Origin: a virus
Lineage: Duplodnaviria > Heunggongvirae > Uroviricota > Caudoviricetes
IMG/VR virus record: IMGVR_UViG_3300021255_002784
Span: 24,416 to 88,415 of that record
DNA length: 64,000 bases
Strand: one strand, 5' to 3'
Shown here: in pieces, positions 1 to 64,000 of the stretch
Layout: the number at the start of each line of letters is the position of its first letter
Position numbering within the stretch: the first letter of the stretch is position 1
The notes under the pieces: model-generated
What the model was told of the DNA's origin: nothing
Seen by the model: only the letters and a program-made list of their open reading frames with translations
Database searches by the model: none
Position numbers and translations under genes: made by a program

Positions 1-120
1 TCTACAACGATTCTGTGAATCTATTTCAGAGGGGGCGTCTGTTACCATATTCGACAATGTAGCCAAATGTCATGATACAGACATCTTGAATCTCGTCGTC
101 AATAAAAAAGGAATCCTGGT

Positions 121-438
121 ATGTTAAGTATAGCCAAGCTAAAACTTCAACTGGATATCAGTAGGGCACTCAGAAGTGACAAAGTGGCAAAAGTGTTCGA
201 AAATGCACTACTGAGCACCTTTCCAGTTGTCAATGACGAAAACGGAGCTCATGATATGGCAGAATCATTCGGTAAGTTATGTGCCAACGGATTATCTTCA
301 GCACTAGCTCAACCTATCACCGATGCAGTAGATGATTATGTCAAAGAGATAGGATTGCAGATCACGCCTACTATGTTGATGAGTCCGACCGGACCAGTGA
401 CAGGATCCATCAACCCAATAGATGTTAAAGTACTATGA
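121..438 (+). CDS. hypothetical protein (105 aa)
   Basis: ORF on + strand whose stop overlaps the next start (ATGA); no recognisable motif. Confidence 0.4.
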   Translation: MLSIAKLKLQLDISRALRSDKVAKVFENALLSTFPVVNDENGAHDMAESFGKLCANGLSSALAQPITDAVDDYVKEIGLQITPTMLMSPTGPVTGSINPIDVKVL

Positions 439-1952
439 GAAATATATTTGAAGAAGCGGGTGGTCAAAAATACGTTTCTGGATCTGAACGTCAGACCATG
501 GAGCGCGATAATAAAGGCAAACGCTGGGAGGATTATGATACTATCGTCTGCCCAGACGGTACTCGTATAGACATGGCCAACCTCCTCCAAGAACAAGCCA
601 AAGCCAAAGCAGCACTCATACACTTGGAGCCTATGTTCGCAGCCTTTGTTAATAGGCTTCAAATAGTATATACGTTTCGTATTAAAACACAAGCAACAGA
701 TGGTTTCCACCTGTTTGTCAATCCCCAATTTACTAATGTTCTAACTTTCGAAGGGAAAGTATTTGTCATGGCACATGAATGTATGCACTGTGTGCTTGAT
801 CACATGCGCAGGGGGCGCCAAGCGGGCCATGATCCCGAACGTAGTAACATCGCTGCGGACTACGAAGTAAACCAAACTCTGGTCGACCTAGGCCTGTTTA
901 GTGCTGCTACTATTCAAAAGATCAGAGGCCTCATCGATTCTAAATATTCAGGATGGGCATATGAACGTATTTACGATGATAGCCCAAAAGGAAATACATC
1001 AGGCAATAACAATAACAGTCAGAAAGGCAAATCTGATAATTCTCAGGGAGGCCAGAAAGGTCAATCCCAAGCGGATCCGAACAAAAATGAAGGTCAGGTC
1101 AAACCCGAAGACTGTGCCGGACAATACGGGAGTAACATGCCTGAGACACCGGGCGGATTCATGGATGCACGCGAAGGTAATGAACTCGCAGAAAAAGAAG
1201 GTTACGACAAAGGTCCTACCGATGATGCCAACTCTAATGAATGGAAACGGGTTGCCATCAATCAAGCACAAAAAGATAATCGTACAGATGCTCATGGAGC
1301 TCGTGGGCGGTTCTATAGTAAGATTCTCGATCTCTGGAAAACAAACACAGATTGGAAAAAAGCCTTTCGTAAGATCATAGGTCGTGCATTAAATACTCAG
1401 GACCGACGTCGTGCGTTTGCAAACAAAAACATACTCGCTACTCAACGGGACCCTAATGGTCGTGCTCGCATAGCTATGGCTGACTTCGATAAGTTCGACG
1501 CAGTAGACTACATGACCATATTCATTGATAGTTCGGGATCCATCTCCGACGACATGCTTCGATATATGCTGGGAGAGGTTTATAATATAGCCCTACAGCT
1601 CAAACCCGAGACTTTGGTGCTCGTTCAGTTGGATACTACTGTTCAAGAATGTCAAATTTTTCACGACTCTAATGAGTTCAAACGATATGCCAAAGTGGCT
1701 ACCGTCAAAGGGCGCGGCGGTAACTACCAACAAGCCTGCTGGGATTTCCTACGAAACGATAAACGTTTCTCACGAACTCAGTCAGAATTGGTTATTATGT
1801 TTACAGACGGTTGGCTGGATCAACACAAGCGGGATCCGAAAACCATGTCGAATTTGTGCTGGGCTATTATTGACAACCCATCATTCAAATTACAGTACCC
1901 AGAAACACGTACATCAGTCGTATATCTGAGTTCAAAAGACATCAAGAAGTAA
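435..1952 (+). CDS. putative metallopeptidase-like (HExxH) + von Willebrand factor A domain protein
   Basis: HECMH zinc-binding-like motif near the N-terminus; C-terminal DxSxS MIDAS-like motif (IFIDSSGSIS) typical of vWA domains; long Gly/Asn/Gln-rich low-complexity linker. Confidence 0.55.
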   Translation: MRNIFEEAGGQKYVSGSERQTMERDNKGKRWEDYDTIVCPDGTRIDMANLLQEQAKAKAALIHLEPMFAAFVNRLQIVYTFRIKTQATDGFHLFVNPQFTNVLTFEGKVFVMAHECMHCVLDHMRRGRQAGHDPERSNIAADYEVNQTLVDLGLFSAATIQKIRGLIDSKYSGWAYERIYDDSPKGNTSGNNNNSQKGKSDNSQGGQKGQSQADPNKNEGQVKPEDCAGQYGSNMPETPGGFMDAREGNELAEKEGYDKGPTDDANSNEWKRVAINQAQKDNRTDAHGARGRFYSKILDLWKTNTDWKKAFRKIIGRALNTQDRRRAFANKNILATQRDPNGRARIAMADFDKFDAVDYMTIFIDSSGSISDDMLRYMLGEVYNIALQLKPETLVLVQLDTTVQECQIFHDSNEFKRYAKVATVKGRGGNYQQACWDFLRNDKRFSRTQSELVIMFTDGWLDQHKRDPKTMSNLCWAIIDNPSFKLQYPETRTSVVYLSSKDIKK

Positions 1953-1955
1953 CCT

Positions 1956-2348
1956 ATGAAGAGCCTGACACAAATGATCATCGAAGACTGGATACTGTCG
2001 AATCTCTATTCGATGGTGAACGAGGACAAAGATCCAATCCAGGATAAGTATGAAAAGTACGGTGAGAAGTGGGTGAAGACAGACGAACTCAACAAGAAAT
2101 TGGATTCGTTGCTCAGCATCAAAAACTCCAAGGAGACTTCTAATATATCTATTGTAGATGTGTTCCTGGTGAACTCGGATCACTACATAATCAAATTATA
2201 TGGTGGACTCAATGGCTCGGGCAAATGGGAGTCTTACCTAAAAGACATGCAAGCCGTGGTAAAAGAGCTTGGTGATTGTTATGTGATAGGTGTAGAGGTA
2301 GATGTCCCTGATGATGTCTGGACACTATATCTTGGTTTGCATAAATAA
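1956..2348 (+). CDS. hypothetical protein (130 aa)
   Basis: tightly packed + strand ORF. Confidence 0.45.
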   Translation: MKSLTQMIIEDWILSNLYSMVNEDKDPIQDKYEKYGEKWVKTDELNKKLDSLLSIKNSKETSNISIVDVFLVNSDHYIIKLYGGLNGSGKWESYLKDMQAVVKELGDCYVIGVEVDVPDDVWTLYLGLHK

Positions 2349-2362
2349 AATACACTATATAT

Positions 2363-2815
2363 ATGAAAAGTCTAATCGAAACGATATACGAAAGCACCAT
2401 CAACGAATCTGCTGACAAAAAGATGAAGGAGTTGTTTGGTAAACCTCTCAAATTCTCTGAAAAGATGAGATCCAAGTTCAGCGAACTGGGTATGTACTAC
2501 ACACATATTGATGACAATTTCATTGTATACCAGGATGGTCATATTGAGTATCGTAATAAATGGTTGTTCACCATTCCTATTACAGGTAAAGTTCGCAAAA
2601 CTTATTTGAATAGGGTTATCCCAGCCAATGACGATAAGTTATTCGTACTGAATCCTGTAACTGGAAATGTGGCGGATGGATTGACACCATATAGATACCT
2701 ACGAGCGGTGCTTAACGCCTTTCCACAAGGATATATAGAAGTGCGCAATGGCGAAGGAGTCATTACAGACCTGGATTATACCAGAGGTGACTTTGAAAAA
2801 GATATGAAAAAATAA
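2363..2815 (+). CDS. hypothetical protein (150 aa)
   Basis: + strand ORF; promoter-like TATATATA box immediately upstream. Confidence 0.45.
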   Translation: MKSLIETIYESTINESADKKMKELFGKPLKFSEKMRSKFSELGMYYTHIDDNFIVYQDGHIEYRNKWLFTIPITGKVRKTYLNRVIPANDDKLFVLNPVTGNVADGLTPYRYLRAVLNAFPQGYIEVRNGEGVITDLDYTRGDFEKDMKK

Positions 2816-2840
2816 ATTAAGAAAAATACATAATACTAAT

Positions 2841-4001
2841 ATGGCAAAAATGACTATCGATGAAGTACTAGATAACAAGTACATAACAGATTCGAGCTTG
2901 GCACAACAACTCGTTGCAGGTACACTGTCACTAGATGATCAGATCATCAAGGATCACGTTCATCAGGTCGGCGCATATATTGCAATTTATGAATCAGGCG
3001 ACGAACGTTTGTTGAATAATCAAATAAAATATAATGCCACGCGTAAGTTAACCATACTAGATGGTGTGGATTATACCGAGCATACCTTTGACGACGGGGT
3101 CGGATTAGTCACGTTTAACAATGATTTGACGGAGCTTGAATCTGATTGGTTTAGTCACACATTTGATAATTATGCAGGTAACATAACATCATTAACTCTA
3201 CCAAACAGTGTTTCAGAGATCGGGATGGGTGCTCTAACTGGTGCAAATACGGCGTATTATGAAGGCACACAAAAAGAATGTGCTAGGATTGTTAAAGATG
3301 TGGTCTATGGAACAGGCGTAACTGAATATCATTGTTCCGATGGAATAGTTGATAGTGCTTATATCTCAAACAGAATAAATCCTTTGCTTTTAGCAAAATC
3401 AACCTGGTTCAAAGATCTGATCGGAGAAAATTTACAAGATTTTCTAAGTATCGTTAGCTCTGTTAAAATAGATGAGCATCCAGAAATTACAGCCAGAGAA
3501 TATATTACCATGCTTGTTAACGGTACGGAAGACAATCCTGGATTATCTACATATGGATTTCATGTTGCAACCAAAGAGATTAAAGGAGTAACAATCCCGT
3601 TTGCTGTGCGTGGCGAATTCGGACATTTTATAGGAATTACAAAAGCAACTAATTATGCACAGGTAGATTCTGAACATGTTGAACTTGTTGCTACAGATGA
3701 ATCATTAGACCCAGATTATATGTATGTATTATTTGATGATACATCTGTCATGGTGGATGTTACAATTGTTGATAAGGAAGGTTCAACAGAAACAATAACA
3801 TTAAATACTATTGAAACATATGCTGAACAGGGTTATAGTGGGCACTATAGTCAAAATACTTATAATTCTAGCGTAGGTGAAACTTCCAGTCAATTCTTAG
3901 TTGATGGTCGTTATCCTGTGGCTGACGATACTATATATAGCTACTGCGATGATACCGCTGAACCTGAAGGACCTGAAGTGATTGAAGAACCAACTGAATA
4001 A
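2841..4001 (+). CDS. hypothetical protein (386 aa), possibly structural
   Basis: long ORF; Thr/Ser-rich; acidic C-terminus. Confidence 0.45.
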   Translation: MAKMTIDEVLDNKYITDSSLAQQLVAGTLSLDDQIIKDHVHQVGAYIAIYESGDERLLNNQIKYNATRKLTILDGVDYTEHTFDDGVGLVTFNNDLTELESDWFSHTFDNYAGNITSLTLPNSVSEIGMGALTGANTAYYEGTQKECARIVKDVVYGTGVTEYHCSDGIVDSAYISNRINPLLLAKSTWFKDLIGENLQDFLSIVSSVKIDEHPEITAREYITMLVNGTEDNPGLSTYGFHVATKEIKGVTIPFAVRGEFGHFIGITKATNYAQVDSEHVELVATDESLDPDYMYVLFDDTSVMVDVTIVDKEGSTETITLNTIETYAEQGYSGHYSQNTYNSSVGETSSQFLVDGRYPVADDTIYSYCDDTAEPEGPEVIEEPTE

Positions 4002-4027
4002 TTCCAGAATTAAAAAAACATTCAAAT

Positions 4028-4285
4028 ATGCAAGACATAAAAGAGTTGTTGAATCAGAGTCTTAACGAAAGCTTCGCTGGAGCCAGGCAAATTACTGCTT
4101 ATCTGGAGTCCTGGACTAAGCAGCCTGATGACCAGCGCGAGATGCAAGAGATACTGGATGCTATAGTAAAGGGCCTCAAGGTGGGGCTTGCTTATCGCGA
4201 GGATCCTGAATACATAGACAGAATGGATAGCAAATACAAAAAAGCAACGGACGCTCTGAAAACGTTTGTTGGACAACTGGAGTAA
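4028..4285 (+). CDS. hypothetical protein (85 aa)
   Basis: ORF directly upstream of and overlapping the endolysin start. Confidence 0.4.
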   Translation: MQDIKELLNQSLNESFAGARQITAYLESWTKQPDDQREMQEILDAIVKGLKVGLAYREDPEYIDRMDSKYKKATDALKTFVGQLE

Positions 4286-4287
4286 TC

Positions 4288-5067
4288 ATGCTGCTCAAGA
4301 AAGGATCCAAAGGAGAAGACGTCAAGAGACTACAGGTTCTTCTGGGGTGTCGCCCGGATGGTGATTTTGGTCCTACTACTGAGAGGTTGGTTAAAGAATG
4401 GCAAGCCGCACATGATCTGGTACCTGATGGGATAGTGGGGGATAAGACTTGGTCGATGATGTGTGCCACCCCCCCACCTAGTCAAGTAGATTCGAGGGTT
4501 ATATATAATCCTATTGACGTCCACATCACACGCAAAGACGGTCGCCCTATCGAGTACCTCGTCATACACTTCACAGCTGGGTCATCTTCTGCAGGTGATG
4601 CTGATGAACTCAATCGTAATGTGTTCCTTAACAGAAATGCAAGTGCGGACTTTGTAGTGGATGATGACTCGATGCTGCAGGTCAATCCTGATCCTAAGAA
4701 CTACTATTGTTGGGCAGTAGGAGATGGCAAGGGTAAGTACGGTGTGACTAACCAGAACTCAATCAGCATTGAGATCTGTTCTAATCTGAAGAAAGGTACC
4801 ACGCCGAAGGTTCCTAATCATGAAGGATGGTACTTCACACAACCGTCAATAGACAATGCTGTACTGCTATCCAAAATTATTATGGAGAAGTACGACATCC
4901 CATTGGATAGGGTCATCCGTCATTACGATGCTACTCGTAAGTTGTGTCCAGGTATAATCGGATGGAACCCTGGTCCGATATATGATCCGAAAACTGGTAT
5001 CAAAACCGACAAACATAGTGATGAAAAAGCTTGGTTGACATTCAAAGATCGCCTGAAAGGCGCCTAA
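4288..5067 (+). CDS. endolysin: peptidoglycan-binding domain + N-acetylmuramoyl-L-alanine amidase (Amidase_2/PGRP fold)
   Basis: N-terminal PG_binding_1-like repeat (LKKGSKGEDVKRLQVLLG...DGIVGDKTW); amidase_2 signatures (HFTAG, EICSN, HYDATRKLCPG). Confidence 0.85.
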   Translation: MLLKKGSKGEDVKRLQVLLGCRPDGDFGPTTERLVKEWQAAHDLVPDGIVGDKTWSMMCATPPPSQVDSRVIYNPIDVHITRKDGRPIEYLVIHFTAGSSSAGDADELNRNVFLNRNASADFVVDDDSMLQVNPDPKNYYCWAVGDGKGKYGVTNQNSISIEICSNLKKGTTPKVPNHEGWYFTQPSIDNAVLLSKIIMEKYDIPLDRVIRHYDATRKLCPGIIGWNPGPIYDPKTGIKTDKHSDEKAWLTFKDRLKGA

Positions 5068-5078
5068 TTTTAATAGCC

Positions 5079-5112
5079 CATCTCAACAAACACAAAGATG
5101 GGCTATTATTAT
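5079..5112 (+). terminator. rho-independent terminator after the endolysin gene
   Basis: TAGCCCATCT...AGATGGGCTA hairpin followed by a T-rich run. Confidence 0.6.
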
Positions 5113-5133
5113 ATACTTACATAAACTGTATAT

Positions 5134-6837
5134 ATGGAACAAGAATCATCAATATCCTCAAGACTAATAGATGAAGGAGGCAGCATCCTAATTGGAGAAG
5201 GTCAATTACAGAACCCTTCTAATATACCAGGATTCAAGGAGACAACCAACTTCAAGCCTCGATATGCACAGGCCAAGCAGAAGAAGAAAGGTACCATCGC
5301 ACGGTTCTTCTCAAACATGTCTCGCCTGGGTATGACATACGATGAACAAGTCATTGCTAATATGCGTGCTATACCTGCAGATAAGAACTTCATTCCTAAA
5401 GAACAACAACTGATCAATCAGGACTTGTTCACATCGTTAGCTAACAACTGGAAGGTCAAACAGAACGCAGATAAGGATTTCTTTAGTAAAGACTTTCCTC
5501 AGAAACGTGACGCACTCCGCAAGTTGGCTATGCAACCCGAACTGGAAGATATCTTGGACACCATGTCTAACGAAGCTATCGTGTATGATAATGAAATGGT
5601 ATACTTCGCAGAACCTTTTGTTGAGGCTCAGGAGATCAATATGTTCACCAAAGAGGTCCAGGAGAAAATCACCAATACTATCAATACTAACTTCCGTCGT
5701 TTCTATAAGATGTTGAACTGGAAGTACAATGCCTGGGATGATTTCAAACGATTCCTCGTGGAGGGTATCCTGGCTTGGGAGATTGTTTATGATAATCTGG
5801 AGAAACCAACCAACATCATTGGGTTGGTTCCATTGGATCCGGCTACACTCACCAAGAAGTTCGATAACAACAAATGGTACTGGATACAATATAAGGGCAT
5901 GAATGGCAAGGAGCGCAAACTTCTCGATTCACAGGTTATTTATATATCTTATCAAGAGACCAACTGTCTGACTCGTTTGTCGTATCTGGAGCGTCTAATC
6001 AGACCGTTCAATATCTATCGTATCATCGAGCAAGCTCAGTTGATCTGGACCATTACCAACTCGTCCTATAAGATGAAGTTTACTATACCGGTTAAGGGTA
6101 TGAACCGCACACTTGGTATGCAGACTGTATCGTCCGCGATGAATAAATACAAGGAAGACATCAAGTTCATGCCGGATACTGGAGAATTGGAAATCAATGG
6201 ACAAGTGAACCTGCCGTTCAATAAAGAGTACTGGTTCCCCGAGAACGACTCTGGTACACCAAACATCGAGACACTGGGTGGCGAAGGACCTAACCTCAAT
6301 GATGACGACCAGTTACGTTACTTCAAGAATCAACTGTACAAGATATCTAAAATTCCTTTGAGTCGTTTTGAACAGGACAGTGGTGAGACCTGGTTTGGAT
6401 CCGATGCTACGTCGGTAGCTCGCACCGAGATTGATTTCGGACGATTCGTTACTCGTTTGCGTAACCGCTTCAGTCAAATCATTATCAAACCACTACAGAT
6501 GCAGTTAGCACTGTCTATCCCTGAACTACAAGACAACAGAGAGGTGCTCGAAGCTATCTCTTTGCAATACCACTCCTACAACCTCTTTGAAGAGATGATG
6601 GAAATGGAACTGATGCAGAAACGTGTCGACTTCATACAAACCATGAAAGATGGTATGGTGGACATGGACGCCAACGGAAATGAAATCAAATTTTGGTCAT
6701 CTAAATTCTTGGTACAGAAGTACTTGAAACTATCTGATGCTGACTTGAAGCTCAACGCTAAGTTGAAACAAGAAGAGATTGAAGAACTTAACCTTGCTGG
6801 AGGGGAGAACTCCGATGATGGTGGAGGTATGATGTAA
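5134..6837 (+). CDS. portal protein, T4 gp20-like
   Basis: C-terminal half aligns by eye with T4 gp20 (KIPLSRFEQDSGETWFGSDATSVARTEIDFGRFVTRLRNRF vs T4 [40 protein letters not shown]); size 567 aa. Confidence 0.75.
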   Translation: MEQESSISSRLIDEGGSILIGEGQLQNPSNIPGFKETTNFKPRYAQAKQKKKGTIARFFSNMSRLGMTYDEQVIANMRAIPADKNFIPKEQQLINQDLFTSLANNWKVKQNADKDFFSKDFPQKRDALRKLAMQPELEDILDTMSNEAIVYDNEMVYFAEPFVEAQEINMFTKEVQEKITNTINTNFRRFYKMLNWKYNAWDDFKRFLVEGILAWEIVYDNLEKPTNIIGLVPLDPATLTKKFDNNKWYWIQYKGMNGKERKLLDSQVIYISYQETNCLTRLSYLERLIRPFNIYRIIEQAQLIWTITNSSYKMKFTIPVKGMNRTLGMQTVSSAMNKYKEDIKFMPDTGELEINGQVNLPFNKEYWFPENDSGTPNIETLGGEGPNLNDDDQLRYFKNQLYKISKIPLSRFEQDSGETWFGSDATSVARTEIDFGRFVTRLRNRFSQIIIKPLQMQLALSIPELQDNREVLEAISLQYHSYNLFEEMMEMELMQKRVDFIQTMKDGMVDMDANGNEIKFWSSKFLVQKYLKLSDADLKLNAKLKQEEIEELNLAGGENSDDGGGMM

Positions 6838-6861
6838 TAGAATTTTTTAATAAAAAAAATC

Positions 6862-6895
6862 AACCGATACTATAAATGTGTCGGTTGTTTTTTAT
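6862..6895 (+). terminator. rho-independent terminator after the portal gene
   Basis: CAACCGATAC...GTGTCGGTTG hairpin followed by TTTTTTATTTT. Confidence 0.6.
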
Positions 6896-6922
6896 TTTAT
6901 ATAAAAAGAGAAGCTCATTGAT

Positions 6923-8611
6923 ATGGATGTAAAGTACCTACTAACCGCTCCAAGGAGTCGTTGCACGGAAAAGCATATTAAAAATAAATTTCCAGACGAA
7001 TATGTTATTATCAAAAATTTGGACGGGGAAACATTTGGAGAAAAACTTTATAATTACTGCTACAATTCTCCTGAACATGTGTGCCCTGTGTGTGGGAAAC
7101 AAACCAAATTTATGAATTTTATAAATGGATTTCATGAGTATTGCTCGACAAATTGTTCATACCGCAGTGAAAGGAGAACCAATAAAATTAAAAAGACTTG
7201 CATCGATAGATATGGTGTTTCCAATGCCTCCCAGCTTCAAGCGATTAAAGACAAAAAAAGACAGACGATAACTAAAAATTTCGGCGGATTTGGATTCGGA
7301 AGTCAAAAAATTTCTGAAAAATCAAACAAAACTATTCAAGAGAGATATGGTGTGGATAATATATCGACATTAGCTGAAATAAAAGATAAGAAAAAAGTAA
7401 CCACACAAAAACATTATGGCGTTGATAGTGTATTGTCCCTTCAGGAAAATAGAGAAAAAGCCAAACTGGCGATTCTAAAAAAGTACGGAAATGATTTTTT
7501 CAAGCATATAAACGCACTTTCAAGAGCATCAGTCAAACGAAATATACCCAGAATACATAATGACTTTATCTGTTATGATGAAAATGGGAATTGGATTATG
7601 AAATGCCCTCACCCTGAATGTAATAAGTGTGCTGAAAAAAGATACATCACCAAACAAAATATGTATCATGATCGACTAAGATGGGGAGCTGAGACGTGCA
7701 CACACTTGTTGGAACCGGGTAAATTTTCGAAGGGTTCGACAATAGAGTTGTTCGTAAGAGATATATTAGATCGATGCAACATAAATTATGAACCTAACGT
7801 TCGCAGTATTATAACACCAAAGGAATTAGACATATATATATCATCAAAAAATTTAGGGATTGAAATAAACGGTCTTCGATGGCACAGTACTGAGTTCAGA
7901 ACATTCAGTGATCATATAAATAAATTCTTACTGTGCAAACAACGAGGCATACGGCTGTTAAGCATTTGGCAAGATTGGATAGTTAATAAACCCCAAATTG
8001 TCGAGTCAATGATTTTGGATAAGCTAGGTCTCTGTTCTAACAAAATATATGCAAGAAAGTGCATTATTAAAGAAATTGATTCGAAAACGTGTAACTCATT
8101 TCTTGACCACAATCACATTCAAGGGGCATGTAAATCGGTTATCAGATTAGGCTTATATTATAATGATGAATTGATGAGTGTAATGTGTTTTTCCAAAAGA
8201 TCCAAATTATCTGGATCTAAAAGTATAAATAATGAAGAATGGGAGCTTATAAGATTTTGCAGTAAATTAAATCACGTTATTGTTGGAGGAGCCGGTAAGT
8301 TGTTGAATCATTTTATAAAAAATTGGAACCCTAAAATTATAACATCATTTTCTTGTAATGATATAAGTGATGGGGGATTGTATCGGATACTAGGATTCGA
8401 GGAGGAAGGCATAAATCCTTCATATTGGTATGTAGAAAAAAGTACCTATAAACGATATCATAGGGCTACTTTTACTAAAACCTGTATAAAGCAAAAATAT
8501 CCAGAATTAGATATTGAAAATCATACTGAAACAGAATTGATGTCATCCTTGCCTTACTGGAGGATATACGATAGTGGGACTACTAAATGGAAATTAAATG
8601 TAGAGTCCTGA
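6923..8611 (+). CDS. putative free-standing homing-endonuclease-like protein (Zn-finger, tandem ~30-aa repeats, Vsr/PD-(D/E)xK-like nuclease core)
   Basis: N-terminal Cys clusters (CPVCGK..., CSTNC); three tandem repeats RYGVxNxSxLxxIKDKKKxT; central region ELDIYISSKNLGIEINGLRWHS resembling Vsr/DUF559-type PD-(D/E)xK nucleases; C-terminal GGAGKLL-containing domain of unknown fold. Confidence 0.4.
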   Translation: MDVKYLLTAPRSRCTEKHIKNKFPDEYVIIKNLDGETFGEKLYNYCYNSPEHVCPVCGKQTKFMNFINGFHEYCSTNCSYRSERRTNKIKKTCIDRYGVSNASQLQAIKDKKRQTITKNFGGFGFGSQKISEKSNKTIQERYGVDNISTLAEIKDKKKVTTQKHYGVDSVLSLQENREKAKLAILKKYGNDFFKHINALSRASVKRNIPRIHNDFICYDENGNWIMKCPHPECNKCAEKRYITKQNMYHDRLRWGAETCTHLLEPGKFSKGSTIELFVRDILDRCNINYEPNVRSIITPKELDIYISSKNLGIEINGLRWHSTEFRTFSDHINKFLLCKQRGIRLLSIWQDWIVNKPQIVESMILDKLGLCSNKIYARKCIIKEIDSKTCNSFLDHNHIQGACKSVIRLGLYYNDELMSVMCFSKRSKLSGSKSINNEEWELIRFCSKLNHVIVGGAGKLLNHFIKNWNPKIITSFSCNDISDGGLYRILGFEEEGINPSYWYVEKSTYKRYHRATFTKTCIKQKYPELDIENHTETELMSSLPYWRIYDSGTTKWKLNVES

Positions 8612-8696
8612 GGACCATCAACTCAGGACTTTTTGTTTTATTATTTATACAAAGAAACCATACAGCAAACACCACTCAAAACGGTGGTGTTTTTTA
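8604..8696 (+). terminator. tandem rho-independent terminators
   Basis: AGTCCTGAG...CTCAGGACT hairpin + TTTTTG; second hairpin ACACCAC...GTGGTGT + TTTTTT. Confidence 0.6.
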
Positions 8697-8742
8697 TCTA
8701 AATTCATTTAATAAAGAAGACAAAACTTATATTTTATAGCAT

Positions 8743-10317
8743 ATGAGAAAAGTGATAAAACGAGACGGATCCAAGGAGATCTTCAATTTTAGTAAGATAT
8801 ACAATGCTGTTGATGCTGCATTCGTACACTGTAATCGAACGATGCCTGAAGGTTTCAAATCTGCATTGGAGAGTACATTCAAAAACGAGAACCCCCGCGA
8901 CATAAATGGTAAACTCCTTCCACTGACGGTAGAGTCTATTCAGGATCGAGTCCAGAACCTGCTGTTCAAACACGGATATCAAGATGTATATAACGAGTAC
9001 CTTATATATCGATATGAGCACAAGGTGACACGTGAATACGTCAAGTCCCAACGGGATTTCATCGACAGGTACATCCAATCAGATAACAATGCCAACGCCA
9101 CTATAGACGACAATTCTAATGTGGCCAGTAAAAACATAGGTACACTCAATAGTGAGATCCATAAACCATGGAACATCAAAATCTCTCGGGGCATGGTTAT
9201 GGACATGCTCAAGATACTGTATCCGGACTTCGATCACAAACAGTACATCAGGGATCTGGCCCATCATATAATATATAAACATGACGAGTCTACTTATGCC
9301 GGGCCTATCGCACCGTACTGTTGTAGTATTTCTATGTATCCATTTATTACTGGTGGTATCAAACATATCGGTGGTCTGTCAGCCTGCCCGCACAGTCTGA
9401 TGTCTTTCTGTGGTATATATATCAATCTGATATTCGCCATCAGTGGTCAGTTTGCAGGCGCTGTAGCTACGTCAGAGTTCTTCGTATACTTCGATTATTT
9501 CGCCCGAAAAGAATGGGGTGACGATTATTATAAGCGCACAGACGAACTCGTTGGAAAACGCACTTTACACAAGCTTATTCACCAGTATTTTCAACAGGTG
9601 GTGTACAGTATCAACCAGCCCGCAGCAGCACGAGGTATGCAGAGTGCTTTTGTGAACTTCTCATACTTCGACAAACCATTCTTTGATGGTATGTTTGGCA
9701 ACTTCATGTTCCCGGACGGAACCAAAGCATGCTGGGAGAGTGTTAACTGGCTACAACGCGATTTTATGCAGTGGTTCAATGAAGAGCGCTTACGCTGTAT
9801 GTTAACGTTCCCTGTAGAGTCTTTTGCTCTGGTATACAAGGACGGACACTTCGTGGATCAGGACAGCGCGGATTTCGTAGCGGCTGAGTATGCTCGAGGT
9901 CATTCCTTCTTTACGTACATATCTGATTCGGTGGATTCACTTTCTTCGTGTTGTTTTAATGGGGATGAAATTATCAAAATTAAAGATAAAAACGGTAATA
10001 ATTTTTCCACATCAATATCGGATTTTGTCAATTCAATAAGTTCTTCAGTTTGCCCATCAGGGAAAAAGATTGGGGAAAAAACATATTTTATAGATTCTTT
10101 TAATAAAAATGGTGGTTGCAAAGAGGTTCAGATTACGGGGGTTTTGAAAAAACAATACTGTGGCAAAATGTATAAGATTTGCGTGGATGAAAATAAATAC
10201 ATCACAGTAACACCAGACCATATTTTAATGGTGAGAAATCGAAAGGGGAATATTCTTTCCCTCCCTGCAGAAGATGTTGTAAGAAACCCAGATGACTATG
10301 AACTTGTTGTGGATTGA
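8743..10317 (+). CDS. nrdD: anaerobic ribonucleoside-triphosphate reductase NrdD, N-terminal fragment fused to the N-terminal half of an intein (IntN)
   Basis: ATP-cone at the N-terminus (MRKVIKRDGSKEIFNFSKIYNAVDAA); conserved NrdD SSCC(RL) motif split after the first Cys; from 9952 intein block A (CFNGDEIIKI) and block B (ITVTPDHILMV); stop after ~121 intein residues. Confidence 0.8.
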   Translation: MRKVIKRDGSKEIFNFSKIYNAVDAAFVHCNRTMPEGFKSALESTFKNENPRDINGKLLPLTVESIQDRVQNLLFKHGYQDVYNEYLIYRYEHKVTREYVKSQRDFIDRYIQSDNNANATIDDNSNVASKNIGTLNSEIHKPWNIKISRGMVMDMLKILYPDFDHKQYIRDLAHHIIYKHDESTYAGPIAPYCCSISMYPFITGGIKHIGGLSACPHSLMSFCGIYINLIFAISGQFAGAVATSEFFVYFDYFARKEWGDDYYKRTDELVGKRTLHKLIHQYFQQVVYSINQPAAARGMQSAFVNFSYFDKPFFDGMFGNFMFPDGTKACWESVNWLQRDFMQWFNEERLRCMLTFPVESFALVYKDGHFVDQDSADFVAAEYARGHSFFTYISDSVDSLSSCCFNGDEIIKIKDKNGNNFSTSISDFVNSISSSVCPSGKKIGEKTYFIDSFNKNGGCKEVQITGVLKKQYCGKMYKICVDENKYITVTPDHILMVRNRKGNILSLPAEDVVRNPDDYELVVD

Positions 10318-10358
10318 GTTTATCCAAAGAATAATTTATTATATTAAAAACCGATCAA

Positions 10359-11477
10359 ATGGAAGATTATTTAATTTGCCCAATATGTAGTTGTAAAAGT
10401 AAAAACCTAATATCACATATTAGAAGAACTCATGACAAAAATATAAAAAACAGAGTTGATTTTGAAAATAGATTTCCTGAATTAAAAGGTACAAAACTTC
10501 AGATATCTAGATACGATTTGTCAAAAGAATTTAAGTGTGAGTTTTGTGGAAAAATCTACCACAGATTGAATGACTTAAGAAACCATATTCGGCAAAATCA
10601 TCCGGATAAATACTTCAAAACAATACCTAACTTAAAAGCACCTCAACAAAAATGTCCTATATGCTCAAAACTGGTAGGAAACTTAAGACAACATGTTAAA
10701 GAATCTCATGATTTAGAATGGGAAGTATTTTGTAAAGAATATAATTGGGACGTTAATAAAGCAAAAATTATAACTGACGAGTACAGGAAAAAATTGTCGG
10801 AAAATAAAAAATTATATTATAGGAGTCCAGAAGGGTTGAAAAGAAGAAAGAAACAATCAGATTTCTGGAAAGAAAATAATCCAGTCTACAATCCAAAATG
10901 TTTAGAAAAATCAATGTTTACAAGAAGTTCAAATGGGCACCTACCAGTACGAAACCAGGATTGTAGAGGAATAAAAGTTAATTGTTTTGGAAAAACATTC
11001 AGAAGTTTTACCGAATTTAAGTTTTATATCTTGTGCAAAAAATACGGATTAAACATCAGATATGAACCAAACGATTATTGCGTCAAATGGTATTCAGAAG
11101 ATAAAAAATTTTATACTACATATCTCCCAGATTTCATCATAAATGAAAACGAACTGATCGAATTAAAACAAGACAAATATCAGGTTAAAAAATGTGTAAA
11201 TTTTGAGAAATACATAAAAGTTTCAGAAGCATATAAAAAATTAAATGTTAATTTTAAGATAGTTGATCCTATTGAATTTTTCAAAGAAAGGGGCGTAATT
11301 TTAGATTTTGAAGATAAACAGTACATTAAAGATAATATATTAAATTTGTATGATAAAAACGCTATACGAATAATAACCCCGTATAAAGAATCTTCCGAAT
11401 TAAGAGATCTTTTCGAAACGGACAATTTATCGAACATTTCTTGCATAACATTCACCAAAAATGCTAAAAAATCATAA
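10359..11477 (+). CDS. free-standing homing endonuclease (C2H2 zinc fingers + PD-(D/E)xK/Vsr-like domain) located between the IntN and IntC genes
   Basis: three CxxC...HxxxH fingers (CPICSCKSKNLISHIRRTHD, CEFCGKIYHRLNDLRNHIRQNHPD, CPICSKLVGNLRQHVKESHD); C-terminal YLPDFII...ELIELK nuclease-like motif; own ATG after a frame-0 stop, different frame from flanking ORFs. Confidence 0.6.
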   Translation: MEDYLICPICSCKSKNLISHIRRTHDKNIKNRVDFENRFPELKGTKLQISRYDLSKEFKCEFCGKIYHRLNDLRNHIRQNHPDKYFKTIPNLKAPQQKCPICSKLVGNLRQHVKESHDLEWEVFCKEYNWDVNKAKIITDEYRKKLSENKKLYYRSPEGLKRRKKQSDFWKENNPVYNPKCLEKSMFTRSSNGHLPVRNQDCRGIKVNCFGKTFRSFTEFKFYILCKKYGLNIRYEPNDYCVKWYSEDKKFYTTYLPDFIINENELIELKQDKYQVKKCVNFEKYIKVSEAYKKLNVNFKIVDPIEFFKERGVILDFEDKQYIKDNILNLYDKNAIRIITPYKESSELRDLFETDNLSNISCITFTKNAKKS

Positions 11478-12582
11478 TATGAAATATTGCAAAATTTATA
11501 AAATAGAGACTATAACTGTTGACCAACCAGTATATGATATAGAATTGGCAGAAAATCATTATTTTTCCGCCAATGGTATAATCACACATAATTGCAGGCT
11601 CAAGAACAAGGTGCAAACCAAAGAGTTCAATTTCACCAATGGTAATATGGGCGTCATGACTGGTAGCAAGTCAGTCATCACTCTGAATCTGAACCGTATT
11701 ATCCAAGACAGTTATAATGAGTGGTGTAAGATCTTCTCTAATGGTACACCTGACGAACTGAAAGAGACGTTCAAAGAAGACTACAGTGTTCTTTGCAACA
11801 GTCTCCAACAAGTACTCGAAAGAGTATATAAGTATCACACCGCCTACAACGAGAGCCTCTGGCGTATGTACGATGCACATATGTTACCTGTATATAGAGC
11901 AGGATTCATATCACTGGACAAGCAGTACCTGACTATCGGCATCAATGGTCTGAACGAAGCCGCTGAGTTCCTTGGTATATCCATCAATGACAACCCCGAG
12001 TATTCGAAGTTCTGTCAGACGGTGTTTAGCTGTATCAAAGATATGAACACCTCACACAACGGTAAGTTTAACGGACATAAACTGACATTCAATACCGAGT
12101 GTGTTCCTGCAGAATCGTTAGCTGCCAAGAACTACAACTGGGACAAGGCTGATGGATACTGGGTTCCTGAAGGACGTAATCTGTATGCATCTTATATATA
12201 TCTACCGTCTGACGAGAAAGTCAATCTGTTCGAGAAGATACGTATGCACGGTAAGAATTACATCGGCGACTACCTGGACGGAGGATCAGCAGCTCACCTC
12301 AACCTGGACAGTCACCTGAGTAAAGCCCAGTACGAGAAAGTGCTTCAGTACGCAGCTGAACAAGGATGTCAGTACCTGACTTTCAATATACCGAACAGTG
12401 AGTGTGCCGACTGTGGATATATTACGAAAGTACCTATTGCTCAATGCCCGAAGTGTGGATCAGAACATATCTGGTACTACGACAGACCGATTGGATATAT
12501 AACCCGAATAGATCGCTGGGCAACAGCAAGACAGATCGAACAAAAAACAAGAGTATACGAACACATTCCATCGGATTGTTAA
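11461..12582 (+). CDS. nrdD: IntC (C-terminal intein part) fused to the NrdD C-terminal fragment
   Basis: intein blocks F/G (VYDIELAENHYFSANGIITHN) then +1 Cys resuming CRLKNK (completes SSC|CRL); C-terminal Zn-ribbon CADCGY...CPKCGS and glycyl-radical region RPIGYITRI. Confidence 0.8.
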   Translation: MLKNHNMKYCKIYKIETITVDQPVYDIELAENHYFSANGIITHNCRLKNKVQTKEFNFTNGNMGVMTGSKSVITLNLNRIIQDSYNEWCKIFSNGTPDELKETFKEDYSVLCNSLQQVLERVYKYHTAYNESLWRMYDAHMLPVYRAGFISLDKQYLTIGINGLNEAAEFLGISINDNPEYSKFCQTVFSCIKDMNTSHNGKFNGHKLTFNTECVPAESLAAKNYNWDKADGYWVPEGRNLYASYIYLPSDEKVNLFEKIRMHGKNYIGDYLDGGSAAHLNLDSHLSKAQYEKVLQYAAEQGCQYLTFNIPNSECADCGYITKVPIAQCPKCGSEHIWYYDRPIGYITRIDRWATARQIEQKTRVYEHIPSDC

Positions 12583-12587
12583 TAAAA

Positions 12588-12619
12588 GAACCTAGATCCT
12601 AAAGATCTAGGTTCTTTTT
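12588..12619 (+). terminator. strong rho-independent terminator after nrdD
   Basis: AAGAACCTAGATC...GATCTAGGTTCTT perfect hairpin + TTTT. Confidence 0.7.
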
Positions 12620-12632
12620 AATATATTGATAT

Positions 12633-13556
12633 ATGCAAATAGTAATTCCTAGTGTAGAGATGTTGGTTCCGGAGACGGATCAGACATCTATGTTCAAGCA
12701 CATTGTCAAGTGTGCACAGACCTGTTATAAAGTTGATAAGGATGTGGACGATCCACGTGAATGGATCAAAACACATCTGTTGTCTAACTCACCTCGTCAT
12801 CTGAGTCCTCTGGAACACGGCACTGCTTATCTGACTATTCAGGTAGACAAAAATGCACCCACTGATATCGTCGATGAGGCAAACAGGCGCGATAATATTG
12901 TTCAATTTTATATTGATAACAAGTATTCTCATGTCAATACCTACGAGAGTCCTGTAGGATATACCGCTTATATCACTACTAACTATCGAGTGATCGAAGA
13001 GAACCATCGTTGGGGCGATCTGATCTATCTTACCAAACCATTCAAGAAACACGAGAAGCGTTATACCTTCCGATTCTCCTGCGATATCGGAGTCAGTCGC
13101 GAAGCTAATCGACATCGTTCCATCTCACCGAGCGAGCAGAGCACTCGGTACTGCAACTACAGCAATGATCGGTTCGGGAACTCACTGCAGATCGTCTTAC
13201 CAACTAATCTGTTTGATGCACCAGATGAACAACTGGTTCCTCGCAAACTGGATGAGTACTGCGCAGCTATTGCGGATGGAAAGGATTCCGGATTTCCTGA
13301 TATCGATTGGTGGATGTTCGCTAACATCGCTTGCGAGACTGCTTACATGAATCTGATTCGACTAGGATGGAAGCCCCAACAAGCTCGCCGCGTTCTTCCG
13401 TTAGACACTCATACTGAAGTGGTTTATACCGCATTCGAAAAAGACTGGAGACACTTCCTCTATTTGAGAGATGATAAGGCAGCTCATCCAGACATGCGTT
13501 TCCTGGCGCGTCAGGTACATATCCAACTACTGAAAGAAAAAGAAAAATACAAATAA
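12633..13556 (+). CDS. thyX: flavin-dependent thymidylate synthase ThyX
   Basis: ThyX signature RHRSISPSEQSTRY (RHRxxSxxxxSxRY) and N-terminal SPLEHG motif. Confidence 0.85.
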   Translation: MQIVIPSVEMLVPETDQTSMFKHIVKCAQTCYKVDKDVDDPREWIKTHLLSNSPRHLSPLEHGTAYLTIQVDKNAPTDIVDEANRRDNIVQFYIDNKYSHVNTYESPVGYTAYITTNYRVIEENHRWGDLIYLTKPFKKHEKRYTFRFSCDIGVSREANRHRSISPSEQSTRYCNYSNDRFGNSLQIVLPTNLFDAPDEQLVPRKLDEYCAAIADGKDSGFPDIDWWMFANIACETAYMNLIRLGWKPQQARRVLPLDTHTEVVYTAFEKDWRHFLYLRDDKAAHPDMRFLARQVHIQLLKEKEKYK

Positions 13557-13568
13557 ATCGATTTATAT

Positions 13569-14270
13569 ATGGATGGAAACAGAACATTCGTAGGAAAGGT
13601 CAACGGCAAAACCTACTATAGTATTGAGGATTATAACATGGCGTATCTGGATGCCATAGGCAAGGACGGAACGGTTACTGCGTCAATTGAATTCAAACCT
13701 GCGCACACTGAACAAGAACAGGCATTCGATTATTGCCTCCCAGATTTCGACCTAGATGAATTGACCGGCGTAGCCGAGACAGACACACCTATCATTGAAG
13801 ATTTTATCAAGCAAGATTTGGCCTCAGATCGGATTATAGATATCCTTGATCGATCCGATAAAATGAATGCTAAGGATCGTGCTGAACTGATTACTGATGT
13901 AAAGGACATGATTGAAAGTATTAAGGCGGATATCAATGACAACAATCGTTCGCATTCATCTTTGCTTAAGAGCATGGCGAGCAACGAGCAAGAGATCAAT
14001 CAGATCCGTGCAAAATTGGATAGTCTGAACGAAAACAAAAATAAAATTCAGACCCAAATCAATATTACCGAGGGTGCAGATCGAATACTAAGAGCCTCAC
14101 ACGGGTTCTACACCTCACTCTATGAAGATTTGAACAGTAGACTTCCAGCAGATGATTCGCACAACAAGGTTACCGGACGCGAGGTGGAAAAGGGTAACCC
14201 CGGATTTATCCTGGATCACGACCAGAAGGAAATCGCACGAAAATTGTTCAAAGAGATTTTAGGAATCTGA
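13569..14270 (+). CDS. hypothetical protein with coiled-coil (233 aa)
   Basis: ORF; acidic with a predicted coiled-coil segment. Confidence 0.45.
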   Translation: MDGNRTFVGKVNGKTYYSIEDYNMAYLDAIGKDGTVTASIEFKPAHTEQEQAFDYCLPDFDLDELTGVAETDTPIIEDFIKQDLASDRIIDILDRSDKMNAKDRAELITDVKDMIESIKADINDNNRSHSSLLKSMASNEQEINQIRAKLDSLNENKNKIQTQINITEGADRILRASHGFYTSLYEDLNSRLPADDSHNKVTGREVEKGNPGFILDHDQKEIARKLFKEILGI

Positions 14271-14278
14271 TACAGATC

Positions 14279-14312
14279 GAATGGAGTTACGGAACGGTAA
14301 CTCCATTTATTT
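14279..14312 (+). terminator. rho-independent terminator
   Basis: ATGGAGTTACGGAACGGTAACTCCAT hairpin + TTATTTTGTTTT. Confidence 0.6.
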
Positions 14313-14466
14313 TGTTTTATTGCGCGATTTCCTTTGATTTAACGCAATATCTATTTCGAGATGATAAATTATATTGTTTTTAATTTTTTTGCGCATAAAC
14401 ACTAAATATTTCGATTTATTTCTTATATATACTCATAAGAACAATATTTAAGAAAGGAATACGAAT

Positions 14467-14736
14467 ATGACAAAGAATGAAACAGTGAATTACGCAATTG
14501 ATCACTTGATGGACAACGGAAGCCTTACTGAAGTGATTAACGGACGCGCATTCAGCACATATACAGAGCACACACGTTTTGAATTGGAAGCCCTTTATGA
14601 CCGGCTCGCTCAGAAGGGTTACATTTCAGCAGAAAGTCTTGCCACTGCTTATGAGAAGCGCCTAACAGAGAATCGCAAACGGGTTCAGACGATGAAAAAC
14701 CATAATATCTCATTAGTTCGCAAGATGAGTAAGTAA
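14467..14736 (+). CDS. hypothetical protein (89 aa)
   Basis: ORF. Confidence 0.4.
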   Translation: MTKNETVNYAIDHLMDNGSLTEVINGRAFSTYTEHTRFELEALYDRLAQKGYISAESLATAYEKRLTENRKRVQTMKNHNISLVRKMSK

Positions 14737-14746
14737 TCAACAACGC

Positions 14747-14782
14747 ATCAGATTAGAAGAAGGCTTAAAAACCTTCTTCTTT
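14747..14782 (+). terminator. rho-independent terminator followed by a promoter box
   Basis: AGAAGAAGG...CCTTCTTCT hairpin + TTTTTTT, then TATATATTACATACATG reaching the next start codon. Confidence 0.65.
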
Positions 14783-14799
14783 TTTTATATATTACATAC

Positions 14800-15594
14800 A
14801 TGAAAAAGTATAATATCATAGGGGACACTCACGGTCGCACTCATTGGGGGCGCCTGGTACAGGAAGATTGCGTAAATATCTTTGTAGGAGATTACTTCGA
14901 TCCGTACGAGTGCATACCGTTCGAGAAACTCAAGGAAAACTTTGAAAATATCATCCAGTTCGCTCGCACACACCCCGACACTATCTTGCTGCTGGGTAAT
15001 CACGATCTCCACTATCTACATCACGAACCGGGCGGATCTCGTAAGGATCGAACTCATGAAAAAGAGATCGAGCGGCTATTCCTCGATAACATGCATCTGT
15101 TCGGAGGCATGGCATTCGCGATCAGCAAGAACATTTTGGTATCACATGCTGGTGTAACAAAAGAATGGTTGAAAAAGACCGAGTATGTTGGGTATCCCGG
15201 CAATGCATACGAGATTGCAACACACATCAACAACATTTTCTGGGATGGATATATGGAACGTTCTGATGGTACTGCGGATTGGGGTGAACGTCCGTGGGAA
15301 ACAGGTCTGGGTAAGTTCCGATTTGTATACGGCGCTACCAGTTGGGGAGATGTATACGGCACCTCACCGGAACAGTCACCAGCATGGATTCGTCCTACAA
15401 CATTAGTCAAACCCTGTCACAACGGACTACCTGATGGTAAACAGATCGTGGGGCATACTCAGGTAAGAACGATAATTCCTGATGCACATCCGCATATTAT
15501 TATAGTCGACTCCTTGGAACAAGGCTTCATTGCATCCCTGATTGTCGAACATGAAAATGGTAAAGATGTATTCAAAGTTAACCAAATACAGTAA
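14800..15594 (+). CDS. calcineurin-like metallophosphoesterase
   Basis: GDTHG, GDYFD and GNHD motifs in canonical order. Confidence 0.7.
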   Translation: MKKYNIIGDTHGRTHWGRLVQEDCVNIFVGDYFDPYECIPFEKLKENFENIIQFARTHPDTILLLGNHDLHYLHHEPGGSRKDRTHEKEIERLFLDNMHLFGGMAFAISKNILVSHAGVTKEWLKKTEYVGYPGNAYEIATHINNIFWDGYMERSDGTADWGERPWETGLGKFRFVYGATSWGDVYGTSPEQSPAWIRPTTLVKPCHNGLPDGKQIVGHTQVRTIIPDAHPHIIIVDSLEQGFIASLIVEHENGKDVFKVNQIQ

Positions 15595-16003
15595 GCACGA
15601 ATTTAGACAGGTGCATCAAAAAATAATTGATGTACTCAATTCGTGTGATGATGAGGCTCAGTTCGTCTCCGCTACTCATATGTGTAACAACTTTCGAAGA
15701 TGGATTGTATTTTGGAAAAACAAATGGAAACGAACCCTGATGAGATGTCCGTGGGAACTTTTCGATTATATCGATTGGTCTAATGAAATGAATATGCTTA
15801 TCAATGACATCGATGCTGTTGTACAACAGTTCTATAATTTTATAGAGCAGAAACATCGAGAAGAATCAGATCGGGCTCAAAAAGACGCAGATATAGCACA
15901 TCAAGTTCGTATGGAGAATGCTTGCTCTCTTAAATATCCTAAGTCTGTAGTGATAAAAGGGTTTGCGGATCCAGAACCTAAAAAACGAAAAAAAGAAACA
16001 TGA
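15542..16003 (+). CDS. hypothetical protein (true start probably downstream of 15542)
   Basis: ORF overlapping the end of the preceding gene. Confidence 0.35.
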   Translation: MSNMKMVKMYSKLTKYSKHEFRQVHQKIIDVLNSCDDEAQFVSATHMCNNFRRWIVFWKNKWKRTLMRCPWELFDYIDWSNEMNMLINDIDAVVQQFYNFIEQKHREESDRAQKDADIAHQVRMENACSLKYPKSVVIKGFADPEPKKRKKET

Positions 16004-16209
16004 ATAATCCACACATCAACTGGAAAGAAGTCCACATCAATGCTGCCATCAATTTCATGGGAGCAATTATTGAAACAACGAAACATTCAGTTTTGGAAAC
16101 AGAAGCCGTGAAAGATATATATGCTCGAGCTGCTGTACAGTATGCGGATGCGCTTGTCAAACAACTAATTGATTCAGTAGAGAACTATGACCAAGACACA
16201 AGTATCTAA
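16000..16209 (+). CDS. hypothetical protein (69 aa)
   Basis: ORF with ATGA overlap to the upstream gene. Confidence 0.35.
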   Translation: MNNPHINWKEVHINAAINFMGAIIETTKHSVLETEAVKDIYARAAVQYADALVKQLIDSVENYDQDTSI

Positions 16210-16927
16210 AATAGTGGGCTACGGCATAGTAGCCCTGATTATCATATTACTGCTATCCGGGTTAGGCAAGGTAAGTCATGATTTGAAGGTCGCACATCAC
16301 AACCTGGATGTATCTCGCGACTCGATTGAAGTACTAGAGCTCAAAAACGGGAACTTGGTGTACGAAATGAGTTCTTATATATTGGAAAAGAAAGAACTAG
16401 AGCACAGTCTAAACATCTCTAAATCAGAAGTAAATGAGCTGGAAAAGAAACTTAACTCTAAGTTGGCATACATATCCAATCTCGAAGCACATATCCGTTA
16501 TGACACATTGATTTTCAAAGACACATCTATCGTTTTTGACGACACTGTGTATATAAATATTGGATATAAGAATGATTGGATCGACATCGACGGTTTCACC
16601 ACCCTTCACAACGGTTGGTCCACTACTCAATATAATAGTATAACTGTGCCAGCTCCTCTTCGAGTAGGACTCACAGATAACTATAACATCTGGGTTGAGT
16701 CCAAGAATCCGTATCTGGTTATCACAGACATCGAAGGTGCTGCTATTCGGGGTAGTTCTATATATACCAAACCCAAACGATGGTCCTTATCCCTGCAGAT
16801 GGGTGTGGGTGGTCTGATCGGATACGGCTTGTGTGTTCCGCCTGATGGCACAGTCAACTCAGGAATCATCTCAGGTGGTGGTCTGTACTTCGGATTAGGT
16901 GCATCCTATAAGCTAATTGAATTCTAA
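16187..16927 (+). CDS. hypothetical membrane-anchored protein (246 aa)
   Basis: N-terminal TM helix (IVGYGIVALIIILLLSGLG) followed by a coiled-coil. Confidence 0.45.
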   Translation: MTKTQVSKIVGYGIVALIIILLLSGLGKVSHDLKVAHHNLDVSRDSIEVLELKNGNLVYEMSSYILEKKELEHSLNISKSEVNELEKKLNSKLAYISNLEAHIRYDTLIFKDTSIVFDDTVYINIGYKNDWIDIDGFTTLHNGWSTTQYNSITVPAPLRVGLTDNYNIWVESKNPYLVITDIEGAAIRGSSIYTKPKRWSLSLQMGVGGLIGYGLCVPPDGTVNSGIISGGGLYFGLGASYKLIEF

Positions 16928-16985
16928 ATCTAATATATTTTGGAGGTAGTCATATAAAGATTACCTCAGTTTTTTATATATTTAT

Positions 16986-17573
16986 ATGTGTATGACAGAC
17001 ATATATCACACAGACAATAAATACGAAATAGTATATGCTGATCCGGCCTGGTCGTATTACAATGATATGACAGTGGATCCTGACTGCACCACGATACGGG
17101 GTATGAGGAGACCACCATATCCGGTGATGTCTGTGAAAGATATCTGTAATCTACCAATAAAAGATATAACCGCAGACAACGCAATACTTTTTATCTGGAC
17201 CACAGATTACCATTTGGGACGCTGCATCAGTGAAGTGATTCCGGCTTGGGGATTTGAATACAAAACGATTGGATTTGTGTGGGCCAAGAAGGGTAAGCAA
17301 GGCAAACAAGTTTCATTTATGGGAGCCTACACCAAGAAGTCAGGCTGCGAATTATGCCTGATAGCTACCAAAGGAAAAGACGCACACAAGCTTGTACAAA
17401 AACACAATATAAATTCTTTTATAGAATACCCAAGACAAGAACATTCCAAAAAACCGGATATAATAAGAGATTCTATTGTTGAATTGTGTGGCGACCGAAA
17501 ACGCATTGAACTATTTGCTCGCGATAATTACGAGGGTTGGGATGTTTGGGGAAATGATTCGAAAATATCATAA
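16986..17573 (+). CDS. DNA N6-adenine methyltransferase, MT-A70-like
   Basis: IVYADPAW motif (DPPW family) and downstream conserved MT-A70 region. Confidence 0.6.
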   Translation: MCMTDIYHTDNKYEIVYADPAWSYYNDMTVDPDCTTIRGMRRPPYPVMSVKDICNLPIKDITADNAILFIWTTDYHLGRCISEVIPAWGFEYKTIGFVWAKKGKQGKQVSFMGAYTKKSGCELCLIATKGKDAHKLVQKHNINSFIEYPRQEHSKKPDIIRDSIVELCGDRKRIELFARDNYEGWDVWGNDSKIS

Positions 17574-17742
17574 AATACAAATATGACTGAATTAGAAAAG
17601 AAATTATTTTTCTCCAATGAGTTAGCGCTGCAAAATCCGGGCTATTTGCAAGCAAAACGCAACATAGAGGAGGCGTTTGAAAAACACAAACAAGAATACA
17701 AAGACTTAACTGGTAATGATTATATAACAAAATTGAAATAAT

Positions 17743-18147
17743 ATGCAAAAATCATTAAAAACACGCTGGAATGAGATCTGTAATGAATACCTTCGAGCAT
17801 TCTGTGAACGTCATGAGTACGAGTACGAACCGTACATGTGGGTAGGAAGTGATCCTGGCACCATTATCGAAGTGTGTGATATGTTTGTGACCATGGAAAA
17901 CATCCGATACGACGTGGATAACAATATCGATCCAGACATGTTCCACAGATGGTACTGGAAGAGTATTGAATTGAACCAGTTGGGTGTGGAGCACTGGATG
18001 AACTATCCCAGCTACTGCAAAGGGGCGCCTGATGAGTGGTCTGAAGAGCGTATACAACGCTTGCGCGAGGCTAACCAACGAGTTGAGGAAGCCAAGCAAG
18101 ACCTACGGAAAGAAATCGATTCGTGTAAACAAAACCACATCTTCTGA
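17743..18147 (+). CDS. hypothetical protein (134 aa)
   Basis: ORF. Confidence 0.4.
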   Translation: MQKSLKTRWNEICNEYLRAFCERHEYEYEPYMWVGSDPGTIIEVCDMFVTMENIRYDVDNNIDPDMFHRWYWKSIELNQLGVEHWMNYPSYCKGAPDEWSEERIQRLREANQRVEEAKQDLRKEIDSCKQNHIF

Positions 18148-18271
18148 TATGGATGATATCTCTGATATATTTCCGGAGTTCTATTTCGATGATGTGATTC
18201 GTCCTCCTGATATAGATTTTGAGGAAGCTATTGACAACGAGGACGATTTGTTCTATTTTTGCTGATAGATT

Positions 18272-18517
18272 TTGCTAAATGTTTCCACTTTTTTCTTATA
18301 TATATACATGAGGAAAAGAATATGCGAATATAAGAAACAAACAGTATTGAAACCCGGAGATTCTTACGGATCTTGCACAGTAAAATCTGTACACAAAATC
18401 CAAGGAGCACAGGCTCCTATCAAAGCATATTATGACGATGGTAAACCTATTGAGAACAAGGACGATGTTCTTCGGATGGTGCTCGACAACGGAATGATTC
18501 ATTATGTAAAACTCTAA
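18272..18517 (+). CDS. hypothetical protein (81 aa)
   Basis: ORF just downstream of a TTCTTATATATATACATG box. Confidence 0.4.
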   Translation: MLNVSTFFLYIYMRKRICEYKKQTVLKPGDSYGSCTVKSVHKIQGAQAPIKAYYDDGKPIENKDDVLRMVLDNGMIHYVKL

Positions 18518-18530
18518 AAACAAATAATAT

Positions 18531-18749
18531 ATGGACGGATGGAATAGAGAAAAGGTAAGCGATGTGATTCGTGTACTGAATGATGTATACGAAGCGAAAT
18601 ACGAACTGGAGAAATGTGTGCGAGGTTCGTTCACAGGATGCACCACCTATCAAGACTTAGGTGTACACTTGAAAGAACTGGCTAGTCGGTTGGAATCAAG
18701 TGCTGATTGTTTGTTTGCTCAAGAGGAGGAACCTGAAGATGAACAATAA
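18531..18749 (+). CDS. hypothetical protein (72 aa)
   Basis: ORF. Confidence 0.35.
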   Translation: MDGWNREKVSDVIRVLNDVYEAKYELEKCVRGSFTGCTTYQDLGVHLKELASRLESSADCLFAQEEEPEDEQ

Positions 18750-19254
18750 AGATACACATAGCCCAATGAAGGCATATCGTTTGAAACACATACCCACAGG
18801 TCTCTATTGGGTGAAAAAAAGCTACGGTCGTCTTTCTGATACAGGGACCTTGTTTACAACAGCTGCTAATTCGTTTAATGGATTAGGTCCTGATTCGAGT
18901 GTTCCTTTGTATATCTTACAGGACAAATTCATCCGTCAACACCTGGATGTATTTGAGAGAGTAGGTGAACTCGAAGAAATTCCTGAAACAGAATGGGATA
19001 TGAAAATCGGTAAATTTATCCCGACAGGTAAGTCGCACTTTCAATGGCACATGACATCTAAGGTATCGGATTTTGAGAAAGAATACGTGACCCTGGATCC
19101 CGAGGTACCAGAACCGCCTGTAAGCGAGAAGGATTCGGACCTTGTTGAGCAAGTAACACGTATCTGCTGGAACCAGATGTTTTCTATCTCAAAGGACTTG
19201 ATGCCTTACGAAGATCTATTGAAACGTGTTAAAAATCAATTGGATAAGAAATGA
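18739..19254 (+). CDS. hypothetical protein (~171 aa from the internal ATG)
   Basis: ORF; start chosen at MNNKDT after the upstream stop. Confidence 0.4.
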   Translation: MNNKDTHSPMKAYRLKHIPTGLYWVKKSYGRLSDTGTLFTTAANSFNGLGPDSSVPLYILQDKFIRQHLDVFERVGELEEIPETEWDMKIGKFIPTGKSHFQWHMTSKVSDFEKEYVTLDPEVPEPPVSEKDSDLVEQVTRICWNQMFSISKDLMPYEDLLKRVKNQLDKK

Positions 19255-19769
19255 AAGTCATTTTCCTGGACATAGATGGTGTGCTCAATTCAGAAGAATA
19301 CTTCAAACGCTGGCATGAGGAGAACCTAGGACAAAAAGGTCACGATCATTATGTAGATGAGATAGCTGTGGATAGACTGATGGACCTGATCCAGAAGACG
19401 GGTTGTTATATAATATTATCCTCTTCTTGGAGACGACACAACCTACCTGATACTATTTTATATCTATCCGAACACCGAAGTTTGGATAGGATACAACCTT
19501 ATCTGATTGGCATCACACCCCGTCTATGGCAGTACAGAGGTAGAGGTGACGAGATCAAACGTCTGATGAATGAATGGTCTGACTGGGTCAAGCGGGGTCT
19601 GATCAGCGAAAAATTCAAAGATGACAAGATCAATAACTACGTTATTCTGGATGATGATTCAGACATGCTGGATGAACAAAAAGAACATTTCATTCATACA
19701 AAGTGGGCAGTAGGGCTACAGGATTCTGATGTGGAGAAGTGCTTAAATATTTTGGGAGGAAATCACTAA
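19251..19769 (+). CDS. HAD-superfamily hydrolase-like protein
   Basis: N-terminal FLDIDGVLN (HAD motif I DxDGV); its stop codon lies inside the AATCACTAA repeat motif. Confidence 0.5.
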   Translation: MKVIFLDIDGVLNSEEYFKRWHEENLGQKGHDHYVDEIAVDRLMDLIQKTGCYIILSSSWRRHNLPDTILYLSEHRSLDRIQPYLIGITPRLWQYRGRGDEIKRLMNEWSDWVKRGLISEKFKDDKINNYVILDDDSDMLDEQKEHFIHTKWAVGLQDSDVEKCLNILGGNH

Positions 19770-19840
19770 CAAGGTCTTGAAAACCCTTGGGACTCCGTCA
19801 ACAAAGTCTTGAAAACCTTTGGGATTTCATTAAACATTTC
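19761..19840 (+). repeat. two tandem units of the intergenic repeat cassette + T-run + promoter box
   Basis: AATCACTAACAAGGTCTTGAAAACCCTTGGG...CAACAAAGTCTTGAAAACCTTTGGGATTTCATTAAAC then TTTTTTTCTTTTATATATACATAA. Confidence 0.7.
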
Positions 19841-19933
19841 CTCTTTTTTTCTTTTATATATACATAATAGCAATATACGACACGTCTACATATTGGAATC
19901 TTTGATATTCAACCATTCAGAACGGGTCCAATT

Positions 19934-21520
19934 ATGCTTGACACTTTTATTATATATAAAATTACCAGATCAACCATGATTGCACAATACGAAGCATTGA
20001 ACTACGGACCCGCAGGTGGAACGTATCCTATATCAATCAACACGGATGCCATAGTGTCTTACAGAAAGACCTACCAGAACAAACCTATGGTGAATATTCC
20101 GGCTTTCACTGACCACCATCACATCAAACCCGGAATGAACATCATATACTACACCCTCTCGAAAAGGTATCAGGAGTTCATAGATTTTATTCAGGTCTCT
20201 GAAGGAGGGCTGGTTGAGATGCAAGACAGCTGGAGGAGATGTCAGGAATTAACCTCACGAATACCTTCTCCGGATGAAGTGTCTGCGGACGATCTTATAG
20301 TTGAGATGCAAGGCATACAAGAAGAAATGACGAGTGCTATGAAGAGCTACCAGTGGACCGGTATTCCTGTGTTCGACACCCTTAAATTCGAGGTTTATGA
20401 AAATCACACATACAATTTTGACACATTGAACCCTGTAAGCCGTGCGGTTGAGACCTTGAGTCTTATGTTTGATGATTATCAGACGATGACATTGGAGGAT
20501 TTCCAGACCAGAGTAAGCGAGTACTATATCAATGAGCTTCAAATTCGTTATTCTGAAATCCACGAAGTGAAAAGTAACATGTCGTATTTTAGCGAACTCC
20601 TCGATTACCTTATCCAATGCTGTGACAGTATGTATGAAGACACGCGGATCGAAACAGGAACAGATTTGGATGAGATACGGATGAAAGCTCAGTTTAATGA
20701 AAGCGCTTATCAGATTTTTAATGATATACTTCAAAGGACTACTGAATATTTTAGTATCATAACATCGACCGAGGCCATAAGTTCTGACGATGTGAAGCAT
20801 CTCATACCTGCGGTCGGATACAACAACGATGCATTCGATATCATTAGGGATTTGTCATTCATCGAACTCGGGAGTAGTATTGGATTGACCCTTCCTGGGA
20901 GTGATTACAATATATATTCATCTGATTACTCAATTATTTTCCAGGAAAAAGACAATATGTATCATGAAGCATATGAACGAATGTATGAGTATGCCTACAA
21001 TGGTACAGATTGGTTGACGTTTGTTCAAGCCATGGACCCTATTAAAGGGAGTCTGCATAATATCACGGAGCAGTGCAATATTTACAGAAGTTCATTAGAT
21101 GATTTGACAAACACCATCGATGAATTGAAAGGCCTGAAAGACCTCTCAGACACGGATCTAATTGAACGCATCATTGACATCATGAACAGCTTATTGTTAT
21201 TGGAACACCACTCTGAATCGGATATCGACTCCGTGGTCAACCAACTGGATGTCACTAACATCATGCTTCGTTACTACTACGACAACGTGTCATCTGGTTA
21301 TGGGAAAGAATTGGGTACTTGTGGCCTGGTGGATGATGTGATCAGTACATGGTGCGCCTCCCATGACATACATAGTTTGCAATTAGCGGTGAACCACACC
21401 ATCCCTCAACTCATAAATATCCTGAACGAGATATATGAAAACGACAACGTGTCTTCGTTGTATGTTATCAGATTAACCAGCGGGGACACTATTCTCAGTA
21501 GAAGTGTCATCACAGGGTAG
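19934..21520 (+). CDS. hypothetical protein (528 aa)
   Basis: long ORF, acidic; no recognisable motif. Confidence 0.5.
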   Translation: MLDTFIIYKITRSTMIAQYEALNYGPAGGTYPISINTDAIVSYRKTYQNKPMVNIPAFTDHHHIKPGMNIIYYTLSKRYQEFIDFIQVSEGGLVEMQDSWRRCQELTSRIPSPDEVSADDLIVEMQGIQEEMTSAMKSYQWTGIPVFDTLKFEVYENHTYNFDTLNPVSRAVETLSLMFDDYQTMTLEDFQTRVSEYYINELQIRYSEIHEVKSNMSYFSELLDYLIQCCDSMYEDTRIETGTDLDEIRMKAQFNESAYQIFNDILQRTTEYFSIITSTEAISSDDVKHLIPAVGYNNDAFDIIRDLSFIELGSSIGLTLPGSDYNIYSSDYSIIFQEKDNMYHEAYERMYEYAYNGTDWLTFVQAMDPIKGSLHNITEQCNIYRSSLDDLTNTIDELKGLKDLSDTDLIERIIDIMNSLLLLEHHSESDIDSVVNQLDVTNIMLRYYYDNVSSGYGKELGTCGLVDDVISTWCASHDIHSLQLAVNHTIPQLINILNEIYENDNVSSLYVIRLTSGDTILSRSVITG

Positions 21521-21561
21521 TCCGTGTCGAATTAGGAATAACAAAATAATCCAACTAACAT

Positions 21562-21765
21562 ATGAAATCAATACCATCTGCCGACTGGCAACAAGCACAC
21601 TACAAACGCATGGTAGCACATAAGATCCATGAACGTTACAGTGTGGACGACGAGATAGCACTGCTGCGTCAGAAAGACGCCAAACCCGAAGAGTACGAAG
21701 CTTACGTGAAGTACGCAGATGGGTGTAAAGAAACAGTGAAGAAACTCGTTGCAAGAGAAAACTAA
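21562..21765 (+). CDS. hypothetical protein (67 aa)
   Basis: ORF. Confidence 0.35.
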   Translation: MKSIPSADWQQAHYKRMVAHKIHERYSVDDEIALLRQKDAKPEEYEAYVKYADGCKETVKKLVAREN

Positions 21766-21767
21766 AG

Positions 21768-21820
21768 AATTAAGAGGAAATCACTAAAGATTTCCTCTTT
21801 TTTCTTATATATATACATAA
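21768..21820 (+). promoter_or_regulatory. terminator hairpin with conserved ATCACTAAAGAT loop + promoter box
   Basis: GAGGAAATC-ACTAAA-GATTTCCTC hairpin, TTTTTT, then TTCTTATATATATACATAA. Confidence 0.65.
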
Positions 21821-21831
21821 AAGAACAATGT

Positions 21832-23085
21832 ATGGCACAACTTCAATTCACATTAGGAGAGAACATTAACGAGATTCTCTTAGACATAGCGCAGAACAAG
21901 ATGAAAACAGGAGACTTCGATGGCGCCTTACAAGTTTACACACAGTCATTCGAAGGGTTTCCTGAATCGTTAGCCGTAAGTATACTTCAAGGAGAGTACG
22001 CTATCAGACCTATCGATGGTGGACGAAACATTGATGTGACGGACGATGCCAGCGTAGTAGAAGAGAGCCGGTCTCACTTGCAGGATTGGAACTCGGTTAT
22101 CCGTTCTTCTATCAAGCAGATAAAAGAGTACTGCAAGTATATCACGTGGCTGAAGTCTAAAGTGCATATTGATCTCAACGACTATTGCTTAACTCAATAC
22201 ATGACTAATCTGACTAACAACCAGGAAGAGATGACTCCGTTGTGCACTCTGACAGCACGATACTTGGCTGGTCATTATATTGAGGGCAATTACAAACTGT
22301 CCTCTTTTCAACGAATGATGGCTCTGGGTGATGAGAACATCGAAGAGCTCAACAGTGACGAACTAAAGTGCTACTGCATTGTGCGCTATGTACACGCTAT
22401 AAAGAACCTGCATAACGAACTGATCACATTGAGTAAGCTGTATAAAGGATTGCTGAAATGGGATCTAATCGAAAGTGTTCCTTTCATTGCTGACGTGTAC
22501 GAGAACTGTCTACACAATTATCTATCCGACTTCTACGACACGGAAAAAGGTTATCATCATGTGATGTGCGATGAGGAGGTGATTAAGATGAAGGAACGGA
22601 TGTGCGAAGAGATGATCCAGACCGAGTTCGGCAAGGAGTTCTTCAGAAATGGTATCATAGCAAAGAACATCCTCGATGGATATGACGCTGGCTATCTTGC
22701 TCCGGACGGAACATTCTATGGTCTGAGAGGTGAGACTAACGAACTCCTCCACGTACAACTCGGCGACATGCTTGCAGAAAAGAAGTTCAAAGAGTTCAAA
22801 CAAGGTAACTCATTTGATATCGAATACGCTCTTATGCAAGAGGGTTACATGAAGATACACCATGACCGGGTGTTCGGACTGTACGCTTTCAAACGCGATG
22901 AGGTAGGTAAAAATTGCAAGCTGTGGTGTCCTACTGAGGCACAACTCCAGGCCATCTACGAATACGCCAACAAGTTCTATGGTGGGCAGATCAACACAGA
23001 TTCCACCTTCGGATACAAAATGGTATCGGTAAGCGCACTGCGCCAGATGGACGAGATCGCATTACGTAACACATTCAACATCTAA
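21832..23085 (+). CDS. hypothetical protein (417 aa)
   Basis: long ORF. Confidence 0.5.
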   Translation: MAQLQFTLGENINEILLDIAQNKMKTGDFDGALQVYTQSFEGFPESLAVSILQGEYAIRPIDGGRNIDVTDDASVVEESRSHLQDWNSVIRSSIKQIKEYCKYITWLKSKVHIDLNDYCLTQYMTNLTNNQEEMTPLCTLTARYLAGHYIEGNYKLSSFQRMMALGDENIEELNSDELKCYCIVRYVHAIKNLHNELITLSKLYKGLLKWDLIESVPFIADVYENCLHNYLSDFYDTEKGYHHVMCDEEVIKMKERMCEEMIQTEFGKEFFRNGIIAKNILDGYDAGYLAPDGTFYGLRGETNELLHVQLGDMLAEKKFKEFKQGNSFDIEYALMQEGYMKIHHDRVFGLYAFKRDEVGKNCKLWCPTEAQLQAIYEYANKFYGGQINTDSTFGYKMVSVSALRQMDEIALRNTFNI

Positions 23086-23086
23086 T

Positions 23087-23344
23087 ATGAAAGTAATCAA
23101 AGATAAGATAGTGATGGGCGATGCATACTACTTCGTGCTAGCTTATCTGAACGCAACAGATTTCCATCCTGTAATTGGTAGAGGAATTTGTGAATATGAT
23201 AAAATGACAGGTCGTCCAATGTTCAAGATGGACATGCTTGACTACGAGACGTTCCAGGAACTGTTCCGAGAGGGTGTGGAATACATGCTCAGTAAGTCTC
23301 AGGATCTGACATTAGAAAACATCGACAAATACCACTTACAATAA
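23087..23344 (+). CDS. hypothetical protein (85 aa)
   Basis: ORF. Confidence 0.4.
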   Translation: MKVIKDKIVMGDAYYFVLAYLNATDFHPVIGRGICEYDKMTGRPMFKMDMLDYETFQELFREGVEYMLSKSQDLTLENIDKYHLQ

Positions 23345-23922
23345 TGTACCACTTCGTATTACTTGACAATCACACCTGGTATCTCAAGCCAGAAACCGAA
23401 CAAGACGTCCTGGATCACTTCAACAAGGTGATGGGTCGAGAGTTTAGGTTAGGCTTCGAAGATCGTAAGGAGGGTACCCATATTATCAAAGGTATCAACG
23501 ACCCGTCCAAGCCTGAGATAATGTTCAATCACCCATCTAGCCCATGGCGCATAGCTGTGGAGATGGAAGAACTCATGAAAAACCAATCCTGGTTGGGTGC
23601 CGCTGATAGCCTTGAGAGACGAACACTCCAGGATAGGCTCAAACTGCAACGAGAAGGTAGAACGTTGTACCTGTCCAACAACCTCACATACTTCGTTCCG
23701 AACGATAAGAATCCTATGCAGGTCATTGATGAGGTTTGGAAAGAAGAGTTAGTCTATCCTAGCAAGTACGACTTCGATTCAGCACGGTGTGTACTGAACA
23801 CGGATGGTCGATGGGAGGTATATATAGGTGATACTCAGGTTCGTGATGAGTATGGTCACACATCCTGGAGCATCAAATCATACGCAATGGAAATGGCACG
23901 TAAATTCTGTAACAAGATATGA
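23344..23922 (+). CDS. hypothetical protein (192 aa)
   Basis: ORF with overlapping start/stop. Confidence 0.45.
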   Translation: MYHFVLLDNHTWYLKPETEQDVLDHFNKVMGREFRLGFEDRKEGTHIIKGINDPSKPEIMFNHPSSPWRIAVEMEELMKNQSWLGAADSLERRTLQDRLKLQREGRTLYLSNNLTYFVPNDKNPMQVIDEVWKEELVYPSKYDFDSARCVLNTDGRWEVYIGDTQVRDEYGHTSWSIKSYAMEMARKFCNKI

Positions 23923-24314
23923 CACAAGAAAAAGTACTCGAACTGCAGGGTCTGTATCCTGAGTTCCAAGCCGAATGTGAACGAGTAGGCAAAATCATTG
24001 CCGAAGTGAACTACGACGTCAACTCGAACTACACCGATTATGAGTATGCTGGTGAATGTACTCGTTGGTGGGTTGAGGGTGACAACGTGTGTGGTAACGG
24101 CTACGATAGCTGCGGCGACACTATCAGCTGTGAGTTTCCAATTCACTATCTCACTATGTCTGATGAAGCACTGTATCACAAGGTGCGCTGTATCAATGAT
24201 GAGATTCATGAAAAGCGTGAGCAAGCCGAGCAGAAAAAGAAAGACGAGATGCGCAAACGCGAGTTGTCTGAACTAAAACGTCTACAAGAGAAGTACAAAG
24301 ACGAGCTACTGTAA
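23919..24314 (+). CDS. hypothetical protein (131 aa), Cys-rich centre, basic/acidic coiled-coil tail
   Basis: ORF. Confidence 0.4.
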   Translation: MTQEKVLELQGLYPEFQAECERVGKIIAEVNYDVNSNYTDYEYAGECTRWWVEGDNVCGNGYDSCGDTISCEFPIHYLTMSDEALYHKVRCINDEIHEKREQAEQKKKDEMRKRELSELKRLQEKYKDELL

Positions 24315-24570
24315 GGGCGCTCCCGCAGGATAACAAACAAAAGCAGCAAAGACTCATCAAAAATCAATTCCATGGTAACAAAAGGGATATGTTCTATTTC
24401 ATTACCATGGACGGCGTTGCAAAGTTCTTTTATATGGTAGTCGAAGTTGGTTCCAGTGCTAAATCACACAAGCTTGTGAGTGAGTTCACCGAGATGGTAA
24501 CCTGTGATGGTGGATGGGATTGGACTATCATAAGATGCGAACGTTAATCCAGTCTCATAATTAAAAAATT

Positions 24571-24616
24571 CGAGAGAATCACTAAAGATTCTCTCGTTTT
24601 TCTTATATATACATAA
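24571..24616 (+). promoter_or_regulatory. terminator hairpin (loop ACTAAA) + promoter box
   Basis: GAGAGAATC-ACTAAA-GATTCTCTC, TTTTT, TCTTATATATACATAA. Confidence 0.65.
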
Positions 24617-24667
24617 AAGACACGGACGGACTCGTGTGTTAGCTTGAGGATTACATGATCGTTTGAA

Positions 24668-25150
24668 GTGAGTACAGTTCTTAAAAAACAACATGAAACA
24701 ATAAAACAATTCCGAAAAAGTAATATATTAACTCATGGCAAATATTTATATAACAGAAATGATATGATTGAAAATCACGAAACATATCTCGTACGCGAAG
24801 ACGCGGAGCGATTAGCTAAATTGGGGTTCGATTGGGGCAACAGCCGTAACAGTATCTTCTATCCCGAAGACGGATCAGAGGAATGCCCTGATGGTGTTTG
24901 GGCGCCACGAGTAGGTCTTGCTCGGACTTGGTTGTACAATACATACAATGCGGTGGTGATCATTGAGCCCTGGTGGCACAGCCTGGACGAGAAAAACATA
25001 CACGCGTTTAGGTATGCGATATACCTGGACAATGAGCGTATAGATTCCAGGCCCGAATATACGCATCCGGATGAAGCCCTGACCGAGGGTGTCAAGCTGT
25101 GTATAAAACTCATCGCAAAAAAGCATGCTCAATCAACTCAAGAAAGATAG
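24668..25150 (+). CDS. hypothetical protein (160 aa)
   Basis: ORF. Confidence 0.4.
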   Translation: MSTVLKKQHETIKQFRKSNILTHGKYLYNRNDMIENHETYLVREDAERLAKLGFDWGNSRNSIFYPEDGSEECPDGVWAPRVGLARTWLYNTYNAVVIIEPWWHSLDEKNIHAFRYAIYLDNERIDSRPEYTHPDEALTEGVKLCIKLIAKKHAQSTQER

Positions 25151-25463
25151 ACGAGCCGAATGGCCTATTGTTCGTTTCTGGTACACCAGATACAAAGGAT
25201 GCACCATTGAAGAACTGATAGACAAACACCCGGACTTCTTTCTTTGGGCAGTGGCCACGTTTCAAAATGTGACGCCGAATCAAGCTGAGTACTACTACAA
25301 GAAAACTGGACAAAGACTGAATCCAATTGTTATTCAAGATGTGGAGCCTTATGAGTGGCAGAAAGGTGATCCTGAAGAAGACCTGTACATGGAGATCTGT
25401 AGAACACAAGACTTATATGGAACATTACGTAAGTATCGAGGTGAGCAGTTATCTTTGTTTTGA
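25125..25463 (+). CDS. hypothetical protein (112 aa)
   Basis: ORF. Confidence 0.4.
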   Translation: MLNQLKKDRRAEWPIVRFWYTRYKGCTIEELIDKHPDFFLWAVATFQNVTPNQAEYYYKKTGQRLNPIVIQDVEPYEWQKGDPEEDLYMEICRTQDLYGTLRKYRGEQLSLF

Positions 25464-26149
25464 AACAACATATTATGAGTGTATTAGATATTGATGAACG
25501 AATAGAGCAAGCCAGCGAACAAGCCGACCTGTATCTGCGTTGGAAGGCTGAAGACGATGAGTTCCAAAAGAAACATCCAGACAGTCTTATATATTCATGG
25601 TTTGCAGAGCATTCGAAAACATGGAAGCCCGAACCCACATTGGATGTATTTATGGATCCTGATAATCCGCCAGCTCTCACAGAGATTGAAGAAGCATATG
25701 GTAGGCCTCATGTGAAGCTTGGCTGCGGCCATCCGGTTTTCTTTGTTACGTTTTTTTGTCTTGCAAAATACATGGTGGATATAATTCATCCAGGTATCCC
25801 GCCAGATAAGAGTAAAATACCAACTATTTATGCACTGACGACTTTTTCAAAGGTGGTTCAATTATCCATTGCAAATATGACCATATCGTCGCAGTGCGGA
25901 ACGCAAGTGAAGTTTGATATAGATTTTCCACCGATAATTGCCTTAAAAGACGTGACTGAATGGCCGGATTGGTTGATTGATAGCAGAAAATGTAGATGTA
26001 GACAACCATGGGACCGTGTCACATTCTGGATAGATGATAGCTGCGATACAAAATCAATCGATAAACTTATATATCAACCAGGCATATCGTATGGCGATCC
26101 TGCTGGATATAATTTTTTCAGACAATCAGACTATTTTCTTGTGTTCTAA
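25460..26149 (+). CDS. hypothetical protein (229 aa)
   Basis: ORF. Confidence 0.45.
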   Translation: MKQHIMSVLDIDERIEQASEQADLYLRWKAEDDEFQKKHPDSLIYSWFAEHSKTWKPEPTLDVFMDPDNPPALTEIEEAYGRPHVKLGCGHPVFFVTFFCLAKYMVDIIHPGIPPDKSKIPTIYALTTFSKVVQLSIANMTISSQCGTQVKFDIDFPPIIALKDVTEWPDWLIDSRKCRCRQPWDRVTFWIDDSCDTKSIDKLIYQPGISYGDPAGYNFFRQSDYFLVF

Positions 26150-26352
26150 TCACTAAAATTTTGGTTCTGTTTTCATATATTTATATATAAAACAATATAA
26201 CATATGACTACACAATTTCCAAAGCATAAGTTAGACAGAGTTTTCAAAGAATTATTTGAAGATCGGTACGGCGACAATGCCCTTGCCTATATCAGGATAG
26301 GTTGGAATGAAGCAGCCAAGTTTATGTTCAACGAAATGAATAAGGACAACGC

Positions 26353-27003
26353 ATGATAGAGATAGATAACTTTGAGGAAATAGGAAAGCTCCCGAAGTTC
26401 GATATGGAACACGCTTATGTAGTAGAGTTGGTCCTTCGTAAGAAAGACGGCAACACTCAAGCGAAGGGTAACAATAAAAACAGAACTGTCAAGTCTTATT
26501 TGTTCCAGTCGGAAAAACAATGGAATGAGGCACACGATGAGATCATCACTATGTGCAAAGCATTCAACTGTCGCACATATATCAGTTTGAACAGGAAGTC
26601 TGTGATGAACATTCTGTTAGGACTGAACACGAATATCAATGAGCGTCTTCGTCAGTTGTTCTATCACAACCCCACAAGGTTGAATGGGATGGTAGACTCC
26701 GCAGCAATGAAAGCCGCAGTTGATTCTCGAGACGAGCGCCTTTGGGTAGTGGATGTGGATAGTCAAGACCAGAACGATTTAGACGCTGCATTGAATTACA
26801 TCCAAAAGAAGTGTAACATTGTATATCCAAATCCGATAGTAGATCCAATTGTTGTTACTTTGCCAACAGCTCATGGAGTGCATATCATTACCAAGCCGTT
26901 CAACACCAAGGTTTTCAACGAAGAGTATCAACGAGATGGTCGGTACGAAAAACCCGAGATTAAGAAAGAAGCACTTACACTATTGTACGTATATTTACGC
27001 TAA
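26353..27003 (+). CDS. hypothetical protein (216 aa)
   Basis: ORF. Confidence 0.45.
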   Translation: MIEIDNFEEIGKLPKFDMEHAYVVELVLRKKDGNTQAKGNNKNRTVKSYLFQSEKQWNEAHDEIITMCKAFNCRTYISLNRKSVMNILLGLNTNINERLRQLFYHNPTRLNGMVDSAAMKAAVDSRDERLWVVDVDSQDQNDLDAALNYIQKKCNIVYPNPIVDPIVVTLPTAHGVHIITKPFNTKVFNEEYQRDGRYEKPEIKKEALTLLYVYLR

Positions 27004-27251
27004 TGAAGTATATTATGAAGAACCTATTGAAAAAACTATTTGCCATCATAACCCTGATATGTATCAGTGTTCCGTTATGTATAGCCGTATTAGTTATTGC
27101 TACAGTAACACTATGGCCTATATACATTGTTCTCCGTTTACTGGATTGGTCGAACAAAGGTTTCGCTGAACCGTTTGAAGAGTTCATCTTTGCCTGCTAC
27201 ATCTTCGCTGCACTACTTATTTATGATCCATGCGAAAACTTGAACAACTAA
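27003..27251 (+). CDS. small membrane protein (82 aa, two TM helices)
   Basis: hydrophobic segments LFAIITLICISVPLCIAVLVIATVTLWPIYIVL and FIFACYIFAALLIY. Confidence 0.45.
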   Translation: MKYIMKNLLKKLFAIITLICISVPLCIAVLVIATVTLWPIYIVLRLLDWSNKGFAEPFEEFIFACYIFAALLIYDPCENLNN

Positions 27252-27252
27252 T

Positions 27253-27711
27253 ATGGCACGCAAGGTAGAAGTACGAATACTGGAGTATTTCCCACAACTC
27301 AAAAAGAGTTCTTCCTGGGAGGAAGCCTGGGATGTAATGGTTGAGAACACCGAGATCGAAGGATCTCTGGAGGTCTCAGATATAGCAAAAGAAAAGAAAG
27401 TGCAGTTCGATCTGTTCAATCACGAACAGAAAGTTACCACTTTCGAACTTCCATATGAACGGTTTGTGAACAAGGATACCACATTCAACTTTGATATCTT
27501 GTTCAAAGAGGTATTCGACTACTGTATCAAATACAAACTAATTCGCAAACCACGTAAAGGAACAGCATCTACAGACAAACTGACAGAACTTCGGAACGAG
27601 CGAGACCGCCTGACAATGCGCATCTATAACCGGAGCAAGGACGGCAAGGACGTCACGGAACTGCTCAAACAAAAAGAGGCACTAGTGGCGCGCATAAAAG
27701 AACTGGCATGA
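27253..27711 (+). CDS. hypothetical protein (152 aa)
   Basis: ORF. Confidence 0.45.
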   Translation: MARKVEVRILEYFPQLKKSSSWEEAWDVMVENTEIEGSLEVSDIAKEKKVQFDLFNHEQKVTTFELPYERFVNKDTTFNFDILFKEVFDYCIKYKLIRKPRKGTASTDKLTELRNERDRLTMRIYNRSKDGKDVTELLKQKEALVARIKELA

Positions 27712-28406
27712 GTATAATAGACGATAATTTCGTAGAGCACACGGACGAGTTGTTTCTGTTAGGAAGATGGCTTCCGCTGACACCCCATGTATCAAGAATT
27801 TGGACTTGTCGTCCTCCGCTCATATGTAATGATGGAACCATCAATGATAATAGTATAAAAGTAGATGCGGATTATGCGGAATTGATATGCAATACTATGT
27901 TTGATGGTAGGATGACACTAAATGAATTTTGGAAATTGATAGGTGGAATCGAAGTATCTCCCGACTGGATAAATCAATGGAACTCTGTAGCCTGGCGAAC
28001 CGATCAAGAAGACATGGGAAGGTTTAATGAATTGGTCAATGGAGGTTTTATCTCAAAAATCGCAAATGCTTTAATAAAACGATTCACAGATTGTGATATG
28101 CATATCATATCACCAGATGAGTTCGATAGGATGTGCATGTTGTCGATTGAATGTAAAGATGATCAGTTATATAGCGAACCCAGCATACTATTGTGCGCCA
28201 ACTGGTTTGAATTTCCAACCTGTATCAAAATCATGATGACTATTAAAGGAATAGGTTTCAAACTGTTACGAATTTATGGCCAGTCTGATTCTTGGAAACC
28301 CGACATGTTTGTTCTGGACTTATCACCCGAAAAACGTCTATTGGATAAACCTCGAGACATCAATGAATTTATGACGTATCAACAACACAACAATTTTAAT
28401 CTATAA
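27708..28406 (+). CDS. hypothetical protein (232 aa)
   Basis: ORF. Confidence 0.45.
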   Translation: MSIIDDNFVEHTDELFLLGRWLPLTPHVSRIWTCRPPLICNDGTINDNSIKVDADYAELICNTMFDGRMTLNEFWKLIGGIEVSPDWINQWNSVAWRTDQEDMGRFNELVNGGFISKIANALIKRFTDCDMHIISPDEFDRMCMLSIECKDDQLYSEPSILLCANWFEFPTCIKIMMTIKGIGFKLLRIYGQSDSWKPDMFVLDLSPEKRLLDKPRDINEFMTYQQHNNFNL

Positions 28407-28410
28407 CAAT

Positions 28411-28659
28411 ATGAAAGAGAATGACCCTTATTACTTAGGTAACCAAGATTGCCCACCAATCAGAATTACTTTTCAAACTGGCGACAACACTATCATCCAA
28501 GAATTGCCTTGGGATGCGTCAGCTGAAGCCATCTTGACAGCAGTTCATGCTGCGATGATTGGTATGACGTTCCTGAACACCACAGTGATTCATTCCATGC
28601 ACGACTATGCAGAATCGCAGATAGCATCGGAGGAACCGGATTCTACTGAAGATGCATAA
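28411..28659 (+). CDS. hypothetical protein (82 aa)
   Basis: ORF. Confidence 0.4.
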   Translation: MKENDPYYLGNQDCPPIRITFQTGDNTIIQELPWDASAEAILTAVHAAMIGMTFLNTTVIHSMHDYAESQIASEEPDSTEDA

Positions 28660-28780
28660 TCGTAGAATCCACTATTTTTTTTACGTCGGAATCACTAACG
28701 AAGTCTTGAAAAAACCCGAGATTTCATTAAAGATTTCGGCGTTTTTTCTTATATATATTCATATTAGAGAAATAACATAT

Positions 28781-29062
28781 ATGAGCAAGAAGATTACTAT
28801 TTGGCATAACAGTAAGAAAAAGATATCTTTTGTTATCACCGATGAACAGAGTTACAATAGCAACACAATGAGTGCAGATGCCTTTGTTCAATCATTAGTA
28901 CACGTAAGTCAAAACTTTGCATCTGGTCTGTACTGTGAGATAGAGGATCTGAGTATTGCAGACTATGATAAGGTTATCACCTGTATCCGAGATGAGAAAG
29001 AACATAAACTGACTCAAATTCAGAACGAACAAGACAAAAGACAACTCGAAATACAATTTTGA
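28781..29062 (+). CDS. hypothetical protein (~93 aa; start at MSKKITIW after the promoter box)
   Basis: the upstream part of the 28652 ORF is the repeat cassette; an ATG follows TTCTTATATATATTCATATTAGAGAAATAACATAT. Confidence 0.4.
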   Translation: MSKKITIWHNSKKKISFVITDEQSYNSNTMSADAFVQSLVHVSQNFASGLYCEIEDLSIADYDKVITCIRDEKEHKLTQIQNEQDKRQLEIQF

Positions 29063-29393
29063 AATTATGGATGATGAATTAAAACTCCTACAGATCGCAG
29101 GATGGGTCCTTTGGGTCGCAGTAGTAGTAACAGCAGTATTAACTATTTAACAAAATAACCCATGAACAAAACTCTTATTATCGCAACAATCATATTAAGT
29201 CTGGTGAACGCAGGCTTATGCATTATGTCTGATAATTGGTCTGGTGTATGTGGATGGGTAGTAGCGGCTATATCCAATATCGAACTACTAGGAAAATAAT
29301 TTTTAGTTTTTCGCTAACGCAGTCTTGAAAATCTTTGATTTTCATTAAACATTTGACAGTAGTTTCAGATATATACATAAAGAACAATAACAT

Positions 29394-30701
29394 ATGACAA
29401 TAGTACAACTTTTCAACACAGTAAAGAATACAGCAGGGACAAACGACAAGCTCCTTCTTCTTAAAAACAATATGTCCGATCTGGTAAAAGACATCTTCGA
29501 ACAGACCTACGGAGAACACAAGTTCTATGTGACCAAAGTGGATGTTGAGGTGGTCGGTGATCTCACGATCGAAGATGGATGGGCTGACTACAAACAAGTC
29601 CTTTGGCAGTGTGAGTGCCATCACATCACTGGCAACGAAGCTCGTCTCGCACTACAAACAGAACTCGAGCGTTTCCAGGAAGAAGATCAGAAGATCTTAC
29701 TCAACGTGCTCGCACATAATCTGAAGATCGGTGTATCACGGGACAACTTCCAAAAGATCGCGCCGATCTTTGAGGTATATGAGGTATCTCTCGCAGAACA
29801 ACTTGTGGACACGAAAGGTGTTGATCCGGTAGATGGAACCTATTTCGCATCTCGTAAGTTAGATGGTGTACGCTGTGTGGCATTCGTACATAACTATATG
29901 GTCGGCGACAAATTCGTTCAAGAAATCAAATTCAAGAGCCGCCAGAATAAAGAGTTCACTACATTGAACAATCTTATTGAACCAGTAAAAGAGTTTACGG
30001 CAAAGCTATTGGGTAAGTGGGTTCTGGACGGTGAGGTTTGCATCTTGGACGAGAATGGTGATGAGCATTTTGATTGGGTAATGAAAGAAATCACTCGTAA
30101 GGATCATACTATTGAGAATCCTTGCTATAACATTTTTGACATCCTGAGATTGGAAGAGTTTAATATGTTTGACGAGTCACCACGATTCGAACTTCGATAT
30201 CGGACGCTCTTGGAACTGTTCTATCATTGCGCAGATAAAGAACACATTCATATACTCAAGCAAGAACGACTGACGAGCCAAGAGGACTTCGATCGCTGGT
30301 CCGGATACGTAGCAGAAGGGCATTGGGAGGGATTTATGTTGCGTAAGGACGTTCCGTATCAACGTGGACGCAGCAAGGATCTCTTGAAGGTCAAGAAGTT
30401 CAAGGATGCAGAATACGTAGTGGTAGGTACCTTGAACTCCAAAGTCACCTACAACGAAGACGGACACAAGGAGTTTGATGCTTGCCGGGCTCTGTTGATT
30501 GAGCATAAGGGTAACCAGGTGCAAGTAGGTAGTGGATTATCCAAAGAACAACGACTCCGCTGGTACGATTATCCAGAAGAGATTATAGGTAAGACCATCA
30601 CGGTACAGTACTTCGAAGAGACAAAAGACTCTAAAACGGGTGAGTACTCACTCCGTTTCCCGGTACTCAAATTCATTTATGAAAACGGACGTGACGTCTA
30701 A
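29394..30701 (+). CDS. ATP-dependent DNA ligase
   Basis: nucleotidyltransferase motifs I KLDGVR, III LDGEVCI, IV EGFMLRK, V LLKVKKF in order. Confidence 0.7.
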   Translation: MTIVQLFNTVKNTAGTNDKLLLLKNNMSDLVKDIFEQTYGEHKFYVTKVDVEVVGDLTIEDGWADYKQVLWQCECHHITGNEARLALQTELERFQEEDQKILLNVLAHNLKIGVSRDNFQKIAPIFEVYEVSLAEQLVDTKGVDPVDGTYFASRKLDGVRCVAFVHNYMVGDKFVQEIKFKSRQNKEFTTLNNLIEPVKEFTAKLLGKWVLDGEVCILDENGDEHFDWVMKEITRKDHTIENPCYNIFDILRLEEFNMFDESPRFELRYRTLLELFYHCADKEHIHILKQERLTSQEDFDRWSGYVAEGHWEGFMLRKDVPYQRGRSKDLLKVKKFKDAEYVVVGTLNSKVTYNEDGHKEFDACRALLIEHKGNQVQVGSGLSKEQRLRWYDYPEEIIGKTITVQYFEETKDSKTGEYSLRFPVLKFIYENGRDV

Positions 30702-30750
30702 AGAAGACTCCACTGTCATATATATATTAAAATTATAAAACAACACCTAT

Positions 30751-31239
30751 ATGAGACATCCATACACAACTGTGCACGATTTGAGAGATATCTTAATGAT
30801 TTACAAGGATTGCGATGATTGGCAGATGAAGTTTTGGAACTTCACTGATCAGAACTACCTGGAGTTAAGATACTTGAAGGTCGAATTAGGACTAGAACCA
30901 TCATCGGTGGTATTCGAAGCCTCCACTAAACAGACCGCATCTAACCCAGTACACTTATTCAAGTTGATGCTGACACACATAGACAGGCAAGCCGGTGCTA
31001 TAATGGATCCTCTTTCGGTTGAGAATCTCCGCATCAAGGTCATTAACGTGTCGAACGGTCAACCAATGCATATCTATTTTGTGGGTTCGAGCAAGCCGGA
31101 CAAGAGTGTGAATTGGTGTATAGACTACGATGACATAAACTTCCACAAACTCAAACGCTGGTTCCAATGGAAGAAACTGTATATCAAGTGCAGATTTGAG
31201 TCCACATTCAAACACCTCAAGAAATTCTTTAACAATTAA
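30751..31239 (+). CDS. hypothetical protein (162 aa)
   Basis: ORF. Confidence 0.45.
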   Translation: MRHPYTTVHDLRDILMIYKDCDDWQMKFWNFTDQNYLELRYLKVELGLEPSSVVFEASTKQTASNPVHLFKLMLTHIDRQAGAIMDPLSVENLRIKVINVSNGQPMHIYFVGSSKPDKSVNWCIDYDDINFHKLKRWFQWKKLYIKCRFESTFKHLKKFFNN

Positions 31240-31252
31240 ATTCAAATAACGA

Positions 31253-32755
31253 ATGGTAAACATTTCATTTATTATCGGAGGTGCGGTTTTGACACTCCTC
31301 GTTCTGATTCTGTGTCTTTCGTATGTGAAGGCAAGTCCTAACATGGCATTGGTAATCTCGGGTTGGCCATTGAAGAATCCTAAGTTCCTTAAAGGCACAG
31401 GTGGCCTTCGCATCCCAGGATTACAAAAAGTAGATGGTCTGTATCTCGGACAATTCTCTGTGGATATCAAAGCGTCATCTATCCCTACGAAGGACTTCAT
31501 CAACGTGAATGTCGACGCAGTGGCGAAGATTTGTGTCGACCAAGAACTTATTGCGACAGCAGCAACTAACTTCCTGAACTTCAGTCCTCAAGACATTGCA
31601 CGAAACATTCAAGAGTCATTGGAAGGTAACATGCGTGAGATTGTTGGTACACAGGAGCTCAAACAGTTGAACCTGGACCGAGATGGATTCTCCGACCAGA
31701 TCCGTAACAAGGCCGAGAAGGACATGCAACAGTTAGGTCTCCACATTCTTACCTGTAACATCCAGAACATCACTGATGAAAAAGGGCTTATTCAGGACCT
31801 AGGTGCAGACAACACTTACATGATTAAGAAGAACGCCTCCATCAACAAAGCTAATGCGGAACGCGATGTCGCTATTGCCGAAGCAAAAGCAAAGAAAGAG
31901 GCCAACGATGCCCGAGTAGCATCCGAGACGGAGATCGCTCAACGTAATACCGAGTTGGCAGTCAAACAGGCGGAACTGAAGCGTCAAGCGGATACCCAAA
32001 AGGCAATGGCCGATGCAGCTTACAAGATCCAGGAGCAAGAACAGGCCAAAGAGATTAACGTCAAGACAGTTGAGGCACAAGCAGCTAAGACGATCCGTAT
32101 CAACGAGCGCCAAAAGGAAATCAACCGTCTCGAGGTAGAGGCAAAGGTCGAGAAGGCCAAACAAGAGCAAGCCTTGAAAGAGCAAGAGATTGCTATTCAG
32201 GAGAAGACATTGGCTGCACAAGTCAACAAACAAGCCGATGCAGATAAGTACCAGAAAGAGGTCAATGCCGCCGCCGAATTGGAGCAACGTAAACGTAAGG
32301 CAGAAGCCGAGCGTTATGAGGCAGAACAGAAAGCACTGGCTGTCAAAGCCAAGGCGGAAGCGGATCTCTATGCGCGCCAGCAAGAAGCCGCAGGTATCAA
32401 GGCTGTAGGTGAGGCAGAAGCAGCTGCCATCTTGGCTAAGGGAGAGGCAGAAGCCAAAGCAATGGACAAGAAAGCAGAGGCGTACAAGAAGTACGGACAC
32501 GCCGCACTCGCACAAATGGTTGTGGACAAGCTCCCTGAGGTAGCCGCATCAGTCGCAGAACCACTCAAGTCTATCAAGGACGTTCACGTCTATGGCACGA
32601 ACGGTAGTGAGGTATCAGGTATCTCAGGCAACGTTCCGGTGCTGGTGAAACAGTCGATGGATGTGATGGAACAGGCTACCGGTGTAAACCTCGGAAAGAT
32701 TATGGAAGAGAACTCCAAAGTGATCTCTGCAGGAGCCAAAGTGGAAGGTAAGTAA
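31253..32755 (+). CDS. SPFH/band-7 (flotillin-like) membrane protein with long Ala/Lys/Glu-rich coiled-coil
   Basis: N-terminal TM helix, SPFH-like core (ALVISGWPL...GLRIPGLQKVDGLYLGQFSVDIK...), then ~250 aa of AEAKAKKEA-type heptad repeats (flotillin/YqiK architecture). Confidence 0.6.
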   Translation: MVNISFIIGGAVLTLLVLILCLSYVKASPNMALVISGWPLKNPKFLKGTGGLRIPGLQKVDGLYLGQFSVDIKASSIPTKDFINVNVDAVAKICVDQELIATAATNFLNFSPQDIARNIQESLEGNMREIVGTQELKQLNLDRDGFSDQIRNKAEKDMQQLGLHILTCNIQNITDEKGLIQDLGADNTYMIKKNASINKANAERDVAIAEAKAKKEANDARVASETEIAQRNTELAVKQAELKRQADTQKAMADAAYKIQEQEQAKEINVKTVEAQAAKTIRINERQKEINRLEVEAKVEKAKQEQALKEQEIAIQEKTLAAQVNKQADADKYQKEVNAAAELEQRKRKAEAERYEAEQKALAVKAKAEADLYARQQEAAGIKAVGEAEAAAILAKGEAEAKAMDKKAEAYKKYGHAALAQMVVDKLPEVAASVAEPLKSIKDVHVYGTNGSEVSGISGNVPVLVKQSMDVMEQATGVNLGKIMEENSKVISAGAKVEGK

Positions 32756-32820
32756 TATACCGATTCACGAAAAAGAAAGGACTTAGGTAAATAACCTGGG
32801 TCCTTTTTATATATTTATCT

Positions 32821-33120
32821 ATGAAAGATGCAATTATGAAAAGTCCGCACCAATTACATACATATGGTTGGACTGAGGTAACGATGGAAGACTTAAGAAA
32901 AGGAAAATATTGTGAAGGTGTTTTCTATGGATGGCAAATGCACACACATGATATTGGAAATGTATATCATGATATGGAAACATGGAATTATCCAGATAAA
33001 CAAATCGAAAAGAAGATTGAAGACAATAAACAATACAAAGTATGGGCTGATTATCGCAGTGCAGCGGATCCATTGGATTCGTCTCGCACATATACAATAA
33101 TTTATATAGAGGAGGTTTAA
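32821..33120 (+). CDS. hypothetical protein (99 aa)
   Basis: ORF. Confidence 0.4.
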   Translation: MKDAIMKSPHQLHTYGWTEVTMEDLRKGKYCEGVFYGWQMHTHDIGNVYHDMETWNYPDKQIEKKIEDNKQYKVWADYRSAADPLDSSRTYTIIYIEEV

Positions 33121-33123
33121 TTT

Positions 33124-33372
33124 ATGAGTAGATATAGAATAGTCATGAAGAAAACGGTTTGGCGAGAGCCCAATCCTAACGAACCCTATTCATTTATACA
33201 ACACTGTTATATTGGTTTCATACCACAAAAACGCTTTCTCGGTTTTCTTTGGCGTAGTATGATTGAAAATATTTCCGATATCAGTGGTTATGAGACTGAA
33301 GAAGAAGCTCGATCTGTAATTATGAAAGATATGATTGAAAAAAACGAACAAACAGTAATATGTGAATATTAA
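33124..33372 (+). CDS. hypothetical protein (82 aa), paralog of the next gene
   Basis: shares (K)YRIV..T.W.EP...QKRFLGFLW...E...A with 33381..33629. Confidence 0.45.
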   Translation: MSRYRIVMKKTVWREPNPNEPYSFIQHCYIGFIPQKRFLGFLWRSMIENISDISGYETEEEARSVIMKDMIEKNEQTVICEY

Positions 33373-33380
33373 AACAGCTT

Positions 33381-33629
33381 ATGAAAAAGTACAGAATAGT
33401 AAAACACACAACTGAATGGATTGAGCCGGCACAATACGGAGCGGGTATTAGATACAATCGCACATCATATGAAGTACAGAAACGATTTCTGGGATTCCTT
33501 TGGTGGTACAATCCTTTTGACATTGATGGAATGGCCACCGGACAATACGATACTCTACTCGAGGCGCAAGCCGTTGTAAATAGGATCAATGCAAAAACAA
33601 AAGATGGAGTAATCGGCGAATATGAATAA
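33381..33629 (+). CDS. hypothetical protein (82 aa), tandem paralog of 33124..33372
   Basis: see the paralog entry above. Confidence 0.45.
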   Translation: MKKYRIVKHTTEWIEPAQYGAGIRYNRTSYEVQKRFLGFLWWYNPFDIDGMATGQYDTLLEAQAVVNRINAKTKDGVIGEYE

Positions 33630-33846
33630 TGAAACAAGAAAGCCTAGAACTGCTACTAACAGACACTGGAATGTATGGTTAGAAGATCACAATCATAAAA
33701 ACGAATGCGATTATTTCGATGGATTCACTGACAACGGTCATCCCATGACTGAATGTAATGCTCCTTGGAGTGATAAATGTAATGGTAATGTGTTTGAATG
33801 CGTAAAATTAAAATACAAATACTTCGCGTATAACAAAAACAAATGA
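33622..33846 (+). CDS. hypothetical protein (74 aa)
   Basis: ORF. Confidence 0.35.
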   Translation: MNNETRKPRTATNRHWNVWLEDHNHKNECDYFDGFTDNGHPMTECNAPWSDKCNGNVFECVKLKYKYFAYNKNK

Positions 33847-33910
33847 CCGTACCAATATATTTATATATCTTAATATCGATCGTTGATTAAACTCAAAATA
33901 AACTCGGTTT

Positions 33911-34168
33911 TTGCGAGATTATTCAAGCGCCTTTCTATATTATATACACATGACAAGTATAACGATATTAAGAAAGCCTGGATTTATATTGAATCCTGAT
34001 GATAGAACAGTTAACTCTATCTTTAGATTACTGAATAAGAATAACGGTCATTGTCCATGCAACAATCCTGATAAGGGTACAGATAATGATATATGTCCAT
34101 GTCGTAGTTATAGAGAAGGCAATCATTGTTGCTGTACACTGTATGTACCTTGTCCACAACAGAAATGA
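33911..34168 (+). CDS. hypothetical Cys-rich protein (85 aa)
   Basis: CPCNNP...CPCRSY...HCCCTLYVPC cluster. Confidence 0.35.
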   Translation: MRDYSSAFLYYIHMTSITILRKPGFILNPDDRTVNSIFRLLNKNNGHCPCNNPDKGTDNDICPCRSYREGNHCCCTLYVPCPQQK

Positions 34169-34174
34169 TATGTT

Positions 34175-34453
34175 ATGATAGATATGAGTATAATAGACGA
34201 GAATGAGATTGATGTAGTTACCCTACAAAAAGAGTTGAACGAACTGCACAAAGAAAACCAAAGTCTTCGACAGGAAAATGTTCGATTGAAAGCCAAGGAG
34301 AATCTTTTTGAACTATGGTCGCAAGATATAGATAACTTGTATCTTATAATATGTGGAGAGGATGCCGAAGAGAACGAACACATCAAGATGATGAAGATGA
34401 TAAACCTGTTTTCCACTAAAAAAGGTAAACTGCTCCTTAAATTTCTGACATAA
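34175..34453 (+). CDS. hypothetical protein (92 aa), coiled-coil
   Basis: ORF. Confidence 0.4.
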   Translation: MIDMSIIDENEIDVVTLQKELNELHKENQSLRQENVRLKAKENLFELWSQDIDNLYLIICGEDAEENEHIKMMKMINLFSTKKGKLLLKFLT

Positions 34454-34680
34454 CCTTTATATATTAGTTAAAATTTAGAACAACCTGTTTATTATAGTAT
34501 TGATATGACACGATTACAACCCAGCAATATTATGAAACAACATGATGCACGTCCAAATTTCTTGGGCTGGTATCCATGTGCTTTTTAACATATTGCGGCT
34601 TGTAAGTCACATCGATACATACACGCAACCACAACTACCAAGATACAAGCCGCAATCTAATGATTGGGGCTTTTTTATTT

Positions 34681-34766
34681 ACCGCAATGGCGGAATTGGT
34701 AGACGCACCAGACTTAAAATCTGATGGACCAAAAGGTCCGTGTGGGTTCGAGTCCCACTTGCGGCA
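34681..34766 (+). tRNA. tRNA-Leu (anticodon TAA), type II
   Basis: cloverleaf: TG + GCG/CGC D-stem, anticodon loop CTTAAAA, variable arm hairpin, GTGGG-TTCGAGT-CCCAC T-arm; A1.C72 mismatch. Confidence 0.7.
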
Positions 34767-35126
34767 CAGTGTAAAAAAATTAAAAAAAAATATAAAGATC
34801 ACTAAAATTTAGAAAAGTTTTCTTATATATTATTGTAGAAGGACAGAAGCAAAAGTTCTAATACAAAACGATCTTTGACATATTGGAAATAGCAAAAAAG
34901 AAACTACATTGCTAAGGAAGGATAGTAAAACTATCCTGACAAAGCAATCGCAATACAAACAGGCGTAACGCTACTGTTTCTCGTGAGAGTTCAGTTACGA
35001 AAGGATGGGTCGAAAGACTTTCTTATCACATCCCGGACCACTTAGATCGATGAGGTGGACATTACGTAACGCTTTGACACAACGAGCGTATTTCTAGAAA
35101 TAGAATTTTGGAGTTGAGTTATCAAT

Positions 35127-35201
35127 AGGGTAGTGGCTCAGTCCGGTTAGAGCACTTGATTTGGGATCAAGGGGTCGCAGGTTCGAATCCTGTCTACCCT
35201 A
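35127..35201 (+). tRNA. tRNA-Pro (TGG)
   Basis: canonical cloverleaf, anticodon loop TTTGGGA. Confidence 0.85.
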
Positions 35202-35367
35202 CATACAGTTTGACATTGCGACGAAGAGCAAATCACGCAAAGTTACTTGAACAGTTCGGTGGCAGATATTGGAGATATATTGGTGAGACGGACGAAGACC
35301 AAGAAGGATGGTGATCGTAGCGCTTGAAATAACTCTAACGTATGGTAATGAGAATGTCAATCTTTTA

Positions 35368-35439
35368 GGGGAGTTAGCTCAATGGTAGAGCAATTGGCCG
35401 TTAACCAATAGGTTGTAGGTTCGAATCCTGCACTCCCCG
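35368..35439 (+). tRNA. tRNA-Asn (GTT)
   Basis: canonical cloverleaf, loop CCGTTAA. Confidence 0.85.
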
Positions 35440-35598
35440 CAAGTGGCGGGCGATTGATAGTTCTTACCGTCCAAGTTATAAGAACTATACAAAGAGCGAA
35501 ACGCAGGAGGCTCCATGAGAGGTGACTTTAAGCAAGACTCTCAAATCCAAAAACTTTATCTCGTAGAAGTTCCGGACACGGTTTTCATATGAGAGGTA

Positions 35599-35675
35599 CG
35601 TCTTTAAGCTTTGCACGGAGTGAAGTAGTATTGGGCTCTGTCCGGTAGAACGAGGTTCGAATCCTTGAAAGACGG
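35599..35675 (+). tRNA. tRNA-like element, possibly Arg (TCT), non-canonical
   Basis: 7-bp acceptor CGTCTTT/AAAGACG, good T-arm (CGAGG-TTCGAAT-CCTTG), D-stem GCTT/AAGT, anticodon arm with two G.U pairs and loop GCTCTGT (C33, G37). Confidence 0.35.
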
Positions 35676-35684
35676 CAATCGTAT

Positions 35685-35757
35685 TGGGAGATCTTCTAAA
35701 CGGTTAGGAAATCGGTCTGATACACCGGCAATCCGAGTTCGAGTCTCGGCCTCCCAA
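35685..35757 (+). tRNA. tRNA-Ile (GAT)
   Basis: cloverleaf, loop CTGATAC; A7.C66 mismatch. Confidence 0.75.
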
Positions 35758-35774
35758 CATAGTAAATACACTAA

Positions 35775-35847
35775 TGCCCTCTAGTATATCGAATTAGTAC
35801 ATCAGATTTTGATTCTGAGGGGCGAGGTTTGACTCCTCGGAGGGCAA
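35775..35847 (+). tRNA. tRNA-Gln (TTG)
   Basis: cloverleaf, loop TTTTGAT, U1-A72 pair typical of Gln; D-loop lacks GG. Confidence 0.75.
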
Positions 35848-36180
35848 CTTACAAATAAAACAATTTATGTGCAGCGCCTGACGACACATATCTTAGGAAT
35901 TGTAGGAACAACAATTTGGCAAATGTTGGGCACGGATAGTTGAAGGAAAACAACTTAAATAAACCAGAGTGCAGCGCCGAATGTGCCGTTGGGGATGGGG
36001 ACACACCTCTATAAATGAACAAAATGAATTATCTCCACCAACAAATCAACATGTCATTACGAACCAGCATAAGGTACGTACAATGTTCGTTTCTGAAAAG
36101 ATATAGGACTCTCAAAAAGACCAAGCTCCAGTTTGGCCACTGACTTGGGTGAGGAGAGGAAAATGAATGTTGATTTATAT

Positions 36181-36251
36181 TGCCTTTTGGTGTAATGGCA
36201 GCACATAGGGTTCTGGTCCCTAGAATCCGGGTTCGAGTCCTGGAGAGGCAA
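36181..36251 (+). tRNA. tRNA-Gln (CTG)
   Basis: cloverleaf, loop TTCTGGT, U1-A72. Confidence 0.75.
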
Positions 36252-36371
36252 CAAAAGCAATAAGTTGATGGTTCAAATCCATCTCGCGCGGAAGCGTTCA
36301 GTCAGACTTCCAAGTGATAGTTGGCCTGAAATTGGTCTTCGAAGATAAATGGTGTAAAACGTATTGCTCAC

Positions 36372-36455
36372 GGGAGAGCGCCAACGATGGTGAGTTGGGA
36401 TGGACTGTAAATCCATTGTCTTTTGACTCAGGGGGTTCGAATCCCTCCTCTCCCA
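36372..36455 (+). tRNA. tRNA-Tyr (GTA), type II
   Basis: loop CTGTAAA, long variable arm. Confidence 0.8.
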
Positions 36456-36483
36456 CATATGAAGATACTGGAATAAAATATAT

Positions 36484-36559
36484 ACCTCGGTAGGCAAATG
36501 TTGGTAAAGCCGATAGACTTAGGATCTGTTGTTTGTGGGTTCGAATCCCACTCGGGGTA
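36484..36559 (+). tRNA. tRNA with anticodon TAG (Leu by the code) but a type-I (short variable arm) structure
   Basis: acceptor ACCTCGG/TCGGGGT with two G.U pairs, loop CTTAGGA, 5-nt variable region, A73. Confidence 0.55.
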
Positions 36560-36582
36560 CAACAGATGAAATAGTATTGCAA

Positions 36583-36657
36583 GACTCCGTAGCTCAGTTG
36601 GATGAGAGCAACGCACTTTTAATGCGTGGGTCCTGGGTTCAAGTCCCAGCGGGGTCA
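36583..36657 (+). tRNA. tRNA-Lys (TTT)
   Basis: canonical, loop CTTTTAA. Confidence 0.85.
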
Positions 36658-36869
36658 CAATTATAACTAAAGTTAGAGGAAGAAGTCTTTTAGTTGTTCT
36701 CAGGAGAACGGCGGTTCGTTGAGGTACTGGGTCTGATAATGAAAAGGTTCCTCGTCAAAGGTTTAGGTCATAACCTTAGGATAATAACCCATAACTACTT
36801 TGAATGACCAGAGACTGTTATGGCAAAGGGGTCTTGACTAAAAGAGCGCATCACAAATCTAACTTATTT

Positions 36870-36942
36870 GGACCGGTAGCTCAGTTGGTAGAGCGCAGGC
36901 CTGAAGAGCCTGGCGTCGGCGGTTCGATCCCGTCCTGGTCCG
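36870..36942 (+). tRNA. tRNA-Phe (GAA)
   Basis: canonical, loop CTGAAGA. Confidence 0.85.
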
Positions 36943-36975
36943 CAATGAATAATGTGGCAGAGTGAAACGGATACG

Positions 36976-37051
36976 AGCTTTGTAATTATTGCTCAGAAAT
37001 CATTGGGGGCCCATAACCCACAGATAGCAGGTTCGACTCCTGCAGCCGCAA
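36976..37051 (+). tRNA. degenerate tRNA-like element (Met-like anticodon loop CCCATAA; no matching 5' acceptor)
   Basis: good T-arm GCAGG-TTCGACT-CCTGC and anticodon-like hairpin, but no complementary 5' acceptor or D-stem found. Confidence 0.25.
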
Positions 37052-37071
37052 CAAAATAAAAATATATAAAT

Positions 37072-37145
37072 GGTGTCATAGTTCAGCTGATTAGAATGCC
37101 TGACTGTCGATCAGGAGGTCGCGGGTTTGAGTCCCGCTGGCACCG
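37072..37145 (+). tRNA. tRNA-Asp (GTC)
   Basis: canonical, loop CTGTCGA. Confidence 0.85.
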
Positions 37146-37155
37146 CTAATATATG

Positions 37156-37227
37156 GGCCATGTAGTGTAACGGCTAGCACTTCACATTTGCAATGTGACG
37201 GAGGGGTTCGAATCCCACATGTGTCCA
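37156..37227 (+). tRNA. tRNA-Ala (TGC)-like element with defective T-stem/acceptor; ends in TCCA
   Basis: perfect anticodon arm TCACA-TTTGCAA-TGTGA, D-arm GTGT/GCAC, but T-stem and acceptor pairing are poor. Confidence 0.3.
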
Positions 37228-37237
37228 CAAACATCAT

Positions 37238-37319
37238 ACCCTGGTGGCGGAATTGGTAGACGCGCTTGACTCAAAATCAGGTCCGAAAGGGTGTGTGGGT
37301 TCGAGTCCTACCTAGGGTA
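37238..37319 (+). tRNA. tRNA-Leu (CAA), type II
   Basis: TG + GCG D-stem, loop CTCAAAA, variable hairpin, GTGGG-TTCGAGT-CCTAC. Confidence 0.8.
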
Positions 37320-37338
37320 CACGTAAAATAATATAAGT

Positions 37339-37662
37339 ATGAGAAAAATTATCAATGCGTTCGCAGTCTTGTTTATATTGATTGGATTAAATGCATGTCA
37401 GGTACAGAAAATCAATCCAAAATGGACACAGGATCCGCGAGTAGAAGTAGTAAATGAACAGACAGTCATATTCCGGGATGTGATTAGGATTGAAATTATT
37501 TCAAACAATCCAGCGCAAATCACATACGTTTACGATTTGAAACATGGTAGACCGGTCAAGACAGCACGAAGTTCATTTGAAGTAAACGTAAAACACGGCG
37601 ACTATCTTATTCAGTCGAATCGCAAAATCACCAAAACACAGTACGAGGTCGTTATTGAATGA
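37339..37662 (+). CDS. small secreted/lipoprotein-like protein (107 aa) embedded in the tRNA array
   Basis: signal-peptide-like N-terminus MRKIINAFAVLFILIGLNAC (lipobox-like LNAC). Confidence 0.4.
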   Translation: MRKIINAFAVLFILIGLNACQVQKINPKWTQDPRVEVVNEQTVIFRDVIRIEIISNNPAQITYVYDLKHGRPVKTARSSFEVNVKHGDYLIQSNRKITKTQYEVVIE

Positions 37663-37901
37663 CCTCTGCTCATGAGGCTATTATCACAATTGGTTAATAT
37701 GGTGGGTTCGAATCCCTCTAGTCCCACAACCGGTAAAAAGACATATGTCTAGCGCAAAGCCGAGTGTCCTGCGCGATATAAAAAGGACTGCCAAGTCATC
37801 TTGAGGAGCTATAGATGAGCTACACGCTGTTGTGGTAAGTGAACAGAAAAGCTTTAGGGGTTTCAAAATTTGTAAATCTTTGTGTTGATGAGAAGCAACT
37901 A

Positions 37902-37971
37902 GTCTCGGTAGCTCAGTTGGTTAGAGCTCTCCGCGGAGGAGAGGTCGCTGGTTCAAGTCCAGTCTGAGACG
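37902..37971 (+). tRNA. tRNA-like gene with truncated anticodon arm (70 nt; possible anticodon CGG)
   Basis: perfect acceptor, D-arm (GCTC-AGTTGGTTA-GAGC) and T-arm, but only 19 nt between D and T arms (CTCTCC-GCGGA-GGAGAG, 5-nt loop). Confidence 0.4.
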
Positions 37972-37975
37972 ATGT

Positions 37976-38048
37976 GCCCGGATAGCTCAGTTGGTAGAGC
38001 AACTGATTTGTAATCAGTCGGTCGTCAGTTCGAGTCTGACCCCGGGCT
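37976..38048 (+). tRNA. tRNA-Thr (TGT)
   Basis: canonical, loop TTTGTAA; A7.C66. Confidence 0.8.
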
Positions 38049-38141
38049 CGCATGCATTTCCAGGATTCAATTGGAATCGAATTTCATATTTGGCGGGTGA
38101 CTAAAATTGATTATGGTGTTAATACTGGCAGAACACCCCAT

Positions 38142-38215
38142 GCAGGAATAGCTCAGTTGGCCAGAGCGGGACCTTGCCAAGGTTCAGGTCGCGAGTTCGA
38201 GTCTCGTTTCCTGCT
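38142..38215 (+). tRNA. tRNA-Gly (GCC)
   Basis: canonical, loop TTGCCAA. Confidence 0.85.
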
Positions 38216-38430
38216 CCAGGATATAGCCCAGATACGGGTCTGATGAAGACATTCGTTAGTAGTTGCGGGACGCCAATACGAAACAGTTTGTTGGATTCTA
38301 AAACATGAAGTTTATGGAGACTGTGGTGGTTGCAAACTCCGCAGTGGAAATGATGATGTATGTAAATAGAGTGCTCCCTGTGGAGGGGAGAGGTCGAAGA
38401 ATAACCCGTAAAAACTTCTGTCCTGACCAT

Positions 38431-38502
38431 GACCAATGAGTCCAGGCGGTTAGGCACCAATCTGCAAAATTGGGTAGCGGGGTTCAACTCCCTGATTGGT
38501 CA
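38431..38502 (+). tRNA. tRNA-Cys (GCA)
   Basis: loop CTGCAAA, T-loop TTCAACT. Confidence 0.75.
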
Positions 38503-38730
38503 CAAAATGGGTTCAAGCTGTACATAGGACCCTCCGGTAATTCCAGGTATGTATGTTTAGACCGGACGCTCGGGAGCTTATAGTCCTGCGATAGTGCGAC
38601 TAAATTACGGGACATGGTGTACGGTGCATATCTAGGGGGCTAGAAGGTGAGGGGTAAATAATGCTAGTTGCGAATAACCTCTTTATCAGCAATGGTACAG
38701 GTTCGACTCCTGATGTCTCGACAAATATAT

Positions 38731-38804
38731 GGCCTTATCGTCTAACCTGCGCAGGACGTTACTCTCTCAAGGTAAAAATCCGAGTTCGATCCTCGGTGAG
38801 GCTA
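38731..38804 (+). tRNA. tRNA-Glu (CTC)-like
   Basis: acceptor with two G.U pairs, loop CTCTCAA, D-loop without GG, T-arm CCGAG-TTCGATC-CTCGG. Confidence 0.5.
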
Positions 38805-38936
38805 CTATTGCAACTGGATTGGAAAACAGAGCACCATTCTAATCTCATGAGAGTTAGTAGGCAGGCATAGAAGATTCAGACTCTCAGACCCCGAGATAGC
38901 TCAGCTGGTTAGAGTCCAGTTCTCGGGACGCATTAT

Positions 38937-39011
38937 TGGTTCTGAGCTCGGCTGGTGCGTAGCGGCGGTCTCATAAACCGAGGGACGTGGGTTCAAATCC
39001 CACAGAGCCAA
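38937..39011 (+). tRNA. tRNA-Met (CAT), elongator-type
   Basis: loop CTCATAA, U1-A72 paired, large D-loop. Confidence 0.7.
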
Positions 39012-39086
39012 CACACAAAAAATTAAATGATCCATTAAAGATCAGAAGAGAGCTTCTATATATTATTATAGAAGAACGAAACATAC

Positions 39087-39159
39087 TGGGGTATAGTTCA
39101 GCTGGTAGAATGTTGGTCTCCAAAACCGAAGGTCGCGGGTTCGAATCCTGCTGCCCCTG
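39087..39159 (+). tRNA. tRNA-Trp (CCA)
   Basis: loop CTCCAAA, 3' CGCCCCT-like acceptor as in E. coli Trp; U1.U72 mismatch. Confidence 0.75.
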
Positions 39160-39264
39160 CTAAAGTTCGAAAGTCCTTAACGAAAGCGGTGTGATCAACA
39201 TGTCAACCTTAAACAAGTTGAAGACGCAGTGAAAATCTGACATCGTAAGAGGGAAGAACTTTTT

Positions 39265-39345
39265 ACTCCCATGCTGGAAATGGTAGACAGGCCAGACTAA
39301 GGATCTGGTGTCTTCGACGTGCGGGTTCGAGTCCCGCTGGGAGTA
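39265..39345 (+). tRNA. type-II tRNA with anticodon AAG (Leu by the code; unusual A34)
   Basis: TG + CTG/CAG D-stem as in the other Leu tRNAs, loop CTAAGGA, variable hairpin GTC-TTCG-GAC, perfect acceptor ACTCCCA/TGGGAGT. Confidence 0.6.
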
Positions 39346-39404
39346 CGTAAAACGGTAATCTAGTATACATTTGAAAAAGTTAGACTACCATTTTATTATA
39401 GATC

Positions 39405-39878
39405 ATGAGAAAAGATTTAATTGGAAGAACCCAGGATATTCTTAAATGGGTTGCTGAAGGATGGTCATTTACAGAAATGTACAAGGAACTCGGTTGTTCC
39501 CGAGATGCACTTCATTATTTCTTGAAAACCAGAAAGATCGAATATAAAGGTAATCAGAGTAGAAAAGGGAGAAAAATAGATCCTAAAAGAAAAACGGCTC
39601 TTCAACTTATAGATGGAATTGAAAATGGGCTCAGTATCGGTAATTCTACATTAAGGGACAGACTCATCCAAGACAAGCTCAAAGAATATAAGTGTGAAGT
39701 ATGTGGGGCGAATGAATGGTTCGGAAAACCCATACCGTTAGAGTTGCATCACAAGGATTTCAATCATCACAACTCTAAATTAGAAAATCTTCAAATACTA
39801 TGTCCAAATTGCCACGCATATATTCATAAATACAATATAATCACTCCTATGTTGGAAATGGTAGACAGGCCAGACTAA
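39405..39878 (+). CDS. HNH homing endonuclease (HTH + HNH) inserted in the tRNA array
   Basis: C-terminal HNH motif CEVCGANEW...LELHHKDFNHHNSKLENLQILCPNCH; the last 9 codons are encoded by a duplicated tRNA 5' half. Confidence 0.7.
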   Translation: MRKDLIGRTQDILKWVAEGWSFTEMYKELGCSRDALHYFLKTRKIEYKGNQSRKGRKIDPKRKTALQLIDGIENGLSIGNSTLRDRLIQDKLKEYKCEVCGANEWFGKPIPLELHHKDFNHHNSKLENLQILCPNCHAYIHKYNIITPMLEMVDRPD

Positions 39879-39923
39879 GGAGTTGGTGTCTTTGACGTGA
39901 GGGTTCGAGTCCCTCTTTGGGCA
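39844..39923 (+). pseudogene. chimeric/pseudo tRNA (5' half copied from the 39265 tRNA, 3' half from a different type-II tRNA)
   Basis: 33-nt near-identity to the 39265 tRNA up to the anticodon loop, then divergent 3' half with compensatory T-stem (GAGGG/CCCTC) and acceptor 3' TTTGGGC that cannot pair with the 5' end. Confidence 0.5.
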
Positions 39924-40286
39924 CAGGTCTTTGACATATTGATACCGCAAGAAAAGAATAAGTTCAAAGATTCAACACGTTTTTATGCGATTGAGTAGGC
40001 AGTTGGAATAATAAGCGTCATAAGATGAGGGAGTCGACGTTGAAATCGAATTGTTACCAGAGCAGCACTTACTGGGAGTATTAACAAAGTCTTGAAAGCT
40101 TCGAGATTTCATTGATGAACATAGCCCGAAGTCAACAAAACGAGAACGATTCAACGGGTTCGAATCCGATGAATCCAACACAAACCGGATGGTGCAACCG
40201 GATAGTCACGGGATTGAAACTTACTGAGTATGTTCCGCTTCAGAGTACTTCGGAGAACCCCTATATCTTTTAAGCGGTATCTTTTT

Positions 40287-40358
40287 GCCCCGATAGTTCA
40301 ACGGATAGAACATGTGGCTACGGACCACAGGATCCGGGTTCGAATCCTGGTCGGGGTA
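40287..40358 (+). tRNA. tRNA-Arg (ACG)
   Basis: canonical, loop CTACGGA. Confidence 0.85.
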
Positions 40359-40366
40359 CTTTTTAT

Positions 40367-40439
40367 GCGGGAGTAGCTCAGCTGGTAGAGCATCTGCCCT
40401 CCAAGCAGAGGGTCGCGAGTTCGAGTCTCGTCTCCCGCT
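40367..40439 (+). tRNA. tRNA-Gly (TCC)
   Basis: canonical arms; loop CCTCCAA (C33). Confidence 0.7.
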
Positions 40440-40514
40440 CAATCCTTCCAGGTTTAAGTTGAAAGAGCGGCCTGGTAGCTATGTTCTGGAATAGCAAAAA
40501 ACTCATCGCTCCAC

Positions 40515-40541
40515 AAGGATTTTGAAGGTTGAATCCTTTTT
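40515..40541 (+). terminator. rho-independent terminator-like hairpin inside the tRNA array
   Basis: AAGGATT-TTGAAGGTTG-AATCCTT + TTTTTT. Confidence 0.5.
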
Positions 40542-40544
40542 TAT

Positions 40545-40618
40545 GGTGTCTGTAGCTCAGCTGGTAGAGTGGAGGATTGTGGTTCCTAAGGTCGTGGGTC
40601 CGAGTCCCACCTGACACC
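40545..40618 (+). tRNA. tRNA-His (GTG) with encoded G-1
   Basis: loop TTGTGGT, extra 5' G opposite C73, T-loop TCCGAGT. Confidence 0.75.
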
Positions 40619-40638
40619 CATACACAAAACTATTCCAA

Positions 40639-41032
40639 TATGAATTTCAAAACGATAACACATCGTCAATCATGGAAAGATGCTGAAAGTATCTATATCA
40701 TGGAGAGTACAGGCGGCGCAATGATCAGAATCACCAAATACACTGATAATGAAGCCTATCTGTTATCTGACTTGTACGTCAATCCGGTATTGAGAAAACG
40801 TGGACTGGGTACTCTGATGATTGAAAGTGCTATCAAGGAGTGTCGTACTCATGCGCAGCTGAATGACATTGAGCCATGTGTCGTTGAGATGGCAGTTAAT
40901 GATCATTCCGAGAAGTTCTGTGCTGAATGGTATCAACGAATGGGGTTCGTTCTTAATAGAAGTGAAGCACCGATCGATACAACATTCGACAATGAACTTG
41001 AGTGGTGTGATATCTATAGACTCGTTGTCTGA
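40639..41032 (+). CDS. GNAT-family N-acetyltransferase
   Basis: motif A-like VNPVLRKRGLGTLMIESAI; the ORF as listed starts inside tRNA-His, so the start was moved to MNFKT. Confidence 0.55.
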
Positions 41033-41040
41033 TGTTTACA

Positions 41041-41115
41041 AGACTCCGTAACGGAGTCCCGCTGCACGGTCTCCGTGACTGCGTTAATGAAATCCGGAGG
41101 CTTTCAAGACTCCGT
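41041..41115 (+). repeat. inverted copy of the intergenic repeat cassette plus a GC-rich hairpin sub-element, abutting a tRNA 5' end
   Basis: reverse complement reads CGGAGTCTTGAAAGCCTCCGGATTTCATTAACGCAGTCACGGAGACCGTGCAGCGGGACTCCGTTA; palindrome GACTCCGTAACGGAGTC. Confidence 0.6.
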
Positions 41116-41180
41116 AGCTCAGTGTATAGAGCAGCAGTTTTCTAAACTGCCGGTCCTGGGTTAGAGTCCCAGCGGAGCCA
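41108..41180 (+). tRNA. tRNA-Arg (TCT) lacking G18G19 and C56
   Basis: loop TTTCTAA, D-loop AGTGTATA, T-loop TTAGAGT, A2.C71 mismatch; the first 15 nt are identical to tRNA-Lys. Confidence 0.6.
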
Positions 41181-41327
41181 CATTTTCTATTATTTTTTTC
41201 TTCATCAACGAAGTCCTGAAAAACTTTAGTTTTTTCACTAAATATTTTTCGTGTTTTCATATATTTATACATAACGCAGTCATAAATTCCTACGGGATTT
41301 CATTAACACTCAAAACAATATAGATAT

Positions 41328-41684
41328 ATGAAGCACATTCTTTGGATAGATGACCTGAGGGATCCACATTCTCCGAAGTGGAAAGAGTATCTCGATTATG
41401 CCGCAGAAGAGTTCTTAGATGTTCCTCTGAATGAGTGTACAGTAAGCTGGGCACGGAGCAAGAACGAGTTTATCCAGCATCTCATTCTTGAGACCTGGCC
41501 GGATCTAGTTTGTTTCGATCACGATCTCGGACTTGGTCCTACAGGGTACGACTGTGCCAAGTACTTAGTAGATATGTGCATGGAGACAGGCAATCCTCTT
41601 CCAGAGTTTGTATCCCAGTCGTCTAATCCAGTCGGGCGAGAAGACATCATTCGTTTACTTGAAAACTATAGGAAACACTTATAA
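41328..41684 (+). CDS. hypothetical protein (118 aa)
   Basis: ORF after a promoter box. Confidence 0.45.
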   Translation: MKHILWIDDLRDPHSPKWKEYLDYAAEEFLDVPLNECTVSWARSKNEFIQHLILETWPDLVCFDHDLGLGPTGYDCAKYLVDMCMETGNPLPEFVSQSSNPVGREDIIRLLENYRKHL

Positions 41685-41694
41685 TAACATTTCA

Positions 41695-42609
41695 ATGAAA
41701 AGACAAATCATTCTATTACAAGGACCGCCTCGAAGTGGTAAGACGACTTGGGCGAAAACACACTGGGACACAGCACCTCTAGATACCTACGTATATATGA
41801 TCAGCACCCACGACCTGAGCTGGAAGTCCACAGATAGGGGTTATATTATAAATACTCTGGACACTGTTCTAGAGACAGAGCGTAAAGCTATCATGGAGCG
41901 CCTCAGTTATTATGATAGAGACTGGGACATCATTGTCGACGCTTACAACGCCAATCCTAAGCGGGTTCAGGAGTTCGAAAAACTCGCGAACAAGATGGGT
42001 GCAGAATTGGTAATCAAGCAGTTCTATATTCCTTACTCTGAAAGTTACAAACGCAACAAAGAGGTTGGAGTCCATTCCAAAGAATACATTCCTCGGGACG
42101 TTTTGGCCGGGTTCTATGATACGTACTACCACGAATGGTACCGGGACGAGCTCACAGACAAGAGAGTCATCAGACAACCGGAACCTACTCTTCCTCCTTG
42201 CATCATCTGCGACCTGGATGCTACACTAGCCTTACATCAGGGACGGGAACCATTCGAATGGGACCGACTCCTGACTGACAAGATCGACCCTCGCTTGCGA
42301 GATCTGTTGAACTTCCATATGACGTCCGGCACCAAGGTGTTCTTTCTAACAGGTCGCACCCAACGCGCACGACTGGATACCTTGATGTGGTTGCAAAATC
42401 CGAAACAGGGTCTGTGTGATGGGTGGGAACTGATCACTCGCAGTCAAGGAGATTTCTCTTCGGGTGATGTATACAAACTCAAGATGTACGAGCAACTCAT
42501 ACAAGGCAAGTACAATGTACTGTGCGTCTTCGAAGACAGTAACAAGTGTGTGAAAATGTGGAGAGAACTCGGTCTCTTGACTTGCCAGGTAGCAAATTCA
42601 GAATACTAA
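41695..42609 (+). CDS. polynucleotide 5'-kinase/3'-phosphatase (T4 Pnk/PseT-like)
   Basis: N-terminal P-loop GPPRSGKTT kinase domain; C-terminal HAD phosphatase with IICDLDATLA (DxDxT). Confidence 0.65.
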   Translation: MKRQIILLQGPPRSGKTTWAKTHWDTAPLDTYVYMISTHDLSWKSTDRGYIINTLDTVLETERKAIMERLSYYDRDWDIIVDAYNANPKRVQEFEKLANKMGAELVIKQFYIPYSESYKRNKEVGVHSKEYIPRDVLAGFYDTYYHEWYRDELTDKRVIRQPEPTLPPCIICDLDATLALHQGREPFEWDRLLTDKIDPRLRDLLNFHMTSGTKVFFLTGRTQRARLDTLMWLQNPKQGLCDGWELITRSQGDFSSGDVYKLKMYEQLIQGKYNVLCVFEDSNKCVKMWRELGLLTCQVANSEY

Positions 42610-42610
42610 T

Positions 42611-42841
42611 ATGCTTGATATGACACCCGAAGAGTTCGAAGCCGAAGTGCAAGGTACCATAGGTCTCATCTGCGACTGTGTTCCGTACGACACACCTAAC
42701 TATCACGAAGAGGTTCGTAAGCTGGCTGAAGACATAGTACGCGAACTACACGATCCGGATTCGGAAACCAATCAAAAAATTGCAAGCGAACAGGTCGAAC
42801 ACGATGATATTATGTTCGATGCCGGATACATAGACTTCTAA
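42611..42841 (+). CDS. hypothetical acidic protein (76 aa)
   Basis: ORF. Confidence 0.4.
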   Translation: MLDMTPEEFEAEVQGTIGLICDCVPYDTPNYHEEVRKLAEDIVRELHDPDSETNQKIASEQVEHDDIMFDAGYIDF

Positions 42842-42963
42842 TATATGACCGAACAAGAACTCGCACTCTATCGTAAGTGTACTCGAAAGAAAAGATGTAC
42901 CAGATACGACTACGAGTCTGTCCATGAATATGATAACGAAACCAACGAAAACGATTATATACT

Positions 42964-43476
42964 ATGACAAAAGAAGAACAACGCACAAACATCCTTAATA
43001 TGCTGAGAGACAACAAGATCAACGTCAACGATGCCCTGTTGATGCTCAACCGATTAGATGAAGAGGACTCACCTGTCGGCGAAGGTGTTCCTGTAACAGC
43101 CAAAACCCAAAAATCTTATCAGGACCTGATTGAGGATATCGTGGACCAAGTCATATCTGGCATGGACATGGATCGCGTATATCAGATTATGAAAGATATG
43201 GATTGGAACTATGTGAGTAAACCTGTGACATACGATGATATCGTCGAATGTGCCAAAGATAATGTTCGACACACTCTGGAATATCTGGTGAATAATAGAA
43301 TCAAAACAGGCGACGCATCAGCCATGTCTGGTACGGGAGGGTTCTTGTGCCGAGCCTGGGTGGACGAGGATGACGAAGACAACATCCAGGTGGAACTCGG
43401 GTTCCAACCGATAACTGGGATCGGAGACGGTCATTTAGATAAGTTGGTCGCAGCCAAAATAGAAATGGCGTCGTAA
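42964..43476 (+). CDS. hypothetical protein (170 aa)
   Basis: ORF. Confidence 0.45.
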   Translation: MTKEEQRTNILNMLRDNKINVNDALLMLNRLDEEDSPVGEGVPVTAKTQKSYQDLIEDIVDQVISGMDMDRVYQIMKDMDWNYVSKPVTYDDIVECAKDNVRHTLEYLVNNRIKTGDASAMSGTGGFLCRAWVDEDDEDNIQVELGFQPITGIGDGHLDKLVAAKIEMAS

Positions 43477-43683
43477 AAAAGATCCAAACAACAAATACGC
43501 CAGGCCTAAAATCTTCGATCATTTCTATATATTATAATTGAGGATGATACCGAAGGATAGTGCCCTATAGTTTTTCTACTAAAATTAGATGTTCTTTCTT
43601 ATCTATTATATAGAAGAACAACAAATACGAGATATGCGACTTGTGCTTGCACATGAGGGACCCTATATCACGTATTTGTTATA

Positions 43684-43773
43684 TGGAGAGTTGTCAGAGT
43701 CCGGTTTATTGTGCGAATCTTGAAAATTCGTGGGCGTGATGAGCGCTCCGGGGGTTCGAATCCCTCACTCTCC
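43684..43773 (+). tRNA. tRNA-Ser (TGA), type II, with encoded CCA
   Basis: loop CTTGAAA, long variable arm, 3' ACTCTCC-T-CCA. Confidence 0.8.
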
Positions 43774-43786
43774 TCCAGAGTTATAT

Positions 43787-43874
43787 TGGTGAGTTGGCCG
43801 AGTGGCTTAAGGCGCTGGTTTGCTAAACCAGTGATCTCGAAAAGAGATCCGTAGGTTCGAATCCTGCACTCACC
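43787..43874 (+). tRNA. tRNA-Ser (GCT), type II
   Basis: loop TTGCTAA, variable hairpin GATCTC-GAAAA-GAGATC. Confidence 0.8.
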
Positions 43875-44215
43875 GCACCAGTTACTTGAGCTGGTCACCA
43901 GAAGAGTAACAGCCTTTGGACAAAGACCAATGTCGCGAAGGAGTGGTTGGAGAGGTTCTAAATACAAACCCGAGAAACCTGAAAAGGCGAAGAACGCAGT
44001 TTCCTCAAATTAGGTACCATAAGTTAGATAACACCTTAAAGCCTAATGAACATCGGTAATAATATCAATTCCACCGATAATCAAAATGGAGTGGTCGCGG
44101 CTGAGTCGAGAGAAAGCTGAGATTTATTAGAGAGCTCATATAATATCTCTTTTCGGTACGAACTTACCGTTAGTGGATGATTACCACGGGTTATACAGCC
44201 CTATCGTCTAGCGGA

Positions 44216-44288
44216 CCAGGACGCCTCTCTTTCACGGAGGAAACACGAGTTCGAATCTCGTTGGGGCTACTTGTGGGATGAGTAGCAG
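44216..44288 (+). tRNA. tRNA-Glu (TTC)
   Basis: loop CTTTCAC, canonical arms. Confidence 0.8.
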
Positions 44289-44290
44289 TG

Positions 44291-44397
44291 GTAACAAGGT
44301 CCTGAATGACCCTTGGGTCTTCGATAGCTCGCCAGGCTCATAACCTGAAGGTCGGTGGTTCGATCCCACCTCCCGCAACTACATTTTTAGAGGAGAC
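44291..44397 (+). tRNA. tRNA-Met (CAT)-like with a ~30-nt insertion in the D-arm region (or a pseudo-tRNA)
   Basis: 3' two-thirds resemble bacterial initiator/elongator Met (TAGCTCG-CCAGG-CTCATAA-CCTGA-AGGTC-GGTGG-TTCGATC-CCACC-TCCCGCA-A); the only complementary 5' acceptor (TGTGGGA) lies 107 nt upstream. Confidence 0.35.
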
Positions 44398-44407
44398 CTG
44401 TATGGTC

Positions 44408-44437
44408 TCCTTTTTTTAATGCAATCTCAAAGATACG
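44408..44437 (+). terminator. rho-independent terminator closing the tRNA array
   Basis: AGGAGACC-TGTAT-GGTCTCCT + TTTTTTT. Confidence 0.7.
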
Positions 44438-44976
44438 CAAGACTTTGTTATTATATATACATGAAGACACTGTATGAAAGCATACTGGATGCTGATACCA
44501 AAATAATGAACCGTGCTGATAAAAAAGCAGCGACATATCTGAAGCGAAAAAAGAAGATTGATCTTGTCCTGGATGCGTTTGAAGATTTGGTGATTGATTG
44601 GGGTCTCAAATTCTCACATGATGCGGATTTCGGTCCAAATCATAGTATAAATTCAAAAAAGACTATTGCTCGATACTTTAACAAACGTGGTAAAACTAAT
44701 GCCCTCAAACAAGAGTTTATGGATGGTTACCGTTTTTTGAAAGACAAATTCGTAAGCATCTGGGATGAATGTGCACCAGAGGAAAACCTGTTATTAAATG
44801 ATCCGAGTGCATCTTTTGTATTCAAAGGTCTAGGAATAAAGGTTTGGATCAGCTTGCAAATAATTGATTGGGGCGGATCGAAATCTACTTATAATCTTTT
44901 CCTTATGGCATGTTTTGACCAGAACGATAAGTATATCGAAGATGTCACCAATAAACTTATAAAGAAGATATCATGA
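44419..44976 (+). CDS. hypothetical protein (185 aa), paralog of the next gene
   Basis: shares N-terminus MKTLYESILD.DT with 44973..45464. Confidence 0.45.
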   Translation: MQSQRYARLCYYIYMKTLYESILDADTKIMNRADKKAATYLKRKKKIDLVLDAFEDLVIDWGLKFSHDADFGPNHSINSKKTIARYFNKRGKTNALKQEFMDGYRFLKDKFVSIWDECAPEENLLLNDPSASFVFKGLGIKVWISLQIIDWGGSKSTYNLFLMACFDQNDKYIEDVTNKLIKKIS

Positions 44977-45464
44977 AAACACTATACGAAAGCATATTAG
45001 ACATCGACACACCTAGTCGTTGGGAGAATGATGTAAAGGTAGGTATTAAGCGTCAAAAACACATACAAGATGTACTGAAACCTATAGAGGATATCATTAA
45101 GATGTATCATTATAGTACTCAGAGTATTAGGACAAATAATACTGATATATATGGATTATCTGGGAATGTATATTGGTATGAATTTACGTCCACCGGAAAA
45201 CTGGCGCAAGACAAAAAGGGTGTGGGTGTATTACAAAGTATACTGAAACAAGATTATCGCAAATACAGACCAAAAAATATAAACGATTCGAACTCACCAG
45301 TCTTTCCGATGTCTCAATTTATTTTTGAAGATTTGGGTATGTCTATAGTTATATTCGTTGTGGACCACACTGGCGTAAACATTCGCCTATGTTATCAATC
45401 AGATAACAAGCAAACAGGTAAGTACATACAAGATCTGGTGGACAAATATACAGAACCATTCTAA
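44973..45464 (+). CDS. hypothetical protein (163 aa), tandem paralog
   Basis: see the paralog entry above. Confidence 0.45.
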   Translation: MKTLYESILDIDTPSRWENDVKVGIKRQKHIQDVLKPIEDIIKMYHYSTQSIRTNNTDIYGLSGNVYWYEFTSTGKLAQDKKGVGVLQSILKQDYRKYRPKNINDSNSPVFPMSQFIFEDLGMSIVIFVVDHTGVNIRLCYQSDNKQTGKYIQDLVDKYTEPF

Positions 45465-45496
45465 TCAGAAGACATAAACGGAAATATCAATAAACT

Positions 45497-45531
45497 AAAA
45501 AAGATCGCTTTTAACGAGCGATCTTTTTTTA
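45497..45531. terminator. bidirectional terminator between convergent gene blocks
   Basis: AAAAAGATCGCT-TTTAAC-GAGCGATCTTTTTTT. Confidence 0.65.
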
Positions 45532-45594
45532 GCTATATAATTTATTAGTTTTGATATTTTATCTCATTATACGCGAAATATATACGATTTATGC

Positions 45595-46143
45595 TTATTC
45601 TTCCTCAGGGATGGTAACGTCATCATCATCCACATTACTCATATCCTCGATGAATGCTTTAGAACCACGATGTATGCTGGCTTGTTGACCATTTTCTGGT
45701 TGTGCTTCTTGTTGAGGTTCAAAATTTATCTCCATTTGATAAGCTTTCATCATAGCATTGAGACGCTGAATAGTCTCCTCTATCTTGGATGTGATATTAA
45801 GGATGGTACGCTGGGTCTCGGTCAGGGCGCGGTACAGACTAGCGTTACCAGGGTTACATCCGATGTTCTTTAGAAGGATGTCATGCGCCTGCTCATCAGC
45901 CTTACGCATCTTGAGATTGATACGTATAGACTCCAAGTCTGCATCTACCCGTTTCTTAAAAGCTGGATGTTCCTTCATGAAATCAGGATCGTAGTAGAAA
46001 CGTGATATGTCTGTAATAAGCTGATGGGCCTCGTCCTTAGACTCCTCACCAATCGCATCGATATCAATGTTTACTATTTGATCCGGATCGATTAAATCTG
46101 TAACCTGCTTTTCCGCCTGTTCAAATATATCATCCATGTCCAT
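45595..46143 (-). CDS. hypothetical acidic protein (182 aa)
   Basis: minus-strand ORF. Confidence 0.45.
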   Translation of the reverse strand: MDMDDIFEQAEKQVTDLIDPDQIVNIDIDAIGEESKDEAHQLITDISRFYYDPDFMKEHPAFKKRVDADLESIRINLKMRKADEQAHDILLKNIGCNPGNASLYRALTETQRTILNITSKIEETIQRLNAMMKAYQMEINFEPQQEAQPENGQQASIHRGSKAFIEDMSNVDDDDVTIPEEE

Positions 46144-46146
46144 GAT

Positions 46147-46812
46147 TTACTTCTTTTTTGTGGTAGTTTTGGTCTTCACATCCGATTCTTCTTTTGGAAT
46201 TATCTTCTCAATCAGATAATTGCTAAGTTGTTTCTTGATGTTGTTGATAAAAGAGTCGAACTCCTGAGTGATGTTATCCAAATAATAATCAGCAATCTCA
46301 TCGATAGGTATATCCATAGAACGATGTAATAAGGCTATCTCGTTCTGGGGAAAGTTCGGCCATTTCATGACTATACTCCAGTTTGGGAATTTAGCTTTAC
46401 TCAATGCCTTCTCAATGAACGCACGATTGGATGTTTGTGGTTTGGACACGGGTAAGTTCAATTGACGAGACTCCTTTGGAGCTACCGGTTGGGCTCCACT
46501 GATCATAGCAAGATCCTCTGGGTCGATGAGTTCTTCTTCAGGCGCATCCCCGATCTCTGCTGCGATTTCTGGTGGGAGTTCTTCTGTTTTGGAAGATTGC
46601 GAGATAGGTTTCTTGGGTGGGAGATCCTTGCCTGTCCATTGAACGTATTCTGTTAATTGATTAAGATTGAGTCGACGACCGTCATAGGTCTGAACAATCA
46701 TGTTATTGTCTTCAAAATAGTTACTGCGAACTTTGAACGAATCACCAGTCTTAGCATTGTACCATACGGTATCATCGAGTACTGGTCCGTCTATTCCAAA
46801 TTGTGGCATCAT
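46147..46812 (-). CDS. hypothetical protein (221 aa)
   Basis: minus-strand ORF. Confidence 0.45.
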   Translation of the reverse strand: MMPQFGIDGPVLDDTVWYNAKTGDSFKVRSNYFEDNNMIVQTYDGRRLNLNQLTEYVQWTGKDLPPKKPISQSSKTEELPPEIAAEIGDAPEEELIDPEDLAMISGAQPVAPKESRQLNLPVSKPQTSNRAFIEKALSKAKFPNWSIVMKWPNFPQNEIALLHRSMDIPIDEIADYYLDNITQEFDSFINNIKKQLSNYLIEKIIPKEESDVKTKTTTKKK

Positions 46813-46832
46813 AATCTTACTGATATTTTTGT

Positions 46833-47423
46833 TTAACTGCTAAATGCTTGACTGAATGCAGGTAACAAGTCCTCATGTTGAACTAATGCAAATACGATGG
46901 CCGCGATACGAACGGGATCATCATTCATAAAATAAAGTACTCGGTTTTTGTCGTATGAGTACATGTTTCTAATAAAAATGTTGAGATCCTGACGCTCGAG
47001 ATCCTCTCGTTCATTGAAATTATACGAGCAACGCTCATCTCGATAACGATTGTAGCGGTTGGCTTTGGTGTTGTCCAACCAGATGAAACACACATCTTCA
47101 GGCATGAGTTTTGGAGAGATGGCCACCAGTTGATCTGGTGATAATACGAACACGTCATTGTTTTCCACATCGTAAGTGGATAGCCCTTCGTAGTACTTCT
47201 CTGTACCGTGTTTTAGTTCGCGTAAGAACACGTAGGCATTGTTTTCGAATACTTCATTGATATCGGTTGTGCTGACGAGTTCGTAGTTGTAGCTGCCATA
47301 TATAGTATCTGATGGAGCCTCAATATTCGAGAACAACTTTCCACATGCGACGCCTTGGTGTTCAAGAATATCCACTACCTCTTGCTTGCCACTACCATGA
47401 AGTCCAACAATAAAATACTTCAT
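46833..47423 (-). CDS. P-loop NTPase, nucleotide-kinase-like
   Basis: N-terminal Walker A GLHGSGKQEV; 196 aa. Confidence 0.45.
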   Translation of the reverse strand: MKYFIVGLHGSGKQEVVDILEHQGVACGKLFSNIEAPSDTIYGSYNYELVSTTDINEVFENNAYVFLRELKHGTEKYYEGLSTYDVENNDVFVLSPDQLVAISPKLMPEDVCFIWLDNTKANRYNRYRDERCSYNFNEREDLERQDLNIFIRNMYSYDKNRVLYFMNDDPVRIAAIVFALVQHEDLLPAFSQAFSS

Positions 47424-47494
47424 TTACTTGATAGGTTTGATTTCCTAAAAAATAAATGAAGTATTTTGACAATTTTCGGTATTTTGCAATAAAA

Positions 47495-50400
47495 TTACGT
47501 TGTGCTAACTAATATCTTACCATCATTGGTTCTGAAGAAGTTGCGCAATGCTGACTCGATCTGTGAAGATATATCAATCTGTGCAGCTGCCTGAACATCC
47601 TTATTTTGACCAGCTCCTTGTAGGGTTGGATTAGCACCTCCTGGAGGAACAGGACCGCCAGTTGTTGGGGCATTTGCAAGTTTCTCAAAGGCTTCACCAG
47701 TACGTTGGGTCACTTGTTCTTGCCGTTCGGTATATTCTTGGATGTGTTGATCAGCATCGTCGATAGTCTTTCGGAGACCCTCTAGGATTGGTGCCAACTT
47801 CTCATTGATGACGTCTGCAAGCTTGTCGAAGTTGCCGTTGATCGCTTGTGCGAACGCAGCCGCATGACCAAACATCTTGGCGAGTGAATCCAACTTGTTG
47901 ATATTCAGACCGTTGATTCGGTTGATCAACTTATCGGTGTCCTTGACTACAGCACTATAGGATTGTGAATGTTCTACCACAAATGGTAGGAGACCTTCTT
48001 CACCATTCAATAGTTTATTGAACGATTCAGATATCTTCTTGCAGGTAATGTCTATCTTTTGTAGGTTAGCATCGTCAATACCTTGTAGCTCGTCCACAGC
48101 CTTCTTCATGAGTTTGGTGATGTTCATGATGGTTGTGAACAATGGAATAGTGGCTTGCAATGAATCTAGTCCTCCGTCCACATCACCAAGTTTGACTTTG
48201 GAATCGTTGAGAGTAGTGATGATAGAATCCAGCCCAACCAACAAACCGTTGGTCATGGTTGCAGCATTAGTTCCGATCTTTTCACCACCCATCTCATTGT
48301 AAGTCTCCCAACAAGTCTTCATGATGTTTGCTGCTGCTAGTACAACAGATAGTGCAGCTACGGATATACCGATTCGTACGAAGGCACACAACAGATCCAC
48401 GATGTCTGCCAGATTGCCGAGGCCTATGGTCTGAAGTAGTTTGGACAATCCCTTACGTGGCTTGCCGTTCGGTTCTTCAATAGGCTCTGATAAGATACCT
48501 ATGATATTACCCACGGCCTTCATAATCTCCCCAACTCGCGTCTCTACCATATTGAAGTCCAAACCATCTGTGGTCTCAACCATCCATTTCATCTCCTTCA
48601 CCAGTACGGCTAACATAGCCAATACAACGATCGATAGTGCTACAACCACTACTTTGGTGAGCAGTTTGAATATGGTTACAAAGTCCGAGCCAGAAACATA
48701 GGATATCAACTTGGAGAACTTATCATCCTCTTCACCCATTTCAGCGTTAGGCTTATAGTTTATAACTGTGTCTATAATACGATAAGCGCCTTCGATGATA
48801 GAGACTACCACGGTGGGTGCATTGTCTAGGATTGATTTGTTAGCCTCGTATATCTTAGTTAGCCCTATGATAACTCCTACTAATACGATCAAAGTGATTA
48901 CCACAAACACGGTCAAGAATAATATAGTGACCTTAACAATCAGATCGAATATGCCTAGTGCTTCTTGACCTAGTACTGTTCCGAGTATGGTTCTAATCCA
49001 ACTCCTATCAGTATCTTCTTTGGTGCGTTTGAAATCGGCGTTGAGAACTGTTTGGATTACTTGTTCAGCAGTGTTTATGATCTTATCAACTGATATTATA
49101 ACAGCATCTACATCCAAAAATTTTGCAATCCATACAATCATTATCAGCATGGTTGCAAGTGCCAACAATGCCAAAATGCCTATAGTGATCGCAGCCATTG
49201 CTATAACACCAATCAACATAAATGGTGCAACAAAAGATGCCAGTGTCATAAATCCAGCAATAGCTAACACTATCAATCCCATGAATCCTATAGTGATAAG
49301 AGTACTCAATAGATTATCTTGCAATACCTTGCCCGCTAATACAATCATCATTAGTGTAGTGGCTATAATCATGAGCACACCGCATACTACTATCATAGGC
49401 ACCACCACTTTTATAGCTTGGAATGCTGCTCTTCTCGCTAGTTTCGCCATCAACCTAATCATTTTAACCATGATCCCAAATGCTACTACTATAGATGCCA
49501 ATCCTAAGATGAATGGGATGAACAGCAACAATACCAACATACCGATTACTGATATGACCGCGACAGTTATGGCTATCTGTTTTATGGCTATTTTCAAAAG
49601 AGCGAACATCACCGTCATATTAAGGACAGACATCATCAGCTTGTCACGGCGTTTCTTATTGAAGTTTATGCTGATAGTTTTTGCTATTTCATTCAACCCG
49701 GCTATTAGTATTCTTGTTATTCTAGACAACCTTCTCATTCTTCTTCGAATCGATATGGCCGTTGGTACATCCAATTTCATGAACTGATTGACTGATTCAG
49801 TGAATGATCTCAGAGCAGAAATAACAGTTGATGTTGACGTAATAAATTGTTTTATAATTGTAAGTTGAATGTTTTTTTGAGCATAGTTATTGAGTCTGTT
49901 TATAAATTCTGCAAGTATCTTTAAGTCCAGATATAGCACAATAGTTTTGTAGAGCATGACAACACTATTCGGTGTGTCTATAGCTACAAAATCATGCATT
50001 TTGGTTGCCAGTGTCATAACCATGTTGACCATATTATTGATGCTGGTCAAAATCAATTTTCTTGCACCAGAATTTAGAATTGCCGCCATTGTGCCAGCAG
50101 ACGATGTCAATCCTAGTATACCTATGGCAAGAATGTCAACATTCAACTTCAACATGGTCATTTTCCACATCAATGAGATTTGACTAGGAACTTCCATATT
50201 GATGATGTTTTCTATCATCTTGAATATCCCTATTAGTAATTGAAGTATGCCTGCTTTAGAAAAATCCGTTTTTGTGATATCAGCAGAAGGATCATATCCA
50301 GTTAGAATAGATTGAAGATTTTTTGCAGAGTCTCCATCATTCAACTCTTTTAAGTTCGCGAGTGATTCTTGAATATATGTAAACAGGTCAGTCATAATAT

Positions 50401-50578
50401 GCATCAGATTATGTACGTTTTTGCTAGCCTGATCTGCTTTTTTGTTTATAGAAGCATAGTCGCAGTTGGCATTGATCGCATCGATAATGCCAGCCAAATC
50501 CTCAGTAACAGATGTAATCTGATTGATGATATCACTTAAATTCACTACTCCACCATGCACTTCTTTACTTTTAGCCAT
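47495..50578 (-). CDS. large multi-TM, Ala/Ile-rich protein (1027 aa), tape-measure-like
   Basis: more than 10 hydrophobic helices interspersed with coiled-coil-like segments, Gly/Pro-rich C-terminus; this composition is typical of phage tape-measure or ejection proteins. Confidence 0.35.
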   Translation of the reverse strand: MAKSKEVHGGVVNLSDIINQITSVTEDLAGIIDAINANCDYASINKKADQASKNVHNLMHIMTDLFTYIQESLANLKELNDGDSAKNLQSILTGYDPSADITKTDFSKAGILQLLIGIFKMIENIINMEVPSQISLMWKMTMLKLNVDILAIGILGLTSSAGTMAAILNSGARKLILTSINNMVNMVMTLATKMHDFVAIDTPNSVVMLYKTIVLYLDLKILAEFINRLNNYAQKNIQLTIIKQFITSTSTVISALRSFTESVNQFMKLDVPTAISIRRRMRRLSRITRILIAGLNEIAKTISINFNKKRRDKLMMSVLNMTVMFALLKIAIKQIAITVAVISVIGMLVLLLFIPFILGLASIVVAFGIMVKMIRLMAKLARRAAFQAIKVVVPMIVVCGVLMIIATTLMMIVLAGKVLQDNLLSTLITIGFMGLIVLAIAGFMTLASFVAPFMLIGVIAMAAITIGILALLALATMLIMIVWIAKFLDVDAVIISVDKIINTAEQVIQTVLNADFKRTKEDTDRSWIRTILGTVLGQEALGIFDLIVKVTILFLTVFVVITLIVLVGVIIGLTKIYEANKSILDNAPTVVVSIIEGAYRIIDTVINYKPNAEMGEEDDKFSKLISYVSGSDFVTIFKLLTKVVVVALSIVVLAMLAVLVKEMKWMVETTDGLDFNMVETRVGEIMKAVGNIIGILSEPIEEPNGKPRKGLSKLLQTIGLGNLADIVDLLCAFVRIGISVAALSVVLAAANIMKTCWETYNEMGGEKIGTNAATMTNGLLVGLDSIITTLNDSKVKLGDVDGGLDSLQATIPLFTTIMNITKLMKKAVDELQGIDDANLQKIDITCKKISESFNKLLNGEEGLLPFVVEHSQSYSAVVKDTDKLINRINGLNINKLDSLAKMFGHAAAFAQAINGNFDKLADVINEKLAPILEGLRKTIDDADQHIQEYTERQEQVTQRTGEAFEKLANAPTTGGPVPPGGANPTLQGAGQNKDVQAAAQIDISSQIESALRNFFRTNDGKILVSTT

Positions 50579-50664
50579 ATATCAAAATTTCAATAAAATA
50601 ATAAGGGTCAAAGTATAAATATGTCAACGACTTTATATATATTATTACCTAACACAAATAGACA

Positions 50665-50961
50665 ATGAACAACAGTTTCGAAAGCATCAAGAATCACTTA
50701 TTAGAACAGGGATTCAAATACGAAGGCAATTCGTTTATCAAAATCCAACAACGTCAACAGCTGGTAATAGTTAACGGGCAACAACATCCGGTTGTTCAGG
50801 AGACTAAAATAGAATTCGAGTATCTGGGAGACGGGTACATTGAGAGCTCGAACGGAGCCCAAGAAGAGACGTGTGGAATGAGTCTTAAGGTCAATGGACA
50901 ATCAATGGTGGAAGTATGGGCTCGGGATGCAAAAGAGTTCCAACAGTTGTTAAATGTATAA
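50665..50961 (+). CDS. hypothetical protein (98 aa)
   Basis: ORF. Confidence 0.4.
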   Translation: MNNSFESIKNHLLEQGFKYEGNSFIKIQQRQQLVIVNGQQHPVVQETKIEFEYLGDGYIESSNGAQEETCGMSLKVNGQSMVEVWARDAKEFQQLLNV

Positions 50962-51030
50962 ATATTTGTTGATTCATCACTAAAATATTCATAGATTTTT
51001 CAGATATATACAACAAAAGAAATAAACAAT

Positions 51031-51225
51031 ATGGAAGAAAGATACACCTTGGTAGGAGTTGACGGAAACGCTTTTTCAGTAATGGGTTATGTAAGACAAG
51101 CAATGAAAGAGTGTCGCAAGACCAAAGCAGAGATCGAGGCCTACACAAAAGATGCGATGAGTTCCGATTACCACCATCTGTTAATGGTAAGTATGAGTGT
51201 GATCGACAATCTGAATGAAGAATGA
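51031..51225 (+). CDS. hypothetical protein (64 aa)
   Basis: ORF after ATATATACAA box. Confidence 0.4.
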   Translation: MEERYTLVGVDGNAFSVMGYVRQAMKECRKTKAEIEAYTKDAMSSDYHHLLMVSMSVIDNLNEE

Positions 51226-51579
51226 TTATGACGGCACTAGAACTGACCAGCATCCTGATGGAACATCCTGATAACGAAGTGTTTGTTATTGATTACAATT
51301 CTCCGGTGGGTGAAGACCTGAAACCGATAAATGTTTATAACGAAGAAGGTAAAACTGTTATAAGTTTCGAATGATATGAAAACTATCCACCTAGATTCCG
51401 ATGGTGATGCGGTGATCACCACCAACGAAGAACTTCAAGAGTACATGTCCGAGTTCAATTGTTTCACCGAAAAAGAACTGCAGAAACGATTCTGGTGTAC
51501 ATTTGGGGTAGCACTCGTAATCGATATTAAGTGATATGGAAAAAGAACCTTGGGATGAGTACGAAAAAGAAGATTTCCA

Positions 51580-52080
51580 ATGAACGAACCAAAGAAACAT
51601 TCAAAAGCATACTGGATCTGGAGACGATTCAGAGCCAAGTTATATGATATACGGAGTTTCTTCGTGTATCTATTTTATCGTTTACCACGTAACTATTATT
51701 TGATAAAACGATATCCATTTTTGAAGTTGTATCAAGGATACAAAGAGACCTGGTTGGACTACATGCCTATCGGATGGTGTAAGGCATTTGGTCTTCAGAT
51801 ATGTCGTGAGATTCAAGAGGTGATTGATCGCGACCATATTACAGACTATTCGATTAGTCAAGTAAAAGAAAAGTTCGGTGGGCTCCGATGGTATGATAGT
51901 GGTGGCAATCAAGCCATTCAGGACATTATTAGCAAGTACGAAAAGCTCAGTATGCAGATATGTATGATATGCGGTCGCCCTGCTGAATACATAACTACTG
52001 GTTGGATCGGTTGTTACTGTGACAAATGCATAAAGAATTTCAGGCCTGGCACCTATACAAAAACAATAAAAGAGTCCTAA
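51580..52080 (+). CDS. hypothetical protein with C-terminal Cys cluster (166 aa)
   Basis: CMICGRPAEY...CYCDKC. Confidence 0.4.
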   Translation: MNEPKKHSKAYWIWRRFRAKLYDIRSFFVYLFYRLPRNYYLIKRYPFLKLYQGYKETWLDYMPIGWCKAFGLQICREIQEVIDRDHITDYSISQVKEKFGGLRWYDSGGNQAIQDIISKYEKLSMQICMICGRPAEYITTGWIGCYCDKCIKNFRPGTYTKTIKES

Positions 52081-52100
52081 AATTTTAGGACTTTTTTCAT
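52072..52100 (+). terminator. rho-independent terminator
   Basis: AGTCCTAAAAT/ATTTTAGGACT palindrome + TTTTTTC. Confidence 0.6.
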
Positions 52101-52131
52101 ATATATATTTATATAAACAAAACAAGTATAT

Positions 52132-52620
52132 ATGATACAAGTAGTTATAGTACGAGGCTTGCAAGGCTCGGGTAAGTCGACTTGGGCAAAGAATTGGGTA
52201 AAAGAAGATCCGGAACGCCGTATTCGTATCAATTGGGATGATCTCCGTGTAATGATGGGTGGTACAGACTGCTATTGGATTCCGAGTCGAGAAAAGATCC
52301 CGTTCCTGAATCGAGTGATGAACACGATGTTGATCACAGCGTTCGAACACGATATCAGCGTGGTGATCGACAACCTGAACCTGAATCCTAAAACGATCAA
52401 GTCTATCCTGAGCATGATAAAGAGTGCCACTTTGAAGGACGTTCAAATTTTTTACAAGAACATACTGACTCCTATCGAGGAATGTATCAAGAGGGACGCA
52501 CAACGAGAACGTCCTATCGGTGAGAAAGGTATACGCGACACTGCAGCACGTTATCCAGATTTCTATTCCGAGACTGATGAGGGTACCAAGATATTGGAGT
52601 CTATTGGCAAAAAACTTTAA
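52132..52620 (+). CDS. P-loop kinase resembling the Pnk kinase domain (AAA_33-like)
   Basis: VVIVRGLQGSGKSTWAKNW Walker A at the N-terminus, like the T4 Pnk kinase domain. Confidence 0.5.
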   Translation: MIQVVIVRGLQGSGKSTWAKNWVKEDPERRIRINWDDLRVMMGGTDCYWIPSREKIPFLNRVMNTMLITAFEHDISVVIDNLNLNPKTIKSILSMIKSATLKDVQIFYKNILTPIEECIKRDAQRERPIGEKGIRDTAARYPDFYSETDEGTKILESIGKKL

Positions 52621-52623
52621 GTC

Positions 52624-52896
52624 GTGAGTAAATTAAAATTTCCAAACGTATCCGGACTAGACATGCTCGGTCGCGACCTTAAAGAAGGTGACCTGGTGCT
52701 TATCATCAGCGCAACTACCTCACACGGATTGGATCGTAGGATAGGCACGGTCATCCGTTTCACTGAACAAAAGACCACAGTTAAAACCATCGACCGATGG
52801 TCTGGCACGAATTTTGTCACGATCAGTGTACAACCAAATCATCTTATCAAAGTAACTGATGAAGATATAGATATTATCAAACGGATAAGCCAATGA
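52624..52896 (+). CDS. hypothetical protein (90 aa)
   Basis: ORF. Confidence 0.4.
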   Translation: MSKLKFPNVSGLDMLGRDLKEGDLVLIISATTSHGLDRRIGTVIRFTEQKTTVKTIDRWSGTNFVTISVQPNHLIKVTDEDIDIIKRISQ

Positions 52897-52959
52897 AAAT
52901 AACACAAAAAATATATTTGAAGTGCATTCGTTTCACATTAGTTATCTATATATAAATAT

Positions 52960-53397
52960 ATGAGATGTAATTGTGGTATAAATCCCAAGAACTTGACGGA
53001 TGAGCATTTGTTTGCCGAATCGCGTGAGTTAAAAATGTTGCCATCGCTATACAAACGTATAGGCACCAGAAGTATTTCAAGGGTTCCTAAGGAGTTCACC
53101 CTTGGACAAGGACATATATTGTTTTTCCTATATAAAGCAGCATATGTTTTGCAAAGATATGATATTGTGTTGCAAGAACTTAAAAATCGAGGATATAATA
53201 TTAAGGATGAACATTATAGATGGGATGCATATAATGGGTGTAATTGTTTAGAACATTATACTGAAACGGGCAAAGAATCTGAAATCATTAAACAACGAAT
53301 TATTGAAAGAATTACTTCATCTCCTAAAGAGTACTTCCATTACAATCATAAACGAATCACAAAGGATGAAGCAATAAAGTTACTTGGTGGTTTTTAG
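52960..53397 (+). CDS. hypothetical protein (145 aa)
   Basis: ORF. Confidence 0.4.
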   Translation: MRCNCGINPKNLTDEHLFAESRELKMLPSLYKRIGTRSISRVPKEFTLGQGHILFFLYKAAYVLQRYDIVLQELKNRGYNIKDEHYRWDAYNGCNCLEHYTETGKESEIIKQRIIERITSSPKEYFHYNHKRITKDEAIKLLGGF

Positions 53398-53436
53398 ATT
53401 TTTCAAAATATTTACCTTTTATATATAAAAACACAT

Positions 53437-53718
53437 ATGACATTAGAATTTGATTGGCGTTGCACGTGCGGTGCGTGTCCCGAACAGTACGACATTTACT
53501 TATTTGGTAGACCAGTCGCTTACTTCAGACTACGTTGGGGTCATATATCTGTCACAGAGTATGACGAGTACGGTAGTTTTGGGGACCGAATATTTGAAAT
53601 GGATTATTGCGACTCCATGTGTGGGTCGTTGTACCCCGAAGACGAAGAACGCATCAGGCGCAGAGTAGAACAGGAAATTATCAAACATTGGTTAAAACAA
53701 ACAGACAAACAAATATGA
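53437..53718 (+). CDS. hypothetical Cys-rich protein (93 aa)
   Basis: CTCGACPEQ... Confidence 0.4.
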   Translation: MTLEFDWRCTCGACPEQYDIYLFGRPVAYFRLRWGHISVTEYDEYGSFGDRIFEMDYCDSMCGSLYPEDEERIRRRVEQEIIKHWLKQTDKQI

Positions 53719-54032
53719 ATTATTTCAAAAGCTTATGCCAACGGCTACTGTATGTAGTGGCCACTGTTCTTAATTGGTTAGCATACATAATAATATTAGT
53801 ATTCTTTTTGGTATTCAATTCAGTATTCATCTTGTGTCTCCGACCCATTTTGTGGGTGCTGATTGGTGGTAAAAACCTTGATGTGCTGTACGACAAATTG
53901 TATAAACATTCCAATGATGAATTGTGGTTGAGGGATGTTGGTGATGATCCTGGTGACTTCATTTCTCTATGGCCGCGGTGGGGATTTTACATTCAAGAAC
54001 ATTATCTGGATAAACTTATCGAAGATGATTAA
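53715..54032 (+). CDS. small membrane protein (~105 aa)
   Basis: TM helices YVVATVLNWLAYIIILVFFLVFNSVFILCL; start moved to MNYFK. Confidence 0.4.
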   Translation: MNYFKSLCQRLLYVVATVLNWLAYIIILVFFLVFNSVFILCLRPILWVLIGGKNLDVLYDKLYKHSNDELWLRDVGDDPGDFISLWPRWGFYIQEHYLDKLIEDD

Positions 54033-54035
54033 AGA

Positions 54036-54110
54036 TGAAATCATTAACGCAGTCTTGAAAATCTTTGATTTTCATTAAACATTTCCTCTTTTTTCATATA
54101 TTTATACATA
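54036..54110 (+). promoter_or_regulatory. repeat cassette + promoter box
   Basis: TCATTAACGCAGTCTTGAAAATCTTTGATTTTCATTAAACATTTCCTC-TTTTTT-CATATATTTATACATAA. Confidence 0.65.
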
Positions 54111-54283
54111 ACCAAAACAAATTCAAACATGACAGGTTTAGTATTAGCAATCTTAATACAAGCACCTATGAGGTCTAAGTTTCCAGAACCAATCAAACCC
54201 ATGCCGATCGAGCGCTTTATGCTCAAAGGCGAGGAGTGTCGAATGAATAGACCTGTGTATCATCAATTTTTATTCTAATCAGT

Positions 54284-54778
54284 ATGGAGCTTACAGTAAA
54301 AAAGAAAGTAGTTGTTACCGGATGGTTCCTCAGAGCTTCATTGGGTCGCATTGCCGAATGGTGGGAAGAGGAACCGTTCGAGTTCAACGGTAAAGAGTAT
54401 ACCAGTATTGATGATTTCGAAAAAGACTATCCGTATCTGGTAGGTATTCAACCACCATATTACCGCTCGGATCCCGAAGAGGGTACTAAGACCATTAAAT
54501 TGTGCATCGATTTGCGTACAGGTAAAGTACTTAATTGGCCGAACAACGTCGACTTTGATTTCAACGATTACAAGTTAATCGATACAGGTCGATACGAAAT
54601 ATGCTTGCCTGATGGTAAACTTCAAGCCGGGTATACCGGGTACGTTCCCGGTTTTTTCAGTATTGATGGTGACGGATACGGTGATTACCTTCGGTTTCAT
54701 ATCCAAGATGCTTATGTAGTTGGCTGGAACTTCGATCAAGACGATTACGATTTATTTATGGAGGAATGCAATGAATAA
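54284..54778 (+). CDS. hypothetical protein (164 aa)
   Basis: ORF. Confidence 0.45.
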   Translation: MELTVKKKVVVTGWFLRASLGRIAEWWEEEPFEFNGKEYTSIDDFEKDYPYLVGIQPPYYRSDPEEGTKTIKLCIDLRTGKVLNWPNNVDFDFNDYKLIDTGRYEICLPDGKLQAGYTGYVPGFFSIDGDGYGDYLRFHIQDAYVVGWNFDQDDYDLFMEECNE

Positions 54779-55040
54779 CAAAAGAAAAGAAGAGTTAAAG
54801 ATTGCGTCCAAAGAGTACATTGCTCATCATTCTGGAACGCCGCGAGTTATGTGGATGGCTGGTGCAGAGTACGCAGACTCACATCCATCTACTGAACTGA
54901 TGCTTGATCTGTTCTGGTTTTTTGATAAGAAAGGATTGATTGACCCCGATCTATGTTTCGATCCCGAACATTGGATGGAGACCGTAGCCAAAGAATTATT
55001 TCCTGAATTTAGAAAACAAAGACATGAAAATAGAAATTGA
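54771..55040 (+). CDS. hypothetical protein (~89 aa)
   Basis: ORF, start at MNNKRKEE. Confidence 0.4.
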   Translation: MNNKRKEELKIASKEYIAHHSGTPRVMWMAGAEYADSHPSTELMLDLFWFFDKKGLIDPDLCFDPEHWMETVAKELFPEFRKQRHENRN

Positions 55041-55257
55041 AATTTTTACCCTTGCCGAGCAAGAACCCAGACAAGACGAACGTGTAATGGTCTGGAGAGA
55101 AAAGTGGAAAGGTTGGTGCCCACAGGTATTTAACAAAGAATATGAGTGTTGGGACACCGAAGATGGTGATGATTACGAATGCGATCTCGATCCGCAAGAC
55201 ATATGGTTCAGTTTGCCTTCAAATCCGAGGCTGATGCAGAGTGGGAATCCTTTGTAA
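55024..55257 (+). CDS. hypothetical protein (77 aa)
   Basis: ORF. Confidence 0.4.
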   Translation: MKIEIEIFTLAEQEPRQDERVMVWREKWKGWCPQVFNKEYECWDTEDGDDYECDLDPQDIWFSLPSNPRLMQSGNPL

Positions 55258-55281
55258 AATAAGGATTCCTCTAACAAAGTC

Positions 55282-55650
55282 TTGAAAACCTTTGGGATTT
55301 CATTAACGCAGCATCATAAAGGCTGCAATCCCCATCACTATGAACATTGGACGGACAACTATGACAAAGGTACTACCTGTATTAGAATGCCATATAAGTA
55401 TGCAGTAGAACTTATTTGTGATTGGATAGGTGCTGGTCGGGCCTACCAAGGTAAGAACTTTACTTATGCTGGCGAGTACGTGTACGTACATAGTAAACTC
55501 CAGACATCCAAGATGCATCCGGACACCAAGTTCTTCATTGATTTCATCTTTGAAAAGTTAGCGGAGTGTGAGGAGGATGGGATTAAAGAGGATTTTATAC
55601 TTTGCGAAAAGATCCTTAAAAAGACATACAACAAATTTAATTCTAAATAG
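55282..55650 (+). CDS. hypothetical protein (start uncertain; the annotated ATG lies inside a repeat cassette)
   Basis: ORF; His/Cys-containing N-terminus. Confidence 0.3.
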   Translation: MKTFGISLTQHHKGCNPHHYEHWTDNYDKGTTCIRMPYKYAVELICDWIGAGRAYQGKNFTYAGEYVYVHSKLQTSKMHPDTKFFIDFIFEKLAECEEDGIKEDFILCEKILKKTYNKFNSK

Positions 55651-55848
55651 TAATGATTACATTCCACTGCAACAGTTTTAACGAGTGTCGTAACGGAAAC
55701 GTAAAAATATTCTCTATTCTTCCGTATCTGGATTTCAAATGGAACTACGAGGCAGGTATTCGAGTACGAACATTTGTGTTTGGTTGGTTAGTCTGGAGTG
55801 TGGCACTCGGTTGGACGATAACCAAGACAAGGATAAAAATTAACGATC

Positions 55849-56130
55849 ATGTGTGATACTGTAATAGAAGAAATAGACAATTGGATTCAGGAACTCGAAA
55901 ACGATGCAATTCGTTTAGGAGACGAAAAACTCGCAAAAGATATTTGTGAATTATCATATTACGTACTTGCGTTAAAGAATGGAGTTTCTCCTATGGAGGA
56001 CTCGGGTGTCGCATCTGAAATCATGAAGAATGATCATCCTATGAATTTCAAAACCTGGAATAGGCATGTTGAATATATCATCAAGATGGTTCAGATTAAA
56101 AGAAAGTCGAATGAATTAAAAACGCGATAA
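55849..56130 (+). CDS. hypothetical protein (93 aa)
   Basis: ORF. Confidence 0.35.
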   Translation: MCDTVIEEIDNWIQELENDAIRLGDEKLAKDICELSYYVLALKNGVSPMEDSGVASEIMKNDHPMNFKTWNRHVEYIIKMVQIKRKSNELKTR

Positions 56131-56765
56131 TGATATGAAAAAAAGATTATACGCGGTACGTCATATCGCGAATTGCTAACGGACGCCGAGGTTATCTGAT
56201 AGAAAACTAATGAAAAAATCAAACGAACATGACCAATAAAGAACTGAAACGCTACGATTATATCTTAGCCAAGAAAGACGCAAACATTCTTTTGTCTTTG
56301 TCTGAACAGCAGTTCCTAATCCTACATAAGAAAGAGTATGAGGAGGTCTGGACACCAGGAAGAACTGTTGAATGAAGTTGATGCATCAATCCTTCGTAAG
56401 ATGTATCAATTGCCGGAGGACACCGATATGAATGATTTTCTTAAAGAACACAGACGTATCGTGCTTCGAAAAAAGTTCTCACATCTATTGATGGATGAAG
56501 AGAATATCCGGTTGAAACAATTGAAAAACTCTGATAAAAAATGAGTAGGCAAAAGTTTTTTCAGGCGACAAGGTCGTTCTTAAACGCCGTTGGCAAATCC
56601 TATACAACAGAATAGGCGACAGTGCCGGAACAGTTGTCGAAGCCGAGAAAGTATCTAGTCGATTGAAATATTGGATAGTGTTTGAAGGAAAGAATTTTTC
56701 CAAAAGTGCATACAGCTATCAATTGGATCTGGTTCTTTGTGACTATAATTAAAAAAAATATGGAG

Positions 56766-56905
56766 AAATCACTAACGCAGTCTTGAAAATCTTTGATTTT
56801 TATTAACAAAGTCATAAATTCCTTTGGAATTTCATTAACAAAGTCATAAATTCCTTTGGAATTTCATTAAATATTTCTCCATTTTTCATATATTTATATG
56901 TAGCA
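56766..56905 (+). repeat. repeat cassette with two tandem 32-bp AACAAAGTCATAAATTCCTTTGGAATTTCATT units + promoter box
   Basis: each unit carries a perfect AAATTCC-TTT-GGAATTT hairpin; followed by TTTTTCATATATTTATATG. Confidence 0.7.
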
Positions 56906-56920
56906 CAAAGATAATATACT

Positions 56921-57253
56921 ATGAACATTACCACATTCAAAAAAGGAGAGTCAGTCATTGCATATCCAAGTGATTCACGCAAACGTGTGATGCACTTGAC
57001 AGTCAAATCAGTCACGGATAAGTACGTTTCCTGCGTGGACAACGGGTCAAGCAAAGTGCATCGGTTCAACAACGATGGGAAGTGGTTTCACTGGTCTGAA
57101 TGGATGTCCTATCGTCTCTACCACGATATGAATGAGGTCCATAAGGAATATGAGAATGAACAACTCTTATTTCAGTTCCGAGAGGATGCTGATAGGAATT
57201 TGTTCACTCCTGACGAGATCAGAAAGTTTTACGAAATCCATAATGCACAATGA
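56921..57253 (+). CDS. hypothetical protein (110 aa)
   Basis: ORF. Confidence 0.45.
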   Translation: MNITTFKKGESVIAYPSDSRKRVMHLTVKSVTDKYVSCVDNGSSKVHRFNNDGKWFHWSEWMSYRLYHDMNEVHKEYENEQLLFQFREDADRNLFTPDEIRKFYEIHNAQ

Positions 57254-57551
57254 AAAGGCTAGAATATCACTACCAAAACGTAGATGGGCGGACGTATATG
57301 AAACCCGCAAAGAATAGACGCATCAAAAAATCTCTTGCAGAGATGGACCGCACTGTTAAGAAAAGTAAGGCTGCAATCTAACAGATGTACGAATCGGCAG
57401 AAGAAATGGAACGAAGTGGTTCCTTTGGTAAGTTAGGGGCCTGGTTCGTTCGCGCGGTATACATTCCAATTATGGAATATTTAGTAAAGGTGTCTGAAAA
57501 GATGTACAGGGACTGTAAAAATCAGATCAAATCACAATATATTATTTCGAA

Positions 57552-58235
57552 ATGAGCAAACGGAAATTCAAAATCGGTGATAACATTCTCGTTACCAAAG
57601 GTATACATAAAGGCTTGAGAGGCACTATCTCAAACGTCTTCAAAGACGTTGATCGAGCTCGATATTTGATATCATTCAAGTCTTTCAAGGCCCATTTGTA
57701 CAGCTACCAGATGAAACTCGATGCTGTGGATGAATCTGAAGCAATCAAACGTGCTGTGGAATCCATAGGTAACCTTGAGGAACCTAAGATGAAACCGGGT
57801 ACACATGTGATGCTCTCCAAACAAGGTCTAGCAAAAATTTATATAAGCGGCCCGACCAACTCAGGTCACAGTTATGAATGGGTGCTCGATCACAATTTCC
57901 ATACGATAAATAGTGTGACCACGGTTGGTGGTGTAAACTTCTATACATTGATAGGGTTTGCCAATACCTATCTCTTCACTGAATCAGACTTGCTGTGTGC
58001 TAAATACGGGATGGGTGAGAAAGTTCGTTTCACTCGAGAAACATTAGTCAAACTTGGTGTCGAATTATCTCAGTACTACGGAAATGACACTATAAACAAA
58101 CTACCGCAGGATATAATAGGTCCACGTAAGATATTGGGTGTATGTCAAGAGAGCAACAAGGTATTGTATCAGTTGGATGGTAAATGCTTCGGCAAGTTTT
58201 TCTACGAACACGAAATAGAACCAGCAAATGATTAA
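57552..58235 (+). CDS. hypothetical protein with N-terminal KOW-like motif (227 aa)
   Basis: KFKIGDNILVTKGIHKGLRGTI resembles KOW (NusG/L24) motifs. Confidence 0.4.
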   Translation: MSKRKFKIGDNILVTKGIHKGLRGTISNVFKDVDRARYLISFKSFKAHLYSYQMKLDAVDESEAIKRAVESIGNLEEPKMKPGTHVMLSKQGLAKIYISGPTNSGHSYEWVLDHNFHTINSVTTVGGVNFYTLIGFANTYLFTESDLLCAKYGMGEKVRFTRETLVKLGVELSQYYGNDTINKLPQDIIGPRKILGVCQESNKVLYQLDGKCFGKFFYEHEIEPAND

Positions 58236-58273
58236 CAACAGACGTTATATGCAAATAAATCATAGCTATATAT

Positions 58274-58885
58274 ATGACAAGAGAAGAATGGTTAAGACAT
58301 GCTGTTGAAGAACTGAATATCACTATCTTCGGTGGTGATTTGGACCTACTCAATCACGACTTCCAGATTGCTTGTGGACGTGTTCGCGGTTCTAAGCCTA
58401 CAGAAACAATCCAACCCTACGAAGGTGAGGATGTACATTTGGATGACTTCTTCCCAACCACAATCAGTGTCAACTTCACTATCAAAGATCCTATCGAGAT
58501 GCTTACGACCCTGACTTATGAGTGCATCCATGCTTTTTTCAATGTGAAAGGAACAGGTAAGGCATTCAAGAAACTGGCCGACACGTACTATTTCGAGGCA
58601 CCTTACAAAGAGGTTCATCCGAGTGATCATCTCCAGGAGTTGATTCAGACCTCCTATGAACACCTGGTAAAGAACTACGGTAAGTTCCCTGGTGTCCCTG
58701 TTGTGTTTCCAAAAGAAGAATCTAAGCAAGGTAAGAAAAACGTACTAGTAGCTTTCTGTCCTGAATGTGGATACGAGCTCAAAATCTCTCGCAAAACTCT
58801 GGAGAAGTACAACAACGGATTGCCGACATGTCCATGTGGTACAAAGATGGCACTGGATCTGTCTGACGAAGAAGAAAACAACTAA
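58274..58885 (+). CDS. hypothetical protein with C-terminal zinc ribbon (203 aa)
   Basis: CPECGYELK...CPCGTKM. Confidence 0.45.
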   Translation: MTREEWLRHAVEELNITIFGGDLDLLNHDFQIACGRVRGSKPTETIQPYEGEDVHLDDFFPTTISVNFTIKDPIEMLTTLTYECIHAFFNVKGTGKAFKKLADTYYFEAPYKEVHPSDHLQELIQTSYEHLVKNYGKFPGVPVVFPKEESKQGKKNVLVAFCPECGYELKISRKTLEKYNNGLPTCPCGTKMALDLSDEEENN

Positions 58886-58911
58886 CAACTAACACTAACA
58901 TTTTTATTCTA

Positions 58912-60192
58912 ATGAAGAAATTTTTTATTGCGATTTTGATATCGCTCATGACTGTGTTCTCAGTGAACGCTGCAGACCGAGCACACACACTCAAAGTGTT
59001 GAACTGGGCCGACTACATTGACCCGCAGGTGCTGGAAGACTTCCCGGCTTGGTATCAAGAACAAACCGGCGAAACGGTAGAGGTCATCTATCAGACGTTC
59101 GATATCAACGAGACAGCGCTGACGTCTATTGAGATGGGTAAGGAAGATTACGACTTGTTCTGTCCTTCGGAGTACATCATCGATCAAATGATCAAGAAAA
59201 ATCTACTATTGCCTATTGATCGAGATTTCGGTAATACTTGGGACTATACACAATATATTGCACCGTTCGCTGCTGAGAAACTCCGTTTAATGAGTGATAC
59301 TGTGGATGTATTGCAGTACACTGTAGGATATATGTGGGGTACAGCTGGATTTCTTTATAACATAGACAAGGTACGTCCCGAGGAGGTTAGTAGCTGGTCT
59401 GCTATTCTTAATCCGCAATACAAAGACAAACTCCTAATGAAAGACGCATACCGCGATGTATATTCAGTACTGGTACAGTATGCCTATCGAGAGGATATTG
59501 CTAACGGAAACGTAAACCGACAGGAACTGGTCGAGAATCCTATACAAGAACGTATAGACACGGTCCTAAGTATTCTTCTTGCTGCTAAAGATAATATCGC
59601 AGGATGGGAGGTAGACTTCGGCAAGGAGGAAATGATCAAAGGTGAAATGCTAATTGATCTCATGTGGTCCGGTGATGCTCAATGGGCTATTGATGAGTCT
59701 CCTGATGCTCCGCTCGATTACATAGTGCCAAATGAAGGATCTATCGTATGGTTCGATGGGTGGGTTATTCCTAAGTACGCGAAGAACGTCCAGGCGGCAC
59801 GTTACTTTATTAACTATATGTGTATGCCGGAGAACGCTATTGCAAACATGGAAGAAGCAGGGTACGTATCTGTAATAGCATCACCAGAGATTGTTGAAGC
59901 AATGATTGACTCTACATACGACCCAGTAGATGTGCGTTATTTCTTTGGTTCTGAGTACTATGATGTTCCCCTGAATCCTATATTCTACCCAGATCAATCG
60001 GTTATTGATCGATGTGCACTTATGCATGACTGTGATAGTAAACAGATCGATTCTCTGTTGGCTATGTGGGGCAAAGCCAAACACACTAATCACGGATGGA
60101 CGATGTGGTTTTTTGGCGCAGCTATTTTAGTAGTACTAATAGGATGTCTCATCTCCATGATCTCACCCGGTTTCAAAAATAAACACTCTTGA
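58912..60192 (+). CDS. PotD/PotF-like periplasmic polyamine-binding protein homolog with signal peptide and C-terminal TM anchor
   Basis: signal peptide MKKFFIAILISLMTVFSVNA; LKVLNWADYIDP...F resembles the PotD N-terminal signature; C-terminal hydrophobic helix WTMWFFGAAILVVLIGCLISMI. Confidence 0.55.
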   Translation: MKKFFIAILISLMTVFSVNAADRAHTLKVLNWADYIDPQVLEDFPAWYQEQTGETVEVIYQTFDINETALTSIEMGKEDYDLFCPSEYIIDQMIKKNLLLPIDRDFGNTWDYTQYIAPFAAEKLRLMSDTVDVLQYTVGYMWGTAGFLYNIDKVRPEEVSSWSAILNPQYKDKLLMKDAYRDVYSVLVQYAYREDIANGNVNRQELVENPIQERIDTVLSILLAAKDNIAGWEVDFGKEEMIKGEMLIDLMWSGDAQWAIDESPDAPLDYIVPNEGSIVWFDGWVIPKYAKNVQAARYFINYMCMPENAIANMEEAGYVSVIASPEIVEAMIDSTYDPVDVRYFFGSEYYDVPLNPIFYPDQSVIDRCALMHDCDSKQIDSLLAMWGKAKHTNHGWTMWFFGAAILVVLIGCLISMISPGFKNKHS

Positions 60193-60442
60193 TATGGAAA
60201 CTCTTTCTGGACAATATATCACAGATACTATCCAAATGAAAGGCATCATGAGGATACTTAATAGCACAGGAACACCAGGACTGAAAGGTATATACATATC
60301 CGAAGATGGGAGACATGTCAGGTTTGATCTAAAAGATGAAGACGAATTCTAACAAGATAAAGGTGTCTCAAGTGGATATGGAGCACTTTCCTTACGAAAG
60401 TCTTAAGATAGATCCTTATTGGGACGATTTATATAACCCCAG

Positions 60443-60662
60443 AAATCACTAACGCAGTCGCGGAGACCGCGCAGCGGGACTCCGTTAACAAGGTCTTGAA
60501 AGTCCTTGGGATTTCATTAACAAAGTCTTGAAAGTCCTTGGGATTTCATTAACAAAGTCTTGAAAGTCCTTGGGATTTCATTAACAAAGTCTTGAAAGCC
60601 TTTGGAATTTCATCAACGAATGTCTTGAAAGAACCCCAGAATTTCATTAAAGATTTCTGGGG
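60443..60662 (+). repeat. five tandem 32-bp repeat units (AACAAAGTCTTGAAAGTCCTTGGGATTTCATT) ending in a terminator hairpin; preceded by a GC-rich hairpin sub-element
   Basis: units at 60487, 60519, 60551, 60583 and 60615 (the last two diverged); upstream CGCGG-AGA-CCGCG hairpin; terminal AACCCCAGAA...TTCTGGGGTT stem. Confidence 0.8.
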
Positions 60663-60701
60663 TTATTTATATTTTAATCATATTTCAAATAATTATATGA
60701 T

Positions 60702-61310
60702 ATGAACGGCAAGATATTCTATTTTATTCTTATTTTTATCTGGTTCTTTTTCATCACGACCTATATGGTTATGGGTCCACGGAACACAGAATCTCAAAAA
60801 CAACAAGTAGAAATCGCTCAAGACACGGTATCACTGGACTCACTCATATCAGAAGTTGATGCATACATTCAAACCATTGCACCTGGTTCAAATTTATCAG
60901 GTTGCGCCGTGGTAGATGCCTGTCTCAAACATAATATGGATATTGTGTTTGTATTGGCGCAAGGACAGAAAGAATCTCATTTTGGTACAGCCGGTGTAGC
61001 CCGAAAGACGAACTCGGTGTTCAATGTGATGTCTTATGACAATCGATCGGCTGACGAGATATTGACTCGAGGGCACGGTTACGCTCATCCGGATCAATCC
61101 GTAGAACCCTATATACATTTGATTCGTAATGACTATATGGTGGACGGTAAGACAGAGCAGGACCTGTTGACATGTTTCGTTAACAAGAACGGACATCGAT
61201 ACGCTAGCAATCCTCATTACGAAGAATCACTACAAAGATTATACAATAAGATAGATAGTACCACCAGGATATCTGAGTTGTACAGCAAATACTCTTATAA
61301 TTTTCACTAA
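60702..61310 (+). CDS. peptidoglycan hydrolase, N-acetylglucosaminidase (GH73/FlgJ-like) with N-terminal TM anchor
   Basis: VLAQGQKESHFGTAG...NSVFNV and RYASNPHYEESL resemble glucosaminidase-domain signatures; N-terminal TM. Confidence 0.55.
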   Translation: MNGKIFYFILIFIWFFFITTYMVMGPRNTESQKQQVEIAQDTVSLDSLISEVDAYIQTIAPGSNLSGCAVVDACLKHNMDIVFVLAQGQKESHFGTAGVARKTNSVFNVMSYDNRSADEILTRGHGYAHPDQSVEPYIHLIRNDYMVDGKTEQDLLTCFVNKNGHRYASNPHYEESLQRLYNKIDSTTRISELYSKYSYNFH

Positions 61311-61313
61311 AAT

Positions 61314-62030
61314 TTGAGATGTCTTTTTATATATTTATGCATGATGCACAATATGGAATTAACAAAGATGCAAACAGAAGACGGCATAAAAAGATTTGAG
61401 TTCAAGGACGGGTCTAAGGTATGGTTCACTTCCGATACTCACTTCTCACACGCAAATATCATTCGTTTTTGCAAACGCCCGTTCGCTAACGTAGAAGAGA
61501 TGAACGATCACATCATCAACGAATGGAATAATGTGATCGGACCGGATGACACTATTTTCCATTTAGGAGATTTTGCTTGGGGTGGCTCCACAGTATGGAA
61601 TGATGTCCTCTCTCGTTTGAACGGCCATAAGATTCTGATTATTGGCAACCACGACATCAAGAACTTACGCGATAATTATTCAAAGTATTTTGACGCTATC
61701 ACGTTCCAAATGCAGATCCTGGTAGAAGGACAAACGATTATCCTCAATCATTATCCATTCCTCGCGTTCGGTGGTGCTTATCGTGATCAACCGGTATGGC
61801 AGTTGTTTGGACACGTTCACTCTCAGAAACATCAGTACAACTTTCAGGATATTACCGATGAGGAGGTAAAAGAAATCCTTGGCAAAGACACGTATCGCCT
61901 CCGTTATCTACTCCCAACTCAGTACGACGTAGGTGTCGACAACAACGACTACAAGCCAGTCAACTTCTATCAGGTACGAGACATCATCAACAAACAAATA
62001 CAGAATGCGCATGACAATAAATGCAATTAA
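61314..62030 (+). CDS. calcineurin-like metallophosphoesterase
   Basis: FTSDTHFSH, HLGDFAWG and IIGNHD motifs. Confidence 0.6.
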   Translation: MRCLFIYLCMMHNMELTKMQTEDGIKRFEFKDGSKVWFTSDTHFSHANIIRFCKRPFANVEEMNDHIINEWNNVIGPDDTIFHLGDFAWGGSTVWNDVLSRLNGHKILIIGNHDIKNLRDNYSKYFDAITFQMQILVEGQTIILNHYPFLAFGGAYRDQPVWQLFGHVHSQKHQYNFQDITDEEVKEILGKDTYRLRYLLPTQYDVGVDNNDYKPVNFYQVRDIINKQIQNAHDNKCN

Positions 62031-62507
62031 AAACATCCTTGACTTCGCTGAAGGCGGAGCTATTCAAACATTAGTAGTAAGCGGCGAACGACTCTCATTC
62101 TTCAAAGAAAAAAGTCATGGTGCTCGAGAGTATTCACTGAACGAAGAAGATGGTATTCTACAGATCAGTGATCAGTGCGGTACATTATTCGCTAACGTAG
62201 AAAACATAAACGCCATTCAAATAACACTATAATATATGAAAATTTTTCATCTTCGTTACCTCAAGTCCATGAGATGGAGCCTTCCGTTATCCTGTAACAT
62301 CCAGTGCTTACTGCAGTTCTTCGGAATAGCCGTGCACAACCCGTTCCGGGATGAGTGCTGTATGGATTTCGAGTGCTGCAGTCCACGAGAAAATTCTACT
62401 TGCTGGTTGCATATCAGTGCTCACGATCTACCATTCAGACGAGTAGTATGGTACGAAGCCACAGCGCCGATAGGTGAGTCCAATCGTAAGTTCATCAAAA
62501 AAACCAA

Positions 62508-63467
62508 ATGGGTACAGAAATGCTGAGAGTACTATTCACAGATACACACTTTGGGGTACGCCAAAACTCCATCACCTGGTTGGAATCTCAAATGACTTTT
62601 CTGGACAACGAGCTTATTCCATGGTTGGAATCGCATCAGGACGAAGAGATTCGACTCATACATCTTGGTGATGTGTTTGATTCGCGTTCCAGTATATCCC
62701 CGATGGTAGCCAAGAGGGTTCGAGAAAAGTTCCTCGAGTTAAGATCCTTGGTAAAAGAGTTCTATATCGTAGCAGGTAACCACGACTTTTATTCACCAGA
62801 ACGCGATGATATTGACTCATTGAATCTGGTGTTCAAAGACTGCGATATCAGATTGGTTGTAAATGAATGTGTAATCGATGGAGAGGACATGTTTGTTCCG
62901 TGGTACGAGTTCAAGAAGCAGAAAGACGTACTAAAGTTGATATCGGATCATCCCGGGGTCAAAAATATATATACTCACGCAGACATTTTTGGAGAAGACA
63001 AATGTGAACTCGGAGTCAAGGTGTTTTCGGGACACATCCATATACCTCAAATAGATGTGAACCAGGGTCTGTACAATCTCGGATCTTGTTATGCATTGAA
63101 CTTCGCAGATCACAATCACTACAGATACTGGTACGTATATAATGGTGAATACCTCAATACGATGGTTAACGAATCCAGTATTATGTTCTGGCGCCTATAT
63201 AATGATGAGATTTTCGATGTTCCCGGCACTTCAAAAGACTACTACGAACTGTATGTAAATCAACTCAATATGCAGAATCCCAAATATGCTAATCGAATAT
63301 CAGAGTTGGCCAAGATATACAAGAACCTCTGGGTCATCCCGATTATCAAATCTAGCTTGGATGAGAGTGAAGAACTTGCATCGTACGACATTGACGAGAT
63401 TTGTCGAAGCATGATTCCGAAACATCTTAAAAAGAAATTTAAGATGGTGGAAGAAACTATAAAGTAA
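62508..63467 (+). CDS. SbcD/Mre11-family nuclease, T4 gp47-like
   Basis: motifs FTDTHFG, LGDVFD, VAGNHDF and SGHIH in the order and spacing of T4 gp47; 319 aa. Confidence 0.65.
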   Translation: MGTEMLRVLFTDTHFGVRQNSITWLESQMTFLDNELIPWLESHQDEEIRLIHLGDVFDSRSSISPMVAKRVREKFLELRSLVKEFYIVAGNHDFYSPERDDIDSLNLVFKDCDIRLVVNECVIDGEDMFVPWYEFKKQKDVLKLISDHPGVKNIYTHADIFGEDKCELGVKVFSGHIHIPQIDVNQGLYNLGSCYALNFADHNHYRYWYVYNGEYLNTMVNESSIMFWRLYNDEIFDVPGTSKDYYELYVNQLNMQNPKYANRISELAKIYKNLWVIPIIKSSLDESEELASYDIDEICRSMIPKHLKKKFKMVEETIK

Positions 63468-63505
63468 GGTTCGGATTCTTATATATTATATCAAACCAAA
63501 AATAT

Positions 63506-64000
63506 ATGTCAAGATTTATATTCACTGGAGCACAAGGAACGGGTAAGACAACTATCCTGAATCACTTTAAGGAATGCGGTATGAATGTGATTATCGAAGT
63601 GGTTCGCAACCTCTCCAAACAAGGGGTACAAATCAATGAACAAGGAACCCAACCAGGTCAAGAAACCATATTCAACGAGTACGTCAAGTTGTTGGGTCAA
63701 AAAGGCCCGTACATTTCCGATCGAGGTCTGACTGATGTGATCTCATATTCATGTTGCCTACAAGAGAATGGACGAGTGTCTATGGATTTCGTTCGCAATC
63801 AGATTAAAACGCTCAAACAATTCACCAAAGACAATCCGGATATAATCTATTTCTATTTCCCAATTGAGTTCCCGGTAGTCAATGATGGTGTACGTAGTAT
63901 GGACGAAGCGTTTCGTCTCAAGGTGGACGCATATATCTTGGATCTGTTGGAACGTGTAGGTCTCCCATACATCAAAGTGACTGGTACTGTCGAAGAGCGA
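63506..64000 (+). CDS. P-loop NTPase (partial; runs off the window end)
   Basis: Walker A GAQGTGKTT near the N-terminus. Confidence 0.45.
   Translation, partial: MSRFIFTGAQGTGKTTILNHFKECGMNVIIEVVRNLSKQGVQINEQGTQPGQETIFNEYVKLLGQKGPYISDRGLTDVISYSCCLQENGRVSMDFVRNQIKTLKQFTKDNPDIIYFYFPIEFPVVNDGVRSMDEAFRLKVDAYILDLLERVGLPYIKVTGTVEER

Follow-up and report, generated by a model that had tools for sequence, protein, structure and literature searches.

The ligase-orf162-flotillin locus

The window analyzed here, a stretch of 64,000 nucleotides, is phage DNA. It encodes a portal, an endolysin, homing endonucleases, NrdD, PNK, SbcD, and 29 tRNAs, and the portals closest to its own are those of jumbo or huge phages, including PAU and Lak. 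These genes bear out the phage origin proposed in an initial annotation that a model had made from the sequence alone. A megablast search with a 6-kb region returned zero matches among 50,697 phage records, and this phage is thus one without a close deposited relative. The source is a large, tRNA-rich phage whose hosts are most likely gut or rumen Bacteroidales. The locus holds the following features.

29394..30701, + strand: ATP-dependent DNA ligase (Pfam DNA_ligase_A_M and OB_2; phrog_114, E 3e-68)
30751..31239, + strand: orf162, ending 13 nt before the flotillin start
31253..32755, + strand: flotillin-family protein gene, ATG start, 500 aa plus stop
31799..32515, − strand: 238-aa antisense ORF, an artefact, the in-register reverse complement of sense codons
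32774..32808, + strand: intrinsic-terminator-like hairpin plus T-run, with a 15-pair stem, closing the transcription unit

The ORF at 31253..32755 encodes a genuine, complete flotillin-family protein in a large phage genome, and it lies at the position where a flotillin-like protein had initially been annotated. The DNA ligase is the first gene of an apparent ligase-orf162-flotillin unit. It is syntenic in the sister contig L002 (94%), and a terminator-like site is found upstream of it at 28716-28739. The middle gene, orf162, is probably co-transcribed with flotillin; it has no match in Pfam, PHROGs, PADLOC, or NCBIfam. It is syntenic in L002 and L003, with 71% identity and a dN/dS of 0.12, and was not found beside flotillin in other phage lineages. 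The hairpin that follows flotillin has a minimum free energy of −20.2 kcal/mol (z −4.6; 0 of 200 shuffles were as stable) and is nearly unchanged in L002. In L162, the same place is occupied by another sequence, a GC-rich inverted repeat and then a T-run, as read from the alignment rather than from folding. A scan with the sigma-70 consensus, which differs from Bacteroidales promoters, found no promoters above chance (15 vs. 17.4 expected).

The antisense ORF had been noticed initially, correctly given as 238 aa and correctly dismissed as a gene, but its cause was attributed to codon periodicity. Periodicity as such is not responsible. The antisense frame stays open because the sense strand contains no TTA, CTA, or TCA codons between codons 183 and 433. 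Compared with L002, the antisense frame is 63% identical and the sense frame 97%, and the antisense product is a Leu/Phe/Cys-rich sequence of low complexity. This ORF is an artefact and should not be annotated.

Domain architecture and family membership

The encoded protein divides into five parts, given here with their coding positions.

31262..31321, + strand: N-terminal hydrophobic helix, aa 4-23, putative membrane anchor (hydropathy and model)
31322..31786, + strand: SPFH/Band-7 core, aa 24-178 (PF01145, model, and match to 1win)
31787..32152, + strand: first long helix, aa 179-300, equivalent to CC1, the dome wall (model and phmmer)
32171..32569, + strand: second long helix, aa 307-439, equivalent to CC2 (model and overlap with PF15975)
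32570..32752, + strand: C-terminal domain, aa 440-500 (aligned with the flotillin-1 C-terminal domain to aa 485)

A membrane anchor and an SPFH core had both been proposed from the sequence, with a profile search against PF01145 named as the deciding check, and both proposals hold up. The best 19-residue Kyte-Doolittle window begins at aa 4 with a mean of 2.84 (hydrophobic stretch aa 4-24), and the AF2 model places a helix at residues 4-23 (pLDDT about 80-88). The protein is therefore predicted to have the N-terminal membrane attachment of the flotillin family. Lys26 and further Lys/Arg residues lie C-terminal to this helix and none lie N-terminal to it, so that under the positive-inside rule the SPFH domain is predicted to be cytoplasmic. 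In the Pfam search, Band_7 (PF01145) matched aa 47-203 above its gathering score (E 7.6e-10; 39.6 bits vs. a cut-off of 23.6). The core is modeled as an alpha/beta fold (pLDDT 80-91) that matches 1win, the Band-7 domain of flotillin-2, with a TM-score of 0.75 on the target in Foldseek.

In the alignment made by phmmer, the helix at 179-300 runs colinear with the coiled-coil of flotillin-1, and a match to Pfam Flot (PF15975) at aa 388-460 (31.9 bits vs. a cut-off of 27) indicates that the flotillin-specific C-terminal region is present. Together, the two modeled helices span about 260 aa, in agreement with the initial description of a coiled-coil of ~250 aa rich in Ala, Lys, and Glu; A, K, E, and Q make up 58-70% of residues 201-400. 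The AEAKAKKEA repeat that was part of the same description does not stand, however. Tandem Repeats Finder reports nothing at the DNA level, the tandem-repeat reading was rejected, and the "repeat" is biased composition and not a repeat array. The C-terminal domain is modeled with low AF2 confidence and is 100% identical to that of P0001, which belongs to the same lineage. The AF2 model is of a monomer (pTM 0.36). By analogy with its relatives, the protein may self-assemble into large ring- or dome-shaped oligomers.

Flotillins are builders of domes on the inner side of cell membranes. The full five-part layout of the phage protein (SPFH1/2, CC1, CC2, and C-terminal domain) is colinear with solved flotillins, and the protein is nearer to them than to other SPFH families. 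Its aa 27-485 align by phmmer with residues 5-421 of human flotillin-1 (E 5.5e-50), and the top Foldseek matches are chains of flotillin complexes (E about 2e-23). The NCBIfam FloT model (NF058507) aligns almost from end to end, at positions 5-475 of 477 (E 1.9e-72). Along with the Pfam Flot match, these results substantiate the flotillin/YqiK architecture suggested at the outset. The score against NF058507, 244.9 bits, does not reach the equivalog cut-off of 700 bits, and the protein is thus a family member and not a FloT orthologue by the NCBI criterion.

It is useful to set the phage protein against its best-known relatives. Eukaryotic flotillins are attached to membranes through a hydrophobic SPFH1 surface and acylation, whereas in the phage protein a transmembrane helix is predicted at the N-terminus. 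The phage protein is probably a homo-oligomer, whereas eukaryotic flotillin-1 combines with flotillin-2 in an obligate 1:1 hetero-oligomer; unlike them, it is also virus-encoded. Flotillin-1 and flotillin-2 (reggie), which form a 44-mer dome (PDB 9l3g, 9bq2), nevertheless share with it the order of SPFH, two coiled-coil helices, and C-terminal domain, at about 29-31% identity. The solved flotillin complex has a five-domain dome architecture (PMC13000311).

Among bacterial proteins, FloT (YuaG) of Bacillus subtilis and YqiK of E. coli belong to the same family and length class and have the same N-terminal anchor and cytoplasmic SPFH and coiled-coil regions. yuaF-floT and yqiJ-yqiK are operons of the SPFH-NfeD type, as is ybbJ-qmcA. 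By contrast, no NfeD-type gene adjoins the phage flotillin: neither orf162 nor the downstream orf99 is such a partner (no Pfam or NCBIfam match), and NfeD is absent among the precomputed Pfam matches around the phage and chromosomal relatives. Clostridia copies are instead preceded by a membrane protein with PAP2-like motifs, according to a by-eye reading.

HflK/HflC, QmcA, stomatin, and prohibitin share the SPFH fold, after which a helix forms a cage in the shape of a ring. Of these, HflK/C and QmcA lie on the periplasmic side and act together with FtsH or NfeD partners. The phage protein might likewise form a cage around FtsH or a similar membrane protease, and so shield phage proteins or tune the choice between lysis and lysogeny. 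FtsH-enclosing HflK/C cages are among the structural matches (PDB 7wi3, 9cz2, 7vhq), and one relative of the gene is carried by a temperate phage. Yet the protein is of the flotillin type and not of the HflK/C type. All of these families match more weakly than flotillins do (Foldseek about 1e-10), have a shorter coiled-coil, and lack the Flot C-terminal region; in phmmer, flotillins are joined only by a weak QmcA match (3.6e-6), and HflK/C is absent at E 0.01 or better. HflK/C falls behind flotillins in Foldseek as well (E about 1e-10 or weaker), and the phage has a single gene rather than a K and C pair. The predicted cytoplasmic SPFH domain also contrasts with the periplasmic domes of HflK/C, no FtsH or NfeD partner gene adjoins the phage gene, and most carriers, being large tRNA-rich phages, look lytic. 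We regard control of a membrane protease as very unlikely.

PHROGs contains no family for the protein, and PADLOC-DB gave no match for flotillin or either neighbor at E 0.01 or better. Assignment to a viral family or a defense system was dropped, since neither resource gave a match.

Kinship with Bacteroidales chromosomes and recurrence among phages

Chromosomal flotillins of gut and rumen Bacteroidales are 65-73% identical to the phage protein over its full length, have the same domain layout, and are likewise stand-alone genes. The named relatives are proteins from metagenome-assembled genomes of Alloprevotella, Paludibacteraceae, and Bacteroidales. The chromosomal copies lie in housekeeping neighborhoods: P0035 (73%) beside POR, a glycosyltransferase, pth, and NrdD, and P0061 (65%) beside LptFG, SufE, and cytochrome bd. 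They form tight clusters with short branches, whereas the phage copies have long branches and are nested inside neither chromosomal cluster. A neighbor-joining tree with 300 bootstraps resolves the shallow groups and not the deep order; it contains a 16-member clade, with 64% support, in which all sampled contexts are phage. Against each of the chromosomal copies, synonymous sites have reached saturation.

Homologues of the gene number roughly 7,700, and related genes recur widely in phages. The context is phage DNA in 11 of the 13 sequence clusters sampled at 65-97% identity (P0001, P0002, P0005, P0006, P0008, P0010, P0018, P0042, P0049, P0052, and P0057), and relatives are encoded in at least 153 IMG/VR stretches. 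Pattern scans of GTDB and of metagenomes need exact 8-mers of the query and so under-sample the range of 65-80% identity, for which contexts were obtained through exact-protein look-ups. The carriers are of unrelated kinds: P0005 is T4-like, P0006 lies in the early operon of a prophage, P0049 encodes PolB, and P0010 and P0052 are on contigs of 365 kb and 327 kb. PolB-encoding carrier contigs measure 67-75 kb, others 327-365 kb, and across the 82 loci fetched the contigs have a median length of 122 kb. Apart from flotillin, these phage loci have essentially no genes in common with the window. When 1,117 flanking proteins from 90 viral loci and 40 flotillin lineages were clustered for a conserved partner, no family occurred in more than seven lineages. 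In large phages, flotillin often adjoins a tRNA array. The initial annotation had missed both the 65-73% kinship to Bacteroidales chromosomal flotillins and the sharing among many unrelated large phages.

One flotillin lineage is therefore common to Bacteroidales chromosomes and many unrelated phages, which points to a host-type gene that phages took up, or passed among themselves, and then retained. The gene has the attributes of a host-derived accessory ("moron" or auxiliary) gene, namely chromosomal homologues, phage hallmark genes on both sides, and a dN/dS of 0.03-0.04. Three same-lineage copies give dN/dS values of 0.029-0.038 at dS 0.4-0.74, compared with 0.049 for the DNA ligase and 0.124 for orf162. 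Judged from these substitution rates, flotillin is under constraint as tight as that on the neighboring ligase within the window's lineage.

These data also bear on whether the gene is a mere passenger, either host DNA acquired recently and without a role in the phage or the product of a chimeric contig. Close chromosomal homologues do exist, and the gene has a GC content of 0.49 against a window mean of 0.41, 2.1 sd above it. However, GC3 is within the window's range, only 1.3 sd above the mean (z 1.3) and not an outlier, and flotillin genes, being rich in Ala codons, have a higher GC than their flanks in every context. Recent pickup, as read from the GC signal, was rejected on these grounds. 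Moreover, assemblies made independently from several samples show the gene in the same synteny (L002, L003, and L161-L164), phage genes extend on both sides for tens of kilobases, and the synonymous saturation against chromosomal copies is accompanied within the lineage by a dS of 0.4-0.7 with dN/dS about 0.03. A passenger or an artefact is thus highly improbable and already contradicted by the data.

Flotillin annotations are already known in a few GenBank phages; what is new is the Bacteroidales kinship and the recurrence across unrelated phages, along with the tight constraint, the lack of a conserved partner gene, and the frequent position beside tRNA arrays. A "flotillin family protein" is deposited for Vibrio phage KIT04 (T5-like, cultivable; KIT04_048) and for phage csAssE-Sib (151 kb, human gut); GIB1 and Xanthomonas X1 are phages in which SPFH proteins have been noted. 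These genes lie among early and replication genes, and the authors assign them no known function. The deposited phage flotillins are only 25-29% identical to the window's protein, over a third to half of its length, and thus represent separate acquisitions from other host groups.

Possible roles during infection

We favor, with moderate confidence, the view that this is a genuine flotillin, encoded by a host-type gene, that serves the phage as a scaffold for membrane microdomains. The role is most likely that of a self-assembling scaffold made in the replication phase. Flotillin would be transcribed last in the ligase-orf162-flotillin unit, which a strong terminator closes. From this position it would be made together with replication-phase genes, a timing that we infer from gene order alone. 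The N-terminal helix would insert in the membrane and leave the SPFH domain in the cytoplasm, and the conserved coiled-coils would drive self-assembly into large membrane-attached domes like the solved flotillin, HflK/C, and stomatin complexes. At 73% identity, co-assembly with the host flotillin may also occur. Such domes could delimit membrane patches, so that microdomains are kept or reorganized, with effects on fluidity, the stability of membrane protein complexes, and envelope integrity. The benefit would arise within the infected cell, over the lengthy infection cycle that large phages have. Since the protein has no PHROG family and no functional study of it was found in the literature, this physiological role is the best guess among several. 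Nor does any conserved partner or client gene link the protein to a particular process. The initial annotation had raised a scaffold for a membrane-associated replication or assembly site, and interference with host membrane defense, as possible functions; both are speculations on which the present results bear neither way.

Two other roles have to be weighed against this scaffold. First, flotillin may subvert its host counterpart: the phage subunit would co-assemble with a presumed host flotillin, 73% identical to it, and change or poison its domes. Doing so would free or trap clients such as membrane proteases, signaling or envelope-stress components, or membrane-acting abortive-infection effectors. 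Identity to the chromosomal copies peaks in the coiled-coils that make subunit contacts, with 76% in CC1 (P0035) and 77-81% in CC2, the best-conserved domain, vs. 69% in SPFH. Human flotillin-1 and -2 share only about 48% identity and are built together into a single 44-mer (PMC13000311). A pure poison, however, might be expected to show domain loss or relaxed constraint, whereas all five domains are kept here with a dN/dS of 0.03. We therefore hold subversion of host flotillin, and the freeing or trapping of its clients, to be unlikely.

Second, flotillin may act in superinfection exclusion or competition between phages by altering the inner membrane so that DNA entry of later phages is blocked. 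T4 Imm and Sp are small early membrane proteins that act in exclusion. The present protein is also predicted to be membrane-anchored and is apparently made with early or middle genes, its many unrelated carriers probably share hosts, and the operon that holds it in the temperate relative L004 starts at the HTH switch region. But that operon is on the lytic side, away from the repressor genes that would be expressed in a lysogen, and no PADLOC defense model matches. Known exclusion proteins do not resemble a cage-forming scaffold of 500 aa, and host cells already have a 73%-identical flotillin that evidently does not exclude these phages. Exclusion is accordingly an unlikely role.

The scaffold reading is relevant beyond this phage. 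Few conserved membrane proteins are as poorly understood as flotillins, and their phenotypes in bacteria are subtle. A full-length flotillin kept by a virus under very strong purifying selection, and by many unrelated large phages of the same host groups alike, amounts to a natural gain-of-function experiment, and its retention implies that infection benefits measurably from flotillin that is additional or altered. A cultivable pair of carrier phage and host could yield a sharper phenotype than host knockouts do and would show whether phages remodel bacterial membrane microdomains. For annotators, the analysis provides a name for a protein outside the PHROGs and a warning about its long antisense ORF.

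A broader extension of this reading, which we offer as a speculation with little probability, is that flotillin is a recurrent, horizontally exchanged "membrane-organizer" module with which large phages of Bacteroidales and Clostridia build flotillin-bounded membrane compartments, and that the selection on it, equal in strength to that on core replication enzymes, follows from that. If so, replication, assembly, or energy supply could have their platforms there, or the compartments could give shelter from abortive-infection effectors that target membranes. Eukaryotic viruses remodel rafts and membrane compartments, and the phage module would be the counterpart of this remodeling in viruses of bacteria. 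Flotillin often adjoins tRNA arrays and genes of tRNA repair (Thg1, a CCA-adding-like enzyme, and tmRNA), with which it might form a common takeover cassette.

Identity and architecture of the window protein

The initial annotation read the ORF at 31253–32755 as a flotillin-like protein with a membrane anchor, an SPFH core and a long Ala/Lys/Glu coiled-coil. That observation is confirmed, and the identification as a flotillin is supported.

31253–32755 (+), flotillin-family gene, an ORF with an ATG start encoding 500 aa
31799–32515 (−), 238-aa antisense ORF, exactly in register on the reverse complement of sense codons 183–421

A profile search of the kind proposed as a check matches Pfam Band_7/SPFH at aa 47–203 (E 7.6e-10; 39.6 bits where the cut-off is 23.6); Flot, a domain specific to flotillins, follows at aa 388–460 (31.9 bits, cut-off 27). 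In a sequence search of the PDB, human flotillin-1 was colinear with aa 27 to 485 (E 5.5e-50) and flotillin-2 came second (E 1.5e-44); the sole further SPFH family was QmcA, a weak match. The NCBIfam FloT model aligned over positions 5–475 of 477, yet the score of 245 bits falls below the 700 required of an equivalog. Thus, the protein is a member of the flotillin family and not a FloT orthologue.

The N terminus is strongly hydrophobic (top 19-residue Kyte-Doolittle window from aa 4, mean 2.84), in agreement with the proposed anchor. An AlphaFold2 model built from 62 homologues (mean pLDDT 70) predicts a helix at 4–23, an alpha/beta core at 24–175 (pLDDT 80–91), two very long helices at 179–300 and 307–439, and a C-terminal part of low confidence. 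Foldseek against the PDB ranked four flotillin-complex chains on top (E 2e-23 to 8e-20), with stomatin, prohibitin, HflK/C, erlin and QmcA behind them at 1e-10 or weaker. As modelled, the layout corresponds to the five domains (SPFH1/2, CC1, CC2 and CTD) of the solved flotillin dome, a 44-mer (PMC13000311). Residues 201–400 consist to 58–70% of Ala, Lys, Glu and Gln. The “AEAKAKKEA repeat” is a compositional bias, since Tandem Repeats Finder found no DNA repeat in the gene.

The warning against annotating the 238-aa antisense ORF proved sound. This frame is open because sense codons 183 to 433 contain no TTA, CTA or TCA, and its product is rich in Leu, Phe and Cys. Between the window and L002, a sister contig of the same phage lineage, the antisense frame is 63% identical and the sense protein 97%, the pattern that synonymous substitution in the sense frame would be expected to leave. 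It is an artefact. A second long antisense ORF (30955–31503, −, 182 aa), which covers the end of the upstream gene orf162 and the flotillin gene's first 250 nt, is probably spurious too; its conservation in L002 (71%) does not discriminate here.

Genome setting and constraint

The following features define the surroundings of the gene, to which an encoded thymidylate-synthase-like protein can be added.

435–1952 and 6923–8611, large HNH/homing endonuclease genes
4288–5067, endolysin
5134–6837, portal protein (phrog_213)
8743–10317 and 11461–12582, anaerobic ribonucleotide reductase NrdD, in two pieces
28716–28739, terminator-like site upstream of the ligase
29394–30701, ATP-dependent DNA ligase
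30751–31239 (+), orf162, with the ligase 49 nt before it and the flotillin start 13 nt past its end
32774–32808 (+), hairpin with a 15-pair stem and T-run, 19 nt past the flotillin stop codon
34681–44270 (+), 29 tRNA genes, an array beginning ~2 kb past the flotillin gene
41608–42609, polynucleotide kinase
62508–63467, SbcD

Megablast of a 6-kb region of the window found no deposited phage with DNA-level similarity. The portal protein best matches that of an uncultured 462-kb phage (42%), and it also matches Sphingomonas phage PAU (35%), uncultured phages of 636–735 kb and the Prevotella Lak megaphages (34%). Judged by these portal matches, the window probably belongs to a large or jumbo phage genome. 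Almost all genes lie on the + strand; the sole minus-strand block (45595–50578), where GC and AT skew switch sign (46001–50000), includes a 1027-aa ORF (47495–50578) without a PHROG match. The two NrdD ORFs are parted by a 372-aa ORF (10359–11477) with a weak zinc-finger match, and NrdD appears to have been interrupted by a mobile element, whether a homing endonuclease, an intron or an intein.

We infer that ligase, orf162 and flotillin form one unit expressed with replication genes. The hairpin past the flotillin stop codon has an MFE of −20.2 kcal/mol (z −4.6), and none of 200 shuffles was equally stable. It is almost unaltered in L002; L162, of the same lineage, has a different sequence at this place, by eye an inverted repeat rich in GC with a T-run after it. 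A sigma-70 scan did not exceed chance, and no promoter was identified. Two adjacent 82-aa ORFs (33124–33372 and 33381–33629) are paralogues with the shared motif KRFLGFLW and a GEYE or ICEY ending; no family match was obtained for either.

The lineage recurs in independent metagenome assemblies (L002, L003 and L161–L164; 95–97% identity), which are syntenic as ligase-orf159-flotillin. Within it the flotillin is under strong purifying selection, with a dN/dS of 0.029 between window and L002 (150 synonymous and 23 nonsynonymous differences, dS 0.68), 0.038 between window and L162, and 0.037 between L002 and L162; the adjacent DNA ligase and orf162 give 0.049 and 0.124. Synonymous sites are saturated against every copy beyond the lineage. 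The flotillin GC3 of 0.53 falls inside the range of window genes (0.44 ± 0.07, z 1.3). The gene is old in this lineage, strongly constrained and no fresh passenger; selection and synteny contradict its reading as a passenger or artefact.

Relatives in phages and Bacteroidales

More than 7,700 proteins match the window flotillin at E 1e-10 or better. We sampled 12 further sequence clusters at 65–79% identity by exact-protein look-up, and found 10 of the 12 in phage-type DNA and two on Bacteroidales chromosomes.

Genomic contexts of the 12 sampled clusters
P0002: short contig of small ORFs, phage-type
P0005: between T4-type baseplate and gp2 genes, phage-type
P0006: prophage inside a 239-kb bacterial contig, in the operon that runs out from the HTH switch region
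P0008: 97-kb contig, tmRNA and tRNA-Trp directly downstream, phage-type
P0010: 365-kb contig, Thg1 upstream and 14 tRNAs downstream, phage-type
P0018: 67-kb contig, Thg1 upstream, phage-type
P0042: 75-kb IMG/VR contig, phage-type
P0049: 67-kb contig, adjoining a B-family DNA polymerase, phage-type
P0052: 327-kb contig with NAD-salvage genes, Thg1 and reverse transcriptase, phage-type
P0057: 22-kb contig of small ORFs, phage-type
P0035 (73%): Bacteroidales chromosome, among POR, glycosyltransferase, peptidyl-tRNA hydrolase, MMPL and NrdD
P0061 (65%): Bacteroidales chromosome, among LptF/G, SufE, an FeS-assembly gene and cytochrome bd

Beyond at most one stray gene, the other phage loci have nothing in common with the 64-kb window, which makes the carriers unrelated phages. 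Chromosomal-type relatives carry the source names Alloprevotella, Paludibacteraceae and Bacteroidales; a pattern scan of GTDB species genomes reached only ~55% identity or less, mainly in Lachnospiraceae and other Clostridia. Conservation between phage and chromosomal copies extends to all five domains and is highest in the coiled-coils (window against P0035: SPFH 69%, CC1 76%, CC2 81%, CTD 59%).

A profile scan of IMG/VR found 153 stretches encoding a flotillin relative, and the gene recurs in many large phages: the 82 loci fetched have a median contig of 122 kb, with 51 of at least 100 kb and six of at least 200 kb, although these are not independent events because many loci are close relatives of one another. 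Among 50,697 deposited phage records nine match, two of them (Vibrio phage KIT04 and phage csAssE-Sib) annotated “flotillin family protein”. L036, from an “uncultured Prevotellaceae bacterium” MAG (CACYPF010000005.1), encodes a 53% identical flotillin flanked by small ORFs and not by housekeeping genes; the end of this contig may therefore represent a prophage or a phage fragment binned with the MAG.

In neighbor-joining trees (300 bootstraps), the ingroup of 64% identity or more had 100% support. The window grouped with P0001, P0002, P0003 and P0008, the last from an unrelated 97-kb phage (87%); the T4-like phage copy grouped with the prophage copy (100%), and a 16-member clade had phage contexts throughout those sampled (64%). 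Chromosomal cluster C1 received 100%, and the union of both chromosomal clusters to the exclusion of phage copies 8%. On these supports, flotillin genes either moved between unrelated phages or were captured repeatedly from unsampled hosts.

Proposed role and gene neighbors

By analogy with other family members and with solved flotillin, HflK/C and stomatin cages, the phage protein would anchor in the membrane through its N-terminal helix and oligomerize via its coiled-coils into membrane-attached domes, which would fence off membrane patches. Lys and Arg occur after this helix and not before it, which by the positive-inside rule suggests a cytoplasmic SPFH domain. The most likely benefit would be that microdomains are kept or reorganized, and envelope integrity maintained, during a long infection. 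After this membrane-microdomain role we rank co-assembly with, and subversion of, the host's own flotillin; superinfection exclusion comes third, and HflK/C-like control of a membrane protease last.

The flotillin family is known, and phage copies have been annotated before. The papers on phage GIB1 (PMC13239085) and Xanthomonas phage X1 (PMC13384950) do no more than mention an SPFH protein and call its role unclear. Our full-text search of open-access papers and bioRxiv found no study of phage flotillin function and no mention of flotillin in the jumbo- or huge-phage papers it retrieved. New here are the strong retention of the phage gene, its close tie to Bacteroidales chromosomal flotillins, and its spread over unrelated large phages, often adjoining tRNA arrays.

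Bacterial SPFH proteins usually have an NfeD gene as operon partner. No NfeD was found beside the phage copies or their chromosomal relatives, and both neighbors of the window gene lack Pfam, PHROG, NCBIfam and PADLOC matches. When 1,117 proteins flanking flotillin at 90 viral loci were clustered, no family turned up in more than seven of the 40 flotillin lineages (defined at 85% identity). By motifs and precomputed Pfam, the recurrent neighbors look like a CCA-adding-type nucleotidyltransferase (the most recurrent, 7/40), Thg1, a PRPP-synthetase-like protein, dUTPase, peptide deformylase and NrdD. Three phage loci have a Thg1-family gene (tRNA-His guanylyltransferase-like) directly upstream of flotillin, and a fourth has one within 5 kb (L007 9147–9977, L242 7179–7979, L085 7116–7916, L076 16213–17049). 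These are other host-like accessory genes rather than a dedicated partner, and the flotillin is a stand-alone module.

At least three tRNA genes occur within 8 kb of flotillin in 22 of 82 viral loci, whereas none of 58 bacterial genome loci has them; as many of the viral loci are closely related, these counts too are not independent events. In other large phages (L007, L013, L080 and many IMG/VR loci), flotillin also sits within a few kilobases of tRNA arrays. Directly past the flotillin stop in L080, a 97-kb phage-like contig, ARAGORN reports a tmRNA (11549–11905; tag peptide GNNTRIVPLVSARVYRAVA) and, after it, tRNA-Trp; the tmRNA would then be phage-encoded.

The sole neighbor common to the window and another flotillin-carrying phage lineage is a Cys-rich 85-aa protein (33911–34168; ...CPCNNPDKGTDNDICPCRSYREGNHCCCTLYVPC...). 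It matches a portion of the 193-aa gene directly after flotillin in the 327-kb phage contig L076 (11586–12167) at 34% identity (E 5e-10). In three Lachnospiraceae and Clostridia loci (L016, L025 and L029), flotillin is preceded not by NfeD but by a membrane protein (...PSGH...SRLYVGVHYPTDV...) that looks PAP2-type by eye from its motifs, and this PAP2-like protein and flotillin may be a conserved pairing in Clostridia.

Follow-up and report, generated by a model that had tools for sequence, protein, structure and literature searches.

What does a phage gain from a long run of tRNA genes with a nucleic-acid end-healing gene set among them, and how does such a run change? The question is raised by a locus in the 64-kb stretch of viral DNA analyzed here (the window), for which the original prediction, with an ARAGORN run proposed as its check, had claimed an array of at least 26 tRNA genes at 34681-44437, closed by a terminator. 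The run returned 29 calls, all on the + strand within 34681-44270, and no tRNA elsewhere in the window. Calls were accepted on a cloverleaf structure and a covariance-model score of at least 29 bits, the gathering threshold of Rfam RF00005; 28 of the 29 scored 32.8-73.3 bits and are taken as credible genes, 27 of them at the default gathering setting and Tyr-GTA at 36372 (38.7 bits) with laxer filters. The terminator was also found, at the end of the array.

34681..44270, + strand: tRNA array of 28 genes, about 9.7 kb (ARAGORN, Rfam RF00005, cloverleaf structures)
44389..44420, + strand: intrinsic terminator closing the array, placed at 44389-44413 by its stem (10 bp, 5 of them G-C pairs) and the T-run behind it

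The genes run in the order Leu-TAA, Pro-TGG, Asn-GTT, Ile-GAT, Gln-TTG, Gln-CTG, Tyr-GTA, Leu-TAG, Lys-TTT, Phe-GAA, Asp-GTC, Ala-TGC, Leu-CAA, Pro-CGG, Thr-TGT, Gly-GCC, Cys-GCA, Glu-CTC, CAT (Met or Ile2), Trp-CCA, Leu-AAG, Arg-ACG, Gly-TCC, His-GTG, Arg-TCT, Ser-TGA, Ser-GCT and Glu-TTC. Every anticodon listed in the original prediction is among them, with Leu-TAG, Leu-AAG, Pro-CGG and Ala-TGC in addition. The set covers 19 amino acids, at least 24 of its members form canonical cloverleaves at 42-73 bits (Rfam), and under strict wobble rules the 28 tRNAs decode 82% of the 14,615 codons of the window; 26 of the 28 genes need a CCA-adding enzyme. We propose, with moderate confidence, that the array is a near self-sufficient decoding set with an embedded RNA end-healing cassette, reshuffled in part by HNH homing.

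All array genes are co-oriented, and a single strong + strand terminator stands at their end, its hairpin being recovered also in the fold of 44271-44420; past it, ahead of a strand switch, lie two + strand ORFs (44419-45464). From this layout we infer that the array would be transcribed rightward, in a single unit or a small number of them, up to the terminator at 44389. A motif specific to the array, with further copies at 39030-39080, 43523-43544 and about 43570-43625, is a candidate internal promoter or operator.

34790..34845, + strand: array-specific motif, approximately CTAAAATTTAGA-N6-TTTCTTATATATTATTATAGAAGAACA, conserved in the related locus L007

Three related loci (L004, L006 and L007) are syntenic with the array, and turnover of tRNA genes is evident among them, with tRNA order and sequence conserved with L004 at 75-96% identity. 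The several odd tRNAs of the original prediction proved to be pseudogenes or aberrant tRNAs. The anticodon loop is canonical (7 nt, U33 and a purine at position 37) in 25 of the 28 array tRNAs; Asn-GTT and Gly-TCC carry C33 instead of U33, which the L004 ortholog of Gly-TCC retains, and Pro-CGG has G33 and a self-complementary loop. Leu-TAG is short. Ala-TGC (37156-37228) is weak (32.8 bits), with a weak T stem and C3·U70 in place of G3·U70, the pair reportedly identified by Hou & Schimmel and by McClain & Foss as the identity pair of tRNA-Ala; a second Ala gene of L004 has G3·U70. The only Ala copy looks defective, as had been predicted, and the predicted lack of tRNA-Val also stood, none being called by ARAGORN in the window at default stringency. 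With Val missing, Ala and Pro-CGG apparently defective and both Met-type genes of L004 reduced to pseudogenes here, the set is not fully autonomous.

At least three tRNA pseudogenes, besides a pseudo-tRNA-Leu described below, lie in the spacers, together with several orphan T-arm hairpins. T-arm scans, folds and relaxed ARAGORN runs placed the hairpins at starts 36267, 37702 and 38697, with a weaker one near 40154.

35599..35676, + strand: tRNA-like relic (T-arm scan, folds, relaxed ARAGORN runs) in which the T arm is perfect, the acceptor stem has 7 bp and the D and anticodon arms are aberrant
36953..37052, + strand: former initiator-like tRNA (CAT), now a pseudogene, whose ortholog in L004 (Met-CAT, 821-894) is intact; acceptor, anticodon and T arms retained, D region disrupted by about 26 extra nt, undetected by Rfam
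38890..38929, + strand: remnant of a second CAT tRNA with an internal deletion, by comparison with Met-CAT at 3170-3244 of L004; acceptor and D arm fused directly to the 3' end
44271..44378, + strand: degenerate initiator-like CAT tRNA (T-arm scan, fold; 25.1 bits for a partial Rfam match at 44323-44372); its acceptor stem has 8 bp, its loop reads CTCATAA, its T arm is good and its D region is bloated

One probable source of this turnover can be read from an insertion. Relative to L004, in which Trp and Leu are 12 nt apart (the empty site), the window carries about 680 bp between Trp and the resident Leu, consisting of Leu-AAG (39265-39346), an HNH gene and flanking spacers.

39405..39878, + strand: HNH homing endonuclease (HTH and HNH; phrog_10822, 1.5e-22; weak Pfam HNH match)
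39843..39924, + strand: chimeric pseudo-tRNA-Leu, 22.4 bits (below the Rfam threshold), acceptor stem broken

The last 12 or so codons and the stop of the HNH ORF are supplied by the pseudo-tRNA-Leu sequence. The 29th ARAGORN call, a tRNA-Pro-TGG at 39851-39924, was rejected as this same chimera. Over columns 1-39 it agrees with Leu-AAG at 37 of 39 and with Leu-GAG of L004 at only 23 of 39, so that its 5' half is Leu-AAG-like; over the last 31 columns it agrees with Leu-GAG of L004 at 29 of 31 and with Leu-AAG at 25 of 31, the 3' half being like the resident Leu-GAG, and the flank downstream is shared with L004. The two Leu copies differ by a compensatory T-stem change. The pseudo-tRNA-Leu appears to be a recombination scar beside the inserted HNH gene, such as a conversion tract that stopped within the tRNA could leave; the HNH gene would have brought an intact tRNA-Leu of its own, with the resident gene surviving as a chimeric, dead copy. 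Homologs of the endonuclease adjoin tRNA-Leu in all six loci examined (the window, L015, L016, L017, L020 and L021), their ORFs often ending within the 5' end of a tRNA, and syntenic relatives differ in having or lacking the gene at this one type of site, as for a free-standing homing endonuclease. This tRNA-Leu-adjoining family may be one driver of array turnover. From these comparisons the array is, as we read it, evolving quickly, with tRNA genes gained, lost, anticodon-switched and pseudogenised between close relatives.

The T4 Pnk-like kinase/phosphatase gene that had been predicted within the array was confirmed as a bifunctional homolog, and it lies among further protein genes.

37339..37662, + strand: ORF of 107 aa with no assigned function, conserved in L004
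40640..41032, + strand: GNAT acetyltransferase, 130 aa (Pfam Acetyltransf_7, 8e-8)
41328..41684, + strand: cREC, a cyclic-phosphate-processing receiver-like domain, directly upstream of Pnk (PF20274, 8.2e-18)
41695..42609, + strand: Pnk, a T4 PseT-like kinase-phosphatase (PF25109, 8.8e-31; AAA_33, 2e-7; phrog_505, 7.5e-54)
42620..43476, + strand: three ORFs downstream of Pnk (73, 40 and 170 aa; synteny)

Pnk matches T4 Pnk (1LTQ) over its full length (residues 3-303 against 2-300; E = 1e-21; about 28-30% identity), with an N-terminal P-loop kinase and a C-terminal DxDxT HAD phosphatase colinear with those of the T4 enzyme. The phosphatase site is intact: DLDATLA, QGRE, TGRT and FEDS align and are invariant across the family, and between them they contain the DxDxT motif, both GR arginines and the distal Asp. 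The T4 kinase has six essential residues, Lys15, Ser16, Asp35, Arg38, Asp85 and Arg126 (PMC2831316). As judged from alignment only, the array Pnk keeps the P-loop and Asp85 and has lost the equivalents of Arg38 and Arg126, NRDDYR being replaced by STHDLSW and KRNSKR by KRNKEV here and in the homologs P0002, P0008 and P0017; more distant homologs keep both motifs, and the kinase site of the array enzyme thus appears degenerate. The cREC domain scored 65.3 bits against a Pfam cut-off of 27, over profile positions 3-88 of 88, and is a predicted cyclic-phosphate esterase, a function that is a published prediction (PMC7824862). The position of the GNAT gene is conserved in L004, L006 and L007, and its product has no close solved relative. 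The 170-aa protein (42964-43476) neighbors Pnk even in distant relatives and occurs in 166 clusters among 1.8 billion representative proteins; its AlphaFold2 model has a pLDDT of 80, and no convincing PDB match was found for the protein.

Further genes of this kind lie elsewhere in the window, among them the DNA ligase and the second Pnk-kinase-like gene of the original prediction, both of which held up.

19251..19769, + strand: HAD_SAK_2 phosphatase, a "Swiss army knife" RNA-repair HAD (PF18143, 5.5e-25)
ORF at 29394: ATP-dependent DNA ligase
52132..52620, + strand: stand-alone Pnk-type P-loop 5'-kinase (AAA_33, 2.3e-15)

The stand-alone kinase has all of the T4 catalytic motifs (GSGKS, NWDDLR and KRDAQR, with equivalents of K15, S16, D35, R38 and R126) and matches Pnkp1 (1e-7) and T4 Pnk in the PDB. 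In two other loci (L008 and L010) the HAD_SAK_2 family lies directly upstream of Pnk. No RNA ligase (Rnl1, Rnl2 or RtcB) was found among the approximately 60 ORFs of the window or among the genes tabulated for 10 kb to either side of it, a search scope of 84 kb of a 197-kb contig.

In the reading that we prefer, a near self-sufficient decoding set would leave phage translation little dependent on a host tRNA pool that is mismatched, depleted or cleaved. Ends carrying a 2',3'-cyclic phosphate would be opened by the predicted cREC, and the phosphate left behind would then be taken off by the HAD domain of Pnk; given the degenerate kinase site of the array enzyme, phosphorylation of 5'-OH ends is assigned, as most likely, to the separate kinase at 52132, and sealing would require a ligase beyond those found. 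Direct observation here covers gene content, homology, synteny, the chimera and the state of the motifs; enzyme activities, the sequence of repair steps, the transcription units and the biological role are deductions. In jumbo phages, tRNAs together with end-healing enzymes are by standard reading directed against tRNA-targeting defenses (PMC7824862, PMC10264068). Such a role, also put forward in the original prediction, is plausible here. The cREC upstream of Pnk, HAD_SAK_2 and the catalytically complete stand-alone kinase would add support to it, and it would be weakened by the RNA ligase not found in the 84 kb, the loss of Arg38/Arg126 and the tRNA-free Pnk modules of distant relatives. The evidence fits either the countering of defenses or a general supply of tRNAs.

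A pure codon-usage explanation, in which the tRNAs boost translation of an AT-richer phage in a GC-richer host and the repair genes are unrelated and have no link to defense, is possible but doubtful. The phage is 40.7% GC compared with about 46.7% in the putative Paludibacteraceae host loci, and the 11 U34 tRNAs all serve A-ending codons over-used in the phage compared with the host proxy; however, three A-ending codons with no phage tRNA are over-used equally, and the comparison of anticodons with codon usage that had been proposed showed no overall enrichment (Mann-Whitney p = 0.75) against a crude proxy of 172 ORFs around one gene family. The set of 19 amino acids is also far broader than compensation for a few rare codons requires. 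Nor does the presence of pseudogenes make it probable that much of the array is decaying cargo, kept and shuffled by selfish elements and not by selection on translation. At least four recognizable pseudogenes, the orphan T arms, three aberrant called genes (Pro-CGG without U33, Ala with C3·U70 and the short Leu-TAG) and the HNH cassette all fit such decay, but the canonical structure of at least 24 tRNAs, the conservation of order and sequence with L004 and the compensatory T-stem change between the two Leu copies make it quite improbable.

The Pnk module might instead heal ends of DNA or other nucleic acids, for example with the DNA ligase at 29394 in replication, recombination or homing traffic, and lie in the array by chance. 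T4 Pnk acts on DNA ends too, and DNA breaks are expected in a window rich in homing endonucleases and inteins. In distant relatives, whose Pnk is 46-52% identical, the module (Pnk, a small ORF and the 170-aa partner) persists in neighborhoods free of tRNAs for 10 kb, and in one of them an NAD-dependent DNA ligase lies about 6.5 kb downstream of it; the linkage of Pnk to the array is therefore specific to this clade, and it may be incidental. The RNA ligase not found in the 84 kb would agree with this. On the other hand, Pnk sits among tRNAs in at least three related lineages, and comparative genomics links cREC and HAD_SAK_2 to RNA repair and to cyclic-phosphate ends, a kind of end not produced by DNA breaks, so that we regard this explanation as improbable. 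A stronger version of the preferred reading, which we consider unlikely, would make the array Pnk a 3'-end-only healing enzyme in this clade, working free of a ligase with cREC and the 170-aa partner. Cyclic-phosphate 3' ends of tRNAs clipped by acceptor-end tRNases would, for example, be restored and then rebuilt by the host CCA-adding enzyme; in parallel, the tRNA-Leu-linked HNH family would be a previously unrecognized and widespread driver of tRNA-array turnover in gut phages.

The portal protein is T4-like, with best GenBank matches to LR756500 (42%), Sphingomonas phage PAU and Lak phages, and the source is a large phage (about 200 kb) with a T4-like portal from gut/rumen-type metagenomes, probably with a host in the Bacteroidales. 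Its 197-kb contig is just below the usual 200-kb jumbo threshold. T4 PseT (Pnk) and Rnl1 repair tRNA-Lys cleaved by PrrC; the array Pnk resembles PseT in being full-length and colinear, with a P-loop and a DxDxT phosphatase active site, and differs in that the Arg38/Arg126 equivalents are replaced, the 84 kb searched yielded no Rnl1 homolog and the gene lies inside a tRNA cluster. Free-standing homing endonucleases are known from phage tRNA regions (T4 SegB; T5 F-TflI, II and IV), and they share with the window gene a small size, a place among tRNAs, presence or absence in close relatives and conversion of the flanking tRNA. In contrast to them, the HTH-HNH family is consistently joined to tRNA-Leu (6/6), its ORF often ends in a tRNA 5' end, and the window member carries a spare intact tRNA-Leu and left a chimeric pseudogene. 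Arrays of tRNAs with PNK-HAD, cREC and SAK-HAD genes have been described in jumbo phages (Iyer et al. 2021, PMC7824862). Like those toolkits and those of Al-Shayeb-type huge phages (e.g., LR756500), the locus combines tens of co-oriented tRNAs, a PNK-HAD fusion, SAK-HAD, cREC and a T4-like portal; unlike them, it showed no ATP-grasp/RtcB ligase in the 84 kb searched, its cREC adjoins Pnk and not a ligase, and its Pnk has a degenerate kinase site with a separate kinase gene present. By one proposal (van den Berg et al. 2023, PMC10264068), changes in the anticodon loop let phage tRNAs escape anticodon nucleases, and the non-canonical loops here, with C33 in Asn-GTT and Gly-TCC, are a parallel that is only suggestive; position 33 is not discussed in that work.

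Large phages that combine a tRNA array with end-healing enzymes are a recognized theme, to which this one adds a further case. Its value is that of a well-resolved example of array change gene by gene, in which genes are lost, switch anticodon or become pseudogenes and a dated homing insertion has kept its scar, and it offers three testable leads: an HNH family directed at tRNA-Leu genes, a Pnk lineage whose kinase site is degenerate while a separate kinase is intact, and a conserved Pnk partner protein of 170 aa without an assigned fold.

ARAGORN called 29 tRNA genes in the 64-kb window, all on the + strand between 34681 and 44270 and none elsewhere. The Rfam tRNA model placed 27 calls at or above its gathering score, and Tyr-GTA (36372) passed at 38.7 bits with laxer Rfam filters. 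The two methods together support 28 of the 29 calls as credible genes for 19 amino acids, with four copies for Leu, two each for Gln, Gly, Glu, Arg, Ser and Pro, and single copies for Asn, Ile, Tyr, Lys, Phe, Asp, Ala, Thr, Cys, Trp and His plus one CAT tRNA. No Val tRNA was called by ARAGORN in the window at default stringency, and Ala-TGC (37156) is marginal (32.8 bits), with C3·U70 in place of the AlaRS identity pair G3·U70. Gly-GCC and Ser-TGA are the only genes with an encoded CCA. Relaxed ARAGORN runs (-ps80, -ps60, introns allowed, mitochondrial mode) added mostly noise; the three Val candidates among them (35252, 40831 and 41905) were discarded for want of Rfam support, two of them also lying inside ORFs. 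Weak Rfam matches (DUF2693 RNA, YrlA, plastid UTRs) were also dismissed as far sub-threshold or tRNA antisense. The region has a sole strong + strand terminator:

44389-44413, + strand, terminator, a 10-bp hairpin followed by a T-run

The ARAGORN, Rfam and terminator results therefore bear out the coordinates and gene list of the original prediction, which described at least 26 tRNA genes closed by a terminator, with no Val tRNA and a defective Ala.

The RNA-repair and associated genes are the following:

41695-42609, Pnk, a T4 PseT-like kinase-phosphatase, inside the array
directly upstream of Pnk, cREC, a cyclic-phosphate-processing receiver-like domain (PF20274, 8e-18)
42964-43476, a 170-aa protein
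19251, HAD_SAK_2
52132-52620, + strand, stand-alone kinase, 162 aa, with every T4 catalytic motif kept

As had been predicted, the array gene is T4 Pnk-like: T4 Pnk (1LTQ, 1e-21) and bacterial Pnkp1 both align with its product over the full length. Its phosphatase motifs are invariant across the family, and its kinase half retains the P-loop and a counterpart of Asp85. T4 NRDDYR (Asp35, Arg38) is replaced by STHDLSW and KRNSKR (Arg126) by KRNKEV in the window protein and in the homologs closest to it; the Arg38 and Arg126 equivalents are lost across the clade (homologs P0002, P0008 and P0017), whereas distant homologs keep both motifs. Arg38 and Arg126 are essential in T4 Pnk (PMC2831316). The array Pnk is thus predicted to be kinase-degenerate, beside a separate intact kinase. 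The second Pnk-kinase-like gene, anticipated at 52132, was recovered there, its best solved relatives being Pnkp1 and T4 Pnk; a - strand ORF (51682-52503) considered as the second kinase had no family match and was discarded. The cREC domain is predicted to process 2',3'-cyclic phosphates (PMC7824862). No Rnl1, Rnl2 or RtcB ligase was found among the ~60 window ORFs or in 20 kb of flanks, and the gene at 29394 is, as originally assigned, a DNA ligase. The 170-aa protein always lies just downstream of Pnk, distant relatives included. Its model is confident (pLDDT 80), with an N-terminal SHOCT-like helix pair and a C-terminal domain of ~100 aa present in 166 protein clusters, and it gave no Pfam family and no convincing fold match.

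Pnk identical in sequence is encoded on ENA contig ERZ12302814 NODE_40 (197,476 bp). An IMG/VR search with Pnk peptide patterns gave no match, and the matching contigs of a JGI metagenome scan were all of 3.5 kb or less. By megablast, GenBank phages showed tRNA-sized matches to the array only, none being close at the DNA level. The best portal matches were the uncultured huge phage LR756500 (42%), Sphingomonas phage PAU and Lak megaphages. Genes for a T4-type baseplate protein, gp2 and terminase lie in the flanks. Three short contigs of close relatives (L004, L006 and L007) carry Pnk homologs 68-82% identical and share synteny with the window (DNA identity 72-96%), with the same tRNA order. 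In more distant relatives, with Pnk 46-52% identical, the order HAD_SAK_2, Pnk, small ORF and 170-190-aa protein is kept, and no tRNA was found within 10 kb of Pnk.

The comparison with these relatives shows rapid tRNA turnover. Found in L004 are Lys-CTT, Leu-GAG, a second Ala of canonical form and two additional CAT tRNAs, and Thr-AGT takes the position of the window's Thr-TGT. In L007 there are Thr-TGT, Ala-TGC and Val-TAC, in place of which the window has Ser-TGA and Ser-GCT, and a 312-nt insertion in the window carries Pro-CGG. Orthologous positions can also differ in anticodon (Thr TGT/AGT, Leu AAG/GAG). The T arm of the L007 Val(TAC) (3440-3530) contains a 15-nt tandem duplication (GTCGCAGGTTCGAAT, twice), so that the gene is disrupted or the assembly is at fault.

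A T-arm hairpin scan revealed seven extra + strand hairpins inside the array, and when the spacers were compared by BLAST with the tRNAs of the array, all matches were of T-arm length. Beyond the called set, the array holds relics and degenerate copies, listed here with an intact CAT gene:

35599-35676, + strand, cloverleaf-shaped tRNA relic
36953-37052, + strand, Met-CAT pseudogene, ortholog of an intact initiator-like Met-CAT in L004, with ~26 extra nt disrupting the D region
38890-38929, + strand, CAT tRNA remnant, an internally deleted copy of the second CAT tRNA of L004
38937, + strand, intact CAT tRNA (Met or Ile2), counterpart of the third CAT gene of L004
44271-44378, + strand, degenerate CAT tRNA in which the T arm is good and the acceptor stem is 8 bp long

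Several called genes are also aberrant. In Pro-CGG (37902), position 33 is G and the loop can pair with itself, and Leu-TAG (36484-36560) is 77 nt long without the long variable arm, whereas the gene at the same position in L004 is normal (83 nt, arm present); a Leu(TAG) of only 75 nt at an HNH-homolog locus (L015 4013-4087) likewise lacks it. Asn-GTT (35368-35440) and Gly-TCC (40367-40440) have C33 in place of the near-universal U33, which the L004 ortholog of Gly-TCC retains; C33 affects different tRNAs in different relatives (also L004 1756-1830 and 8374-8447, and L015 5414-5496). A34 tRNAs other than Arg-ACG are unusual in bacterial-type sets; here they include Leu-AAG in the window (39265-39346) and Thr-AGT in L004 (1756-1830). 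Just past a GNAT ORF, at 41036-41057, a scrap of the Arg-TCT leader and 5' acceptor strand is duplicated and forms a hairpin; the GNAT product showed no specific similarity to TacT/AtaT-like aminoacyl-tRNA acetylases.

In L004 a gap of 12 nt separates Trp-CCA from Leu-GAG (junction within 3640-3760); in the window ~680 bp lie between Trp and the resident Leu position. The insert contains, in order:

spacer
39265-39346, intact Leu-AAG
58-nt spacer
39405-39878, + strand, HNH gene

The Pro-TGG that ARAGORN called at this site (39851-39924) is the resident Leu, now a chimeric pseudo-tRNA-Leu. Columns 1-39 match the incoming Leu-AAG at 37 of 39 positions versus 23 of 39 for L004, while 29 of the last 31 columns, and the downstream flank, match L004; the acceptor stem is broken because the two halves are mismatched. 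The HNH ORF enters the pseudo-Leu and stops in its anticodon loop, gaining ~12 residues relative to homologs. The HTH-HNH endonuclease family (~145 aa, 554 homologs) was compared at five further loci:

L015, tRNA-Leu upstream of HNH, with a 58-nt spacer as in the window
L016, tRNA-Leu abutting the HNH gene
L017, HNH ORF running into an intact tRNA-Leu and ending there, in the frame that it uses in the window
L020 and L021, tRNA-Leu 2-4 nt past the HNH stop

A tRNA-Leu thus adjoins HNH in all six loci examined (window 39161-39924 and the five homolog loci), the pattern that would be expected of a free-standing homing endonuclease with the tRNA-Leu gene as its site. In the window HNH inserted along with the intact Leu-AAG, the chimeric pseudo-tRNA-Leu being the putative conversion scar of its homing. 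In L016 the HNH gene (6001-6438) has in-frame TAG at conserved Gln positions and the array a tRNA with a CTA anticodon (6837-6909); TAG is probably recoded to Gln in that phage. The window uses the standard code, with 39 TAA, 14 TGA and 3 TAG stop codons.

Selfish elements abound in the genome. An intein/zinc-finger insert splits the anaerobic ribonucleotide reductase NrdD, and the terminase has an intein signature (window 8743-12582; L018 16379-18277), and two large ORFs (435-1952, 6923-8611) are homing-endonuclease-like. Other cargo comprises:

31253-32755, flotillin/Band-7 protein
16986-17573, MT-A70 methyltransferase
52960-53397, DenV-like pyrimidine-dimer glycosylase

An auxiliary gene that probably came from a host encodes an SBP_bac_8 solute-binding lipoprotein (58912-60192). 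The cellular proteins nearest to it (55-60% identical) come nearly all from rumen and hindgut MAGs of Paludibacteraceae and other Bacteroidales, which points to the likely host lineage.

An array-specific AT-rich palindromic motif (TTTCTTATATATTATTATAGAAGAAC plus context) heads three sub-clusters, at 34.8, 39.05 and 43.5 kb (34790-34845, 39030-39080 and 43523-43625), and is found in L007 too. A TCTTTGACATATTG element recurs at tRNA sub-cluster heads, with sites also at 34872 and 39928, and both are conserved in L007 and L004. We infer that they are candidate promoters or operators. Scans for sigma-70 and for Bacteroidetes-type TTTG/TAnnTTTG promoters showed no enrichment over shuffled sequence.

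Strict wobble pairing lets the 28 anticodons cover 82% of the 14,615 sense codons in the window, the main gaps being Val (5.8%) and AUA (2.6%, and 32% of the window's Ile codons). A set of this breadth suggests that the host pool is replaced, not just supplemented for a handful of rare codons. The comparison of anticodons with host and phage codon usage proposed at the outset gave no selective match (p = 0.75) to a host proxy that is rough and weak. The model with the best support is tRNA supply combined with end healing. In it, cREC would act first, followed by the Pnk phosphatase, the 52132 kinase would act on 5' ends, and a sealing step would complete repair. This matches the published interpretation for jumbo phages (PMC7824862, PMC10264068). 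The counter-defence role originally proposed is plausible and has partial support; judged by sequence, the stress answered may be anticodon nucleases of the host, host shut-off or codon mismatch.

With its tRNA array and its PNK-HAD, cREC and SAK-HAD genes, the window system belongs to the jumbo-phage arrays that share these components, and is not a new system. What is worth pursuing is the tRNA-Leu-linked HNH family with its scar, the split between a degenerate Pnk and an intact kinase, and the uncharacterised 170-aa partner of Pnk.

What the first reader, a model, noticed from the sequence alone, without database searches (positions are those of the whole stretch)
37902..37971. tRNA-like gene with perfect acceptor, D- and T-arms but a truncated anticodon arm (5-nt loop)
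This 70-nt element has GTCTCGG/CTGAGAC acceptor pairing, a GCTC-AGTTGGTTA-GAGC D-arm and a GCTGG-TTCAAGT-CCAGT T-arm. Only 19 nt lie between the D-arm and the T-arm, folding as CTCTCC-GCGGA-GGAGAG. It cannot present a normal 7-nt anticodon loop. It could be a decoy, a substrate-mimic or a regulatory tRNA-like RNA rather than a decoding tRNA, and it sits immediately upstream of tRNA-Thr.
Basis: seen in the sequence. Interest (0 to 1): 0.5.

Follow-up and report, generated by a model that had tools for sequence, protein, structure and literature searches.

The report
Anticodon-dead tRNA-Thr relic in phage array
This 70-base element is a phage threonine-tRNA gene that has lost four bases from its anticodon arm, so it still folds like a tRNA but almost certainly cannot read codons, and is most likely a recently disabled gene copy rather than a new kind of regulatory RNA.

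Summary
Window 37902-37971 (+) scores 49.2 bits against the Rfam tRNA model. It has a perfect acceptor stem, D arm and T arm, but the nine central positions of the anticodon arm are replaced by 5 nt (CUCC-GCGGA-GGAG). ARAGORN's "tRNA-Pro(CGG)" call works only by breaking the D stem and accepting G33.

The element is not an assembly error: three independent assemblies carry it identically.

Its origin is clear. In related T4-like gut/rumen phage contigs the same position holds a canonical tRNA-Thr(GGU). These are L164 (85% identical flanks), L126 and L001. In each, the tRNA lies downstream of the same conserved structured spacer.

None of about 15 informative close relatives carries the truncated form. 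Many lack the whole segment. About 175 nt upstream in the window lies a second, more decayed tRNA relic that has lost its entire anticodon arm.

Best reading (about 0.6): a lineage-specific, decoding-dead derivative of tRNA-Thr(GGU). It is probably still transcribed and end-processed.

A selected role, as a processing module or a decoy, is not excluded (about 0.2-0.25). The tRNA body is flawless, and related phages keep other tRNA-likes with contracted anticodon loops.

Interest is modest.

The parts
37902..37971 (+). 70-nt tRNA-like element: a tRNA-Thr(GGU) derivative with a contracted anticodon arm. Acceptor 5' strand 37902-37908; D arm 37911-37927; U26 at 37928; stem 37929-37932 paired with 37938-37941; pentaloop GCGGA 37933-37937; variable loop 37942-37946; T arm 37947-37963; acceptor 3' strand 37964-37970; discriminator G at 37971.
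   Evidence: Rfam tRNA model 49.2 bits with the anticodon loop region collapsed from 9 to 5 nt. Orthology to canonical tRNA-Thr(GGU) in L164, L126 and L001. All 20 scorable pairs retained.
37929..37938 (.). Perfect 10-nt palindrome CTCCGCGGAG, created by the contraction of the anticodon arm. It is a possible footprint of a hairpin-templated or slippage mutation.
   Evidence: Read directly from the sequence. It is unique in the window. The ancestral-type sequence CTCCCGTGGTAAGGGAG is seen in L164.
37976..38049 (+). Canonical tRNA-Thr(UGU), 4 nt downstream. It is the only intact Thr tRNA in the window and the likely partner of the element in a dimeric precursor.
   Evidence: ARAGORN; Rfam 66.1 bits.
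37727..37901 (+). Conserved structured spacer RNA immediately upstream of the element. In every lineage that has it, tRNA-Thr(GGU) or this truncated derivative follows it.
   Evidence: BLAST conservation. RNAalifold on 5 lineages predicts 37 pairs, 11 of them with compensatory changes. No Rfam family matches.
37674..37726 (+). Second tRNA relic, the ortholog of a full-length tRNA-Asp(GUC)-type gene that follows the same ORF in L126, L166 and L155. It has lost the whole anticodon arm and variable loop (about 22-24 nt), and mismatches are accumulating in its D and T stems.
   Evidence: Custom scan and side-by-side sequences. Not called by ARAGORN or by Rfam on the + strand.
37339..37662 (+). 107-aa predicted lipoprotein ORF. 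It served as the anchor for retrieving related loci and has no evident functional link to the element.
   Evidence: Translation shows a signal peptide with a lipobox. No Pfam or PHROG hit. 117 homologous protein clusters found.

Best explanation
The element is a lineage-specific, decoding-dead descendant of the phage's tRNA-Thr(GGU) gene. In an ancestor resembling L164, the anticodon arm read G26 CUCCC-GUGGUAA-GGGAG. In this phage, the closing base pair and the 7-nt loop (9 nt) have been replaced by the 5-nt GCGGA. This removes U33 and the GGU anticodon, and leaves a 4-5 bp helix capped by a pentaloop.

Inferred steps follow. The gene lies in a densely packed same-strand tRNA array, with no promoter-like site in the preceding spacer, so it is still co-transcribed. 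Its acceptor/T-arm minihelix and D/T elbow are intact. RNase P should therefore still cut at G1, and the 3' end should still be trimmed and given CCA. The product cannot pair with a codon in the normal way. It also lacks the anticodon bases G35 and U36 that ThrRS uses.

The element is thus effectively a pseudo-tRNA. Any residual usefulness is passive. It would supply the RNase P site that ends the conserved upstream spacer RNA. It would also act as the folded upstream partner of tRNA-Thr(UGU) in a dimeric precursor.
For: Shown:
- The Rfam tRNA model and manual parsing confirm an intact tRNA body with a collapsed anticodon loop.
- The syntenic orthologs are canonical tRNA-Thr(GGU). They are L164 1047-1120 (flanks 85.5% identical over 310 nt, followed 5 nt later by a second tRNA-Thr, as in the window), L126 6970-7045, and L001 11823-11895 (identical copies in L132 and L133). 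All lie downstream of the same spacer RNA.
- The truncated form was found only as 100% identical copies in L149-L151. It is absent from about 15 informative loci whose anchor ORF is 80-93% identical. Several of these (L124/L154, L129, L153) go straight from the ORF to the next tRNA-Thr, so the whole segment is dispensable.
- About 175 nt upstream lies a second tRNA relic that has lost its whole anticodon arm and is decaying further. This stretch of the array is eroding in this lineage.
- The 7-nt-loop alternative costs about 5 kcal/mol and needs G33.
- No sigma-70-like promoter lies in 37727-37901.

Inferred from established knowledge: bacterial RNase P and the 3'-processing enzymes recognise the acceptor/T-arm minihelix. 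ThrRS uses anticodon positions 35 and 36. U33 is needed for the anticodon U-turn.
Against: - Apart from the anticodon arm, the gene shows no decay. All 16 body pairs and the conserved tertiary nucleotides are intact.
- Polarising with L126 as outgroup, the three stem substitutions specific to the window lineage (positions 5, 63 and 69) each turn a G.U pair into a Watson-Crick pair.
- The contraction is tidy. By the most parsimonious alignment it took about three small deletions and one substitution, all within 13 nt, with no indel in the other ~55 nt of the tRNA or in the 72-nt spacer immediately upstream. The arm remains a perfect helix.
- Related phages maintain other tRNA-likes with contracted anticodon loops across divergent lineages. 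Such RNAs can therefore be kept by selection.
- ACC and ACU, the codons read by GGU, make up 55% of Thr codons in the window's ORFs. The loss is therefore not explained by disuse of these codons.
Confidence: 0.6

Rival explanations
1. The element is a selected, non-decoding tRNA-like RNA. The anticodon module was discarded while the RNase P/Z recognition module was kept. The RNA now serves as processing punctuation: it would define the 3' end of the conserved upstream spacer RNA and stabilise the precursor of tRNA-Thr(UGU). Alternatively it acts as a decoy or sponge for a tRNA-binding host factor, such as an anticodon nuclease or other tRNA-targeting defence, or a modification enzyme.
For: - The tRNA body is flawless, and the window-lineage substitutions improve pairing.
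- The changes are concentrated in the anticodon arm, which stays a perfect helix.
- The spacer RNA with covarying hairpins is always followed by this tRNA.
- In the window, both elements flanking that spacer keep the acceptor and T arms and lack a working anticodon arm.
- Other tRNA-likes with contracted loops are conserved in relatives. The family that follows the lipoprotein ORF is 88-100% identical between clades whose ORF DNA is only about 69% identical, and nearly all its variation lies in the anticodon arm, with A-U/G-C/G.U stem covariation. Two paralogs in L141 have 6-nt loops and fully different but still paired stems.
- The array also encodes RNA-repair proteins, a polynucleotide kinase (Pnk) and a cREC_REC domain protein. 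This suggests pressure from tRNA-damaging defences. Anticodon loops are known battlegrounds between phages and hosts (PMC10264068, PMC11555353).
- The truncated allele sits in at least two genome backgrounds, because L150 diverges upstream of window position 36869.
Against: - Only one sequence version of the truncated form exists, so there is no comparative evidence for selection on the truncated state.
- All orthologs are ordinary tRNA-Thr(GGU).
- Close relatives do without the whole segment.
- The upstream relic has D- and T-stem mismatches, as expected for decay rather than maintenance.
- Any ordinary tRNA would serve equally well as a processing signal.
- No Thr-specific anticodon nuclease was linked to this system here.
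Confidence: 0.23
2. The element is an unconventional but functional decoding tRNA, as ARAGORN labels it. It would be tRNA-Pro(CGG), with a 4-5 bp anticodon stem, the 7-nt loop C-G-CGG-A-G and a shortened variable region.
For: - ARAGORN reports tRNA-Pro(CGG).
- The sequence can be drawn as UCUC/GAGA plus the loop CGCGGAG.
- Relatives carry tRNA-likes with 4-bp anticodon stems and C...G-flanked loops that keep a YAU anticodon.
- CCG codons are used in the window's ORFs (81 of 354 Pro codons).
Against: - This reading needs G33 instead of the near-universal U33.
- It needs a Watson-Crick C32-G38 pair to stay open, about 5 kcal/mol worse than the closed form.
- ARAGORN's drawing sacrifices the D stem.
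- By homology the GG comes from the GGU Thr anticodon, not from a Pro tRNA.
- The acceptor has G1-C72 and G73, not the G72/A73 identity set known for bacterial ProRS (established knowledge).
- Two normal tRNA-Pro(UGG) genes already exist in the array.
Confidence: 0.04
3. The contraction is a scar or an immunity allele left by a site-specific endonuclease, such as a homing endonuclease, that targets the anticodon-arm DNA of tRNA-Thr(GGU). This rival concerns origin rather than present function, and it is compatible with the pseudogene reading.
For: - The array contains an HNH endonuclease gene at 39405-39878, and related arrays do too.
- L003 shows a similar tRNA 5' half interrupted right after the D arm by an insert carrying a small zinc-ribbon ORF.
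- Both relics in the window have lesions centred on the anticodon arm.
- From memory: T4 SegB is a homing endonuclease that acts in the tRNA gene cluster.
Against: No endonuclease gene adjoins the element or its orthologs in L164, L126 or L001. No target site was identified. The idea is purely circumstantial.
Confidence: 0.1
4. The short loop is a sequencing or assembly artefact.
For: None beyond the prior that indels occur in assemblies.
Against: The 70-nt sequence is identical in three assemblies from different projects: ENA ERZ12302814, ENA ERZ28612978 and JGI 3300002641.
Confidence: 0.01

Closest known systems
Phage-encoded pseudo-tRNA genes in tRNA arrays of large myoviruses (for example the two pseudo-tRNAs reported in Klebsiella phage RaK2, PMC3622015) and non-canonical tRNA gene remnants in prokaryotes (PMC9897764)
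   Same: It is a tRNA-derived gene inside a phage tRNA cluster that gene finders still detect but that carries a lesion incompatible with canonical decoding. It is restricted to one lineage and has functional orthologs elsewhere.
   Different: The lesion is an in-place contraction of the anticodon stem-loop, and every other tRNA feature is perfect. It is not a 5' or 3' fragment and not a generally low-scoring sequence. It scores 49 bits against the Rfam tRNA model.
Canonical phage tRNA-Thr(GGU), the orthologs in L164, L126 and L001
   Same: Same genomic position, same upstream spacer RNA and same acceptor, D and T architecture, with compensatory substitutions between lineages.
   Different: It has 4 nt fewer (9 nt replaced by 5): no U33, no GGU anticodon, and a pentaloop GCGGA.
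Non-decoding tRNA-like processing elements: MHV68 vtRNAs/TMERs, the MALAT1 mascRNA, and the stable species 1 and 2 RNAs co-processed in the T4 tRNA cluster (recalled from memory)
   Same: A tRNA-shaped module that processing enzymes could recognise without taking part in translation. It sits next to another structured RNA in a T4-like tRNA cluster.
   Different: Processing and stability are untested here. Those elements are conserved within their lineages, whereas this truncated form is known from a single sequence.
Phage tRNAs with anticodon-loop substitutions that evade anticodon nucleases (PMC10264068, PMC11555353)
   Same: Change is concentrated in the anticodon loop of a phage-encoded tRNA, in a genome that also carries RNA-repair genes.
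   Different: Those tRNAs keep a 7-nt loop and still decode. This one has a 5-nt loop and cannot be expected to decode.

Membership tests
Canonical decoding tRNA (Rfam RF00005) | Covariance-model score above the gathering threshold | tested here: met
   49.2 bits against a gathering score of 29, full-length match 1-71.
Canonical decoding tRNA (Rfam RF00005) | 7-bp acceptor stem, 4-bp D stem with G18 G19, and 5-bp T stem with a TTCRA loop | tested here: met
   All pairs are present.
Canonical decoding tRNA (Rfam RF00005) | 5-bp anticodon stem with a 7-nt loop carrying U33 and a purine at position 37 | tested here: not met
   The model's positions 31-39 align to 5 nt, GCGGA. The only 7-nt alternative has G33 and is about 5 kcal/mol worse.
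tRNA-Thr(GGU) orthologous group of these phages | Syntenic position downstream of the conserved spacer RNA, and sequence homology of the tRNA body | tested here: met
   Alignments with L164, L126 and L001.
tRNA-Thr(GGU) orthologous group of these phages | GGU anticodon in a 7-nt loop | tested here: not met
   GUGGUAA in the orthologs versus GCGGA in the window.
tRNA-Pro(CGG), the ARAGORN label | Canonical cloverleaf presenting CGG at positions 34-36, with U33 | tested here: not met
   ARAGORN's fold breaks the D stem, has a 3-nt variable loop and has G33.
tRNA-Pro(CGG), the ARAGORN label | Bacterial ProRS acceptor identity (A73, G72) | tested here: not met
   The sequence has G73 and G1-C72. 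The identity rule itself is taken from established knowledge.
tRNA pseudogene / relic | Derived from a functional ortholog by a disabling lesion, and restricted to one lineage | tested here: met
   The only copies found are 100% identical.
tRNA pseudogene / relic | Relaxed constraint visible outside the lesion (broken pairs, lost conserved bases) | tested here: not met
   The body is fully intact. This is compatible with a recent event, so the result lowers confidence in the pseudogene reading but does not exclude it.
tRNA pseudogene / relic | Lack of a stable, functional RNA product | not testable with these tools
   Needs RNA-seq or northern analysis.
Other tRNA-like RNA families (tmRNA, YrlA and other curated Rfam families) | Match to the family covariance model at its gathering score | tested here: not met
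   Only a sub-threshold YrlA hit was found (20.3 bits against 69, E=0.16), spanning two adjacent tRNAs. There was no tmRNA hit.
Processing-signal tRNA-like elements (vtRNA / mascRNA type) | Cleavage by RNase P and RNase Z, CCA addition, and no aminoacylation | not testable with these tools
   Only the structural prerequisites (the acceptor/T minihelix) can be seen.

The most novel reading that the evidence does not exclude
T4-like gut/rumen phages may deliberately keep 'anticodon-less' tRNA bodies. This element would be one of them. Others would be the conserved 69-70-nt tRNA-like that follows the lipoprotein gene in relatives and the two L141 paralogs with 6-nt loops. Such RNAs would retain the RNase P/Z and elbow recognition surfaces. 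They would work either as processing modules for neighbouring structured RNAs and tRNAs, or as uncleavable decoys that titrate tRNA-targeting host defences.
Probability: 0.2. Interest if true: 0.65.

Novelty: new member of a known kind. Interest (0 to 1): 0.3.

Why it matters
As it stands, the finding mainly matters for annotation. The ARAGORN label tRNA-Pro(CGG) is wrong. The gene should be recorded as a disabled tRNA-Thr(GGU), which leaves this phage with a single intact Thr tRNA. The finding also gives a dated snapshot of how hyper-plastic phage tRNA arrays lose genes through lesions centred on the anticodon arm. If the minority reading is right, and such contracted-anticodon tRNA bodies are selected, they would form a new class of phage tRNA-like RNAs. 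That class would bear on RNA processing in tRNA arrays and on the phage-host conflict over tRNA cleavage. The conserved relatives found here would be the better entry point for experiments.

Tried and rejected
- An exact 23-mer from the truncated arm has no match in IMG/VR.
- A pattern of D arm plus T arm with a variable gap returned about 120 loci. Almost all are ordinary 23-nt-gap tRNA-Met/Ile-type genes, probably host attachment-site tRNAs. None has a 19-nt gap, so this search was uninformative.
- GenBank phages hold no close relative at the DNA or protein level.
- A locus search anchored on the polynucleotide kinase (Pnk) protein found nothing.
- Spacer-motif pattern scans found only the L001 contig in IMG/VR and nothing in the GTDB genomes.
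- A pattern for the ORF-adjacent tRNA-like found only the L001 and L002 contigs in IMG/VR.
- I considered that the spacer motif ...CTTGAGGAGCTATAG... might be a T7-type promoter. It occurs only once in 64 kb and shows hairpin covariation, so I rejected that idea.
- The weak YrlA hit is an artefact of two adjacent tRNAs.
- I first read the upstream relic as a fusion of two different tRNAs, based on BLAST breakpoints. Direct comparison shows that both acceptor strands come from the same Asp-type tRNA, which has an internal deletion.
- No donor copy of CTCCGCGGAGGAG exists elsewhere in the window, so gene conversion from within the window is unlikely.
- Literature searches found no described class of phage tRNA-likes with 4-6-nt anticodon loops.

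Full report
**1. What is there**

Window 37902-37971 (+) reads GTCTCGG TA GCTC AGTTGGTTA GAGC T CTCC GCGGA GGAG AGGTC GCTGG TTCAAGT CCAGT CTGAGAC G.

It lies inside a same-strand array of 29 ARAGORN-called tRNA genes between 34.6 and 44.3 kb. The Rfam tRNA covariance model matches it end to end at 49.2 bits (gathering score 29, E=1.6e-7). The acceptor stem, D arm, variable loop and T arm all align. Model positions 31-39, which are the closing pair and the 7-nt anticodon loop, are replaced by 5 nt.

ARAGORN labels the element tRNA-Pro(CGG). Its drawing takes the last base of the D stem into the anticodon stem, leaves a 3-nt variable loop and puts G at position 33. A cloverleaf with the 5-nt loop evaluates at -24.9 to -26.3 kcal/mol. 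With the loop forced open to 7 nt it evaluates at -21.4 kcal/mol.

**2. It is real DNA**

The 107-aa ORF just upstream (37339-37662) was looked up by exact sequence. It lies on contigs from three independent assemblies: ENA ERZ12302814 (197 kb), ENA ERZ28612978 and JGI 3300002641. All three are 100% identical to the window across the element. One of them, L150, diverges from the window upstream of position 36869. The allele therefore sits in at least two genome backgrounds.

**3. Genomic context**

The window encodes several informative genes:
- a T4-type portal protein;
- an intein-split anaerobic ribonucleotide reductase and ThyX;
- a DNA ligase;
- an HNH endonuclease, a GNAT acetyltransferase, a cyclic-phosphate-processing receiver domain protein (cREC_REC) and a polynucleotide kinase (Pnk), all inside the tRNA array.

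No GenBank phage is close. This is an uncultured T4-like phage. Its relatives come from gut- and rumen-type metagenomes, according to the record names.

**4. Relatives and orthology**

Using the upstream ORF as an anchor, I retrieved:
- 3 IMG/VR loci;
- 25 JGI/ENA metagenome loci;
- 31 further loci (14 near the window's clade, 17 in the clade carrying the ORF-adjacent tRNA-like) by looking up homologs from a protein search.

BLAST of window 37300-38250 against these loci shows that the array downstream of the ORF is a mosaic.
- In L124/L154, L129 and L153 the ORF is followed within about 15 nt by the next tRNA-Thr. The whole 37665-37975 segment is absent.
- In other loci a Gly, Asp, Ala or Ile tRNA follows the ORF.
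- Three lineages retain the segment: L164 (85.5% identity over window 37737-38040), L126 (68.6% over 37702-37969, plus L166, whose contig ends before the tRNA) and L001 (identical in L132 and L133).
- In each of these three lineages, a canonical tRNA-Thr(GGU) occupies the element's position.

The L164 ortholog reads GTCTTGA TA GTTC AGTTGGTTA GAAC G CTCCC GTGGTAA GGGAG AGGTC ACTGG TTCAAGT CCGGT TCAGGAC A. A second tRNA-Thr follows it 5 nt later, just as in the window.

On the four-sequence alignment the cloverleaf is 98.8% paired. Seven pairs show changes on both sides (0 of 500 shuffles reach this number), and the window sequence keeps every scorable pair.

Relative to L164, the window has replaced C31-GUGGUAA-G39 (9 nt) with GCGGA (5 nt). 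The product contains the perfect palindrome CTCCGCGGAG. That sequence is unique in the window.

**5. Signs of decay nearby**

A second tRNA-like lies about 175 nt upstream, at 37674-37726. It is the ortholog of a full-length Asp(GUC)-type tRNA that follows the same ORF in L126, L166 and L155. In the window it lacks the entire anticodon arm and variable loop. It also has mismatches in the D and T stems. This part of the array is therefore eroding in the window's lineage.

None of the other loci examined carries the truncated Thr form.

**6. Signs against simple decay**

- Outside the anticodon arm the element is flawless.
- With L126 as outgroup, the three stem substitutions assignable to the window lineage (positions 5, 63 and 69) each convert a G.U pair to a Watson-Crick pair.
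- All indels relative to L164 fall within 13 nt of the anticodon arm, and the arm remains a perfect helix.
- The 175-nt spacer upstream (37727-37901) is a conserved structured RNA. RNAalifold predicts 37 pairs, 11 of them with compensatory changes across five lineages. No Rfam family matches it. In every lineage that has it, this tRNA follows.
- Relatives conserve other tRNA-likes with contracted anticodon arms:
  - A 69-70-nt element lies 8-13 nt after the lipoprotein ORF in more than 25 loci. It is 88-100% identical between clades whose ORF DNA is about 69% identical. Nearly all its variation lies in the anticodon arm. The variants are ATTT-CTTATAG-AAAT, GTTT-CTTATGG-AAAT, ATTT-CGTATG-AAAT, GTTT-CTCATG-AAAC and GTTT-CGCATG-AAAC.
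  - Two paralogs in L141 have 6-nt loops and completely different but still paired stems.

RNAs of this kind can therefore be maintained by selection in this phage group.

**7. Interpretation**

The most economical account is that the element is a tRNA-Thr(GGU) gene disabled in this lineage by a contraction of the anticodon arm. The palindrome suggests slippage or a hairpin-templated event, but this is inference.

Further inferred steps:
- No promoter-like site lies in the spacer, and the acceptor/T minihelix is intact. The element should therefore still be transcribed with the array and processed at both ends.
- It cannot decode, and it lacks the anticodon determinants that ThrRS uses.
- The phage then depends on its tRNA-Thr(UGU) and on host tRNAs. 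ACC and ACU still make up 55% of Thr codons in its ORFs.

I put this reading at about 0.6. A selected non-decoding role, as a processing module for the spacer RNA and the downstream tRNA or as a decoy, gets about 0.2-0.25. Its main weakness is that only one sequence version of the truncated form exists, so no comparative test is possible. A genuine decoding tRNA-Pro(CGG) is unlikely (about 0.04), and an artefact is excluded for practical purposes.

**8. Comparison with known things and novelty**

Pseudo-tRNAs in the tRNA clusters of large phages are routinely reported (for example PMC3622015). Misclassified tRNA remnants are a recognised annotation problem (PMC9897764). Phage tRNAs with anticodon-loop substitutions that evade nucleases keep a 7-nt loop and still decode (PMC10264068, PMC11555353).

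Literature searches found no described class of phage tRNA-likes with 4-6-nt anticodon loops.

I file the element as a new member of a known kind, a disabled phage tRNA gene, with modest interest. The conserved ORF-adjacent tRNA-like family and the structured spacer RNA, both found in passing, are the more promising leads.

Noticed in passing
window 37727-37901 (+); also L164 859-1046, L126 6799-6969, L166 2253-2425, L001 11643-11822: A conserved, structured spacer RNA of about 175 nt lies between a tRNA and tRNA-Thr(GGU). It has several hairpins with compensatory changes (11 of 37 predicted pairs) and no Rfam match. It may be a stable RNA co-processed with the tRNAs, like the species 1 and 2 RNAs of T4.
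   Followed up: partly
window 37674-37726 (+): A 53-nt relic of an Asp(GUC)-type tRNA. It keeps the acceptor and T arms but has lost the whole anticodon arm and variable loop, and it has D- and T-stem mismatches. Full-length orthologs are in L126 6341-6415, L166 1796-1870 and L155 2837-2911.
   Followed up: yes
L001 10335-10405, L002 5347-5417, L130-L135, L137, L169-L185 (8-13 nt after the lipoprotein ORF): A strongly conserved 69-70-nt tRNA-like has a 4-bp anticodon stem and a 6- or 7-nt loop flanked by C...G. It keeps a YAU (Ile UAU/CAU-like) triplet. Variation is concentrated in the anticodon arm while the body is almost invariant, even though the ORF DNA is only about 69% identical between clades. 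There is an extra nucleotide at the T-stem/acceptor junction.
   Followed up: partly
L141 1557-1631 and 1823-1895: Two paralogous tRNA-likes that ARAGORN reports as tRNA-??? with two-base anticodons (6-nt loops, or 4-nt loops on 5-bp stems). Their anticodon and T stems differ completely in sequence but remain paired.
   Followed up: no
window 41328-41684 and 41608-42609 (+): A cyclic-phosphate-processing receiver domain protein (cREC_REC) and a polynucleotide kinase (Pnk) are embedded in the tRNA array. This suggests an RNA (tRNA) repair module. No RNA ligase was looked for.
   Followed up: no
window 8743-10317, 10359-11477, 11461-12582 (+): An anaerobic ribonucleotide reductase (NrdD) is split in two by intein-splicing sequences, with a zinc-finger ORF in between. 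This is probably an intein or homing-endonuclease insertion.
   Followed up: no
L003 8527-8760: The 5' half of a tRNA (acceptor plus D arm, 23 of 26 bases matching the element) is followed directly by an AT-rich insert that encodes a small Cys-rich ORF. This may be an intron or a mobile endonuclease inserted in a tRNA gene.
   Followed up: no
window 34681-44270: The 29-gene tRNA set contains no tRNA-Val and only one intact tRNA-Thr (UGU). The syntenic downstream tRNA-Thr in relatives has the anticodon AGU rather than UGU.
   Followed up: no
L001 12890-13278: A phage-encoded tmRNA (114 bits, tag peptide GERTYALAA) lies in the tRNA array of a related 184-kb contig.
   Followed up: no
L016 ~550-630 (IMGVR_UViG_3300037466_003310, 345 kb): Another jumbo-phage tRNA has the same D and T arms but only 22 nt between them, and an irregular anticodon arm (AGTCC TGTAATA GGGAT).
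   Followed up: no
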